Shown here piece by piece: positions 1-64,000 of a stretch of DNA of 64,000 nucleotides. The notes under the pieces are model-generated. The model did no database searches. It had not been told where the DNA came from and saw only the letters and a list, made by a program, of their open reading frames with translations. The position numbers and the translations under genes were made by a program. Each line of letters begins with the position of its first letter. The stretch's first letter is position 1. Source of the DNA: Malacoraja senta (lineage: Eukaryota); the NCBI GenBank assembly GCA_038087875.1, contig CM075998.1:1674001-1738000 (forward strand). Reading direction: 5' to 3'.

Positions 1-1502
1 TTATTTTTCTGTAGAAATGAGGATCTGCAGATGCTGGATTACAAAAAACTCAGCAAGTTAGGCAGCATCTCTGGAGAACGTGGATAGAGTCTGAAGAAGG
101 GTCCTGATCCGAAATATCACCTATCCATGTTCTCCAGAGATGCTGCCTGACCCACTGAGTTACACCAGCGCTTTGTCCTCTCTTGTTTCTCTATTTTTTG
201 TTGTTTTCTCTTATCATCTCACACAGTGAGTTTTCTTTTGCCCTTTAATTTACTCTTGGTCTCCAACTCATCAGTGTACAAGTTATCTTCCTTGTGTGCA
301 TGGACATTTCTTTTTCACCCCATTTCCTATTCCCTGGCTCTGTTCCTCTTCAGGAGCTTTTGTTCTGTAATGTCTTTTAGATTCTGATGAAAAGTCAGAG
401 ATCTAAAACATTAACCCTACTTCCCTTTCTCCACAGATGCTGCCTGACCTGCTGAGTGTTTCCAACATTTTTTGTTTTTAGTTCAAGTTCCTGCTGTCAG
501 TTGGGCCATACTCAGGAGGTTCCACTGCTGAAACTAGATACCTCCTCTTGGACACAAGTCATCACATTAACATTATTCCAAAGCATACACCCTAATGTCC
601 AAAACTCAGAATGTTCATTGGCAATTATTTTCCTACCACTTCCATAGAGCTTATTTGCAAATGTAAGAACCAAACCACAGACGATTTTGATGTTCTTATA
701 CTTCGCTCTATTTAAGGATATTAAAATGAACAACCAGTGCTGCAAACAGCATCATCTTATAAATTGATAGGATTAATATTATGTACATATTGTACATATT
801 GTTTGCTATGCTGTGTTTGACAGGTTTTTAAAACATGTATTTACCTTTAGAAAATTCTTCTAAACAGTAGGTTAATGTTTCAATTGATGCTGGGTTCCAG
901 CGCGGTAGATCTTAATACAGTCCAAGTAAACGCTTTGTTTAAAAGGAAATAAAAGTATTTGCACTTATTTGTATGAAATGCTGTCAAATGAAGAACAATA
1001 AAGGACATTTTAATTTTAGCTTGTACCATCTATTGACCTCTCATTTATTTTCAATTCCACATAAAAATAATTGGTGGGTAAAATGTTTTAAAATTCGCAC
1101 CTTTGAGAATTTAAGAAGCATCACTGTTTTGTTGAAGGATCAGTTGACTATGGGTAATGTTTCTGAACAGTTAATTCTGACATAGTACTAGAATTGAGGG
1201 GGAAATTCTCCACTAGTTTGAATCATCCCAACGAAGGAAGATAGTTATTGTTGTTGGCAGTGAATTATCTCAGCTTCACTTCATCGCTGCAGGTGATGCT
1301 CTGTGTAGTTTTCTCAGCCCAACGATCTTCAGCTTCTGTCCATTACAAGGTTGGAAGTGGGGATATATGAATTACACCAATGTTTAATTCCATTTAAAAA
1401 CCCTATGATAAAGCATGATCTAGACAGAGTTCAGATATGCACTATTAAGTGGCAATTTTTTGTTCCCACCGCACAATCAGGCAATGACTCTCCCCAACAA
1501 AG

Positions 1503-1745
1503 TTGGGAAGTCACTTGCCATAGAATTCAGTGTCTAACCCACTCTTGTGGCCTTGGGGTCGACAATGCCTCACCTACACTAGTGCCCACAGTATCTTGAG
1601 GCGGCAGGCCCATTTATGTTTGTGGCCGATGGTGAACCCTATTTTCATCCTACGGTTCACAAACTTAAATGGGCCTGCTACGCCAAATTACCCTGAGCAC
1701 TAGAGTGGGTCGGGCACTGTGAATCTCACGGCAAGTGGCTCCCCA
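1503..1745. mobile_element. Old MITE-like imperfect palindrome
   Basis: Arms pair around ~1640 (gcaggcccatttatgtttgtg / cacaaacttaaatgggcctgc) and out to the ends (gggaagtcacttgcc / ggcaagtggctcccc). Confidence 0.65.
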
Positions 1746-2089
1746 GACCTTTCCACAATTTAGAAGGTGTGTCAAGAAAGTGCTGACTAAAAACTAGGTT
1801 GAGCTTGGTCAGCTTTGTTTCACTTAAGATCCCACCACAACATCTCAAAACTGACAAATATATATGAATCCCTTTAATGTTGACTCAAATTGAGGTACCA
1901 GAGCTAAGCAGAGCAATGTTGTAAATGAGTGCCATGTGATTTTTTTACTTCAGCAAGGTGTTGGAGCTATGGATGCTTTTGGTGCATGGTAGGGGGACTG
2001 ATTCTTATTTCTTGATTGTATTGTCTTGAAGAATCGCTCAGGAAAGACAAAAACCAAAGGACATCACAACAGGTATGTCATTACAGAGT

Positions 2090-2167
2090 AATATTAGCAG
2101 CAATATTAGTGAAAATTAGTGAATTATTAGTGAAATTCACTAAAATTAGTGATTATTAGCAAAATTG
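2090..2167. repeat. Short AT-rich minisatellite (~11-bp unit AAATTAGTGA) with one inverted unit
   Basis: aatattagtgaaaattagtgaattattagtgaaattcactaaaattagtga. Confidence 0.6.
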
Positions 2168-5100
2168 TAGGCTGTGGAGAACATAGGACCAAATGAGAGA
2201 TTAAAGAATCGGTTTCATGCGTATAAATATCCTTTTAGGTTTTGGTTAAAACCATTGTAGATTTTTATTGTGGGTTACCACCTGCAGCGGATCAAATACA
2301 TATCACATCACTTGTCCATTTGGCATGAGAGGAAACTTGTCACAATTCAATTTGTGTAGGATTTATTATTTTTCCTTTGTCTTTGTTGATCTCGCCAATT
2401 TACAAACACTGGTAAACATGAAGGTAAATTGAACCTTTACATTAACCTATTATAACAACCAAAGAGTACATAAAGTATATATTGTAAAGTCTAGCACGTA
2501 CATACTTGTGTGAGCAGATAGAGAGTTGGTATTGTGTTTCTGTAACTTGTAGAAGTGAATTCATTTTGGTCACAAAGTGCTTTAGCAATCATGTGCCGTG
2601 TGTCTGAGAACATTTTATTTTAAAGCGCAGACAATTAACAAATAAAAAAATAACGCAAAAATCTCATATGGTAAATTTAACTTGGCCTTAAATTTAATAA
2701 AGTTTCAAATTCAAAAAAACAACACAATTGAATTAACTGCCAATTTTATTTCCCGAGTGATGGGTTGGATGTGAAAGTATCACAGCAGCATCCCATTCAC
2801 CACCTTTAGTATGTCACCCATGAAAATTTCAGCAAGTCTGTTTCCCAGAGGCTTCTGTCTCCTTTGGCATCTTGCTTGAGAAGGCACAAAAATAATGATA
2901 GTGGTACAAAGATTATAAAAGGGGAAATTTAAGCACTGAACAATTCAGAGAATTCAAATGACTGACTTGCACTAATGTCAATTCTGTGCAAAGTTTGAGG
3001 TAAGGAGGCCACCTGCATTTTACATTACATTTAAATATTTTAAGAATGAACAGAGTTTTGCCATTTTAAGTCTACTTCCATTTGATGTGCCATGAATTTT
3101 ATCAAATGCAATGACAACCCATTTAAACTTTCACTGAAATAATGCTGTGTCACTTTTCAAAATTTATTTAACTCAAAATATAATGCCTAAACAATACCAC
3201 AAAGATGCACTACTTTAACAACTGTAGCATCACTCCCAATTCAAAAAAAAAGTGCTGGAAAAGACCAAAGTGATTACACACAAGAAGTTGCTTTTAACGG
3301 GGCAAAAAAGTCCAAACTGTTTGCCCTTGAATACAAGAACTGATCCTAGTACTGGTGGCAATGTTAAATGAACATTTTATTTTAGGTGACGGGGAGAGGG
3401 AGGTGGGGGGGGAACTTCCATTCCAAAACAAATTGGGGCAGTATTCTTCCTTCTAAAATCCATTTCCAAAAACTTCACCACAAAGCATAAATCCCACACA
3501 CCTTGTAAAAAAAAAAATCCATGTGTGCAAATCCAGAGGTTTGTTACAGGGAAATCATTTACAGTAATCTTCATTAACTAAATGCTATTGGAATATCCCC
3601 CTAATTATTTTGTGTTCCAGTTACCATTCACTGCAGCCGAAGGAATTAACAATAAGGAATAAATTGTCAAATCAGTGGAATTTATAATATTAGGCTTAGC
3701 ACAATGCAGAGTGCAAAATGGACATTATTCTTTCAGTTAATTTATTGTTATTAAATCATAGCTATTTTATTTTTTTGTACCTTTTCCTCTTCCTTCTGCC
3801 TCATGCTGTTTTTACTGCAGACATGTGATCGACAAGGTCTGTGCTCATTTTGTGGGGGCTACCAGTGGATGTCCTAGTGATTAACTTCGTGAGGTAGAAA
3901 TATTCATATATCCCTTCATCTTTCAAGAAGCTAATATTTGAATAATCTAATAATCTTTTCTAGCAGCTTCGACAGGAAATGGACAGAATTTACCCAGTGC
4001 TGTATTTGTATGCTAGTGTGGATTTGGAGTTGCAACTCTCATGTTTATGAGCCCATTGCTCCACTATTCCTCACAATATCAGCATTGGGACCATTGGATT
4101 TTCTAAGCAAGTTGAGTTTTAGTTTAGAGATTACAATAAAAAGGGTCAACAGAAAAGAAATCAAGGAACAGAACTCTGCTTTTCTTCCCACCAAAATTGT
4201 TCGCCGATTTAAGTGTTTTATGCAGCAAAGTAGAAAAATCCCGAAGAATGATTGTTACTGCTGCCACTGTTTTTGTATACACTGAGTGGAAGACTCAGAC
4301 AACCCAAGAAATGAATAATAAAGGATTGTTGGCAGATTTCCTGAACTTAGTTTAAAATATTATGTTTTCTAAAGATTATATGGCAAAACCACAAATATCT
4401 TCTCGTGAACATTCAGAACTTGTTCTTGTGAAATTCTGGTTTGTAGAGTTTGACGAGGCATCAAAAACCATCAAAGATGTGGCTTAAGCCTTTCAAATTC
4501 TCAAAATGCAAATTATTATGCCAACTGATAAATCTTCAAAATTATATTCTTTCCTTCTGCGTCTTTGTTCCTCGCTAATAAATGAGGAGTGCTGAGTTAC
4601 TGAGACTTGCAAGAGAGTTTTAGATGTTATGTGAAAATTAAGGACCAGTGTTGCATTTTCCACACAACTATTTTTCCCTTTTCAGGCAAGTTCTGCAACA
4701 TGTTTTGTGTGGGGAAAAACGCTAGTACCTGTACCATAAAATGTTATTCTACGTCTTTATAAAAAATACTATTGAAATTTCAGATACGTGCAAATCTAAA
4801 ATGCGTTGCAACAATCGTAAAGAAGGGCATGTACCCAAAATCAGCTTGTGTGTGGGCAAGGCAAAATTATGAAGTGTATCCAAACTAATTAAAAAATTAA
4901 ATTGCTGAATATTCTAGCATTTATTTTGCAAAATAAAAGGATGATAATGATCAGTTGTGTGTACAAATGTTCATTCTGCTGATGATTGTCCTTTGTGACA
5001 AAATCAATTTGCTCATTGATATAGTCATCTTAAAAGAGTTAAATTGTCTTGAAAGACAATTTAATCTATGTATACATATTTTGAAAGTGCCATTATGTTG

Positions 5101-5940
5101 CTGGTTTGGGATCATGTGAAAAAGATTACAAAGATTATGGAAATATTATATACTATTTGGAGTGGCAGGGTAGGGTTTTAAATTTTGCGTGACCAAACAC
5201 GAGCTGTGTGATAAGATCTATTGGCTACAAAATAAGATTTCCAGTAAAGTTCCCCTTGATGGCACTTTCTTATTTCACAATTTTTCAAAGTAAACTTCCA
5301 ATTTATTTTGAGGAGTTGTGTAGTGAGAGAGTAGGGTGGATGATGGTATGGGGAGCAGTTTAAAAAAAAAAAGGAATTTTAAGAACTACAAATATCCATC
5401 CTACTTCAGAAAAGGTAGATTTAACCAGCTAGATTAGAAATTCACTGCTGTAAAATGTAAACTTGCTTATGTTTTTCATGAACTTAAAGAACAAAAAAAA
5501 ACCAACACATTTTTGTCCCATCAAAACAACCCATTATATTATTCTTAAAGCATTTGCAATTAGCAAGCATTTTAAAAACAGCAGGTTATACATTTTATGT
5601 AACTTGTAAAATATGATTAATAATTAAGTAAGCTCATGGGGATTATTTTTCCAATTAATGAGTGAATTCTAACATTCAAACCCTGAATTTGAAGAATATT
5701 AAAATATTGAAAAAAGCCGAGTAATTTATCTCCATTTGCCTTTTTTTCTGATAGCTTCCTGTCTGTACAGTAATTTAGATATATCCTCTGTTCTATAATT
5801 CCCTGCTCAGGGACATTAACAGCATTCATATTCTTTCAAGCACACCTTCAGTAACAACACAGTAAATTTCACAATGTCACTTCGTGATGATAGGATAGTT
5901 CTTGTGTTGTAAACCCCTTTCTTTAAAAAGACAACTACTC

Positions 5941-6126
5941 TTATAAGGCTTGAGTTTTGAGTTCAATGGGATCACTCCGAGGTTCCTGCTGCCCCTCCGC
6001 TTCTGGGGGATGAGCTCCTTTAAGAATAGCCAATCTCTCCGACAGGCCTCTCATCCTGGGGAACAGGATGAAATCGTACACCAGAGCTGCAATAGCACCT
6101 CCTATCAGAGGGCCCACCCAGTATAC
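5941..6126 (-). CDS. MIP: MIP/AQP0 coding exon 4 (VYWVGP...ELKTQAL*)
   Basis: Acceptor tctttgcag|GTA, stop TAA at 5941-5943. Confidence 0.97.
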   Translation of the reverse strand, partial: VYWVGPLIGGAIAALVYDFILFPRMRGLSERLAILKGAHPPEAEGQQEPRSDPIELKTQAL

Positions 6127-9100
6127 CTGCAAAGATACAGAAATAACGTAATTCAGATACAAAATAGTGATAACTAATTAGAAATGAGCCTTCCCTCAAA
6201 TGAAGACACAAAGTGCTGGAGGAACTCAGCGGGTCAAGCAGCATCTGTGGAGAATGTGGATAGGCGATGTTTCGGGTTGGGTTTATTCTTCAGTCTGATT
6301 GTGGTATGAGGGAGATAGCTGGAAGAGAGGAGAGGGCAAGACAAAGCCTGGCGAGTGATAGGTGGATGCAATCCCCTCAATTGTTTTACTTTCCTAAGAC
6401 TTGTGACTGAGCCAGGGCATGGTGCCATAGGTCCTAACATCCCATCCGAACTTCACCCGTGACTATCAAAGCATGAATCTGGACAATCTGGCAATTTCAT
6501 CAGGGCAGCATCACAAATGAGCCAGATCCTGAGGTTATCAAAACATCTATTTTTACCAGCATCTTAATAGGGTCTCAGTTAGTAGCAGCCTTGTCGCTGA
6601 ACAAAATAATTGTGGGTTAGGTCCCACTCTCGATTCTTAGATGGTGCTCCAGTGCAGTACATGAGGAAGTGCTGCACTGTTGAAGGTGTCTTTTGGGTGA
6701 GGCCTGAAGCCACATCTGCTCTCCAAGGTAGGTGTGAAAGGTCACATAATTTTTAAACACAGAAAGTAGTTTTATCCCAGATGGCCAGGCCAGTTTCAAA
6801 ATCACTATAAACCAATGTCTTGTCCTTATCACTTTGACATTTATGGGAACTTGCAGTGTGTAATGGCCTACTTAATTTCCTATCATATAAACATAAATAC
6901 TCTTTAAAACTACTTTGTTGGCTGTAAAGTGCTTTAGAACTTGATGTCATAAATCAGAACTTTTTGTATATTCTCATTTACTTTTTCCTGCACAAGTTAC
7001 TTTTATTATTCAGATTACTCACAATCAAGGGGGTGCATAAAACACATGTTATATTTAAAACAGGAAAATCTTACTCCTAATTAGAATATACAAGCTTAGC
7101 AGAACTTCTGAATTTTGTTTACATTATACAGGCGGTGTAACTGCGGTGTTCTGATTCGACAGATCCTCTTCAAAAATGACAGACAATTTTTAACCTTTTG
7201 AAAGTGCTTCAAATTAAACAGAATATATGGTCAGACAAAACCTCATGAAGTGCATATGTTGTTCCCAGTGTAGTTGAATTAGTTTAGCTGTATTTGAAGA
7301 ATCCTTCGATCAGCCAGTAACTATACAAAATCCTTGGCATACGAAAATGCCCATAGTTACTTGAAGGATTGTGTTTATGTGTGTTGATTGAAGCAATTTT
7401 GGTGTTATATCGCAAGATCTTTAATATTTAAAAAAATTAAGCAATTTGTTCAGTTGCTCACTCTGTTTTAGTCAAAATCAGTTTGTGCTTACCCAGTGAT
7501 TTCTGAAATTCCTAGTGAGTACCGCTGGTGCAAAGGACCTGGCTGGATTCATTCCACACCCCGTGTAATAAAGCTGGAGAAAACAGTGGAGAGATAATTA
7601 TATGTCAAAAAAGTTTCAATGGTCAGTTCATAAGAAGGAAAGGTACTAATTGCCATTCATCACTACTTGAGTATTAAGAGCCCTGAGTTTAAACTCCTGT
7701 CAATCATCAATACTATGCAAGAAAATATGAAAGAACATAAAAACATTTGCCAATTAATCACACAGGATCACAAATGACTTTTCTGATTGTGTTTCTGAGA
7801 CTCGGGCTTCAAATATATTCACCAGGAGAGCTGCAAACCCCCCCCCCCCCAACTAGCCATCCCAGCAGCTCACCAGATTTAAAAGCAAAACCATCCACAC
7901 CTGGCAGCAGTTGAGCCAGCTACAGGGCAGCAACCACAGAGGGCGGACTGGGCCGGGTGGACATCAGTAGCCCAGATTATTGTTGTGGGCACCAGAAGCC
8001 CTCAAAAATAATTCAGACCTTACCTTTGCATAGCCTCTTCTCTTCCATCACCCATGGAACTGGCCAAATCTTGCCCTCCATTTATGCCAAGCAGTCAGCA
8101 CCCAAACTTGAAATTTGGATCCTAGTTATATTTGAGGATCTCTAAGGGGCTGATTTGCCAGAAGTGCTTTAGACATGGTGTGCAGCTCTCAAAACAGAAT
8201 GAGTCACAAATTTACAACACAGAAGGAGGTTGTGCAAAACAAACCATTTGTTTATCTCATTTCCTAGTTTAGTTTAGGTGCACAGTGAAAAGCTTTTTTG
8301 TTGCGTGCTATCCAGTCAGCAGAAAGACAATACATGCCTACACACATGCCCATGGTTACTTGAAGGATTCTGTTTATGTGTGGTAATTGAAGCAATTTTG
8401 GTGTTATATTACAATATAAAGGGAATAACATTTAGTGCAAGGTAAAGTCCAATTAAAGATAGTCTAAGGGTCTCCAATGAGGTAGATGGTAGCCCAGGCC
8501 TGCTCTCTAGTTGATGGTAGGATGGTTCTGTTGCTTGGTTCGGTTGTTGGTCCACAGGAGTGGAGTTGGATTCATAAAGGTGGCAAAGATCCCATGAATG
8601 CCAATTCAACTGACTGAAAATCAACCCTCATCCTTTTCACAATGGCATGGACTCTTCCAAGGGTAATTATCATTTGGATTGAATTAGCAATTTAGCAGAA
8701 TTGCTAAAAGTTCCTGTTCAGAAATTTAGCAACAGGATGATGATCAAGAGTATGAGATTTATCTAATCTATTCCCCTTCCTCTTCTGGGGGGCCATGGCC
8801 TATTTTAGAACTTCAGTTGTATCTTAGCTAAAGGAAGCTGATACACTGGAGATTTTCTTAGCCTGGATGGGGCAGCACCACAGAGAGTTGCATTTTGCAA
8901 CGTATCTGTTGGCACAGTGCCTTTTACCTTTGAGTCCAGAGCTGAGGATATGTTCCACATCTAACGCTTTGGCAAATGAGATAGAAATTTGCAGACTTAC
9001 CCCAAAGAAGTGACCCACAGTGAGTGAAAAGCCAATGATCACGGCTGCTGAGCCCATGAATCCATTTCTGCGAATGTCTGTTGTGGCAAAAATACAGAGG

Positions 9101-12100
9101 ACAAACTGAAGAGTAAGGAATATCTCTACAGCCGTGCCCTGGCCAATACCCACTCCAGCATGCAGCTAAAGAATGAAACAAAACATCATTATTAGAAATG
9201 ACAAAATCAGGCCAGAAATGAATGTAAAATGGTGTATTTATCGGCGTTTCACGGGATATATTTGCCTGCTATCAACAATCAACAAATGACATTACTCTGA
9301 GATTGTACAATCCTCTGGGTCTGAGTTTATACTTATGTTTGAATGCCATCTTAGACCATGGATTCTTAATGTTCACAGAATGCTACATGACTTAAAGCAG
9401 TGCACACTTGCTTAGTGAGGGACCAATATTGTGTCATTCCTTCAGGAACTTGGCAATCAATTAATTGAAAGACCTCAACCTGATCAGAGGAGTAAAAGTC
9501 ACTACTTTTTCCCCCTTAATCTCCGTTAAATCTCATTTCCACCCTTCCTTTGTGAATCAAATACCCAATAGGTAGGAGCAAGCAATGAGCATAAAAGCTG
9601 AAAGATTTCCTTTGCGTTTTAATGTTCATCAGTTTTGTGATTTCTTTGCTTAATGGAGAATGGGGTTGCTCCAGTTTTGAAACTATAAAATATTGGAGTA
9701 AACCAAAGCTATCTCTACTTTGCCCAACAGTATGCATTAACGTTCAAGTGCTTCAATTTTCCATACAATGGTTTTGCATTGTCTTTTGAGAATAGCAACT
9801 AATTCTTAATTAAGTGTAGATAGACACAAAATGCTGGAGTAACTCAGCGGGACAGGCAGCATCTCTGGAGAGAAGGAATGGGTGACGTTTCGGGAAGGGT
9901 CTCGACCCGAAACGTCACTCATTCCTTCTCTCCAGAGATGCTGCCTGTCCCATTGAATTACTCTAACTTTTGTGACTGTCTTTGGTGTAAACCAGCATCT
10001 GCAGTTCATTCCTGCATAAGTGTAGTTCAGAGACATGAAGCTATATTCATGTGGAATTAGATTGAGAGTGTTCACTGTGCTTCAAGTGGGACAGCCAATA
10101 ATCTGCAATGAGTCATGATTTCAGAAAGCTAAATTTAGAACAAAGGCAAATATTTTATAAATATTGTTTTAACCTACCTCCCACTGGGAAAAGAGTTGAA
10201 TTATGACTTTCCTCCACAACTGTCAATATCTACGCCTGTGAACTCAATATTGGATTAATGTATTACATGAATAACGGGCTTTGTTCAGCATGTAGGAAAC
10301 TTTTAACATCCTATAATTAAATTATATCAATGATGGATTTTAGCTAAATTTGACAACTATTACTTTTACTATTTTTAAGTATCTATCCTTCGTGAAATCC
10401 TAGTCACGACTGCCTATGCATTTTCCAAAACACGAGGAAGTATACTTGTTTTCTGCACATATATGCAAAATATTTCACATTGTACAACATATAAATGTCC
10501 TTGCGAATTTAATTCTTCATTTTTCATTCTTGTGCATTTTACGACGTGACGTTTTTACAACTGAGACAAAAAAAATCATTATTTATTGCTTGGGAGAAAA
10601 AAGATAGTCCAAAAAATCAATCATTCAAATATGTGGTTCTCCCATTCCACATACACTCTATTGCACAGTCTAACAACATTAACACTTGCGTCTAGCATAA
10701 GCTCTTATCCATAGTGTGCATGCATCATGCAGCCACTTTATGCTGCTTTAAGCCAGAGGCATTTGACTTGTCCATGTTTTTCATTGCCTGGTGTTCACAG
10801 CTGATGTGCAAAACATTTTAGTCCCTATCATTAAAACAGTTTACCCAAACAAATGAGTTTCTATGGTTTACAGTGTTTGCAGTGGAATAAATCAATGCCA
10901 GGTTGAATTGGAAATGCAAAATGATTCAAACAAATATGAAAATAAGACTAGTTCATTATATTGCTCAAATAATATCAAGCTGAGTGAGTTACTTTGAAAT
11001 GTGCAGTTATCTTGTAGGAAACTGTATACGCCAAAATCCCACAAACACCAACGCGATGAATGACTCGTTAATCTGCTTGTGATGAAGTTGTCTGAGAAAG
11101 ATTTGTAGAATGTGGGATCTCATGGGAGCTACAAAGTTCACTTGTAATACCAGAACAGGTAGATGGGCCTTGCTTGAGCATGTGGGGTGGTTCAGGTATA
11201 GTAGGAAATCTTCTAAAATACTTAACTCAAACAATATTAATGTGAATGCATCATGATGCCACACAGTCAAAAGCAAAGTGTAACGTCCTATGTTCTAACT
11301 CAGCAATTGATGCATTTGCTTAGAAAGGCAAAATATATTTTATGCCTAAAACTAAACCAACAGTATTCTTAATGTGTCACCATTATTTAATTTTAACTTT
11401 TGAGATTAGTACTACTTTTGAGAAGATTGACCATTAAATGTCATTGCATCTAATTTGCGCTGAACTGTGTATATTTGTTCTTTGGTAGAAAATGCATTTC
11501 AATTAATTTTCCGTGATATTTTGGAAAGTGTCCAAAGCTATGTCAATAGATTGTATGTAGGTCCGACGTAGTATATAGTAAAGTACAATAATACAGTAAA
11601 ATATACAACTTAACCTTGTCAGGCAAATACTGAATTTTGCATCTAGTCCATGGTGGGCTTGTGGCTAAATGTATATTTAATCCTAGGAAGGTACATGCTA
11701 GCTTATAAATTGCAGTCCTGGCTAACGGTTTTGGTTATTCACAGACTAGTAGGGCATTATACATTCACTTGGAGGACTAGTTGTAGTGTGTCACCATTAT
11801 CTGAAGTTGAGGTAGTCATTCAAAGAAATGTTAATGTTTGTATATAGGGAGTATCCTTGGGAGTAGAGAAGGGGAGAACTTCAGCCATTGTTCCTAGCAG
11901 CCAGAAAAGAGTCACTGTTTCAAAACCTACATATGCAAAGCTTTGGTAGAAACATTAGATCATGGCAAACTTTCATAGACATAGTGCTTGTTATGAGTGA
12001 ACTGCTTTCTTTTAAAGAGCTACTTGCATGTATCCCATCTTATCATGCACTTTGTGTTGTTTTAATATATAAACCAGCAGCCGCAGTTCCTTGTGTCTAC

Positions 12101-15100
12101 ATGATCATGCCTTTCAACGAATCTCAAAATGCTTAAGATACAGGAAAGCATTCCGAATTCAATCAACGTTAGATAAATGTAACATCGCATTTCTACTTGA
12201 TTCCACAAAGAACAAAAAGGTCAACGAACAAGCAATGTTCTTTGCCAATATATTGTGCACAGCAGAGTTCTTGTAGAAAGCAGGAAGAACAATGCCCGGC
12301 TTGTTTCAAGGCAGTGTTGAATCCCGCATGACATCAATTATGAGTTACTCCAGTATTTTGTGTCTATCCTCGGTGGAAACCAGCATCTGCAGTTCCTTCC
12401 AACACAATTATCTCTTGATTGGTTTTAGTTTTGCGCACACAGAAATATCCCCAAATTAGCAATAACTGAGCGAGCAGATGATTCTCTGCTGTGATTTGCA
12501 GACAAGGTGCTACATTTAATGACAAGCAGCGCAGATTCTCCACATGAGATCATGTGTTTGGGCAGTGTCTTGTGCAGTGGGCGTTCGGCCAACGACAGGC
12601 TATTCTGCTTGGGTATGTTTACGCAGAGCGCAAGATCCCACGAACAACCGTCTGGTCAACAACTAGCCTTTTGGCAGTGATTTTGCGCTCAGCAAGATGC
12701 CAGGAAAATAGCAGACATTGAATGGACACTTAGTCCATCTTGGCGATGCTTTGCACACAGCAAGATCCCAGTTAAAATATAATTAGGGCCAGCTAGCCTG
12801 CTCTGGAAATGTTTTGCGCACAGCAAAATGTCACGAGAAAACGGAATTAGTGGACACCTAGTCAATCTTAGTGATGTTTTGCGCACAGCAGGACTCCAGT
12901 TAAAATGTAATTTGGGTCATTTAGTCTGCTTTGGTGGTGTTTGCGCACCGCAAGATCACAATAAAAGTACAATCTCGGCCACCTAGTCTCCTCTGGCGAT
13001 GTTATGCGCACAGCAAGCTGTCACAAGCATCAGTGATTGCCTAGTCTGCTTTGGTGGTCATTTGCGCACACAGCAAGATCCAACAACTGTTTTAAGCAGA
13101 GTGATATAGTGTGGAAACAGGCCCCGGCCCAACTTGCCCACACCGGCCAACATGTCCCCGCTACACTAGTCCCACCTGCCAGCATTTGGCCCATATCCCT
13201 CCAAATCTGTCCTATCCATGTAGGATATGTTTGGCGATGTTTTGCGCATAGTTGGAGCAACATTGCGTTGTCCTGCGCCTCCGTGCGTTTTTGATGCTTT
13301 GTGCACAGGAAGACCCCACAGAACTGCAGGATCCATGACCCAGTTTGCTTCTCATGGTGTTTTGCGCTCAGCGAGACCCCACAAATAACAGTGCCAGTGA
13401 CCGGTTGGCCCGCTTTGTTAGCTTGCATGTAGCGACATTGCCCAAAGAGCAGCCGGATCAGTGCTCCCGCCCCTCCTCCCCTCTTGTCGCCGGCCACGTT
13501 GCTGAGAAAGTGGCCCCGGAGTACAGATTACACTGGGAATAGCGCAGGGCATCAGTTTACCTTTGCCACAATTGACAGCGAAACGGAGACGCGCTTACAA
13601 TAGAGCGCTGCTTGCAAGTGGAGTTGATTATTTTGCCAGTTTTATTTTCCGGAATGTGGCCGCTATACCTGCTCGTCAATCAATCAAAGGCCATTTCTAA
13701 AAGCCTGATAGATTATATAGATTAAAAATCTTATAGATCTTATAGATTTAGCCCACAGAACTTTCGAATCACATTAAAAACAACGCTCAAGATACGAGTA
13801 ATAACGCAAATAAAACCACGCCACTTTTTAAAAGTTGGACATGCATTAAAACAGAAATTAACTCTCCCTTTACGCGATTCTTCGCTTGAAATCCTATGAT
13901 GTTCGTATCCTGTGAACGGGTGGGAAATCTGCCGTTTTGGATTATCCAGATAAATATTCAGTTCAGAACTAATCAAACGAAATCAACAAAACTTTTCGGA
14001 ATTCGCCAGATCTTGCATTACAAAACAATTGATACAAACGCCTACCCTCGCTGTTTCACCAACGCGAGCATCGTGCGAACTACCCGCGTGAAAACCGTGT
14101 TCCTACCTTCCTCGCGTTGGGCTGGAGAGAAAGGTTGGCATTTGCACCATTATGTGCAAACTCGAACCTTTGAGGCGGCCTCGGAAAGTTTTGAAAAGCA
14201 GTTTTCAGAAATATTACGCCCTTTCCCCCGAAAGACACGCGAAACACTAAACGAGATAAAACCTAACATACTCTCATTAACTCTATAGTCCACGTTGTTA
14301 TCTCCACAATTTCAATTCTACGAACTCTCGGTCCTGATGTTTCAAAATATATGGTTCGTGGAATAAACCATTGAAAATTATTTTAAGAATACTTCCAACC
14401 GATCTGTAGTTGTATGCACAAGATTAAAGTCTAAAAGAATCAGATCTGCTTTTTGACAGACCATTTATTAAATAAGATTTCGTGATACGGGAAACTTACA
14501 TTTGAAATGATTTATATTCTTTGAACACCGGCTTTTATTTTAAACCCATTTAATTCCCAGCGAAAATAATATTATTCAATTATTCGTTCAATTCGGACTC
14601 TTAACTTTGGGTAAATGTTTAAGTCCCAGAGTTTAGACGGTATTAGAATTTGGAACAGTCTTAAATAATTTCCGAATCGTCACTTTTTAAAATGTGTTAA
14701 TGTTACTTCAACCCATCTCAAAGATATTTTATATCACAAACGTTTTTAAGTTACATTTTCGGACTCTCTGCCTTCACACTCGTTGCATTTACCAATTAAT
14801 TGCCTTTGTTACTATTTTTGCACTATTTTTGATTTTCCAGGACATTTACCATTTTGCTTCAAACTTTAATATTGGGTTTTTTTTCCCCCAAAAAAGGTGT
14901 TAAGCTTGTACCAGTTCACACGTTAACTCTTCTTACAGCTTGCTATTTGCCAACAGTGAGTATATTTACCGTGTTGAGCCCTAGGTTGCCCCGTACAGTG
15001 GGAGGGGTGACCCCATACAACACAGCTGCCCCCGCCACCGCTCCCAGGAGCTGAGCTGCTATGTACATCACACAGCGGAACATGCTCAGCTGCGCCCCCA

Positions 15101-15329
15101 GCAGGTAAGCGAAGGTGACAGCCGGGTTGAGGTGCGCCCCGCTGACATGTCCCACCGCCTGCACCAGGGCAGCCAGGACAAAGCCAAACCCCAGAGACAC
15201 CAGCAGCACGTTCACGGGGCCCGGAGACCATCGCATCGTAAAGCCCAGTCCAAAAAACACGAAGAGCATGGTGGCAAAAAACTCTGCAAACACTGCCCTC
15301 CAGAACGCGATGGATTTCAACTCCCACAT
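5941..15329 (-). CDS. MIP: Aquaporin-0 / lens major intrinsic protein, 4 coding exons (14970-15329, 9001-9165, 7493-7573, 5941-6126), 263 aa
   Basis: Spliced product [20 protein letters not shown]...[10 protein letters not shown]...[17 protein letters not shown]...PIELKTQAL has two NPA boxes and AQP0-specific termini. Exon sizes 360/165/81/186 nt total 792 nt, all GT-AG and phase 0, matching known MIP architecture. Confidence 0.98.
6565..6945 (+). mobile_element. Degraded SacSINE1/DeuSINE-family SINE in aqp0 intron 3
   Basis: tRNA-like head, Deu-domain-like cagtgcagtacatgaggaagtgctgcactg, tail ttggctgtaaagtgcttt; related fragments at ~30830-31040(-), ~53220-53450(+), ~57400-57720(-). Confidence 0.65.
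7493..7573 (-). CDS. MIP: MIP/AQP0 coding exon 3 ([27 protein letters not shown])
   Basis: Acceptor ttttctccag|CTT, donor TGG|GTAAGC, 81 nt, second NPA; too short for the ORF track. Confidence 0.97.
9001..9165 (-). CDS. MIP: MIP/AQP0 coding exon 2 ([10 protein letters not shown]...TVGHFFG)
   Basis: Acceptor cattctttag|CTG, donor GGG|GTAAGT, 165 nt. Confidence 0.97.
9820..10016. mobile_element. Non-autonomous Penelope-derived hairpin element
   Basis: Two inverted copies of the PLE 3' UTR (ggcagcatctctggagagaagga / tccttctctccagagatgctgcc); TSD TAAGTGTAG at 9811 and 10017. Confidence 0.8.
10851..11206 (+). repeat. Copy A of ~350-bp dispersed direct duplication (partner 28230-28660)
   Basis: Direct sequence identity read by eye. 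Confidence 0.93.
12250..13400. repeat. Degenerate ~63-bp minisatellite (core TTTTGCGCACAGCAAGAT) inside an antisense DeuSINE-like element, interrupted by a CR1 3' fragment (~13100-13221)
   Basis: Cores at 12432, 12684, 12752, 12815, 12880, 12942, 13005, 13063 and 13363, plus decayed units in register. Confidence 0.85.
14970..15329 (-). CDS. MIP: MIP/AQP0 coding exon 1 (aa 1-120, first NPA)
   Basis: ATG at 15329 in context AAGATGT; donor ACG|GTAAAT; ORF 14943..15329. Confidence 0.97.
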
Positions 15330-15447
15330 CTTCCCGGTCTTCGAAAAAGCAGACTATTACAAAATAACAGCAAATGAAAAAACAAAGGATGAAATTGTCT
15401 CCCGGCTCCTCAAACGTTTTCCCCAATTTTAATTGCACAGAATGAAG

Positions 15448-15455
15448 TATTTATA
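15448..15455 (-). promoter_or_regulatory. TATA box of aqp0 (TATAAATA), with a GC box near 15569-15577
   Basis: CCCCTATAAATAC on the minus strand ~120 nt upstream of the ATG; GGGGGGCGG further upstream. Confidence 0.7.
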
Positions 15456-15737
15456 GGGGACTCTGAATCTGACAACATTATCTGGGGGAGGGACCTGGCT
15501 AGTTTGTCATTGCATTTAACTCTTTCATCCCGGGCCATGGGGGCATATTCTCATTACTGCCGCTTCCACCGCCCCCCCGGTCTGCAAGTGGACCACGAAC
15601 TCAGGAACTCTGCAGAAATGCGCGAACAAATCTGGAAGGCGTTCGTGGAACATCACAAATTAAATCGACAAATCCAAAAATAAATAGGAAGGCATTCTGC
15701 CGTCGTATAAATCACGGAAGAGCAATTAAGATAGGGA

Positions 15738-16077
15738 TGATGCAGGAACAAGGAGCTGCAGATGCTGGTTTACGCGAAAGGACACAGAGTGCTGGAGTAA
15801 CTCAGCGGGTCAGGCAGCATCTCTGGAGAACGTGTACACAAAAGGGCATAAAGTGCTGGAGTAACGAACTAGTTTGAAGAAGGGTCCCGATCCAAAACGT
15901 CACCTATCCATGTTCTCCAGAGATGCCAGTCAGTCTGAAGAAGGGTTTCGGCCCGAAACGTTGCCGATTTCCTTCGCTCCATAGATGCTGCTGCACCCGC
16001 TGAGTTTCTCCAGCACTTTTGTCTACCTTCTCCAGAGGTGCTATCCGACTCGCTGAGTTACACCAGCACTTCGTGTC
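15738..16077. mobile_element. Penelope-derived hairpin element with a nested second element (15927-16027), in the aqp0 upstream region
   Basis: 15-bp TSD CAATTAAGATAGGGA (15723 and 16078); nested copy flanked by TTCTCCAGAG(A/G)TGC (15913 and 16028). Confidence 0.85.
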
Positions 16078-17412
16078 CAATTAAGATAGGGACAAGATGA
16101 ACTCACAAATAATATGAATGAGGTGGCTTAGTGCTTAGTCTCGGCTTGCACCAGTGAATAATCAAAATGGACAGGGCATTTGAAGATATTAGAACGCGTC
16201 AAAACATTTTAGTTGAAAGAAAGTTGATAAATTGGACACACAATGAGGATAAAATTCCAAGATTCCACCCATGCATACTAAAAGAAGCTGGGAACAAGAT
16301 AGGGGAGGGACTATAATAGAAGAGCGACGTTATGTGTATGCACAAGATAAAAGATGAGATACACGCTGTTCCAGGAAATGGAGATTGTGGGTGAAATGTA
16401 GGAATGTGAGAAGTATTGATCCACAGAAACCAGTAGCGCACCTATTGTTTTTTTACCCTTTCTGCAACATTTTAGACTTGAAATGGCTGTGGGTTGGAGG
16501 CAAATCATGTTAGATCCAGGCCATGACTCCAAAATTCGACCATCTCCAGCTACTTCCTTCACAAGGCCAGAAGTGGGAATGTTCCCTGAAGTTTGCACAA
16601 TGTTCAGTTCCATTTACAACTCCTCAGGTAACGGAAATGAAAAACAAAACTGCAGGTGCTGGAGATCTGAAATTTAAAAAAAAACAGAAAATGCTGGAAA
16701 ATGCGTTACAGGTCAGGCAGCATCTGTGGAAAGTGAAACCGAGTTGATGTTTCTGGTCTGACATAAGGTCTTCAACCTGAAATAGTAAGCTGGTTCTCTT
16801 TCCACTGTTGCTGCCTGACCTTCTCTGCACCTTTTCCAGCCTAATGGGGTGCGGACGAGCAGCATTTTCACCATTTATTGCAGTCTTTTTGTTTAGCAGT
16901 CAATATATAAATTGTGAATATTTGAAGGCCAAGGAGAGACTTCTTTAGCACTTCAATAATTACAATTTGTCTATTTGAAAACACCCTATGTATTCCTCGA
17001 GAAGGGTCCCGACCTGGAACGCCGCCTATCAATGTTCTCCAGGGATGCTGCCTGAGTTTCTCCAGCGCTTTGTGTCTTTCCTACTTATTCCTATTCCTTG
17101 CTTTTCATCCTGTAATCAATCCTCGAAGCATATTACCATCTTAACCTCAACCCCCTGAGCCCTCATTTTAAGTAACAACCTGTATGGTATCTTATCAAAT
17201 TCATTTTGAAAACCTAGATATACCACATCTACTAGTTCTCTTTTATCTACCCTGCGATGTACATCCTTGTTAAATTAGATGCAGGTCTGCAGGTCTAGGA
17301 GTTAATCTGGTTTTAGTCACCTTTACGATTTAACGTTTCTTGCTGTCACTAGACCCTCAATTATTGTTTCTTCTGCAGTGAAGCTGATTTAAATAATGAT
17401 TTATGCATCAGT

Positions 17413-17877
17413 CATCTACATGTCTTCTTTTCTACATCGGTGAGACCAAGCGTAGGCTTGGCGATCGCTTCGCCGAACACCTCCGCTCGGTTCGCAATAA
17501 CCAACCTGATCTCCCGGTGGCTCAGCACTTCAACTCCCCCTCCCATTCCGAATCCGACCTTTCTGTCCTGGGCCTTCTCCATGGCCAGAGTGAGGACCAC
17601 CGTAAATTGGAGGAGCAGCACCTCATATTTCGCTTGGGCAGTCCGCACCCCAGCGGAATGAACATTGACTTCTTTAATTTCAGGTAGTCCTTACTTTCTC
17701 CTCCACTTCTCAGCTCTCCCTCAGCCCACCGGCTCCACCTCTTCCTTTCTTCCTCCCGCCCCCCCCCCCCACCCTCACATCAGTCTGAAGAAGGGTTTCG
17801 ACCTGAAACGTTGCCTATTTTCTTCACTCCATAGATGCTGCCTCACCCGCTGAGTTTCTCCAGCACTTTTGTCTACC
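17413..17877 (+). mobile_element. 5'-truncated Penelope-like retroelement (GIY-YIG endonuclease C-terminus + 3' UTR)
   Basis: ORF 17403..17687 YIGETKRRLGDRFAEH...VAQHFN...LEEQHLIFRLG...GMN is a PLE GIY-YIG domain; 12-bp TSD TTATGCATCAGT at 17401-17412 and 17878-17889. Confidence 0.88.
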
Positions 17878-18399
17878 TTATGCATCAGTAATTTCTTTTC
17901 TTCCCAACCATTTCTCCTGTTAGTCTCTTTAGGCACACTTCTATTTTTGCCGCTGAATTGTTGTGGCATTAGTTTGTTCAGTTTAGTTTATTGCCACGTG
18001 CAGCGAGGTACAGTGAAAAGCTTTTGTTGCATGCTAACCAGACAGGGGAAAGACTATACATGATTACAATCAAGCCATCCACAGTGTACAGATATATGAT
18101 AAAGGGAATAACGTTTAGTGCAAGATAAAGTCCAACAAAATCTGATCAAAGATAATCCGAGGGTCTCCAGCGAGGTACATAGTAGCTCAGGACTGCTCTC
18201 TAGTTGTTGGTAGAATGGCCCAGTTTATGTCTCTATATAGATGCGGAAGCTCTTGCAGTCTTTTTATCTTTCTTGTTAACTTAATCTCATTGTCTATTTT
18301 TTCTCTCTATGTGAGTGTTTTGATTTGGCAACATTATAAATATTTTCATTTAACAATGCTATCTTTAACCTCCAAAGTTACCTTTGATGGATCACTTAT

Positions 18400-20660
18400 C
18401 TTGTGGAGTTTTTCATTCTTCAATGGAGAAGTTTAAAAAAAACATTATTAATCTACTAGCAAAACTTTAAATCTAGTTTCCAAATATACCTTAGCTAATG
18501 CACCCCACGTTTATGTGGTTGACTTTATTTAAATTTAGAACTCTAGTTTTTGACTGACCTTTCTCTCTCTTGAAGTATTTATAACATTGTCATATTGCCT
18601 TCACTTTTGCTGCATGTGAAATTATTGATGAATCCTATCTTAACCATATGAAATAAAGTCGAAGACAACGTATTCACTAACTAGTTCTAAGATGCATTGT
18701 CCCAAAAACTGTCCTGACAACATTCTCACATCACATCCTCCAAACTACGTTTGCCAATTTCATTTGGCAAATCTATGTGGGATTTAGTGTCCCCCACAAT
18801 ATTGTTTTACCTTTGAACGAAGCTATTCTTATTTTTTGATTAGTATTCTCTCTAATTTTGTTGTTTCTGTATTCCTCTCCAATCAGTATTTTTAGTCATA
18901 TATTATCCTTTACTTCCACCCATATAGATTCCATTATCCATTCTTCTGGGCCAAGTTTATTTCTCGCTGGTTTATCCTGTGTTACCAGGTCTTCCTGATC
19001 TCTTTTACCATTTGGTCTACTCGTTCTAAATGCTAAGACACCTGGATTATTTAACTCCAACTCCCTGAAACAAATGTGCTGCCATTTCTCTGTAAAGGCT
19101 GCTGGGTCAAACCCATTTGTTTCTATTTGTGCCGTCTGTTCACCAGTCCCAAATGGTTCATACATTCAAATACACGTTACTCGGGTAACAATTCCCAGAT
19201 TTATATGTTTAAGGTAGTTTCAATTTGATCCCTCGCTTCTCAAAATCTGAGCAGGACTCATTCCTAGAGCTACCTATGTCAGACGGAGGATATCAGCTCC
19301 CCCCACACGCCACCTAGTCAGAATGCTTCATAAAAATACACTGGAGGTTCCTCATGATAGTACAGGCGATCAACACTAACCACTCTGACCTCCCGCAAAG
19401 ATTTATATCAAGTGTGGTTTACAGATGATGAATAGGGCTTGGGGATAATCGAACAACTTCCTGCAGGGACCATGGAGAAATTAACCATCTGGAACTATTT
19501 GGCCTTGGTCCTGAGGCAGCTTAGTCATTGCTCCAGAGATTAATGGTCCATTTTGCTCAATTTTTTCTCATCGGCCAACCCTCATCCCAGGAAGCAGTCC
19601 GGCCCTTCTTGGTTGCACCAGACAAGTATCTCCTTTCTTAAATAAGCAGCCTAAAATATTCCAGGTGTAGTCTCAGCAATGTCCTGAACAGTTCTACCAA
19701 GTGTGCCTAACTCTTATACTTATTCCCTTTGCAATAAAGGCCAACATTTCATGTGCCATCTTAATTGTCTCCTGGCCCTGCATTCTACCTTCATGTATTT
19801 GTGGTATAAGAACACCCAGATGTTTCTGAACACCAGCAGTCTAAAGAATATTCTGCAGTTTTTGTTACTCTTTCTGCAAAAATAGAAAATCTCAGATTTC
19901 CATCTGCCATCTTTTTGACCCATTGATATTCCTTTGCAGACTCTTATGAACTCCACAGCCCATTTCATCACCTACCTTTGTATTATAAGCGAAGTTAGAT
20001 ATTTTACACGCGGTCCCTTCATCTAAGAAGTCATTAGTATTGGTTATAAATAGCTGAGGCCTGATCTCTGAGGCACCCTACCAATTATAGTTTGCTAACT
20101 GAAAATTATATTTACTATCCATAAAGCTAATCGGCATTCCTCATTAATATATTATCCGCACTCCATGATCCCTTATTTTGCACAGTAACTTATTTTTTCG
20201 CACCTTGTGGAAATCTAAATATACTAACCCAACTGTCTCCCAATTGTCGACTGCTACATGCTCCAAGAACTGCAATAAATGTCTTTACGCTCATTTTTTT
20301 TTCATAAAACCTGTTTGCTCCACTTCTTCCGATTATGGTTTTCCAAGCACTCTGTTATCACTTCCTCCACAATGGATTCTAGCGTTTTTCAGACAAATGT
20401 TGCTGGGCTAACTGGTCTGTAGATCTACATTTTCTTATCTTCGTCTTTTCTTGAAAAGCAGTGTTACATTGGATGTGTTACACTATCATCTACGTTACAA
20501 TGTAGGACCATAGTCTACATTACAGTAATCTTTCCAGGATTCTTGGAATATTGGAAAATCACAACGAATGCATTGGACTCTTTTAGAATACAAGGATGCA
20601 GGCTTTTGGATTCAAGGGATTTGTCCACCTTTGGTCCCATTAGTTTGCCCAGTGCATTTT
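18400..20660 (-). mobile_element. Highly degraded CR1 LINE remnants
   Basis: ESIWVEV endonuclease-like peptide (ORF 18896..19165) and patchy RT-like sequence; boundaries approximate. Confidence 0.5.
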
Positions 20661-20808
20661 CTTTATTTATACATAGTGAAATGGGCACTTACTGTCCCTC
20701 CATAATCTCCTCTGAATTAAGGGAGGTTTTTGAGTCAACTACATTGGTGAGTCTTGAGTCACAGACAGGCCAGGTAGGGATAGGAGGCGGGTTATACAAC
20801 AATATAGC

Positions 20809-21125
20809 CGGTGGCGCAGCGGTAGGGAAGCTGCCTTACAGCGAATGCAGCGCCAGGAGACCCGGGTTTGATCCCGACTACGGGTGCTGTCTGTACGGAG
20901 TTTGCACGTTCTCCCCGTGACCTGCGTGGGTTTTCTCCGAGATCTTCAGTTTCCTCCCACACTCCAAAGACGTACAGATTTGTAGGTTAATTGGCTTGGT
21001 AAATGTAAAAATCATCCCTAGTGTGTATAGGAAAGTGTTAATATGCGGGCGATCGCTGGTCGGTGTGGACTCGGGGGGCCGAAGGGCCTGTTTCCACACT
21101 GTATCTCTAAACTAAACTAAATTAA
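20809..21125 (+). mobile_element. HE1/V-SINE-like tRNA-derived SINE
   Basis: A/B-box-like head (ggtggcgcagcggtag...gggtttgatccc), V-domain-like core, CR1-like tail and (CTAAA)n. Confidence 0.85.
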
Positions 21126-21583
21126 ACTCAACTAAATCCAGTCATTTCATGGTTACCTCGACTGAAATTTACTTAATTGTTTTATTTTATATTTCCCATC
21201 TGTAACAGTGGGGTTCGATCTCTGGATCAATGGTCCAGAGCTTTGGTTGCTAATCCAGTAATTTAAAGATTGTGCCGCTGTATCTCATGTACTCCCAGTA
21301 CCAGAGTCAGTGACCCGTGAGTCAATCCCCACTTCTCCCACACATTTAAGTCTCTGATCTATTTGTCCATCCATCAATTTCCATGTGACTCGGGAAGCAA
21401 TGCAGAGATTATTACTCTTGCAGTTAAAGTGGGCCAAATGCGGGAGCTGGGACTAGTGTAGATGGGGCATGTTGGCTGGTGTGGGCAAGTTGGGCCGAAG
21501 GACCTGTTTCCATGCTGTATCACTCTATGACTCTATGACTAATACCTGGAATGAGCTTATTGTCCCCTGAGGAAAGGTTTTCT

Positions 21584-21894
21584 TTTAGTTTAGTTTATAG
21601 ATACAGCGAGGAAACAGGCCCTTCGGCCCACCTTTTCTGTGCTGACCAGCGATCACCCCGCAGACTAACGCTATTCTGCACACAGGAACAATTTACAATT
21701 TTTACTGAAGCCAATTAGCCTACAAACCTGTACGTCTTTGGAGTGTGGGAGGAAACCAGAGCTTCGGGAGAAAAACCACGCAGGTCACGGGGAGAACGTA
21801 CAAACTCCGTACAGACAGTATCCGTAGTCAACATCGAACCCGGGTCTCTGGCGCTGTAAGGCAGCTACTCTTCCGCTGCGCCACCGTGCTGCCC
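21584..21894 (-). mobile_element. HE1/V-SINE-like SINE
   Basis: Reverse complement of the same family, full length. Confidence 0.85.
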
Positions 21895-22878
21895 CAGAAG
21901 TGGGCTTGTCTGGGATTTTGCCCTTCGGCCCTACTAATCAAGAGCCTATCAATCTCTGCTTTAAAATACCCATGTTTTTATGATGTGGGAGGAAACTGGA
22001 GCACCCAGAGGATACCCACACAGCCGCAGGGAGAACGTGCAAACTCCACACAGATAGCACTCGAGGTCAGGATTGAACCCGGGTCTCTGGTGCTATGAGG
22101 GAGTGCCCCTTACTTTCCCCTCTCACCTTCAACTTATGTTCTCTGGTTCCCTGCTCTGAGTAAAATACTCTGTGCATCTACCCTATCTATTCCTCTCATG
22201 ATCTTGTACACCTCTGTAACATCACCCCTCATCTTCCTGCGTTCCAAGGAATAAAGTTCTAGCCTGCCTGACCTCTCCCTATAGCTCAGGCCCCTAAGAA
22301 TTGGCTACATCCTCGTAAATCTTCGCTGCACTCTTTCAAGTCTAGAATCAAGTCAGGAATTTTTGCTGCTGCCTGCAAAATGAAACCGTAGTATTTCATT
22401 ACTGACTCAATGTGTCGAATGCTGCCTGTTACTCGTATTGTTGAAGTCTTCTGATGATTTCCCATGTTCTGTTTGGATTATCAGTAATTTCTGTCCCGTG
22501 CTTTCTATGATGTGGCCAGTAGGCTCAAATAATATGAGGAACAAGACCATTTTGTCCATTTGATCTGTTATTTCAACTCCGCAGGCACAGTTTGTCCAAT
22601 TTGCCCTTCCATGGATCCGACACAACATTAATTCTTTGAGTGAAGAGTTATTTCACCTGTCCTGGAAAGGCTCAACACATAACCACACAACCCACATTAT
22701 TCACCTTTAATAGACCTTTTCTGTGAGACAACATGGGTCTTGGCCAAGAGAACCATTGGCATAGAATACTTCATGCTTCCTAACTATAGAATGACGGAGC
22801 ACTGAAGGATGGCATCTTGACTGTCGCAACGTAATATTGTTTACTTGGAGCTTTCAAACCGGTTGCTAATTAGACATT

Positions 22879-23059
22879 GTTTAAGAAGGAACTGCAGATG
22901 CTGGAAAATCGAAGGTAGATGAAAATGCTGGAGAAACTCAGCGGGTGAGGCAGCATCTATAGAGCGGAGAAAATAGGCAACGTTTCGGGTCGAGACCCTT
23001 CTTCGCTCCATAGATGCTGCCTCACCCGCTGAGTTTCTCCAGCAATTTTGTCTACCACC
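22879..23059. mobile_element. Penelope-derived hairpin element
   Basis: Inverted arms; 14-bp TSD GCTAATTAGACATT at 22865 and 23060. Confidence 0.83.
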
Positions 23060-24309
23060 GCTAATTAGACATTTAGCATTTTAATAAAGGAATTAATCCA
23101 CACAGCATGATTTGATTCTTTTTTTCTCAGTAATCTTTTCTTCATATCCATTATTGCATGAAATAAAAACTTTCCAATCCAACCCGTCACTTCAAGTGCA
23201 ATTCATGGTCTAGGTTTAGTGGGCCGCTTCCATCTCCAATAACTGCTTCCTCCCCAATGCTTCTCCAATGGACATCAAGCACGATTCAATGGGTTTCCTT
23301 TCATGCAATATACAAATATATTTGTGTGGGAAGGAACTGTAGACGCTGGTTTACACCGTAGATAGACACACAATGCTGGAGTAACTCAGCGGGACAGGCA
23401 GCATCTCTGGAGAGAAGGAATGGGTGATGTTTCTGGTCGAGACCCTTCTTCAGACTGATCACTAGTTCAGATGGCACCAAATATTCCTACGGAGAATGGC
23501 AAGCCAGTGAAAAGTAAATTCATTTTTACTGAGATCCATCAATGTCCCGGTGAGACACTGTGTAGGATAAGCATAAATCAGAAAAATAATGTAGATACCA
23601 GAAGCCTGAAATAATATGCCGGAAATATTCAGCAATCAGATGGCAAGTGTCAACAGTGAAACAGAGTTAGCGTTTCAGATCAGCGATCTTCCATCAGAAC
23701 CATTTGAGCCTATTGTAGATGCACATCTATTGGTCATAACAGGGTAACTGAGTTGACAGATGAGTTGACATGCCTCAAGAAATTACATTTTGAAAGAAGA
23801 CACAAAACGCTGGTGTAACTCAGCGAGTCAGTCAGCATCTCTGGAGAAACATGGATAGGTGACACTTCAGATCGGTTCTGACCTGAAACGTCACCTATTC
23901 TTTTTTTTTCAGAGATGCTGCCTGACCCGCTGAGCTGCTCCAGCATTTTGTGTCTATGTTCGGTATAAACCAGCATCTGCAGTTCTTTCCTACTAACATT
24001 TGAAGGATCCAGGCATGCCACACTTATCGAGACCTTCATATTTCAGGGGTTGCTCTTAGGATTTTATATTTGGCATCCTGAGAGTTGTTGTATTTTTAAC
24101 CACGAGTGTTCAGTTTCTTCACCCTGACTTGTTTGAGACCCCCCCCCCACACATTTTGTGTCTATCTTCGGTTTAAACCAGTGTATGCAGTTCCTTCCTA
24201 GACTTGACATAAGGGGTGATTGGGGCAGATGTCCACAAGCTCAGTCGCAGAGGTAGATATTAATGAGGGTATTAACAGAAGAAAGAGAATTTTAGAGAGG
24301 AAATTTCAG

Positions 24310-24836
24310 AACTTTCAGTTGTACAAGACGTTGGTGAGGCCACATGTGGAATATTGCGTTCAGCTTTGGCCACCCTGCAATAGGAAGGACACCATTAAAC
24401 TGGCAAGGGTGCAGAGAAGATGAACAAGGATGTTGCCAGGACTTGAGGGCCTGAGCTATAGGTAGAGGTTTGGCAGACTAGGACTGTATTCCTTGGAGCA
24501 CAGGAGGCTGAGGGGTGATCTTGTAGAGGTGTATAAAATCATGAGGGGAATAGATCGGGTGAATGCACGGAGACTTTTACCCAAGAACAAGAGGACATAA
24601 GTTTCAGGTGAGAGGGGAAAGATTGAATAGGAATGTGAGGAGAAAGTTTTTCACTCAGAGGGTGGTGGGTATGCGGAACGAGCTGCCAGAGGAGGTAGTT
24701 GAGGCAGATACTGTAACAGCATTTAAAAGACACTTGGGCAGGTGTGCGGGTGGGACTAACTTAGATGGGACAACTTGGTCAGTATGGATGAGTTGGGCCG
24801 AAGGGCCTGTTTCTGTGCTGTATGACTCCATGACTC
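24310..24836 (+). mobile_element. CR1-clade LINE 3' fragment
   Basis: [17 protein letters not shown]..., TRGHKF..., FFTQRVV motifs of the CR1 ORF2 C-terminus; short ATGACT-type tail. Confidence 0.85.
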
Positions 24837-26030
24837 AAAGCATGGCTGCCTGTGCTGGGTCCATTAAATGTGAGGGAATGATCTCAAGGCCAGACTGGAA
24901 GGAGTGCCGATATCGCATTGTGTTATAGAGCTGGAGACAGGGAGACCACGCAGGGATTTGTAGCAAGCGCAAGAACTTTGACATCAAGGCAATGCTGAAA
25001 CAAGAGCCAGTATATGAGAGTGAGGACAGGGGTGCTGAATGAAGGAGACCCAATGTGATTTGGAAATCTGGCAGCAGAAATATGCACCTCCTCACGTTTC
25101 CGGAGGGTGGAATAAGGAAGGCCAGTAGATGTTGTGAAGAAGATGCTTCACTCCTGTTTGTTTGCGATGACTTATTCTGAACAAACTTGCTTCTCGCTCC
25201 CTATTGCTGCAACTTATATTCTGCCAATGTAAGCCAGTGTAAAATGCATTGTGGGCACTTCCAAGCTAATTTTACTATTGATGTGCAGTTGCAGCCTCTG
25301 GCCTCTGGGTGGCACAGTGGAGTAATTTTTCACGAGAGCCTCTCACAATCCTATCATCATTTCACATTAAGATAAAATGCTTACATGCATCACCTGCGCC
25401 TGGTCAGCATGGGCTGTTTACCAGAGCATTATTATGTAACTACACATGTATTCATCAGAGGGCCTGAGTGATTTTCATTGGGTCTGTCTAACGTGAGGGG
25501 AGTCAGCAAATTAAAGGAAATGCTGCTGAAGGAATAAAAACAGTGATTTTGCAAAATTTCGCTTTGCACATGCGGGTTGCAATGACATCATCTGTTCCAG
25601 AATGAGCCGGACTGAGCTAAACAATGGCAAGTGCCCGATGGGGAAGGAAGATGCAATGGTACAAGCTGCCAGGCTCCACGATATCACATGGACTGGCTCA
25701 CAGCACCCAGTGCAGCATCCTGCTTAAGTACTGCACTTTGGACTCTGTCTAAGGAACTGATGCGCTACAATGCTGAGAACTACATTCTGCACTCTGTAAC
25801 TTCCCCTTTACTGTACCTATTGTACTTTAGACTTTCCTTTAGACTTTAGAGATACGGCGCAGAAACAGGCCCTTTGGCCCACCGAGTCCACGCCGACCAG
25901 CGATCACCCCGTACACTCGCACTATCGTACACACTGGGGACAATTTTACAATTTTACCAAACCCAATTAACCTACAAACCTGTACATTGTTGGAATGTGG
26001 GAGGAAACCAGAGGAATAGCATTAACTAAA

Positions 26031-26239
26031 TCTTGTTGGGGGCTATGCGTCAGTGGATAGGGCGGTTATGGGGTAAAAGGAGCAAATTAATAATATTAAT
26101 ATAATATCAAGGGGGGTAGTTAGCGTGTGCGCGGGGGGGTAGTTAGTGTGTGTGACGCCGCATGCCGTCCCCCCAGCCCCCCCCTCCCCCGCAACCACAC
26201 GTTGGGGGAACAGACCCAACGGGTCTGCACTTGGTCTAG
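26031..26239 (+). mobile_element. Small non-autonomous Helitron
   Basis: 3' hairpin CAGACCC-AAC-GGGTCTG 8 nt before CTAG|T; candidate A|TC 5' end (5' boundary uncertain). Confidence 0.65.
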
Positions 26240-28229
26240 TATTCATTAAAATTGGAAGTCAGAGCTTTGGTGAAATAGTTCCACTAATTATAATGAAATC
26301 ATAAACACAGAAATAAGGAATCTGTTTATGGTTTCAAATTGAACACAGGAAGTCTCCACTTATGATCGCTCTTGGAGGGGATTTCCTGATCACCACTGCA
26401 AGTGTCTCCACTCTTTTGGATCTCACTTGATGTCCGCTGTGGTCTGGTCACCACCAAGGGTCGCCGTTTGACTGTTTTGTGCTGAGGGGCAGCAGGGAGG
26501 AAACAGCCATGAAGCATGCAGCAGGGGACAAGTGTTTGTGCCTGCAGCATGCTGAACACAGCTGTTCCATGTAGACAGCAACCAGAGGTAAGGCATGGAG
26601 GAAAAGACGAGGGGATGGACAACCTGCCCTGGCTGCTCTCATGGCCAACTCAGTGTCCAATTCCACCATTGACACTGGCTCCCAGCCCACCCAAGCTTCA
26701 ACGTTAAGATTCTCATGCGCCTGCTAAAATGGCTGCACCTTCAGACGCGTTCAGTTCTTAAATTCCCCCCCTAAATCTCTCTCTCTCGTGCTACCCCCAA
26801 ACTGCAACCAGCACTCCCCACAACATTTATGAATTTTGTAAAGATTTAGTCACCTGCCCTATTATTTCCTTCTTATGCTCAGTTTAAAGTTGCGTCTCAT
26901 CACATTCCTCTGTTTTCACTAACTTAGCGTTTCCAGCGTGGCTGCTGCATAGAGTAGATGTGGCCCATGTGCTCTGCAAAGTTTTTTTGTCTTTTGCCAT
27001 TGAGTGTTGCCAGTTCAATTATAATGAGTAAGACCCGTGTGGACCTGATTCGGCAAGTCTATTGTGCAGGATTTCAGTAAAATGCTGCTGACGCTAACAC
27101 AGTTAATGCCTGGGTTTGAAAGCACAAGGCTGCAAATGGCAGGCAAACTAGATAGAATCTGTCCAAATGCAACTCATCCCTGACCTTCGAGAGCTTTGAT
27201 TACCCAAAATACAGAAATTAAGAAATTACAGAAAAAATAAAGAAATTGCCCCAGCCATTTTATGTTCATATGGTAAATGGAAGTATTTCTCAAATGGTAT
27301 TTGTTCTAAGAAGGATGATCAATTCTTCTGTCAACGAGTCACACAGCACAGAAACAGGCCCTTCGTCCCAACCCGTCCATGCTGTCTATGGAGTCACATG
27401 CAGGCACGGCAGATTTATTTCCCCAAAAGACACCAGCAAACAAAAAGAGTTTCGAGACATTATCACTGACACCAGCATTTTTGTTTCTAAATTTCTTTAT
27501 TTATTTGCTGTAATAGTTTAGTTTCAGAAATACAGCACGGAAACAAGCCCATCTGTCCAACAAGTCCATGCCGACCAGCGATCACCCGTTCACACCAGTT
27601 CTATGTTATCTCTATTGATACTTTCTCGTCCAATAGTGGGATTTGAACTCACATCTTGGGATCAGTATTTCAGGTTTCTGCAGAATGACCCGAGTAACTT
27701 CACTGAGCAAAATAAATAAATAAAGTGCCGGAGGAACTCAGCGGGTCTGGCAGCATCTGTGGAGGGAAATGGACAGACAACATTTCGTGCCGGGACCCCT
27801 CTTCAGACTCACGTTCTTCAGAAATGTTGCCTGTCCATTGCCTCCAGAGAAGCTCCCTGACCCATTGAGTTCCTCCAGCTCTTTGTTTTTTGCTGAAGAT
27901 TACAGCATCTGCAGTCTCGTGTGTCAAGTAATATCTCTGATCTCTGACCTCTGATCTCTGCCATCTCTGATGTCCTCCCTCTAACACTAATGTTATTCGC
28001 CAACTGCTGATCAGGTGAATTCATTGAAGTCGGCATGTGGCGGGATATTTGATGTACAACTTTCTGGCCTGTGTAACTTAGTACCATTCTTAAGTTAGAC
28101 ACAAAATACTGGAGTAACTCCTCAGCAGGACAGGCAGCATCTCTGGAAAGAAGGAATGGGAAATGTCACCCATTCCTTCTCTCCAGAGATGCTGCCCGTC
28201 CCGCTGAGTTACTCCAGTTTTTTGTGTCT

Positions 28230-28660
28230 AAATGTGTTTCTATGGTTTACAATGCCAGGTTGAATTGGAAATGCAAAATGATTCAAACAAATATGAAAAT
28301 AAGACCAGTTCATTATATTGCTCAAATAATATCAAGCTGAGTGAGTTACTTTGAAATGTGCAGTTATCTTGTAGGAAACTGTATACGCCAAAATCCCACA
28401 AACACCAACGCGATGAATGACTCGTTAATCTGCTTGTGATGAAGCTGTCTGAGAAAGATTTGTAGAATGTGGGATCTCATAACTGTCACTGTATGTCATG
28501 TTGTCACGTGCGGGCGGAGCACCAAGGCAAATTCCTTGTATGTGAATACTTGGCCAATAAACTTATTCTTCATTCATGGGAGCTATAATGTTCATTTGTA
28601 ATACCAGAACAGGTAGATGGTCCTTGCTTGAGCATGTGGGACAGTTCAGGTGTAGTAGGA
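28230..28660 (+). repeat. Copy B of ~350-bp duplication, with a 97-bp LINE 3'-end insertion (28481-28577) and a 22-bp deletion
   Basis: Identity to 10851-11206; the insert matches 43073-43165 and ends AATAAA plus a TTCA-type tail. Confidence 0.93.
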
Positions 28661-28995
28661 CTCAGGGGAGAGGGAAACTAGAGATATGAAAATGGAAGGT
28701 GTGAAAAGGACACATCAAAGCAGACGATGATCAAGGAAATGTAGAATGGAGAATGGTTCATAGTTGGCTCTGGGGAAGGTGAGAGTAATCAATATTCATA
28801 TGAAGCAAACTATGAGGTGTTGTTCCCCACATGTACCACACTTGCTGCCGCCTCGCCTGGGGATACCCCAGGCCTAACACTAATTTATCAAAAGCTCCTA
28901 ATATTTGTGGCCAACCACATCTCTAACACAGAGTCACAAAAGCAAACCCCTTCACGTCAGGCTACTAATATAAGCGAGGAGACAGAGGCCTGGCA

Positions 28996-29217
28996 TTAAT
29001 TTAACTGGTCCTGCACTTTAGCAGTCGGTTTCACCCTCATAGTGGACTGGGTGACCGTCAGTAACGAAGACCGAGACACACTGGCCGTTTCCACAATCTC
29101 AATATCTTTGCAGGTGATGCAGGCAATGAGCTTCTCCTGGGAGGCACTGGAGGCAAAAAAGAACTCGTAAGAAACACCTCCAAGGACAGCACCAAGGATG
29201 GGGCCAATCCAGTACAC
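28996..29217 (-). CDS. AQP14: aqp14 coding exon 5 (VYWIGP...VQDQLN*)
   Basis: Acceptor gttcttgcag|GTG, stop TAA at 28996-28998. Confidence 0.94.
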   Translation of the reverse strand: MYWIGPILGAVLGGVSYEFFFASSASQEKLIACITCKDIEIVETASVSRSSLLTVTQSTMRVKPTAKVQDQLN

Positions 29218-32200
29218 CTGCAAGAACAACGAATAGAAAGTTCCTGTTAATGTTATTATCATTCAGCATCGTAAACGACGGCACATCCGTGCATTAATTG
29301 CATTGTCCCTCTCCATAAAGTTGGGAGCTCTGGCCTGATGCCTGCCACTTGCATCTGCCTGTTACTGAGCTCCCGTTAACAATCAAATCCATATGGCAGT
29401 GATGACGTGGTTAGAGTTCAGTACTAGTCTGAGAGCACGCACTCCATCTTATTGAACTTGGCCTGTGCTGTGGAAATGTATCAACAGGTGGTGTTCATTT
29501 GTTCCCGGCTCCTGCAAACCTCATCCTGTAACCCACCAGCACAGACAGTGCAGGAGAGAAAGTCATGGTGAACTCTCGGTCGAGGATGCTGCCGAACGTT
29601 TAGCACTTTCCTTACTTTCCTGACTCACGGCATTTGTTCCCAGGTCCTTGAAACCTCAGTCCATAACCCATCAGTATGGACCATACAGGAGAGAAAGTCA
29701 TGTTGAACCTTTCTCTCTTGGTCATGGAAGTTGCTGAACGGCTGCTGTCTGTGTGGAGTTTGCACGTTCTCCCTGTGACCTCCGCGTGCTCCGGTTTCCT
29801 TGCACATTCCAAAGGACATGTGGGGTTGTGGGTTAATTGGCTTCTGTAAATTGCCCTATTGTCCGTGGAGAGGATGAGAAAGTGGGATAACATAGAACTA
29901 GTGTGAAGTGGTCGGCGAGGACTCGGTGGGCCGAAGGGCCTGTTTCCATGCTGTGTCTCTAACCTAATCTTTTCATTTAGTCCAAGTCTGGCAAACTGAT
30001 GGTGTGATAATCCAGCTCCATCAAATGGTGCTTTTATCCTTCGAACCACAAGAGTTGCTTCTCTGTCAGCTTCTGAAATCAACCCACAGCCTCACTTTGC
30101 TGGGCATCAGTCCACTGCTATCAGCGAGCATCAGGTGCTGAGGCTGGGATCTGAAACCATGCCGTTCACTTTATAGCCAGCAGCCCCGAACAAGAACGTG
30201 AGTGGATCTATTTGCATCGCACCTGATTTTCTGGATATTCTGAAATGTTCTGAAATAAAAGTAGGAGAATTTCACCGAAGTCCAGAACAAATAAAATGTA
30301 CCGAATGAGTTCCTAATCCTTGCAGCAGCAATGTGCTGTGTGTGGGCTTCAGCGTTAGGGCTGGCTGCGTCTGGTCTTTGGGGGACTGAGCGTGCAAGAT
30401 ATATGTTTGCATTTTAACCTCTGGAATTTTATGCGCTGCGCGTTGCGCGACTGCATTTTTGCTTTCTCGAATGGGCAGTCCTGGGTGGCTGCTTGCCGCA
30501 TTTTTGCTTTCCTGCGCATTTGCATTCATCGAGGGGCACGAAGAAAGGAATGGGGGGCAGTCAGTAGCGAAGTCCACCTTCTCCTCCTAGTACAAGCATC
30601 CCCAAAAAAACTAGGCTATGGATGTGCGCGCATATGAGCCTGTGGTAGGTTTAAGGAATGCCATGTGCAGCCTGCATGTACCTCCATAAGCCCGCATGTT
30701 TAAAGTCCTGCGCATACCGTAGTTTTATGCATTTCGTTTGCTGCACCTAGATTTCTGGACCTTGCATTCCTGAACTTCTGTATTTCTGGCAATTATTTTG
30801 TTGCTGCTGCTTCAATGTCTGCATTCTTGCTTTACTGTTGGCAAATCCTTTGCATTTGGCACCGTTCGTGCCCTCAGAGCAGGCCAAAGCCGATGAACTG
30901 CATTCATTGTTGCAAACCGTTTACGCCAATTTGCGCTCAGCAAGCTTCCACGAGCAGCGATATGTGTGATAACGACCCAATCGTCTTTTTGGTCGGGGAA
31001 TAAGCATTCGTCTGGAAACTGGGCAGTACTCCCCAACTCTTGTCTGAACTAAGACATAAGAGAGCGAACAGTGCTTTTGTATCGATACCAATACAATAAT
31101 AAAGCAGTACCTCTGTGGGTGCGGCTGGAAAGCAGCATCAGACTATTTTGTCCTCTCGTTTCCCAAGTAGGGCTTGAACCCACAATTGTATAAGAAGGAA
31201 CTGCAGATGCTGGTTTACACCAAAGATAGACACAAAATGCTGGAGGAATTCAGCGGGACAGACTGTATGAAGAAGGGTCTCGACCCGAAACGTCACCTCT
31301 CCAGAGGTGCTGCCTGTCCCGCTGAGTTACTCCAGCTTTTTGTGTCTACCCTAGATTTATCGTACAAAAGTGGGGAGATTATGTCTCTGTTATACAGAGC
31401 AGCGTTGAGACCTCATCTGGAGTACTGTGCAGAACGTTGGTCCCCATCTTTGACAAACGTTTCGAGATACAGCATGGAAACAGGCTCTTCGGGCCACCGA
31501 GTCCACTCCGATCATCGATCACCCGGTCACACTAGTTCTATGTTATCCCACTTTTGCATCCACTCCCGACACACTAGGGGGCAATTTACAGAGGGGCAAT
31601 TAACCTACAAACCTGCACGCCTTTGGGATGTGGGAGGAAACCAGAGCACCTGGAGGAAACCCACATGGACACAGGGAGAACGTGCTAACTCCACACAGAA
31701 CGCAGCCGAGGTCAGGATCGAACCGGAGTCTCTGGTGCTGTGAGGCAGCGACTCCACCAGCTGTGCTGCCCCAGATAACCCAGTTGGTAATGCACGGTGA
31801 GCAGGAGGAACAAACGGCAGTGGAGGCAGAGCCATTGAATATTTTAAAGGCAGAGATAGATGGATTCTTGCGAGGCAGGGGGTGAAAGGTTGCTGGGGGG
31901 AGACAAGAATGCCAAGTGGATGTAACAAACAGATCAGCCGCAATCTTATTAAATGGCGGGGCAGACTCGATGGGCCGAGTGGCCTACTCCTGCTCCTATT
32001 GCCCATATCTGTGTGTGTGTGTGTTCTGGTTCAGAAACAATGATTGACTGCACAACCGTCCTGCAATAAACACCTGACATCTGTTTTTCAGTGCCGAATA
32101 TATTTAAGAATGAAAGATATGGGAATACTATTTTGGAAGAACCCTTGAGGGCGCCATTGTTTTGGGATGTTGCACAAAGTTGGTTTAAGAAAGAGCAGAG

Positions 32201-35200
32201 CTTTCCCGTTTACATTTGTCTGACAATAGACAATAGACAATAGGTGCAGGAGTAGGCCATTCGGCCCCTTCCAGCCAGTACCGCCATTCAATGTGATCAT
32301 GGCTGATCATCCCCAATCAGTACCCCGTTCCTGCCTTCTCCCCATATCCCCTGACTGCGCTATCTTTAAGAGCCCCATCTAGCTCTCTCTTGAAAGCATC
32401 CAGAGAACCTGCCTCCACCGCCCTCTGAGGCAGAGAATTCCACAGACTCACCACTCTCTGTGAGAAAAAGTGTTTCCTCGTCTCTGTTCTAAATGGCTTA
32501 CCCCTTATTCTTAAACTGTGTGTGGCCCCTGGTTCTGGACTCCCCCAACATCGGGAACATGTTTCCTGCCTCTAGCGTGTCCAAACCCTTAACAATCTTA
32601 TATATTTCAATGAGATACCCTCTCATCCTTCCAAACTTCAGAGTGTACAAGCCCAGCCGCACCATTCTCTCAGCATAAGAGTCTGGGACACGTTCTTGTC
32701 CGTTAGTGGTGTGCTGGCCACGAGGAACACTGAACGCATCTACACATGACAACTCTGCCCTGGACATGGAAAGCCTTTGGTTTACCCAGTGATGCTCCCA
32801 GACTCCGGTGAATACAGCTGGTCCGAGCGATCGTGCAGGATTCAGGCTGCCTCCCGAGAACTTTCCCTGGAGGACAAAAGCACAGGAATCAGTCGGATGC
32901 ACGCTCCCTGGATCCGCAATGGCCAGTCGGGAGGACTGCCTGTCGGAATCCCTGCTCCACATAGAACGAAGAACAGTGCAGATAGACACAAAATGCTGGA
33001 GTAACTCAGCGGGACAGGCAGCATCTCTGGAGAGAAGGAATGGGTGACGTTTCCCCAGCATTTTGGTGTCTATCTTTGGTTTAAACCAGCATCTGCAGTT
33101 CCTTCATACAAAGTGCAGTGCAGCACAGGAAAGGGCCCTTCGGCCCACAAAGTCCGTGCTGAACACAATGCCAAGTTAAACTAATCTCTGCCTGTAAGTC
33201 AAGTCAACTCACTTTTATTTCTATAGCACATTTGAAAAACAACTCTCGTTGGCCAAAGTGCTTTACATTGGTGGAGGTACTAACGTTATACAACAGTGGT
33301 TCATAGATTAAGTACATATGTGATCCATGTCCCTCCATTCCCTGCATATCCATGAGCCTCTGATGTCCAAGGTGGGTGAATGAACCAGTAATATTCCCTG
33401 GTGCAGGAACGTGGAGAGTTGGCCCCGGAAGGCACAAAGCTGTCGGATTTTTGTCACTGCTCCTGCAGTGAAAGTTGTCCCAGTTTTTACGAGAAGTCAC
33501 AGCCCTTCCTATAAAAGGAGCATGTTTGATGTAGCGGAGCCCTTCTTGTGCCCTGCATCCACTGGTTAAGCAACGGACAACTGTGGTCCTTACCGATGCC
33601 AGGATTCCTGTCGTCAGGCTCAGGGCTATGGCCAGGTTTCCCGGTTCTCCCACCTCCCTGCGCCGATGATCGTCCACGGCAAAGATGGTGAGAACCAGCT
33701 GGAATGTGGCAAAAATCTCCATTGCCAAGGCCTGGCCGGCATTTCCGTCTTTGTTGATCTGCTTGGAAAAACACAAGAGGTTACTCAAGCGGCACCTCCC
33801 AAAAACCTGTGTCCTTTACCATCGGGAAGGGCACAGTAAACGTTGGGACCCTGGGTTGCGTTATAGAACAGAGAGACCTGGGGGGGGGGGGGGGTGCAGG
33901 TACATAGTTGCCTGAAAGTTGCGACACGGGTGGAGAGGGTGAGGAAGGCGTTTGCCACACCTGCATTCACCGCTCAGGATGTAGAATGCGGGAGTAAAGG
34001 GCCTGTCGCACTTGGGCGTTATTTGCGCGTCATTTACACAACATTTACGCATCACGCGCGGGTACTGACTTGCACGTGACGCGCGCATGGCGCGTGGTGA
34101 GACGTGGTGACGTAGGCAGTGACGCGCGGTCGCGCGCGGCGCCCCAGGATTTTGGGATTCACAAAATCTTCGCGCGCCACCTGCATGACATGCAACTGAC
34201 ACCCAAGTGGGACAGGCCCTTAAGATTGCAAGACTGCCCATTGCCCATGTGCTTACCAGGATGCCTGGCACCAACACCACAGTTTGTGCCCGTCCCACCA
34301 ACGTTCCTCCTCAACTGATTCTTTTCGGGACAGTTTTTCCGCCTCCTGTTTGGTATCAGGCAACTGAACCATCCCACCACCAATTGGAGGGCGGTCCTGA
34401 CCTACCATCTACCTCACTGGAGACCCTCAAACTATCTTTAACCAGGTCTACTGGACGTTATTTTGCACTAAACGTTATTCCCTTTATCCTGTATCTGTAA
34501 TTGTGGACGGCCGCATTGTAATCATGTAATTTTTGTCCCTGACTGGGTAGCACGCAAGAAAAAGCTTTTCACTGTACCTCAGTACACGTGACAAGAAGAA
34601 ACCAAACCAAACCAAACTAATTTATTTTTGTTTTTTGCCTGGGCTAAAGTGGGTTTCAGTGGATATTTTTAAGGCAGAGATAGATAGATTCTTGATTAGT
34701 ACGGGTGTCAGAGGTTATGGGGAGAAGGCAGGAGAATGGGGTTAGGAGGGAAGGATAGATCAGCCATGATTGAATGGTGGAGTAAACTTGATGGGCCGAA
34801 TGGCCTAATTCTACTCCTATCACATGATCTTACTTATAACTTTATGACTCCATTCTCCATTTTGGAGAAACGTATCTCTATTGAACATCAGTAGGGAAAA
34901 TATCATAGAGAAGGTAGGAAGAGACGTGGACTCACCATGTTGACTAGAAGCCTTGATGTTGCCTTGACCGGGAGCGACATGTAGATGATCCCTGTTCCAA
35001 GCACAGCACCGAGGCACTGCGCCACAAGGTAGAACGCAAACTGGAGTCCATCCAGCTTCCTGGTGCAGAGCAAGGCCAGGGTGACGGCCGGGTTCATCTG
35101 CGCGCCGCTGATTTCTCCGAAGCAGTGCATCAGGCTGAGTGCCGAGAAGCCGGCGGCTACAGCCACCTGCATCAGAACCGGAACTCCATCCTCCTGCCCA

Positions 35201-37805
35201 GGGGCAGAGGCTCCCAGAATAACCGTCACCAAGATCAGGGAACCGACCAGCTCCGCTAGGACCGAACGCCAGAACCTGCGACTCCGCAGCTCCTAAGGCA
35301 GAGGCAAACAGTGTCACTGCGGGAATCATTTCCCCCTTTTACATTTTACATCCTAGCAAACAAATCTGTGGAATTCTCTGCCACAGAAGGCAGTGGAGGC
35401 CAATTCACTGGATGGTTTCAAGAGATGGCTCGAAGGGCCGAATGGCCTACTCCTGCACCTATTTCTCTATGTTCCTATGTATGGGGATAGGAATTCATCC
35501 TCAGTCACATGGACTGGATGCACTATTTCTACCACATGGAGTATTACAGCACAGAATCCGGCTATTTGGCCCGTTTGGCCTCTGCCAGCAGTTAAGCCCC
35601 ACTCAAGTCTGCTTGCAAGCTGCCTCCTTCCTCTTTCCCCTCATTCTAATCTAGCTTCCCATTTCAAGGCAAACCCACCGTTATTTAGCCACAAGGGTCA
35701 AATCATCTTCTCCATGCATTCTTCCTCAGCTACCATCACCACCCATCCTCTTGACTTCCCCTTTAGCATCCCCCACAGAGCAGACCTTTGCCCAACACCA
35801 CTTTGCCCCCTTCTTCCCTCTCACAGATAAAACCCAATCTCCGTTATCCCCAGAATCCCCTTGATTGGTACGGGTGTCAGAAGTTATGGGGAGAAGGCAG
35901 GAGAATGGAGGGAGAGATAGATCAGCCACGATTGAATGGCGGAGTAGACTAATTCTACTCCTATCACTTATGATCTTAAAATCTAATCTTCACACTTGCC
36001 CATAAAAGATGGTTTCATTTCTGGTGAGAACAGACTTCTTCCATTAAATGTGCATTGCGTGTCCCAGATTAAAATGTGCAAGTTTCACCTGAAGAACGGC
36101 GTGCAGACTTGCGATTCCGCGCACAAACTTTCCAAAGCCAGGAGGATGTCCCTGGATTTCCACACCAATGTTGGTTTACTTATTCATTTATGGGATGTGT
36201 GTGTTTTAGCCTTCTCTTTCTATCTCCCTCTGCATGGACAGGTTTAGTTCGGCCACATAGCGAGAAGCTGTTCCCATTGACGTTTGGCCCCCAACCCTAG
36301 TGACTATTTGCGTGCGAGCCACAGAAGCAGATCTACAATCACACATTACAACATGCTCCACGCTCTTAAATCTCTAATCCTGCAGCAACATTTATACACT
36401 GTAAATGGCTCGATTGTAATCATGTGTGGTCTTTCTACTGACTGGTTAGCACACAACAAAAGCTTTTCACCTCAGTACACGTGACGATGAACTAAACTGA
36501 ACTGAATGGTCCAAGGAGCAGTGATACAAGGTCTATTTTCTCCTTTTTTCACCGAGCGAGATGACAAAATGGCACCATGCAACATGAAGCCATCTTGCAG
36601 GAGGTACGTGCAGACTGATTTATGCCCGCACAGAAAGAACCCATTCTCCGTGATCACTGCTGACCACGAGGTGCTCAAACACGGACCCCATGTTGAGCTT
36701 TCCATAACTCACATTGTGTAAACTCCTCTCCGTCAGTTCAGCAGCAACGAAGGGGCTCAGCATAGAGGTAAACCTCCCAAACTATCCGACATGGGCCACA
36801 CACCACCCATGTCCCACCTGTCTGAGGTGCCTACAGCATTTGTACAAGTCAATGGATATTTTTAAGGCAGGGATAGATAGATTCTTGATCAGTGTGGGTG
36901 TCAAGGGTTATGGGGAGAAGGCAGGAGAATGGAGTTGAGAGGGAAAGATAGATCAGCCGTGCTTGAATGGCGGGGTGATGGGCCGAATGGCCTAATTCTG
37001 CTCCTATCGCTTACGAAGGCACAATTTATACAATGCCCGCAATCGTCGGAGAACTTGAAAATGAATAGCAGCTTCTCCATCACCGTGCTATCCCGTTCAG
37101 CAATGAAATAGCAGCTCTGTGAACCTGGACAAACTGCATCTACCCGCAAGAGGGAACGTTGTCCACAACAGCCGCTGCATCCCACACAAAGCCGTGTTGT
37201 TTTGGTACCATGTACAGCACAGGTGGATGTGAGGGACAGATTTAGTCATCTTATATAAAGACTGTCTACCAACAAATACGTAAGCATGAATTTATTAACA
37301 CCATCTTCATTTTGTGCCATCAATCTGTCATTCATTTGTGCTTTTTCTGTTACCTTGTTATTTCAAGATATCCATTTCTTTAATAACCTTACACTTATTC
37401 CCCTCGTTTATAGTCACATTTCACGCAGGTTTTATCGCTCATCGTTTATAGCACCACACAATTTTCTATTCTCGCCACCTTTCACCGACCCTTATCCATC
37501 AATTTGTCTTCAAGCTGTAGGGGCTTTTAAAAAAAAGTCTTTCGATTAACCTTTTGTTGTTTTGCTCCAGACGACAATGTTTCTCTCCACGTTAAAATAC
37601 ATCTCAAGACGGTACAAAAAAATACGTCCACAACTATAATCCGCACACAAAACAGTGAGCACTTCAAACCACTTGCCCTGCACACTCGACCAAAATGATT
37701 TTCAATCCTCCGTTGAACCAACTACAAATGACCCCAGCTGAGAAATCCCCTCAGTGATCGGGGAGGGGGGATTTCAACGCCATCTCTTACCTCTTGGATG
37801 GACAT
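28996..37805 (-). CDS. AQP14: Aquaporin-14, 5 coding exons (37791-37805, 34936-35292, 33594-33758, 32786-32866, 28996-29217), 279 aa
   Basis: Spliced product MSIQE|ELRSRRFWRSVLAE...SGAQMNPAVT...SGGSLNPARSLGPA...CKDIEIVETASVSRSSL. The C-terminal DIEIVETASVSRSSL motif and tandem linkage to aqp0 are characteristic of Aqp14. 840 nt, all introns GT-AG and phase 0. Confidence 0.92.
31462..31772 (-). mobile_element. HE1/V-SINE-like SINE
   Basis: Same family. Confidence 0.8.
32222..32678 (-). mobile_element. CR1-clade LINE 3' fragment in aqp14 intron 4
   Basis: RLGLYTL..., SRTRGH motifs; (CTATTGT)n tail. Confidence 0.85.
32786..32866 (-). CDS. AQP14: aqp14 coding exon 4 (GKFSGGSLNPARSLGPAVFTGVWEHHW)
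   Basis: Acceptor ttgtcctccag|GGA, donor TGG|GTAAAC, 81 nt. Confidence 0.94.
33594..33758 (-). CDS. AQP14: aqp14 coding exon 3 (INKDGNAGQALAMEIFATFQL...GILAS)
   Basis: Acceptor ttttccaagcag|ATC, donor TCG|GTAAGG, 165 nt. Confidence 0.92.
33998..34220. mobile_element. PIF/Harbinger-type MITE
   Basis: 19-bp TIR AGGGCCTGTC(G/C)CACTTGGG and 3-bp TAA TSD (33995 and 34221). Confidence 0.8.
34936..35292 (-). CDS. AQP14: aqp14 coding exon 2 (TM1-3, first NPA)
   Basis: Acceptor cctctgccttag|GAG, donor ATG|GTGAGT, 357 nt. Confidence 0.93.
37791..37805 (-). CDS. AQP14: aqp14 first coding micro-exon (MSIQE)
   Basis: GCAACATGTCCATCCAAGAG|GTAAGA: good Kozak context (A at -3) and a strong donor. Supplies the start missing from the next exon. 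Confidence 0.82.
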
Positions 37806-40605
37806 GTTGCCTGTTGATCGCAGGTGCTTCAGCTGCCCGATCCAACGCCACTATATTTTTTCAGAGCTGTGTCTTCCAACCACAAGGGAGCCCCAAAGAG
37901 CTTGAGAGCGGGACTGACCTATGACTTGCAAAAGAAGAAAATTCATCCACTTAACTCAGCAACCAAGCTCGTTCTCCTTCACCAGTGCAACCCCTCAAAG
38001 CCGCATCAATTTGAAGATCGCGGGACCCACGCAGTTTGGCTCAATGCTCTGAATAACCCTTTACTGCGTGGGCGAACGTTGGCGGGAGTGTTATGCAAGC
38101 GTGGCAACCATGATTGTGATTGATGATTAATTGTGTTTAATAATTATTATCGCGACAGCTCTAAGTGAGAAACAACGTCATGGGAAAAGCCCAGGTTCCC
38201 TCGAACCCCCTTCTCATCGATTTGCACGCCCCTGTCCACGCCTTTCCTTCACCCCACAGTTCCATCGTCGTGTCTGTCGACCAATGCCCATTCACGGCAC
38301 GTCATCGGGGAGCCTCCAACCGCTGCCCAATGATATGTGTACGCACATCCCTCACGCTCTCACTGTAACTCTGCAACTTGTTATGACTGGGATTGCCATT
38401 GGTGTTGGTGGCTGATGCTTGCTTTGGTGTCCTGGCCCCCTTACATTGGCACCCTGCTCCTCTGCGGAGGGCTGGCGGGTGGGTGCCTTTTGTTTCGTCT
38501 TTCAACAGCTCTGGCCGAGCGTCCCCCTGCGGGCGGGAGCGTAACTAACCCGTGTGATAAAAGCTTCCCTCACACCCCTGTTACACCTTTCTCCCCCGCC
38601 CCTCCAAGTCCTTGAACGGCTAATGGGAAGAGCTTCCCTCAATTCACCCTCCCGAAACCCATCAAACCTCACCACAACCTCACAAACCTCCCATCAAAAC
38701 TCGCCACAACCTCAGCAACACCTTTCCCCAGACAGTGAGCGGGCAAAGGCTGGGAATGTGAGCTGGGGCTGGAGGATCGCAACACTCCAGGGATTACATC
38801 ATTCCATTCCTGGATTAGTTGCACTAAACTTCAACGGACGTAACCTGCCTCCATTGTCCATTTCTCAAATTTTTGTTCCCAATTTAAATGAGGTTGCAGG
38901 TGACACCACGTTGAAACTCCTAGCTGGCTTTAATTTCCAGCATCTGCAGTTCCTTCTTGATCATTTTAATTTCCTTTCATTGGGAGTGGGCAGCATTGAT
39001 TGTCCATCACCCGTTACAGTTGAACTGAGTGGGCCATGCCAGGATGCAGAGAAGGGTCAGCGTCTCTGGTGGGTCTGGAGGCCAGAATGGGGAAGGATGG
39101 CGGATCTCCTCCCTCAAGGATAACACCATGTCAGTAAGACACCAAGTGCTGGAGTAACTCAGCGGGTCAGGCAGCATCTCTGAAGAACATGGATAGGCGA
39201 CGTCTCGGGTCGAGACCCTTGTGGAAGGTTGAAAAGGGTCTCAACCCAAAATGTCACCGATCCATGTTCTCCAGTGATGCTGCTGGAACCACTCAGTTAC
39301 TCCAGCACTTTGTATCCTCTTTTGTAAACCAGCATCTGTAGTTCCTGGTTTCTACCATACCAGTAGGGGATTTTGTTTTGACATTCTGGTTTATATTACC
39401 CCTGATTATTATTAATATCATAATTGAGCCACAGTGACTTAAGGCAAACAGGGTGGGGAAAGCGTACTCTGGCCCCTGGCATGGAGATTGTAACCGTGGT
39501 GGCCGTATGAATCAGGATAGTTCCTCAAAATGGCGACCTCTCCTCCGTAGTCTTTCATTCCTCTTTTGTTTTATAATTCTGGTGTTTAGGTGAGCAACCT
39601 CCGTGGTGATGGAAGACGAGGGGCCCATTTCTCTGTGCCATCGCTGTATATTGGACAAGACAGGAGATGTTAGCAAGCTGCCGGTGAGCAACAAGGGGCA
39701 AAGGATCAGAATAGAAGCACAAGGCGTCAAAAAATAACCAACTGCACAGATTATTTTCCATCTGCAGTTTTTTGAAGTACTATTGATTCTCGCGTCGTCG
39801 TGGTAACGAGGTCTTTTCATTTCAAATTGCCGGAGTGGTAGCTTCACCTGACATGCTGCAGTTACCCTGGCAACTGTTGTCCAAAGTGTTGAGGCTGGGA
39901 TATGACTGAGAATCCACTTAATTTATGTTGGAGGGAAATGACTGCTTTATGAAAAAGCAACCTCTCATTGACAAGTTTATTTAGCAAAGAGTTGAAGTAC
40001 TCGGCGGCTAACTGAGGCCAAAAGCCTCCCTCCAGGGTGACTAAAGGACAGGAGCGCATGTGTGGGATGGAGGATTCACCATCGGTTCACCATCCACTGG
40101 ATGAAGAAATCTCTCCCCATCTCAGCCGCCCCCTTGTTCTGAGTCTGTGGCCCCTGGTCTGGACACTCCAGTCTGGGGAAGCACCACCTGCCATGTCCAC
40201 CCTATATCATTCTGTGTGTTTCAATGAGATCCCCTCTCATTCTTCCCAACATTAGAGGCCACAGGTCCCGTCTGCTGTATCTCCCTTTGCACAACACACT
40301 GGCATCCCAGAAATCGATCTGGTGAACCCTTTGCTGCAATCCCACCGTGGTAAGTATCAGGCTGACAGACCCGATCAACCTCACCAGGGTCTTGCTTAAA
40401 GTAAGGTGTCTCTATCTTGTATTCAAATCCTCTTGCAATGCAGGTTCATGCCCTTATAGTTAGTTCTACCTTCAAGAGTAGACTCTGAGTGTGGATCTAC
40501 TCAGAAACCCACCCCCCCATCACTGTCTGTGTCCACACCGAGCTGCTGGGCAGGGGGGGGGGGGGCAGCTTGTGAGCTTCGGATCAGCAGCAAGATTTGA
40601 ACAGG

Positions 40606-40920
40606 AGACACAAGGAACTGCAGATGCAAAACACAAAGCGCTGGAGTAACTCGGCGGGCCAGGCAGCATCTGTGGAGGGAAACGGACAGGCGACGTTTCG
40701 GGTCGGGACCCTTCTTCAGACTGATGGTGTAGGGGGGGGGGGAGAAAGCTGGAAAAGAGAGGTGTTGGCTGGTCAAAACCTGGCAAGTGATCGAAACAAG
40801 GAACTGCAGGTGCTGGATTACACAAAGTGCTGGAGTAACTCAGCGTGTCAGGCAGCATCTCTAGAGTTTCCACAGATGCTGCCTGACCCTCTGAGTTACT
40901 CCAGCACTTTGTGTTTAGCT
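40606..40920. mobile_element. Composite Penelope-derived element
   Basis: 15-bp TSD CAAGATTTGAACAGG at 40591 and 40921; minus-strand PLE 3' UTR followed by a hairpin copy. Confidence 0.83.
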
Positions 40921-41906
40921 CAAGATTTGAACAGGTTGGAGCAGTCGGTGGAGTGTGGCTGATCTTTGGTCTTTACTGATGCCTGACTGTACAATTTGTG
41001 TTGGCTATCATCGCGGGTCTGTGACCCTCAAAGATCACCCCATGAAATGCAAGGCAGTTGTTGTGAACAATGGAGGTTCTGCTGCGCTGGCCGAGCTTAG
41101 TGGTTGCAGCAGCAACAGGGTCAGCAGAATGCCAGCCCTTCATCCACGCCGTGTTTATCCCCCCTTTTGCAAACGGAACAAAGGAGAAAGCAAAGAAGGG
41201 CCGCGTCAGTAACTGCTGACACATCCACTCCTGTCTCAATCTCCAGCCCATCCCCATTGTTTGTACAGATCTGCATTCTGGAACCTCTCTCTCCTTGCTA
41301 AATGCCTGCTCCATTTTTTGCTCTAGTTTGCTGACAGTGACTTAAAAACAACAATTGATAAGCTGCACGTTCAAGCAGATTCGAACAAAGGAGAGGATGT
41401 TGAGAGAATGTTTCTCAAAACCGCACCATGCGCCACTTGTCAACATCTATTCAAATCAACATTTCGTCGATTCTGCTGATGCTGCCCCGCCCGATGCCCT
41501 CTGAGCATCGCTGGACTGTGCAGAATTACTGCCAAAGCCACAGCGTTATCAGTGGGGGACCACGACTATTCCATGGGCTTTCACTGGGAAACACACCTGA
41601 CACGCAGGTCTCACTTTCTTACACTCTGCACGGCTTCAAAGCTCCAGCTTCAAGCCGCTTCAACACTGAGGTGTTAGTGAAAGTCAGGTTGGTGGGGACT
41701 GGAAGAGGTTGTTTAGTTTAGTGTAGTTTAGAGATACAGCGTGGAAAAAGCCCATCAGTCTGAACAAGGGTCCTGAGCCGAAACGTCACCTGTCCATGTT
41801 CTCCACAGATGCCGCCTGACCTGAGATACTCCAGCACTTTGTATCGGTCCATGTTCTCCAGAGATGTTGCCTGACCCACTAAGTTACTCCAGCAATCTGT
41901 GTCTTT

Positions 41907-42188
41907 CCATGGAAACAGGCACTTCGGCCCAGCGAGCCTATGCCAACCTGTTCACACTAGTTCTACGTTATCCCACTTTCTCATCCACTCCCTACACACT
42001 AGGGGGGATTTACAGAGGGCCCATAAACCTATAAACCCGCACGTCTTTGGGATGTGAGAGGAAACCGGAGCAACCGGAGGAAACCCACGCGGTCGCAGGG
42101 AAACGTGCAAACTCCACACAGACAGCACCCAAGGTCAGGTTCGAACCCGGGTCTGTGCCACTGAGGTAGCAGCTCTATCCGCTGCACC
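41907..42188 (-). mobile_element. HE1/V-SINE-like SINE
   Basis: Same family. Confidence 0.8.
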
Positions 42189-44169
42189 AATAATCCAGCA
42201 ATGATTTCCACCCTTGTCGAATGTACTGACACATGAACCGTGGCACATGAACTGCTCGGGGCTGCTGAGTCAGGCTGGTGGGGGGAGAACTGGGAGGAAA
42301 ATGAAACAGATATCATGGAGAAAGGAAGGGATGAAAAGGCGAGCGAGGAGAGGAAAATCGCTTTGTTCCTCGTGCATTTCCAATATTGATGCTTGTTCTA
42401 ATGAATATGTTGATCGGAGGATGGTTTCCACAGTAAACCTGCCCTTGCTTTGCTTTCATTTAATCTATTAATTATTGGATCAACATCCATCATTATTATA
42501 TCCCGAAGCGAATATTGAAAGCAGATTCTGTTTGGTACTTATCCGAATCATATTTGTACCAGCTATACCAATTCTTGAACATTGCAAAACATTACATTTA
42601 CTTAAAAAGACAATCAGGCTAGTTAAAGTAAAATTGGGAATAGCGCCATCTTTTGGCAACCAATATATTGATCCATTTCAAAATATGTTGGAGTCGAATT
42701 CTTGGTAAAATGATACAAAGCATCAACAAAAATCAGCAAGCTAGTTAAAAATTACAAATCATGTGAAACCAATGTCTAGAGCTTCTGTGTATAAAATAAT
42801 TGGTGCATTCGGGAGGGGAATGATGTGGTTGGAGATTGAATGAAACCCTAATGTGTGCTGGACAACAGAGAGGAGTGTTAACTTTCTAATGGCCAATCCT
42901 CCTCACTCTTAAAGGACAGAATCATCATAAAGGAAGGATTAAGGAATCTTCCATTATCTATAATTCTTGAAAATAGTCACGGACATTAATTGAGGGGAAA
43001 AAAAATGATCAATGGTGTTTTATCATTAATGTTTTATTATTATTAATGTTTAGTGTTTTCTGAGTCATTCGTAACTGTCACTGTGTCATGTCGTTACTTG
43101 TGGACGGAGCACCAAGGCAAATTCCTTGTATGTGAATACTTGGCCAATAAACTTACTTATTTACTTAGTTAACCTGGATGTTCAGGGAAAAGCTTTGAGT
43201 TTTCTAATAGGTAATGTCATTGCAACCTTGCTTCAGTCACAAAAGTCACACGTTCAAGTCCCATCCCAGGAACCCAAAAAGCCACAGGGCATTACTGAAG
43301 CAGCAACAAACTATCTGCTGGAGGAACTCAGCAGGTCAGGCAGCATCTGCAGAGGGAAATGGACAGTCATTGTTTCAGGTTGGGACTCTTCCTATGGATC
43401 AACTGGAGGAGCTGCACCTTCTTTGACAAGATGTTATCTTTGGACAAGATGTTCCTTTCCCTGCCAGGTTGATACAATAAATCTTATGGCAGAACTAAAT
43501 GGACATTGGCCATTACCACAGACAGCTGTGAAGGTCATTGGGTACTTTTAAAGCAGAGATTGATAGGTTCTTGACTGGTAAGGGCATCAAAGATTACAGG
43601 ATAATGGAGTTGAGAGGGGAAAATAGATCAGTCATGATTCAGTGGTGGGCCGATCGGACAAATTCTGCTCCTATCTTTTATGAAACTCTTCAAGTCCAGA
43701 GTCCACTTGTTATTCATATATTGACTTCTTGTGTTTTCTGATTTCCAAAATGAGAAACACCAATTTTACATTATGATGATGCATCAGAAACTCGATGTAA
43801 GGTTTTCCTAATTGTGAATAGCTCAATCTCCAGTCAACTAGAATTGCCCCAGCCTAGCTCAGAATGGTAATGGAAGGGATCCCAACTCAGGCTGGTCAAG
43901 TCATGGAAAAAAAAAAGCATGGATTGAAATTGGGGAGCCTCAAATCATAATTTCAGGGCAATTATTTGGCAAATTCCCCCAAACAATAATAGGTTGAACA
44001 CTTAAGTCAGAAAGCTAATGTTTATTCATACACAGGATTGAATGTTGGCAAAGCCAGCGTTTACCATTTAGCTTTGACTGCCTGATATTTTAAAATGTAT
44101 ATAGTGATTGGGACAGATGCAAGAATGTAAACTGATTTTAATATTTTCTTTGTTAAATGCATCCAAAGC

Positions 44170-44175
44170 TTTATT
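44170..44175 (-). terminator. Probable TROAP polyadenylation signal (AATAAA), implying a ~1.5-kb 3' UTR
   Basis: AATAAA on the minus strand preceded by several TGTA motifs (TTGTACATTTTTGTATATGTATGTAC); alternative AATAAA at 44462-44467. Confidence 0.6.
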
Positions 44176-45650
44176 TGCATAGTACATACATATACAAAAA
44201 TGTACAAGACACACACAAACACTTCAGGGACTAGTAGAGCAAAGGCAGCAATTTTGTATTTATACAGGAATTGACAAACTTTGCAGGTACATTACCAGGT
44301 TTGGTTATTTACAGCACATTATATTAGCTTTCATAGAAAAATCTGGACTTTTTCAATTGAAAATAAAACCTTCCTCTAGGAGAGTCAGGCTTGTGTAGTC
44401 ACCTCAAAGGCAGTGATTAAAATCTAAAGCAGACGACCAGATTGGAATGGTTCAATCAAAATTTATTTTAGTCTGCATAGGTTACAAGACTAAAGAAAAG
44501 ATGTCTAAATTGTGCCCAAAGCAGCTTCAAGGGATGAAGTCAGAATTTAAACATCTAATTGTTAGAAGTATACACAGCAGTTTACTGACACGCAGGCTAG
44601 CAAGCCGCTTGCTTCTCAGTCACTAACCCAGAACTCAACCCTGGCACACAAGAGTTCTTTGATGCTCCACTCAATGGGAAGTTGATGATATCAAGCCACA
44701 TTGTGTGGTAAGTCCAAGCAAGTATGATGCCTAGTAACAGTTTTCAGACACACCAAACAATGCAGGTGATGTAGGACAGATGCTTTTTTTTTTTTTTTAA
44801 TTTGCAAAGATTTGGGTAGTGGTACAGTAAACAAAAATATTACAAATAAAGTCTGGCTACCCTCAATGTTGAATGCTGCTGGTTGAATTAGAATCAACTC
44901 AGTCGCTGGATTTGGGGAACTCTTACTTTAAAACAGGTTATTTTACACTTGGTCAACATTTCAGCTAACACTGGATACATGACTACACTATGGGACGGTG
45001 AGGAGAAACGGTTGTCCTTGCGTTAAAACAGCAGTCACATGATCCTATCTATGCTTGGAGCTCTGCGGCTTAAAAAAAGCATTACTTTCCTCGAACTCTG
45101 GCTTTGATCAGCTCCCAGCATTGGTGTACAAGGATAATTCAATTAACTCACGTATTTCAAAGTGGCGAGACTGCAGGAGCCCTGCAAAGGATGGCAGTAG
45201 CATGTATTATCGTGTCCTGTTCATATCAGAGAGATTACAGAAAGCAAGACTCTGTTATTAATTAAGTGGTTACATAGGGTTAGTGTATTGTAGTGTACAT
45301 TGAAACTTAGGCAATTTCCACAGTGATGAAATATACAGCAGGTAAAAGCGTTAGATCACCAGGATGCTTGTGCTAGTCAGGCAGTTTTATATAGTTGATG
45401 AATCTCAAAGTGCTTGCTTTTACAAAGGAGACAGCATATGTAGACAAAGTTTCATGTAAACAAAGCATGGCTTTTGTGTTTCAGCAAGGGATCACATTGA
45501 CAATAGCTGTTCAAGTGACCATGTCGCTCAAGCTCTTGAAGGGCACTCAAGCTCACTTTTTTGTAACTATAAACTAGTTTCCTCACCAGACTTGGAGGCA
45601 TTGAAAAAGACAATGAAATAGAAAATACCACAACTTCATAAATGCATCAT

Positions 45651-45752
45651 CTAGAGGGTAGGACTTTCTTGCTCCTCCCGAACAGACTGCAGAAACTGCT
45701 GGAGACACCTCTGGCTGCTTATGCAAGGAGGTAGCTCAATTGGGACAAAGTG
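45651..45752 (-). CDS. TROAP: TROAP last coding exon (HFVPIELPP...ESPTL*)
   Basis: ttctgctccacag|CAC, stop TAG at 45651-45653. Confidence 0.85.
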   Translation of the reverse strand, partial: HFVPIELPPCISSQRCLQQFLQSVREEQESPTL

Positions 45753-48700
45753 CTGTGGAGCAGAAACATACAATTACAATCAAAGACTTCAACACTTCTA
45801 GGATCAGCTTCAGGACTTCAGCCCAATTTGTAAAGTTGTAAACAGAAAGAATGGGAACTGCTTCCCACAGCTGCATGCTTTCATCACATCTGCCTTCATG
45901 GAGTCAGGAAAGTTTTGCAAAGCTCTCCATCTTTCCAGCAGAGTGGAATACAATTCAAGTGGCAACAGGTTTATTTCATTCATTTTGGCCTCAGCCCATC
46001 TGAAGTCCAACATGGAGTCTAACTTTTGAGACACTTCCCTGCCAGAACTTTTTTTTCACTTTGTGAAAACCTCGCATAATGTCAGCTTTTCCATGTAATG
46101 GGTCAATTTGTTATGTGGTTGAAGTGTGCTGATGCAGGTCACAAAACTAGACCTGGCACGTTGCAAATCACAACTGCAACAATAAACTATAAAGACTGAT
46201 TGAAAGATGAAAAATGAAAGCAGACCCTTTGGCCCACTGAGTCCATGCCACCATTGATCACACATTCACAGTAGTTCTATCTTACCCCACTTTCACATCA
46301 AGTCCCTGCATATATACCAGGGGCAATTTAAAGAAGCCAATTATCCTACAAATCTGCACGTCTTTATGATGTAGGAGGAAGAACGTGCAAACTCCATACA
46401 GACAGCACCCAAAGGTAATGATCGAACCCGGGTCTCTGGTGCTGTGAGGCAGCAGCCCCACCACCCAGAGAGAAATGGGATATGGACGCATTCTCTCCTC
46501 ACACTAGGTTATGGGACAACATCCTGATATTTCTCCCTGTTGCTAGTATTACTCACCATAACGTCTTGTTGCTCGAGTATTTTGGCCACAGGGTTGGTGC
46601 AGTTTCTGTCTCCCCTCCTATCAGGCGACAGGGCGATACGAGCAAAGCAGCAGGAAACCTCTTCATCCAGCAGAGTCTCCTGAAAACGCTTCCGGCATCC
46701 AGGACGCAGCTCACCAAACCTCCGTTTCACGCTAGACGGATGCAGCGCCCCTCTGCCTGAAGGTCAGAAGAGACAGGTTGTAAAATTCACAGCTGATCTG
46801 CAACCGGGAGTCTCATTGCATACGGACCCGAGTTGGATACATTTTACTTTCACTAATAGCTCACAAACCCACCACTCGCCTTTGTGATCGGTGGAATAGC
46901 ATACAACCAGCTTTACAATCGACAAATTAAAGCATTAATGAATGAATGAATGAATGAATACTTTATTGTCATTATAACATGTACAACGAAATTAGAAATG
47001 CCAACCAGTCAGTGCACCATTCACACATTTTCTAAGAGCAAAAGTCTAAGATAAACAACTAAAATAAATAACATGAAAAAAAAAACACATTCTGTCGATT
47101 TCACAGTCCCTTTGGTGTGTAGCACACCTGCACTCATTTGGTGGCTACATTAAGTGTAGTTATTGCTGTGGGATAAAAACTGTTTTTGAGTCTGTTTGTC
47201 CTTGTCCTCATTGATCTGTACCGTCTGCCTGACGGCAGCAGTTCAAACAGGGAGTGACCGGGGTGGAAAATGTCCTTTATGATCTTCTGGGATTTTTTGA
47301 GACAGTGGGAACTGTGTAGGTCCTCCAAGGTGCTACCATACAATGTGCTCTGATAGTGCTAGTGCTACCATACAATGTGTTACCATACCATTACATTAAA
47401 CAATAGCAATTCATTGGTTAATGATCAGGTTTGCTTAATCGATCTTAGTCTATCTTGAAGTTGGAAGTGTTGCAGGCTGAAACTCAGGGCTCAGTCTAGG
47501 CCAACACTCAAGTACATTGTGGTTATTCATCATTTGTTACACATGGGATCTTTCTATGTGCAAAATGGCCACTGTGGTTATGTATACACCTGCAGTCTTT
47601 GTATTAAATATAATTGATTGATGCATCCAGATATTGGCAAGATAGCGAAGAAAATACTACATAAATACTAAAATTCTTTTTTTGTTTTTTTAAGTTGCTT
47701 TTGTACGCAGTATGTGTTCTTAATAATGCCAATCACTTGCAGGGATTTTTTACTCCTGCTGTGCAGAGACTCAATATTGCTAATTTTTGCTGGATACCTC
47801 CAGTTCATTGCCCAAACAAGTATTCAAGTCACATGAACACGGCGCTGTGCATCTTACTTCAAAATAGATATTGTAAATCCTGGGAAAATGATGGATTATA
47901 CAAAGTGATTTATTTCGCTTCCCAAGTCACTTTGCAATTCTAGATCATTATTCATGCCGAATTGAAACATTCTCACTAGCTTTATAACCAACTAATAAAA
48001 TAAAAGATAGAGTTTTAACAGAACAAGCCATTTCATTTAAATTCTAATTTTAAAAGGATATGGAAGGCAGGTGTAGAAAGAGAAGGGGAATAGATCGAAT
48101 CGCTAAAGGCACACATGGCCATAAATAAGGGAGCTGCTGTCTATCTTAATGTCATAGCAATTCTCATCCTCCCAATACATCAGGATATTACTTCAGACAC
48201 TACACTTCTAAAAAAAGCGACAAAATAAATAATCAAAGGTAGGCAGCCAGCTGACACGGATCTGGATACACACAAGCATGTGCCAATATGAATGTTTTCT
48301 TTACCAATGGAACTTAACCCAACTCTATAAAAGTAAGAATCCATGGTTTTAGAAAGGGCAGGCCAGGTTAGGTTAAAAACAGCTGTGGTACTGCCGGTAG
48401 AGCTGCTGCCTCACAGCAGCCAGAGACACAGGTTCGATCCTGACCTCGGGTGCTGCCTGTGTGGAGTTTGCACGTTCTCCATGCGATTGTTTGGGTTTTC
48501 TCTGGGTGCTCTGTTTTCCTCCCTCATCCCAAAGACGTGCGAGTGTGTAGGTTAAGTGGCCCTCTGTAAATTGCCCCTTGTGCGCAGGGAGTGGACGCAA
48601 AAGTAAAATAACATGGAATGAGTGTAAACGCATGATTGACGGTCAGCGTGCACTTTGTGGGCCGAAGGGTCGGTTTCCATGCCGTAACTTTCAATTCAAC

Positions 48701-51700
48701 GTTTCATTGTGACTTTCTGCACCTTAACAGGAAAGTAACTCACCTGCTTGACCACTAGAATAGGGGGATTGGAATTTGAACCCAGTTGTGAGTAAGTGAG
48801 CAGAGCTGCAGCTAACAGGTGTGGGCAGAGTGTCCGTCACATTCAAAAGGGGCTCGGTGGAAGGAAGCAGGATCTCAGACTGGCGGGTGACTGTGCAAAG
48901 ATCTTTTACAGCTCCAGAAACACCATTAATATTTCGTGAGCAGTCCGCCGGTGTGGGTGTTGGATTGGAGACCAGTTCAGTGCGCTCAGAAGGCCGAAGG
49001 CATCCTTCAGCTTCAGCTTGCTTCGAGGCAGTGGCAATTGGACAACTTTGCAAGATGGCACCAGGCAGGTTGGGAAATCCTTGCGAGAAGAGGGGAACCC
49101 TTTCATCACAGTTGCTTTCTGTAAGCGTCTCTTCTATCACCTTCACCTCCTGAATTTCTTTCTGCAGAAGTTGAGCAAGAAGTTCGATTTTCTGTAAAAG
49201 CAAAATTTAAAAAATTACAGAGACCTTGAAGGAAATAAGAAAAGGAAAAAAAGTGACAGAATTATTTCACTTACTCTGGAAATACATGGCACAAAGAGAT
49301 GCATACACTGGCTTATATTGATGCTGGAGAAACTCAGCGGGTGCAGCAGCATCTATGGAGCAAAGGAAATAGGCAACGTTTCGGGCCGAAACGTTGCCTA
49401 TTTCCTTCGCTCCATAGATGCTGCTGCACCCGCTGAGTTTCTCCAGCATTTTTGTGTACTGAACGAGCTTCTCCTTTCTGATCAATGCAATGACTATTAT
49501 GGGCATTTATTTATCACGTGGGTGAAATTCATTTTTGTACAGTTCAGTGCAAGTATCACTATACATAAGCACTTAGATACATATTAGATAAGCATCACTG
49601 ATACAGTACAAGTGTACAGCAGTAGTACGCTGAGACAGTATACGGAGTCACCAGTTTGGCTCCATTTTCAAGTCCCAGTGGTTGGAAGTGCAGGGATCGT
49701 GATCTGACCATGAAGGTCTGTTGTCCTGGCAGCTTTGCAGGGGCGGCCTGGCCAAGCGTTGCATTAGTACACAGAACTACAATGTTGTAGCCATTACAGA
49801 GACTTGGCTGAGAGAAGGGCAGAACCAACCAGCAAAACACAGTAGATGCTCAACCATCGCACAGTGAGGAGTGAAGAACACAATTGGCAGCTCAGAACGG
49901 AGAAGCTCGTTCAGTAGCAGTCTGGAACAGTAGACAGGGGAAGCTCAGTCCATTATCAAAGAACACAAAAAAGGGAATTTAAAACATTCCCACTCAGTAC
50001 TTTATTTGCAAAGTTACATCAATTAAGCCATATGGCTGTTTTCATTTAGTTCAAAGCTTTTTTTTATACTAAAAGGATGTGGGAGGAGAAAAGTCAGTTA
50101 TGCCTGTCTCCCACTGCAAAATGTAACATTGTTGGAAGAAAATAGGAAGAAAGTTAATCAGGCCGTATAAAGACCAGGTTCTTATTGCACCCAAGTGATG
50201 AAAAGTCAAGCAACAACATTCCTGGAAGCATAGGTGCAAGTATCTATCAGAGGGCTTGAAATAGCCAGTAATCACTTGTTCTTGTACCTTTAGCTTTTCC
50301 AGCTTTAGGTCCATAAGTACTGGACTCTCCTGAGACTTTGCTCCTTCTAGTTCTTGCTTCAAGCTTGGCATCTCTGGTACCTTCTCGACTTCATTTGGAT
50401 CATCTGGATCATTAAAAAGACGAAGTACGATCTGATCCTAAAATAGAGAGCGTGTCAAATCCATTACACAGTCAAAATCACATCACTCATTCTTTGAAAG
50501 CACGAGGCTCGGGTTATTGAAGATGATGAATATGATCACACATCAATGATTTCAAAACCAGTTTGAACAGTGACAATACAGTGTAATATTTAACCGAAGA
50601 TAGACATAAAATGCTAGAGTGGCTCAGTGGGACAGACAGCATGGGAGACGTTTCGGGTCGAGGTCCTTCAGAAGTAATATTTAATCACATCACTCAACAA
50701 CGTTACATCTGGAAGGAGAACAATTCTTAAAGATTCTTTACAGAGGAGGAGAATAAAAAAGATTCCAAACCACAATGCAAGTGTTATGGCAGGTAGCTGA
50801 CAGATTGGTGAGATGTTTTTTTACTCTTCCAATTCTCCTCCGCCACCTGCACTGGACAAGTTATAAAGTGCCCCATGGTTCAATTGAAATCGAGGTATCG
50901 GCCACCCACCATTGGATCCTTTGCATTGTCTGATGCACTGCTCCCAGTAGCCTTGCCCTTTGCAAGGCGAACATCTGACCATTTCACATACTTGAACGTT
51001 GCACCCTGCAAGAATGAAAGGGGGCGAGGTTAACAAAAGATGTTCAATGCCTGTGAATGACAAAGTAACCAGGAATTCTCAGCACATTCACACAAGAGAA
51101 AGAATAAGACAGAAAGAGCAGGTACAGTTGTTTGCGTATTAGCTGTAATTGGAAACGTTTTAAGGGCTGAAAATGATCTTTTAATAGATCACTCTATTAC
51201 ACGAGAGCAATGATTTTGAACCAGCAAATGACCACTTTTAAAGATTTGATGGCAACGCAAGTACACATGCAGGAATTCTTTATTAGGCTGATGAGACCAT
51301 ATTGTCACTAAATACAGTGGGAGCATTTCAGTGAAGAATGTTTATTAACTTGTTCTTCAACTAAATAGTGTTGAATTGCACTTGCAATCTAATATAGCAA
51401 ATGTAATTTAGCTAAACAGAGCATGTGGAGAAATTCTGTTCACATTTTAATTAAAACCACTGTTGAAACACGTCAAACTAAGTATAGTGAAACTCCATTA
51501 ACATGGCATGCTTGGGGCTCCAGAGGTGACGGAGTAGCGGATTTTATTAATACTAATCAGATTAATTTTACCACTTCTAATTATTTTATTATTTTTTTTT
51601 ATTTACAGTTAGTTACAGAAACATTTTAGTAAACCCAGTAAATTTCTTGGAAGAGTGGCCAACAGTGTTTAGCGAGTGTGGAAACTGGGACATAGGCGAG

Positions 51701-54700
51701 TGAAAATGGCAAACATCACCTGATGCTGAATCATGAGGCTGGTGGGGCAGCAGATTCTCAGTGTTACTGCAGCAGATAGGAGAACCGCAACTTTCATTTT
51801 ATTCTCAACAGATCCCTTTGCTGGGATGGTGCTGGAAATTTATTTTGATACCAGCCCAATAATACTTGGCCATACAGTGCATATCACCAGACGTTTGGTC
51901 AAGAGAGGGGAGTTGGATAGGAATATAAGAAAGATGGAATCAATTGGCTGAGTATGGGCATAATCCACTTCCTCTGGAATATCAAATGGCTTGGGGGGGG
52001 AAGAGAAGTCAAAAAAACAGATTATTTAAATGGAGAGAGACAAAGTGAGTGAAGTACAGAAAGATCCACAGGTTCTAGTGCAGGAATAACAAGAAGCCAG
52101 CAGGCAGGTCCAACGCGATCATTAGAAGTATTTAAAATGGAGGCAGATAAATATTTGATAGTTCGAAGAATAGAGGGGCGTGGAGAAATAGCTCAGGAGA
52201 GGAGTTGCACCATCTATTACTAGTTTATCATTATCAATCCGAGAAAATCTAACAGACAGACCGCCATGAAAATGAAAGTCAGATGTATACTGACCATACT
52301 GGAGGGGGGAGCAAGCATGCGGCTTGGATGCCAGGCGTTTTCACATGGAGTGCGAGTACTGCTGAAAGGACAGTTAGATGGTCGTAAGGCTCCATCGGGT
52401 GTTTGCATGGCTGGAGATAAAAGAGAAGATTTTATGTTCAGCATCACCACAGAACAGTACAGTCCCTTCGGCCCACAATTTACGTACCAAAAATTATGCC
52501 AAGACAAACGCTTATCTACCTGCACATAATTCATAACCCTCCAATCCCTAGACAATCCAACTCTACCTTAATAATATTTATTTGCCATTTGTGAGCTTCA
52601 CTGTTGAGTCTCACAACTCTTGCTGTAAAGAAGCTTCTCATAGTAGCAAATGCATTTTAAATAAAAGGACACAATGTGCTGGAGTAATTCACGAGGTCAG
52701 GCAGCATCCTTTGAGAACATGCATAGTTGTACGTTTTGGGTTGAGACTCTTCTTCAGACTGATTGGGGGGGGGGGGGGTTAAGGAAAGAGTGATGACACA
52801 GGCAAGAGAGGGGGCGTTTGATAGACAGATGGTTGGAACAAAGGGACAAAGACAAAAAGATAAGAAAGGAAGGAAGGTTGAAGACAGGTTTGAAGATTTG
52901 CGGATTGCAAAGCCAGAGGGAGGAAATTGGCAGGGGGGGGGGGGGTATTTTCAGTCTCTGCCCTTGCAGTAAGGCTCTCATCCATGCTTTTATTTACTCT
53001 CAAACATAACTAATACAAAATTCACCCATGTGAATTTGTTGGCGTCTCAGCAGGATGCACAAGAGAAAAGTGTATAGGAAATCAATACACAGACCACTAG
53101 TTCAAAGTGAACACAATTGATCCTTCTCATATAAAGCTCTGCCACTGCATTCAAATTTATACCAAGTGGAGACTTTGAATTTGTGTGCATTCTATAATAG
53201 TTGAATTACTAATACGTAATTGGAAGATGTGGGTTCAATCTTCATTATTGAGCAGTTCTTGATGACGATACCAAAATCAAAAACAGTAACAACACTGGGC
53301 TAATCACCTGGCTCCTGATATTCAGCTGAGAACAGCACTTGGACCAGACCAGCCAACTTGCCCAGTCATTGTCACAGTGGGGCCCGCCATGCACAAATCA
53401 GCTGCCACATATCTCTGCATTATAGTGGTGACTGGACTTCAAAAACATTCTCGGTAGAGTATGGAAACAGGCTATTGAGCCCAACATGCCCCCGTCTACT
53501 CTAGTCACACCTGTCTGCTTTTTCCCCATATCCCTCTAAACCTATCCTGTCCATGTACCTGTCCAAATTTCCTTTAAATGTTATTGTTGTACCTGCCTCA
53601 ACTACATACCCTGGCAACTCGTTCTAATATATCCATCACCCTCTGATTATGAAGCATTTTCAGACAGTAGAGCAAGCTGTTAAGGCAAATACACTTTTTT
53701 TTCCACCTACCTTTGGCGTGTGGTTTCCAGGCGCAGGAGACTCTGGCAGAAACGGACGTGGGAGAAGCAGAGCTAGAGGATTCACTGGGTTCTTCCCCCT
53801 GGAGAGAGGCAAAGAAAGTGTTACATAGTTCTTCAATTATGAAAAGGGGTCAAAAATGAACAAAGGCCAAACTATTGAACGAGATAATTCTAACAAGGGG
53901 AGTAAAAGATAGTGGTTTTACTGGCATGGCTGCAATTAATACAAATTATTTCTTCACTCTTACCATTAGCCAAATTGGAATTGCAGGAGTCCCAAGTTAA
54001 AAGTTTGACCTTTGCTCAAAAACAACAGTGGTCACAAATGTACTGAAGTTTGTGATTAGTTTTTTTTTAAATGTTAAATGTTACCACAAATTATAGAATA
54101 TAGAAGAGTATAGCACAAAGACAGCCCCTTAGGTCCAACAAAGTCTCTGCTGCACATGATACCAAGAGAAACTAATCTCCTCTGCCTGTACATGATCCAT
54201 ATCCCTCCATATCCATGTGCCTATCTAGAAGCCTCTTAAATGCCACTATCATATTTGCCTCCTCTACCACCCCTGGCAGAGTTCCAGGCATCCACCACTC
54301 TTGTGTAAAAATAAACTTGCTCTTCTATTCCACATTCTAAAGACTACAGACCACACGTCCTTCCTCCATTCTTTAATTTCCACTTTGCAAAAATGCGCTA
54401 TAGACGGGCCAGTTTAATCCTTTGCATCAATCATACCTGCTCTATATTTGCTGTAAAAACTAAACTAACGGATGTGAGGAAAGCAGAGATGTCATTTTGG
54501 ATTTACTTGACACAGCTGACACATTAGTTGGCGAGTAGGAGAATAAATATCTCGGCATGGCTTTCTTCACCCCATCGAAGCAGGTCATATTAAGTTTATA
54601 TTTCCTTGGCGAATGACATCCCGTCTGTGTGAATTTGCTGGCGTCTCAGCAGGATGAATAAGAGAGAAGCTGCCCTTTTTCCATTAGGCCAAGATTGGGT

Positions 54701-57700
54701 CTAACATGAATAGCTACTTCCGAAACAGAACATCATAATCAAACCCCTTCACCAGCATCCACCTATCACTCGCCAAGCTTTGTGCCACACCCCACCTACT
54801 ACAATCAGTCTGAAGGGTCCCGACCCAAAACATTGCCTGTCCATTCCCTCCACATATGCTGCCTGACCCGCTGAGCTACTCCAACACTTTGTGTTTTGCT
54901 CGAGAATATTATACTGCAATTGGCTTAATCATCCATCCCCATGTTTTGAAAGCTGGAGTAGGGAGAAAAGGAAGGAAATAAAGAAATGTATAACTCACAA
55001 GGACAAAGAATACCAAGTGCTATTATCCAGAGACATTTAAAAAGACTTTTACAGACCAAGTCGGGGTCATCAGGTTTATGCCTGGCTGGTTTCTTGGAGG
55101 AGAAATGGAGTCGGCTGCTCACTTCGTTATACAGTTTCAATGGCTGAAGAATTCTGTTTGGAGTAGTTATTTCAGAAGCTGAAAGAAAATGGAAACTTAA
55201 GTTGCTCTTGTACAATGGTAAAATAATAGGAATGAAATGCACTTTATCTGAACATTTTTGTAATTTGCCATTTCAGAAATCAGATCTTGAACAAAGCCAA
55301 GCATAGAGACGTACAATAAAAACACAGCAGGTCAATCAATGAAAGTGGGGGGGGGGGTGGAAGGATGAGAAAGTCTACAGTAGAAAACTAAATCAGTGTA
55401 TTTTCGGCTCATCATCTCCAGTCAAGTAAAAAAATAATGACCAAGTGCAGCTGGTGACCTGGTTGATACCTTGCTCAGTCACTGCAAGAGGAGGAGAAAT
55501 AGAAAGTTGGTTGCTAGAAATATCTCCTAAAACAATCTATTCTTTCCATGAGGTACATTGCCATTGTACATTTGACACAGTGAATCTTCTGACACAAGTT
55601 ATCCAGCATCCAACTCTTGCTCCTGCAGGATTGTGCAACCATTTGATCGCCGGTTGTCTTCCCCCATGGTGCAGCACAGTGGTGCAGCGGTAGAGTTGCT
55701 GCCTCACAGCGCCAGAGACCCGGGTTCAATCCTGACTATGGGTGCTGTCTGTATGGAGTTTGTACGTTTTCCCTGTGACCTGCATGGGTTTTCACCGAGA
55801 TCTTCGGTTTCCTCCCACACACCAAAGACGTATAGGTTTGAAAGTTAGTTGGCATGCTATCAATGTAAAATTATCCCTAGTATGTGTCGGATAGTGTTAG
55901 TGTGCGGGGATCGCAAGTCGGTGCGGACTCGGTGGGCTAAAATGCCCGTTTTCACGCTGTGTCTCTAAACTAAACTATCAAAGTGCTAGCAACAGGAAGG
56001 GCAAGCATAAAAAGATGTCCCATCTATTATACTATACATTATACGCATCGACATAGAAACCATTCCTCGCATTAGACTACAGCACAGCCCTTCCACAATT
56101 AAACACTCTTTGGCACCTCCTCTGGCTTAGTGTAGAACACTAGCCAACGGCTGTCTGTTTAGTGATTGCATTAAATGGCAATTTCTAAATGAAATTAAAA
56201 ATACAAACCATATATATTTTTTAAAACAGTGTTGAGTTTGGTGCACCAGTTTTGTGTTCTATGCAGGTGGATAGGTCAAAAACTATTGACAAAATGGGAG
56301 AAGGACAAGGCTGAACAAAAATCATGGATACTAATCATGTCACGACAAATCCTCTCTCTTTCCCATTCCATGCCCACTCTACCAGGTCCTGTATGTGGAT
56401 TAAAACAAATCTGTACAGCAGCTTACCCTTGGTATCTAGTTTGGCAATGCAGGAAGCACGGCCCAAGGCAAATGGGAGAGCAGGGCGATTACAGGGCATA
56501 TAGGATGATCTTCCAATCTGCAAAAAAAATGGTAAAATTAAACAAACTAGGCTGTATTCACTTGGTTCAGAGGAGCGATTGAAACACACAAAAGATCGGG
56601 AAGAGCCTGCACTGGGCAGATTTGGAGAGGACATTTCCTCTTGTCGAACCAACAACCAAAAGTCACTGCTTACTTTCCCACTATTTATTTTCTCTGTGCA
56701 AGGTCGAGAGGTTTTGGAACTCTCTCCCTCAAAAGGGTGGTGGAACAGTTTCTTTGAATATTTAAGGGAATGGAAGATAGATACTGGATAAGCAAACAGG
56801 ATGAAGGTAGATGGGAATACGTAGTTGAAGTGACAATTAGATCAGACAATCTTAAAAAAGGCAATTCCAGCGCCAGATAACTTTCACAAATGGAGTGAAC
56901 ATAGTAAAGGTTTCACACGCCATCGCGAGTGATGAGCTCTGATCAATAAGGGAAGATTATGATTCACGAGACGTTTCCCTAATGTAATAACTACACTTCA
57001 GAAGTAGCGCATGGATTCAGGAAGGGTTTGGATTGCCTTTAGAATGGCAATGATGCTGCAAAACAACATTTTCTCCTTTCAAAATCTCAGAGACATAATG
57101 TTAAGTTAAATAAACTGGAACAAACTGTAATTCAATTACACTCCTCTGACAAGTTGAATGTTTGAGGGTCAGCCAGCATTCTAATATGCAAATCAATGAG
57201 CAGTAGGTGCTGGAAATACTTAGGTCATCTGTGGAAAGGGAAACAGTTAACTTTTCATATCCAGGAGTCAAACGTGCTCAGAGACTCACACAGCACATTG
57301 CTTGAAATCTCCAAACTTAAAAAAAAAAAAGCAATGTATATACCGGAGTTGAATTATTTGCCCTCATTCACCATTTGGCCATCGCACAGAAGTAAAGTCA
57401 TTGGTTAGGATTTATTTGCATGTGCCATTTACAACCTTGGGAAGGCCAAAAGCACTATATAGCCATTGAACTAACATGCAAAACTGTGTCACTGCTGCAT
57501 TCCATTAAACACAGCAGTAATTTGTACACAGCAAGGTCCCGCAAACAGGAATGTGATAATGGGCAGATGACCTGTTCCCCTGACAAATATGGGTTGGAGC
57601 ACCGTCGTCTGATGGCAAGGACCAGAAGCAGCTCCTGATAGGCAGAATCGGGCCACGCAACAAGAGAACATGAGCAATACTATGCCCCTGAATGCAAAAT

Positions 57701-60700
57701 AAGACACATCGTGTTCCAAGGATTGATAATTCCAAATATTGGAGACACGGTTGTCTCTGCAACTAGGTGGGTGCCTATCGTAGATTGCACAATCTTCTAG
57801 GTTGTGACTTCCGACAGTTATTATCCCAAAGGTCAGTGCTTCTTCGTCAGCAGTGCAATGGATGGAACAATGCGCGGTAGCTTGCGAACTGCTCGTCACT
57901 TCAAGGTGCTGTATAGCAAAGCGCTTCATAGCAAATATTTTCCCCTGCACAAGTCGGTCAAAGTGAGTGTCATTTTCCAGGGAGAGACACAAAATGCTGA
58001 AGAAACTCAGTAGGTTAGGAAGCATGCCTGGAGAATAGACATCAGGAGCATCGAATGCAGTAGATAAGGTTAGAGGAGGTGCACGTGAACCTCCGTCTCA
58101 TCTGGAAGGGCTGCTGGGCTTTAATTCCCCTACTATCATCAGGTTAAAGAAGGGTCCTGACTTAAAACATTGCCTATCCATGTTCTCCAGAGATGCTGCA
58201 TGACCTGCTGAGTTGCTCCAGAACTTTGTGCCTCTTTGTAAACCAGCATCTGCAGTTCCTTGTGTCTACCTTTTCCAAAGAATCCTTGCTCACTGTACTA
58301 GCCAGAACCGCACGTAACAGGTCAGTCTTTGTTATTTTACACGAGCCAAAAGTAGCAACAAACTCAGAATTAAAGCATGGTATAGGAAAATTACGACCAA
58401 AATTGCGCACAAAGATTACTTAGCTCTCGTCTAAAAAATGTGCTTTATGAGATAATAAGTCCAGATAGCATTTGGAAACAAGTATTAATTGTGGTAAAGG
58501 CCTACAGATAAACTGCTTACAAATATAGGCAGTTTAATTTTGCAGCAAACACCTTGAGCATTCTTTACAAAATAACCTACCATAAATGGGTTTTGCGCAG
58601 GATACTTGCAATGGAGTACACTGTTCTTCACAGGGGCTTGACTTATCATGCTAGTTTTGCCACAGAGGATGCTGAAAGTATTCCTGCCATCAACAGTCGA
58701 GCTGGCACTCCCCAGTGCCATACCTTTGTTATTACCTACATTAAGAAAATCCACACAAAATAAGAAACGTAGAGCCACGGTCTCTGCACAGCTTCCATTA
58801 TGAACAATGTTACTGGTTTGAAATATACAAAAATTGTTTAAAATGCAGGAAAAATACCTGGATTCAGGTTAGCCTGTTCAGGATTTTGGATGTTCTTTTT
58901 CACAGACACTCCATTTGCCAGACTGGGTTTGTTATTAATAATACTAAAAGCATCAATTCCAACATTCGATAGGATGCTCTGTAATGCCATTGGATTGCCC
59001 ACAAAATCTCCATCACTATTGCCTACAATTGTACAGAAAAGAGTTATTCTGAATGCTGCCAAATGCAAACACTGCCCCCACTTTAAACATGCAAAGCGCC
59101 AGTACTGTAGTGTACGCAAGGTTAGAAAAGGAATAATGGAGAGGGGGGGTGGGAGGAGAGGGCCGGGGAACCGGGGCAGCCACGTTGCTCATGCATAGAG
59201 CGGCATGGACACGCGATGAACATCCTTCCATATGAAACCCGTGTCGTTCAGTAGTTCAAAATATCAAATCCTTAAACTATTCGTCTACATAATCATAGAG
59301 AATCAAAAATACGTTCAAGTCTGTTTTGGAAAAGTCCAGTGTGCATTAACTTCCACTGGAAGGGATTTCTGAGCAAATGAATCTTCAGTATAAAAATGGA
59401 ATTGGTGTAAAATGAGTGGTTGGGCATGGACTCCGTGGGCTGAAGGGCCTGCTTCTGTGCCGTCTCTTGCTATGGCTACGATCCACATGATAAAGGGTCA
59501 GATTAAGCACATGAAAAGTAGGCATACAAGATACCTTTATCGTGAATGAATTTGCAGGCTTCTATATAGGTAGCTAACAGAAAATGGTAAAGCTAACTCT
59601 AATCTCTCTTCACTCAGAACGAATGAGAACTCCATAATAAATGTGAAAATCCTATAAAGGGACATGCATGTGGCAAGCAGCATATCCAGGTAAAAGTAGT
59701 TCACACCTGCAAGATTTGATAAGCATTTACAAGAACAAGATAGATATCCAGTGGACACTGCGCTTCTGGCTCCGGCTCCAAAGATGTGGGCCCAACCATG
59801 CAAAGGAGACTGTGTCATCATGCTTAATATCTGTTTCGGAGCATCGTCTTGATCAGTACCGTGCTACGTCAGTTGGTTTTGGCGTGAATCCTATCTGATT
59901 AAATACCTTTAGCCTGTATACACTGGCCAAATAGGTTTCCACCCATGGATATAATGAGAGGGCGGCACGGTGGCGCAGCAGTAGAGTTACTGCCTTACAG
60001 CACCAGACACCCAGTTTGATCCTGACTACCGGCGCTGTCTGTACGGAGTTTGTACGTTCTCCCTGTGATCACGTGGGTTTTCTCCGGGTGCTCTTGTTCC
60101 ACATTCCAAAGACATGCGGGTTGTTGGTTAATTGGCTTCTGTATATTGTCCCTAGTGTGTAGGATAGAACTAGTGTACGGGAGATCACTGGTCGCCACAG
60201 ACTCGGTGGGGCCAAGGGCCTGCTTCCACGCTGCAACTCTACAACTAAAAATAAATAAATGCACATTCCCTCTTATCCAGTGGGCAAGTACAGAGATTGT
60301 GGGTTAGGTGTCAGCCAAGACTGGATATCTCCTATGAAGCAGTCAATTGGTCAAATTTTGGTTTACAGAAGTTTGCTTGCATATGGAAACAGGCATCAGT
60401 TTATGAACGCAAAAAATCTTGCAAGCAAACACGGCGTGCCACCTCCGAGATCACAGCGATTATTGGCTTTATGCATCCTTTTGCGCCATTTTTCAAGCAA
60501 CAACTTTGTACACGGGGAGAAGAGATATGCACCAATTTCACCAGCAAGTTCCCCTCAAGGACAGGGAGATCAGTAATCGCAGATGGTTCCGTGCCCACGG
60601 CAGAAAAAAATCCGTTGTGCTGTCTGGTGAATAAAGCACTCGAAGATTATGTTGTAATTCAAGAAATGCAGCAGCCAATTTGCATACAGCAAGCTTCCTG

Positions 60701-63579
60701 AAACAGGACTGTCATGATATTTACATAACATTTTAGTGTGCATAAAACAAACTGCTGGAGGAGCTCAGCGGGTCAGGCAGCATCTGTGGAGGGAAATCGA
60801 CAGAGAGCATCATCAGTCTCAAGTGTCCCAACCTGAAATGTCTTCTGTCCATTTCCCTCCACAGATGCTGCCTAGCCGACTGAGTTCCTCCAGCACTGTG
60901 TCTTCCCACACCAGATTCCAGCATCTGAAGTCTCTTGTGTTTTTAGTAACATCGGTTGGGAGATAAACATTGACCAGGGCACCAAAGATTATTCTAGTAT
61001 TTATTTGGAGCTTATATTCTCGATGACAGACACTTAGTTTAATGTCACACTGTAGATTGCACATCCAAAAGTGAAGCATTTCCTTAGCACTGAACAGAGC
61101 CATCAGCTTAGATTAAGTTCTGAGTCTCTGGACTGGATCGGCACCTTCCAACTATTTGCGACCAGATTCAAAGTTAACGTGTAGTTGATGTAGATATAGA
61201 TACAGATTTCGGCCCCAGTAAAAATACAACAACCAGAGTAGACCTTTTGACATCAGTACAATACAGCACCAGGCCTTTACCACTTTGAGATCATCAGTGG
61301 ATCGGGAGAGCTGAGAGTCCCCAGCAGTATCATCTGCAGATGCAACAAGGAGCCAGCTGTAAATAAAGGGCAAGCCTCGAGTTCAATGACATTTTACTCG
61401 AGTGCGAATTAGGATGTCTAGGCGAGTGTTAGCAGAAAGAAAAAGTAGGCGCAAAAAATATTGCTAGTGATGCCAACAGTCCATATTATATGAACATTCT
61501 GATTAGCTTGGCAAATTGCACAAAGAGCAAAAGTAAACAATGGGAATTTGGAGTGAAGACAAGCACTTGAAAAATCAGGTGGAAACGGCCCCCGTCATAT
61601 TTGCGCCTCACAAAATATTACTAAATTCGACTGTACAGAAATTAAGCCAAAAGTGAAGTTCAGGGAAATCCTAAGGGTGGCACGGTGGCACAGCAGTAGA
61701 ATTGCTGCCTTATTGCAGCCAGAGACCCGGGTTCAACCCTGACAACAGGGTCTGTCTGCACAGAGTTTGTACGTTCTCCTTGCGAGCGTGTGGCTTTTCT
61801 CCGGGTGCTCCGGTTTCCTCCCACATTCCAAAGATGTGCAGGTTTGCAGGTTAATTAGTTCCGCAAATTGTTCCTAGTGTGTAGGATATAACTTGTGTAC
61901 CGGTGATCGTTGGTTGGTGCGGACTCAGTGGGTCGATGGGTCTGTTTCCACACTGTATGTCTAAACTAAAACCAAATTGTTACTACTAGGATTCTTTGTT
62001 AGTTATGTGGTAAGCGAGGATAAGAATTTTATTAGAATTACAGACCAAAAAAAGAACACGAGTTATATTCTTAAACCAAAATTTGAAGGCTCTGACATTT
62101 TAGGCTACGAGACTAGAAATGACAAGTCAATCTATAACCTGGCATTTGAAATAGTGTTAAATGATTACACAATTACTAACTTGCAGTCTGCAACGTCAGA
62201 ATTTTACTCCAGATTTACATTTGCTACAAGTCTGGATCCTACACTTCAACTCGCCATTAACCTCAAGCACTTTGTTAATTTTACCCCAGCAAAGATAAAT
62301 TGCTCATCTTCCATCAAGCAAAGTGAAACTGAAACCTAACAATGTTCACAAAGTAAGATTTCTGCTTTTTATGCAAGTAATGGAAACGCGATTGCTATCT
62401 TTTATTGAAAAATGTACTTTGTGACGAAGCAACTGCCACCGACACTAAGAAAAGGGCAAAACAAGTACTCTGGTTCACATTACCAAAATCATGTGTTAGT
62501 CGTGGTCTCGAGACTAGGCCAAACTGGCTTCCATTTTGTATATCTGGGTCAAGTGGCTCACATGGGCATGTCCCCCAATTAAAATGAATCTATCAAAGGA
62601 TTTACTCAAAGTACCTGCTTTTGGTGTCATGGTCACATTCTGAGGGATACCCATTTTTTCTTTTACCATTGAAGGAGGCTTGATCTCCTGTGTTGGATTC
62701 TGGATGTCAGAGTTCTTGGTTTTACTTGGAGTTGAACTTGTTTGGCAAGGGTCAAATCTAGAGAAAAATAAAGATAATGGAATTATATTGTAGGGATAAA
62801 ACTGAAAGACAAGGGCGAAAAACACAACATCACTGAATGCTATTGGTGATTCAGGAACTCAGTCCATTTAAATAAAACTTTAGCTACAACAAGCAGCAAG
62901 GACTGATTGAGATTATAATAGTTTGCACTACTTGGCGCGGACTCGAAACTAAATGAGTCTGAAGAAGGGTCTCCTTCAAGCCCATTCCTTCTATCCAGAG
63001 ATGCCGCTTGTTATGATGCCGAGTTACTCCAGCATTGTGTTTATCTTTGGTGTAAACCAGCATCTGCAGATGCTTCCTACACAAACTAAACCAAACCCGC
63101 ACACTAAATTTGTTTCATGCAAGAGTTGGCTTCGTCTATCTGCACAACAGCATTCTCTCGTCTATGGTTTCTTTGTCTACATGCTTCATTCTTTAACAAT
63201 TGGTGAATGTCCGAGAGAGTTTATTTTTTACTTACTGTTTTTCTTTCTTAGCTGCCACACTCCAGTCAATTTCTAAACTTGAAATGCTAGGATCAAAGTC
63301 TTGCTTCTCTTGGTGTGGCAGTTCACCAGAGCATCGGCCCGGGATAGGTATTGTTTCACCTGCAGCTGCATCCGTATCCGCCATTGCACAATTGCCACCC
63401 ACTAGATAACTTTCCTCAGATTCGAAGGACCCTTCCTTGGTTGCTGCCGAAGACAGCACTATCGTCTCATCACAGATTGCTTGCTTTGTGCTCACGGGCT
63501 CAGCTGATTTGGCTCCTCTGGCCATTGCAAAATTAAATGGAACTGGCCGGGTACAAGCTTTCTTGGCTGCCGTTTGTTT
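45651..63579 (-). CDS. TROAP: Trophinin-associated protein (tastin), last 13 coding exons, 5'-partial (~743 aa in window)
   Basis: Phase-consistent chain of 13 GT-AG exons (2232 nt). Motifs recognised from tastin: DFVGNPMALQSILSNVG, DQIVLRLF and C-terminal RFQETLLDEE...CTNPVAKILEQQDVMHFVPI. Confidence 0.85.
46557..46756 (-). CDS. TROAP: TROAP penultimate exon (...RFQETLLDEE...CTNPVAKILEQQDVM)
   Basis: gaccttcag|GC ... ATG|GTGAGT; conserved tastin C-terminal motif. Confidence 0.88.
46937..47330 (-). mobile_element. Rex1/Babar-type LINE 3' end
   Basis: HPGHSLFELLPSGRRYRSMRTRTNRLKNSFYP peptide, AATAAA and (TTCA)n tail. Confidence 0.8.
48383..48695 (+). mobile_element. HE1/V-SINE-like SINE
   Basis: Same family. 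Confidence 0.8.
48744..49191 (-). CDS. TROAP: TROAP exon (KIELLAQLLQKE...SSGQA)
   Basis: gcttttacag|AAA ... G|GTGAGT, 448 nt open, phase 0 to 1. Confidence 0.87.
49321..49449. mobile_element. Near-perfect ~130-bp palindrome (Penelope-derived) in a TROAP intron
   Basis: atgctggagaaactcagcggg...aacgtttcgg / ccgaaacgtt...cccgctgagtttctccagcat. Confidence 0.85.
50276..50437 (-). CDS. TROAP: TROAP exon (DQIVLRLFND...KVQEQ)
   Basis: ctattttag|GAT ... CAA|GTGATT, phase 0 to 0. Confidence 0.83.
50910..51005 (-). CDS. TROAP: TROAP exon (GATFKYVKW...KDPM)
   Basis: cattcttgcag|GGT ... ATG|GTGGGT, phase 0 to 0. Confidence 0.78.
52295..52410 (-). CDS. TROAP: TROAP exon (AMQTPDG...PPSSM)
   Basis: ttatctccag|CC ... 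ATG|GTCAGT, phase 1 to 0. Confidence 0.78.
53711..53798 (-). CDS. TROAP: TROAP exon (GEEPSESSS...PHAK)
   Basis: cctctctccag|GGG ... G|GTAGGT, phase 0 to 1. Confidence 0.78.
55057..55178 (-). CDS. TROAP: TROAP exon (ASEITTPNR...DDPDL)
   Basis: ttttctttcag|CT ... TTG|GTCTGT, phase 1 to 0. Confidence 0.75.
55670..55976 (+). mobile_element. HE1/V-SINE-like SINE
   Basis: Same family, (CTAAA)n tail. Confidence 0.82.
56427..56517 (-). CDS. TROAP: TROAP exon (IGRSSYMPCNRP...LDTK)
   Basis: ttttttttgcag|ATT ... G|GTAAGC, phase 0 to 1. Confidence 0.8.
58581..58735 (-). CDS. TROAP: TROAP exon (GNNKGMALG...QNPFM)
   Basis: cttaatgtag|GT ... ATG|GTAGGT, phase 1 to 0. Confidence 0.78.
58858..59022 (-). 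CDS. TROAP: TROAP exon (GNSDGDFVGNPMALQSILSNVG...NLNP)
   Basis: aattgtag|GC ... G|GTATTT, phase 1 to 1, conserved tastin motif. Confidence 0.87.
59960..60250 (+). mobile_element. HE1/V-SINE-like SINE
   Basis: Same family. Confidence 0.82.
61676..61975 (+). mobile_element. HE1/V-SINE-like SINE
   Basis: Same family. Confidence 0.82.
62615..62757 (-). CDS. TROAP: TROAP exon (FDPCQTSS...TPKA)
   Basis: tttttctctag|A ... G|GTACTT, phase 2 to 1. Confidence 0.82.
63236..63579 (-). CDS. TROAP: TROAP exon (KQTAAKKACTRPVPFNFAMARG...KEKQ)
   Basis: ttattctag|AAA ... CA|GTAAGT, phase 0 to 2. Confidence 0.85.
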
Positions 63580-64000
63580 CTAGAATAAGAAACAAAATTC
63601 AGAAGTAATGATCAACCATCTTCAGAACACAATGACAAAAACCGACAATACATTTACTGAATTCAGTGCCATTCAGCAAGAAAGAAAAACATTCAATTTG
63701 TTGATCTCAGACGTGGCAATCCACAATCACAATGGCCTAAAATTACATTTGAGCTACAGTGATAAAAATATTCTTTAATTTTTCTAAGATTGCTTATAAT
63801 TATACAACAAGGTTTTGTCTAGGAACTATTATGATTGGTACATAAACATTGGTATCAAGTGCAGCAAGTCATTCCAATGAGCACGCCCACTCGGTTAAAT
63901 TTGTCATCGTAAAATACATTTAAAGTTTTATCTGAACTAGCAGTGATAAAAACAAGTTTCAAATCAGTAAAAAAGGCCCCAACACAGAAACAGCCCAATT

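What the first reader, a model, noticed from the sequence alone, without database searches (positions are those of the whole stretch)
12250..13400. SINE-born, helically phased array of metal-response-element cores in aqp0 intron 1
Seen: roughly 15 diverged units of ~63 bp (core spacings 68, 63, 65, 62, 63, 58; about six helical turns), partly alternating A/B. The best-kept part is TTT-TGCRCNC-AGCA: nine plus-strand TGCRCNC matches (12432-13363) and one minus-strand match (12626), mostly retaining the CpG. The unit matches an internal segment of the antisense DeuSINE-like copies at ~30925 and ~57520, and SINE-like sequence resumes after ~13430, so the array arose by internal amplification of a SINE. 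Established: TGCRCNC is the MTF-1 core, clustered MREs drive zinc induction, Zn2+ modulates AQP0, and Deu-domain SINEs have been exapted as enhancers. Inference: a candidate zinc/metal-responsive intronic enhancer of a lens water channel; the TGCTGWG on the other strand could instead be read by large Maf factors.
Basis: partly seen in the sequence, partly recalled or inferred. Interest (0 to 1): 0.72.

Follow-up and report, generated by a model that had tools for sequence, protein, structure and literature searches.

The report
Ancient SINE-derived minisatellite in aqp0 intron
The repeat array is real and arose inside a SINE, but it is a roughly 300-million-year-old fossil minisatellite shared by skates, rays and sharks that drifts at the neutral rate of the intron, so its "metal-response" motifs are inherited SINE sequence and show no sign of being a selected zinc switch.

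Summary
Every sequence observation holds. About 15 units of ~63 bp lie at 12251-13424 in intron 1 of a minus-strand aqp0/MIP gene, with ten TGCRCNC matches at the stated positions.

The SINE origin is now shown. A profile of SINE copies from outside the locus matches every unit over the same ~60-bp stretch. In the sevengill shark ortholog it also continues into both flanks (collapsed element E 2.6e-18).

New here: the array sits at the same place in aqp0 intron 1 of three other skates, sawfish, numbfish, bamboo shark, sevengill shark and whale shark. All show the same unit junction, so it predates the shark/batoid split.

The enhancer reading is not supported:
- TGCGCAC is the SINE's own ancestral sequence at that spot.
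- Among four skates the 7-mers vary as often (6/68) as the rest of the array (85/824) and of the intron (380/3990).
- Three of the window's ten cores are missing in at least one other skate. Narcine has only three cores in its array.
- The extended MRE flank is absent.
- Helical phasing is not significant (P 0.48).

CpG retention has a regional explanation. The array lies inside a CpG-retaining domain covering the 5' half of intron 1 in the six species measured.

The scan had not reported this locus before.

The parts
12100..12250 (-). Left flank: the 3' part of the SINE copy that hosts the array. The SINE lies on the minus strand, sense to aqp0.
   Evidence: The collapsed Heptranchias element matches window 12100-12242 at E 7.9e-7. 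The flank is conserved in Pristis and Narcine.
12251..13424 (-). Tandem array of about 15 units of ~63 bp, derived from one internal SINE segment. It carries nine plus-strand and one minus-strand TGCRCNC matches.
   Evidence: Units map to positions ~125-190 of a SINE profile built from copies outside the locus.
12681..12953 (-). Best-kept centre with the 128-bp A/B higher-order repeat.
   Evidence: TRF period 128, 2.1 copies, 78% matches. A-A and B-B pairs are seen in the alignment.
12341..12411 (.). Fragment of an unrelated, very common dispersed repeat inserted into the array. CAATTAT is found on both sides.
   Evidence: It has 20 further matches in the window. It is present in all four skates and absent in Pristis, which has CAATTAT once.
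13098..13222 (.). Fragment of a second unrelated dispersed repeat that interrupts the array.
   Evidence: Matches at 21430-21526, 53481-53557 and elsewhere. It is shared by the four skates and has no counterpart in the Pristis, Narcine or shark arrays.
13425..13667 (-). Right flank: the SINE body continues after the last unit.
   Evidence: The collapsed Heptranchias element, positions 241-487, matches window 13419-13667 at E 1.4e-4. The orthologous flank matches in Pristis at E 2.6e-28, Chiloscyllium at 1e-27 and Rhincodon at 8e-26.
9166..14969 (-). aqp0/MIP intron 1, with a GT donor at 14969-14968 and an AG acceptor at 9167-9166.
   Evidence: Exon 1 matches lens MIP at 7.7e-56.
14970..15329 (-). 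aqp0 exon 1 (coding part).
   Evidence: It is 90-93% identical to exon 1 in the shark loci.
12250..14969 (.). CpG-retaining domain, made of the proximal half of intron 1 plus the array. CpG observed/expected is 1.17 in the proximal intron and 0.57 in the array, against 0.38 in the distal intron.
   Evidence: CpG turnover among the four skates is 43% (proximal) and 51% (array) against 83% (distal), P 2e-6 and 1.3e-3.

Best explanation
An old tRNA-type SINE copy lies in aqp0 intron 1, on the same strand as the gene. One internal segment of about 64 bp was amplified head-to-tail into a minisatellite of some 13-15 units. That segment runs from the T-run and GCGCAC motif to the GTGATG motif. The amplification happened before sharks and batoids split, roughly 300 million years ago by my own recollection of published dates. 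Since then the array has mostly sat still and decayed in place, with local turnover in some lineages.

TGCGCAC is simply what the SINE carries at that position, so every unit inherited an MTF-1-core look-alike. The cores are not being maintained by selection.

The CpG in the cores has lasted better than usual because the array lies at the distal edge of a CpG-retaining domain. That domain is probably hypomethylated in the germline (inference) and covers the 5' half of intron 1 in every elasmobranch measured.

Shown here: the repeat structure, the SINE origin, orthology across species, neutral substitution rates and the CpG pattern. Inferred: the methylation state and the absence of function.
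For: 1. SINE origin. A profile of five SINE copies from outside the locus hits every unit at profile positions ~125-181.
- In Heptranchias the first unit plus left flank matches positions 52-191 (E 8.6e-15).
- The last unit plus right flank matches positions 125-221 (E 4.1e-11).
- The collapsed element matches positions 52-220 (E 2.6e-18).
- The window's own flanks match that element.

2. Age. Arrays lie at the same place of intron 1 in three further skates, unit for unit. They are also in Pristis and Narcine, Chiloscyllium, and Heptranchias and Rhincodon.
- The unit junction (GTGATG then TTTTGCGC) is the same throughout.
- Inner units in all lineages share CTAGTC, where the first Heptranchias unit has TTAATC.

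3. Neutrality among four skates. Variable columns are 6/68 in the 7-mers, 85/824 in the rest of the array and 380/3990 in the rest of the intron. By unit register the 7-mer gives 9/89.

4. Core turnover. Of the window's ten cores, seven are kept in L001 and eight in L002 and L003. Pristis has six plus-orientation cores, Narcine three, Chiloscyllium five and Heptranchias ten.

5. Ancestral motif. Dispersed copies carry TGCGCTC, TGCATAC, TGTACAC or TCGCAC at the same spot.

6. Deeper divergence. Against Pristis the array aligns at 67.6-67.7%, lower than other parts of the intron at 73.6-78.9%.

7. CpG domain.
Against: - Within the window the core block is better kept among units than the middle and the 3' block.
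- Against Pristis the register-defined 7-mer is 80% identical (67/84) against 66-70% for other unit parts.

That excess is about what ascertainment on window-intact cores and alignment anchoring would give. It also only reaches the level of ordinary intron sequence. Still, a weak constraint (less than a two-fold rate reduction) is not excluded by 68-89 sites.

- The array has kept 13-15 units in several lineages.
- It sits inside a domain whose CpG retention is conserved, which could reflect regulatory use.
Confidence: 0.8

Rival explanations
1. The array is a selected cluster of MTF-1 metal-response elements, phased on the helix, that makes aqp0 respond to zinc or other metals in the lens.
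For: There are ten TGCRCNC matches in 1.15 kb, most preceded by a T-run. The CpG is kept in eight of them. The array lies in a CpG-retaining domain. The 7-mer shows slightly higher identity to Pristis than the other unit parts do.
Against: - The 7-mer is inherited from the SINE.
- There is no rate reduction among four skates. A five-fold reduction would predict about 1.4 variable sites in 68; 6 are seen.
- Cores are lost or gained between close species, and only three remain in Narcine.
- The extended MRE flank gGCCc, whose absence was linked to low MTF-1 affinity in PMC9820605, is AGCAA here.
- Phase coherence is not significant.
- The position is 1.5-2.7 kb inside an intron, not in a promoter.
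Confidence: 0.04
2. The array is a working part of a conserved intronic regulatory or non-methylated domain of aqp0. It would act through a factor other than MTF-1, or as the edge of that domain. What matters would be repeated binding sites and CpG density, not exact sequence.
For: In six species measured, CpG observed/expected is high in the proximal intron (0.51-1.17) and in the array (0.49-1.11). It falls to 0.22-0.43 just beyond the distal end of the array (the profiles show the same drop in Rhincodon). CpG turnover among skates is significantly slower in the array than in the distal intron. The array has persisted with 13-15 units in skates, sawfish and two sharks.
Against: - Non-CpG sites in the array and proximal intron change at least as fast as in the distal intron (8.7% and 10.3% against 7.0%).
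- Narcine has lost about half of the units.
- Part of the array's CpG excess is just the one CpG per unit.
- Persistence is expected for neutral DNA in these slowly evolving genomes, where the whole intron still aligns between skate and sawfish.
Confidence: 0.12
3. The arrays are not one ancient amplification. They arose or were re-made separately in different lineages from the same orthologous SINE copy, by concerted evolution or recurrent slippage at the same microhomology.
For: Five central Heptranchias units are nearly identical to each other, so turnover does occur. Strict one-to-one unit orthology between shark and skate was not shown; the alignment is ambiguous there.
Against: The same arbitrary junction occurs in all lineages. 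The derived CTAGTC state of inner units is shared across sharks and batoids. The same two mid-unit variants (CAGTGACC at the edges, TTAATGRMC in the centre) occur in sharks and batoids. Skate and Pristis units are colinear.
Confidence: 0.1

Closest known systems
Transposon-derived minisatellites and SINE-derived satellites (human TE-derived tandem repeats, PMC3389668; SINE-derived satellites of squamates, PMC10702118)
   Same: Tandem units are copied from a portion of a SINE. The array is embedded in, and flanked by, the rest of the element. Copy number is modest.
   Different: In the DNA held here this is a single intragenic locus and not a multi-locus, subtelomeric satellite family. It is shared at one orthologous site by sharks, rays and skates, so it is far older than the lineage-restricted squamate cases.
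Metallothionein-type MRE clusters bound by MTF-1
   Same: Several copies of the TGCRCNC core are close together, most with a 5' T-run.
   Different: The extended 3' consensus is absent. The site is mid-intron and not promoter-proximal. The spacing is set by the repeat unit. The cores show no selective maintenance. No metal-related gene context is known for aqp0 transcription.
Exapted ancient SINEs (LF-SINE and AmnSINE1 enhancers; Deu-type SINEs such as SacSINE1, PMC5499810)
   Same: An ancient tRNA-type SINE of cartilaginous fishes lies inside a developmental or tissue-specific gene. SacSINE1-like elements are reported in the skate Leucoraja erinacea.
   Different: Exapted SINE enhancers are recognised by sequence conservation well above neutral. 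Here the array aligns worse than the surrounding intron. Membership of this SINE in the Deu superfamily could not be tested, because no reference consensus was available.
Non-methylated (CpG) islands of cold-blooded vertebrates
   Same: A stretch of 3-4 kb keeps CpG at or near the expected frequency in several species, next to strongly CpG-depleted sequence.
   Different: G+C is only 0.37-0.49, so classical CpG-island criteria are not met. The peak lies inside intron 1 and not on the promoter. The methylation state is inferred, not measured.

Membership tests
MTF-1 metal-response element cluster | Core TGCRCNC present in several copies | tested here: met
   Ten matches in 12432-13369.
MTF-1 metal-response element cluster | Extended consensus NTGCRCNCgGCCc on the 3' side, linked to affinity | tested here: not met
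   The units read TGCGCAC followed by AGCAA. The consensus and its link to affinity come from PMC9820605.
MTF-1 metal-response element cluster | Cores maintained by selection (slower change than neighbouring sequence; kept in related species) | tested here: not met
   Variable columns are 6/68 in the cores, against 85/824 in the rest of the array and 380/3990 in the rest of the intron. Three of the ten cores are absent in at least one other skate. Narcine has three cores.
MTF-1 metal-response element cluster | MTF-1 binding and induction by Zn/Cd | not testable with these tools
   Needs EMSA or ChIP and reporter assays.
SINE-derived tandem repeat (TE-derived minisatellite) | Head-to-tail units with a constant period | tested here: met
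   TRF periods 63 and 128. There are 13 contiguous units in Heptranchias.
SINE-derived tandem repeat (TE-derived minisatellite) | Unit homologous to a defined internal segment of a dispersed SINE | tested here: met
   A profile of SINE copies from outside the locus matches all units at positions ~125-181. The unit HMM hits the dispersed copies.
SINE-derived tandem repeat (TE-derived minisatellite) | The rest of the SINE continues on both sides of the array | tested here: met
   In Heptranchias the flanks match at E 8.6e-15 and 4.1e-11, and the collapsed element at 2.6e-18. The window flanks match at E 7.9e-7 and 1.4e-4.
Deu-type SINE (SacSINE1-like) | tRNA-derived head with a B box | tested here: inconclusive
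   The reverse complement of the right end of the copies at ~31170 and ~6610 reads GGTTCAAGCCC and GGTTAGGTCCC, which resemble a B box. ARAGORN and Rfam find no tRNA.
Deu-type SINE (SacSINE1-like) | Deu highly conserved domain | not testable with these tools
   No SacSINE1 or Deu consensus could be obtained. There was no supplement and no text match.
Exapted SINE enhancer (conserved non-coding element) | Sequence conservation above the neutral level of the surrounding DNA | tested here: not met
   Between window and Pristis the array is 67.6-67.7% identical, against 73.6-78.9% for other intron HSPs. Among the four skates, 10.2% of array columns vary against 9.5% elsewhere.
Non-methylated / CpG island | CpG observed/expected above ~0.6 over more than 500 bp | tested here: met
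   The proximal intron has 0.81-1.17 in five of six species and 0.51 in Heptranchias. The array has 0.49-1.11.
Non-methylated / CpG island | G+C above 50%, and absence of methylation | tested here: not met
   G+C is 0.37-0.49. Methylation itself is not testable here.

The most novel reading that the evidence does not exclude
The SINE-derived array is the distal module of an intronic non-methylated regulatory domain of aqp0, kept since before sharks and rays diverged. Its repeated CpG-bearing motif would recruit a methylation-sensitive factor (MTF-1 being only one candidate). That factor would hold the domain open or mark its boundary.
Probability: 0.1. Interest if true: 0.6.

Novelty: new member of a known kind. 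Interest (0 to 1): 0.3.

Why it matters
As a metal-responsive enhancer it would have linked zinc biology to transcription of a lens channel. The evidence does not support that, so the locus should not be carried forward as an MRE enhancer.

Two things remain useful:
- It is a clean, datable example of a minisatellite born inside a SINE that has survived in one orthologous intron across sharks, rays and skates. That shows how slowly neutral DNA turns over in elasmobranchs, and it gives a natural ruler for indel, turnover and CpG-decay rates.
- It exposes a conserved CpG-retaining domain in the first half of aqp0 intron 1. Any skate or shark methylome or lens ATAC-seq data set can test this.

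Tried and rejected
- BLAST and MAFFT of the window's own four SINE copies against the array flanks gave nothing convincing, because those copies are too decayed. The Heptranchias ortholog solved this.
- Rfam and ARAGORN on the whole window found no hits.
- No published SacSINE1 or Deu consensus could be obtained. The paper had no held supplement and motif strings matched no text. The family name therefore remains untested.
- The exon-1 protein search found only Callorhinchus as a close hit in the allowed length range. A second search with that protein reached the elasmobranch cluster.
Callorhinchus was not on record, so the holocephalan state is unknown.
- Rhincodon (L008) holds 700 N. These were left alone, and only unit hits and CpG profiles outside them were used.
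- The repeat at 10973-11127 was considered as an unamplified control copy in the same intron. It was rejected because it belongs to a different subfamily with another core sequence.
- The helical-phasing idea was tested and rejected.
- The large-Maf half-site idea was judged weak by eye only: TCAGCA occurs in 2 of 15 units.
- Earlier scan notes: nothing on this locus.
Full report
**1. What is in the window**

The gene is aqp0/MIP on the minus strand. The ORF at 14943-15329 matches lens major intrinsic protein structures at E 7.7e-56, against about 4e-43 for AQP2. Exon 1 ends at 14970 with a GT donor. Exon 2 is 9001-9165, behind an AG acceptor. Intron 1 is therefore 9166-14969, and the finding lies in its middle.

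Tandem Repeats Finder reports a 63-bp period (12741-13017, 4.4 copies, 68% matches). It also reports a 128-bp higher-order period (12681-12953, 2.1 copies, 78%). A profile of the six best units finds further in-register units from 12429 to 13417. By register I count 15 units in 12251-13424, several of them barely recognisable.

That is 10 in 1.15 kb against 40 in the remaining 62.85 kb. Two fragments of unrelated dispersed repeats interrupt the array at 12341-12411 and 13098-13222. These account for the 252- and 300-bp gaps between cores.

**2. SINE origin**

The window holds four decayed copies of one SINE family: 6600-6990 on the minus strand, ~30830-31200, ~57380-57780, and 60600-61150 with an insertion. 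On their own they only showed a 25-60-bp resemblance around the core.

I built a profile from these copies plus the sawfish ortholog of one of them. None comes from the array locus. The profile hits each unit at the same profile positions, about 125-181.

The decisive evidence comes from the ortholog in the sevengill shark Heptranchias perlo (L007), where the element is well preserved:
- The first unit plus left flank matches profile positions 52-191 (E 8.6e-15).
- The last unit plus right flank matches positions 125-221 (E 4.1e-11).
- Eleven inner units match positions 125-~181.
- The element with the array collapsed to one unit matches positions 52-220 colinearly (E 2.6e-18).

That collapsed element in turn matches the window's left flank (12100-12242, E 7.9e-7) and right flank (13419-13667, E 1.4e-4). 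It also matches the right flanks in sawfish, bamboo shark and whale shark at E 1e-26 to 1e-28.

The B-box-like end of the family lies to the right on the plus strand. The SINE is therefore on the minus strand, sense to aqp0. Whether it is a Deu-type SINE could not be tested, because no reference consensus was reachable.

**3. Age**

A protein search led to the elasmobranch AQP0 cluster. From there I fetched genomic loci with introns.

Three other skate assemblies (L001-L003) are 93-96% identical to the window across intron 1. They carry the array unit for unit, with both inserted repeat fragments.

The array is also at the same place in intron 1 of:
- Pristis pectinata (L004, ~3667-4488);
- Narcine bancroftii (L005, ~3160-3800, about seven units);
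- Chiloscyllium (L006, 4353-5322, about 15 units);
- Heptranchias (L007, 3620-4458, 13 units);
- Rhincodon (L008, ~3856-4765; its N run was left untouched).

Three features argue for a single origin:
- All lineages share the same arbitrary unit junction.
- Inner units share the derived CTAGTC state, absent from the first Heptranchias unit.
- The same two mid-unit variants are present, one at the edges and one in the centre.

The simplest reading is one amplification before sharks and batoids diverged, with later local turnover. In Heptranchias, for example, five central units are nearly identical. The date of that split (roughly 300 million years) is from my own knowledge and was not computed here.

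**4. Are the cores under selection?**

Among the four skates, I counted columns with any difference:

| Sequence class | Variable / total | Percent |
|---|---|---|
| TGCRCNC 7-mers | 6 / 68 | 8.8% |
| Rest of the array | 85 / 824 | 10.3% |
| Intron outside the element | 380 / 3990 | 9.5% |

By unit register, using all units, the 7-mer gives 9/89, the middle 24/180 and the 3' block 28/310. A five-fold constraint would predict about 1.4 variable sites in 68, so strong constraint is rejected. A constraint below two-fold is not.

Core turnover is visible:
- The minus-strand core at 12626 exists only in the window.
- The core at 13005 is lost in all three other skates.
- The core at 12684 is lost in L001.

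Sawfish keeps six cores in the same orientation, numbfish three, bamboo shark five and sevengill shark ten.

At the skate-sawfish distance the 7-mer is 80% identical (67/84), against 66-70% for other unit parts. The window cores were chosen because they are intact, which removes the window lineage's share of change. Aligners also anchor on the repeated core. And 80% only equals ordinary intron HSPs (73.6-78.9%), whereas the array as a whole aligns worse (67.6-67.7%). I therefore read this as no evidence for constraint, with weak constraint not excluded.

The better within-window conservation of the core block is real. It is at least partly explained by the structure of the array. The A and B unit types differ mainly by their mid-segment, which also contains most of the indels. 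Within A-A and B-B pairs, core and non-core identity are similar (by eye).

**5. The MRE reading itself**

- TGCGCAC is the SINE's ancestral state at this site. Dispersed copies show it intact or with CpG-type decay: TGCGCTC, TGCATAC, TGTACAC, TCGCAC.
- The extended MRE consensus has gGCCc after the core. A core-only match in MT1A was linked to low MTF-1 affinity (PMC9820605). Here the flank is AGCAA.
- The 63-bp period is the length of the duplicated SINE segment. Individual spacings of 68 and 58 bp are half a helical turn off. Phase coherence at 10.5 bp is R 0.29, P 0.48 against a jitter null.
- Nothing here bears on binding or induction, which need experiments.

**6. Why the CpGs survive**

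CpG observed/expected in the window is 1.17 in the proximal intron, 0.57 in the array, 0.38 in the distal intron and 0.18 beyond exon 2. The same step is seen in a second skate, sawfish, numbfish, bamboo shark and sevengill shark. It falls at the distal end of the array in each.

Among the four skates, CpG dinucleotides vary as follows:

| Region | CpG variable / total | Percent | P vs distal | Non-CpG variable |
|---|---|---|---|---|
| Distal intron | 50 / 60 | 83% | - | 7.0% |
| Proximal intron | 29 / 68 | 43% | 2e-6 | 10.3% |
| Array | 20 / 39 | 51% | 1.3e-3 | 8.7% |

So the array shares a regional reduction of CpG decay with the AT-rich but CpG-replete sequence next to it. The most economical inference is germline hypomethylation of this block. 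Because the domain is conserved across elasmobranchs, I keep a roughly 10% rival in which the domain, array included, has a regulatory role.

**7. Comparison with what is known, and verdict**

Tandem repeats born from parts of transposable elements are well documented. Examples are human TE-derived minisatellites (PMC3389668) and SINE-derived satellites of squamates (PMC10702118). This locus is a new, unusually old, single-locus member of that kind.

It does not qualify as an MRE cluster, because the extended consensus and selective maintenance are not met. It does not qualify as an exapted SINE enhancer, because conservation is not above neutral.

Interest is modest. The proposed zinc enhancer is not supported. 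The deep orthology of a minisatellite and the conserved CpG-retaining domain are worth a note and are cheaply testable with methylome or ATAC data.

The scan's earlier notes hold nothing on this locus. One note on another piece of this genome says it is a skate, which fits the 93-96% identity to three skate assemblies.

Noticed in passing
window 13421-14969 (proximal part of aqp0 intron 1); the same stretch in L002, L004-L007: This AT-rich sequence (G+C 0.30-0.46) has CpG at or above the expected frequency (o/e up to 1.5). Six elasmobranch species show the same property, although the sequence itself is not alignable between skate and shark. It looks like an intronic non-methylated island. The peak lies inside the intron and not on the promoter.
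   Followed up: partly
L007 3877-4190 (Heptranchias perlo aqp0 intron 1): Five central units of the array are nearly identical to each other and share a derived mid-unit variant. The array has therefore been partly re-amplified or homogenised in this shark lineage.
   Followed up: partly
window 10973-11127 and 28332-28463; L001 7442-7602, L002 7195-7361, L004 5579-5737, L005 5302-5428, L007 5274-5512, L008 5593-5770: A related but distinct SINE-like repeat, with TGTATACGCCAAAATCCC at the core position, sits in the distal part of intron 1. It has counterparts at the corresponding place in skates, sawfish, numbfish and sharks. A second copy with an identical core segment lies near the neighbouring aquaporin gene.
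   Followed up: partly
window 6600-6990 (minus strand), L004 9990-10470: A copy of the same SINE family as the array's host lies in a downstream aqp0 intron. It is orthologous between skates and sawfish (E 1.8e-32), so that insertion also predates their split.
   Followed up: partly
window 28996-29262 (minus strand): This ORF ends like the last exon of another aquaporin (VYWIGPILGAVLGG...). A second aquaporin gene therefore probably lies about 14 kb from aqp0 on the same strand.
   Followed up: no
window 12341-12411: A fragment of a very abundant dispersed repeat has about 20 further matches in the window. It is flanked by CAATTAT on both sides, where the sawfish has the motif once. This looks like a target-site duplication dating the insertion to the skate lineage.
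   Followed up: partly
window 17403-17687 (plus strand): This 94-aa ORF (…GETKRRLGDRFAEHLRSV…NSPSHS…) looks from memory like the GIY-YIG endonuclease part of a Penelope-like retroelement. It lies upstream of aqp0.
   Followed up: no
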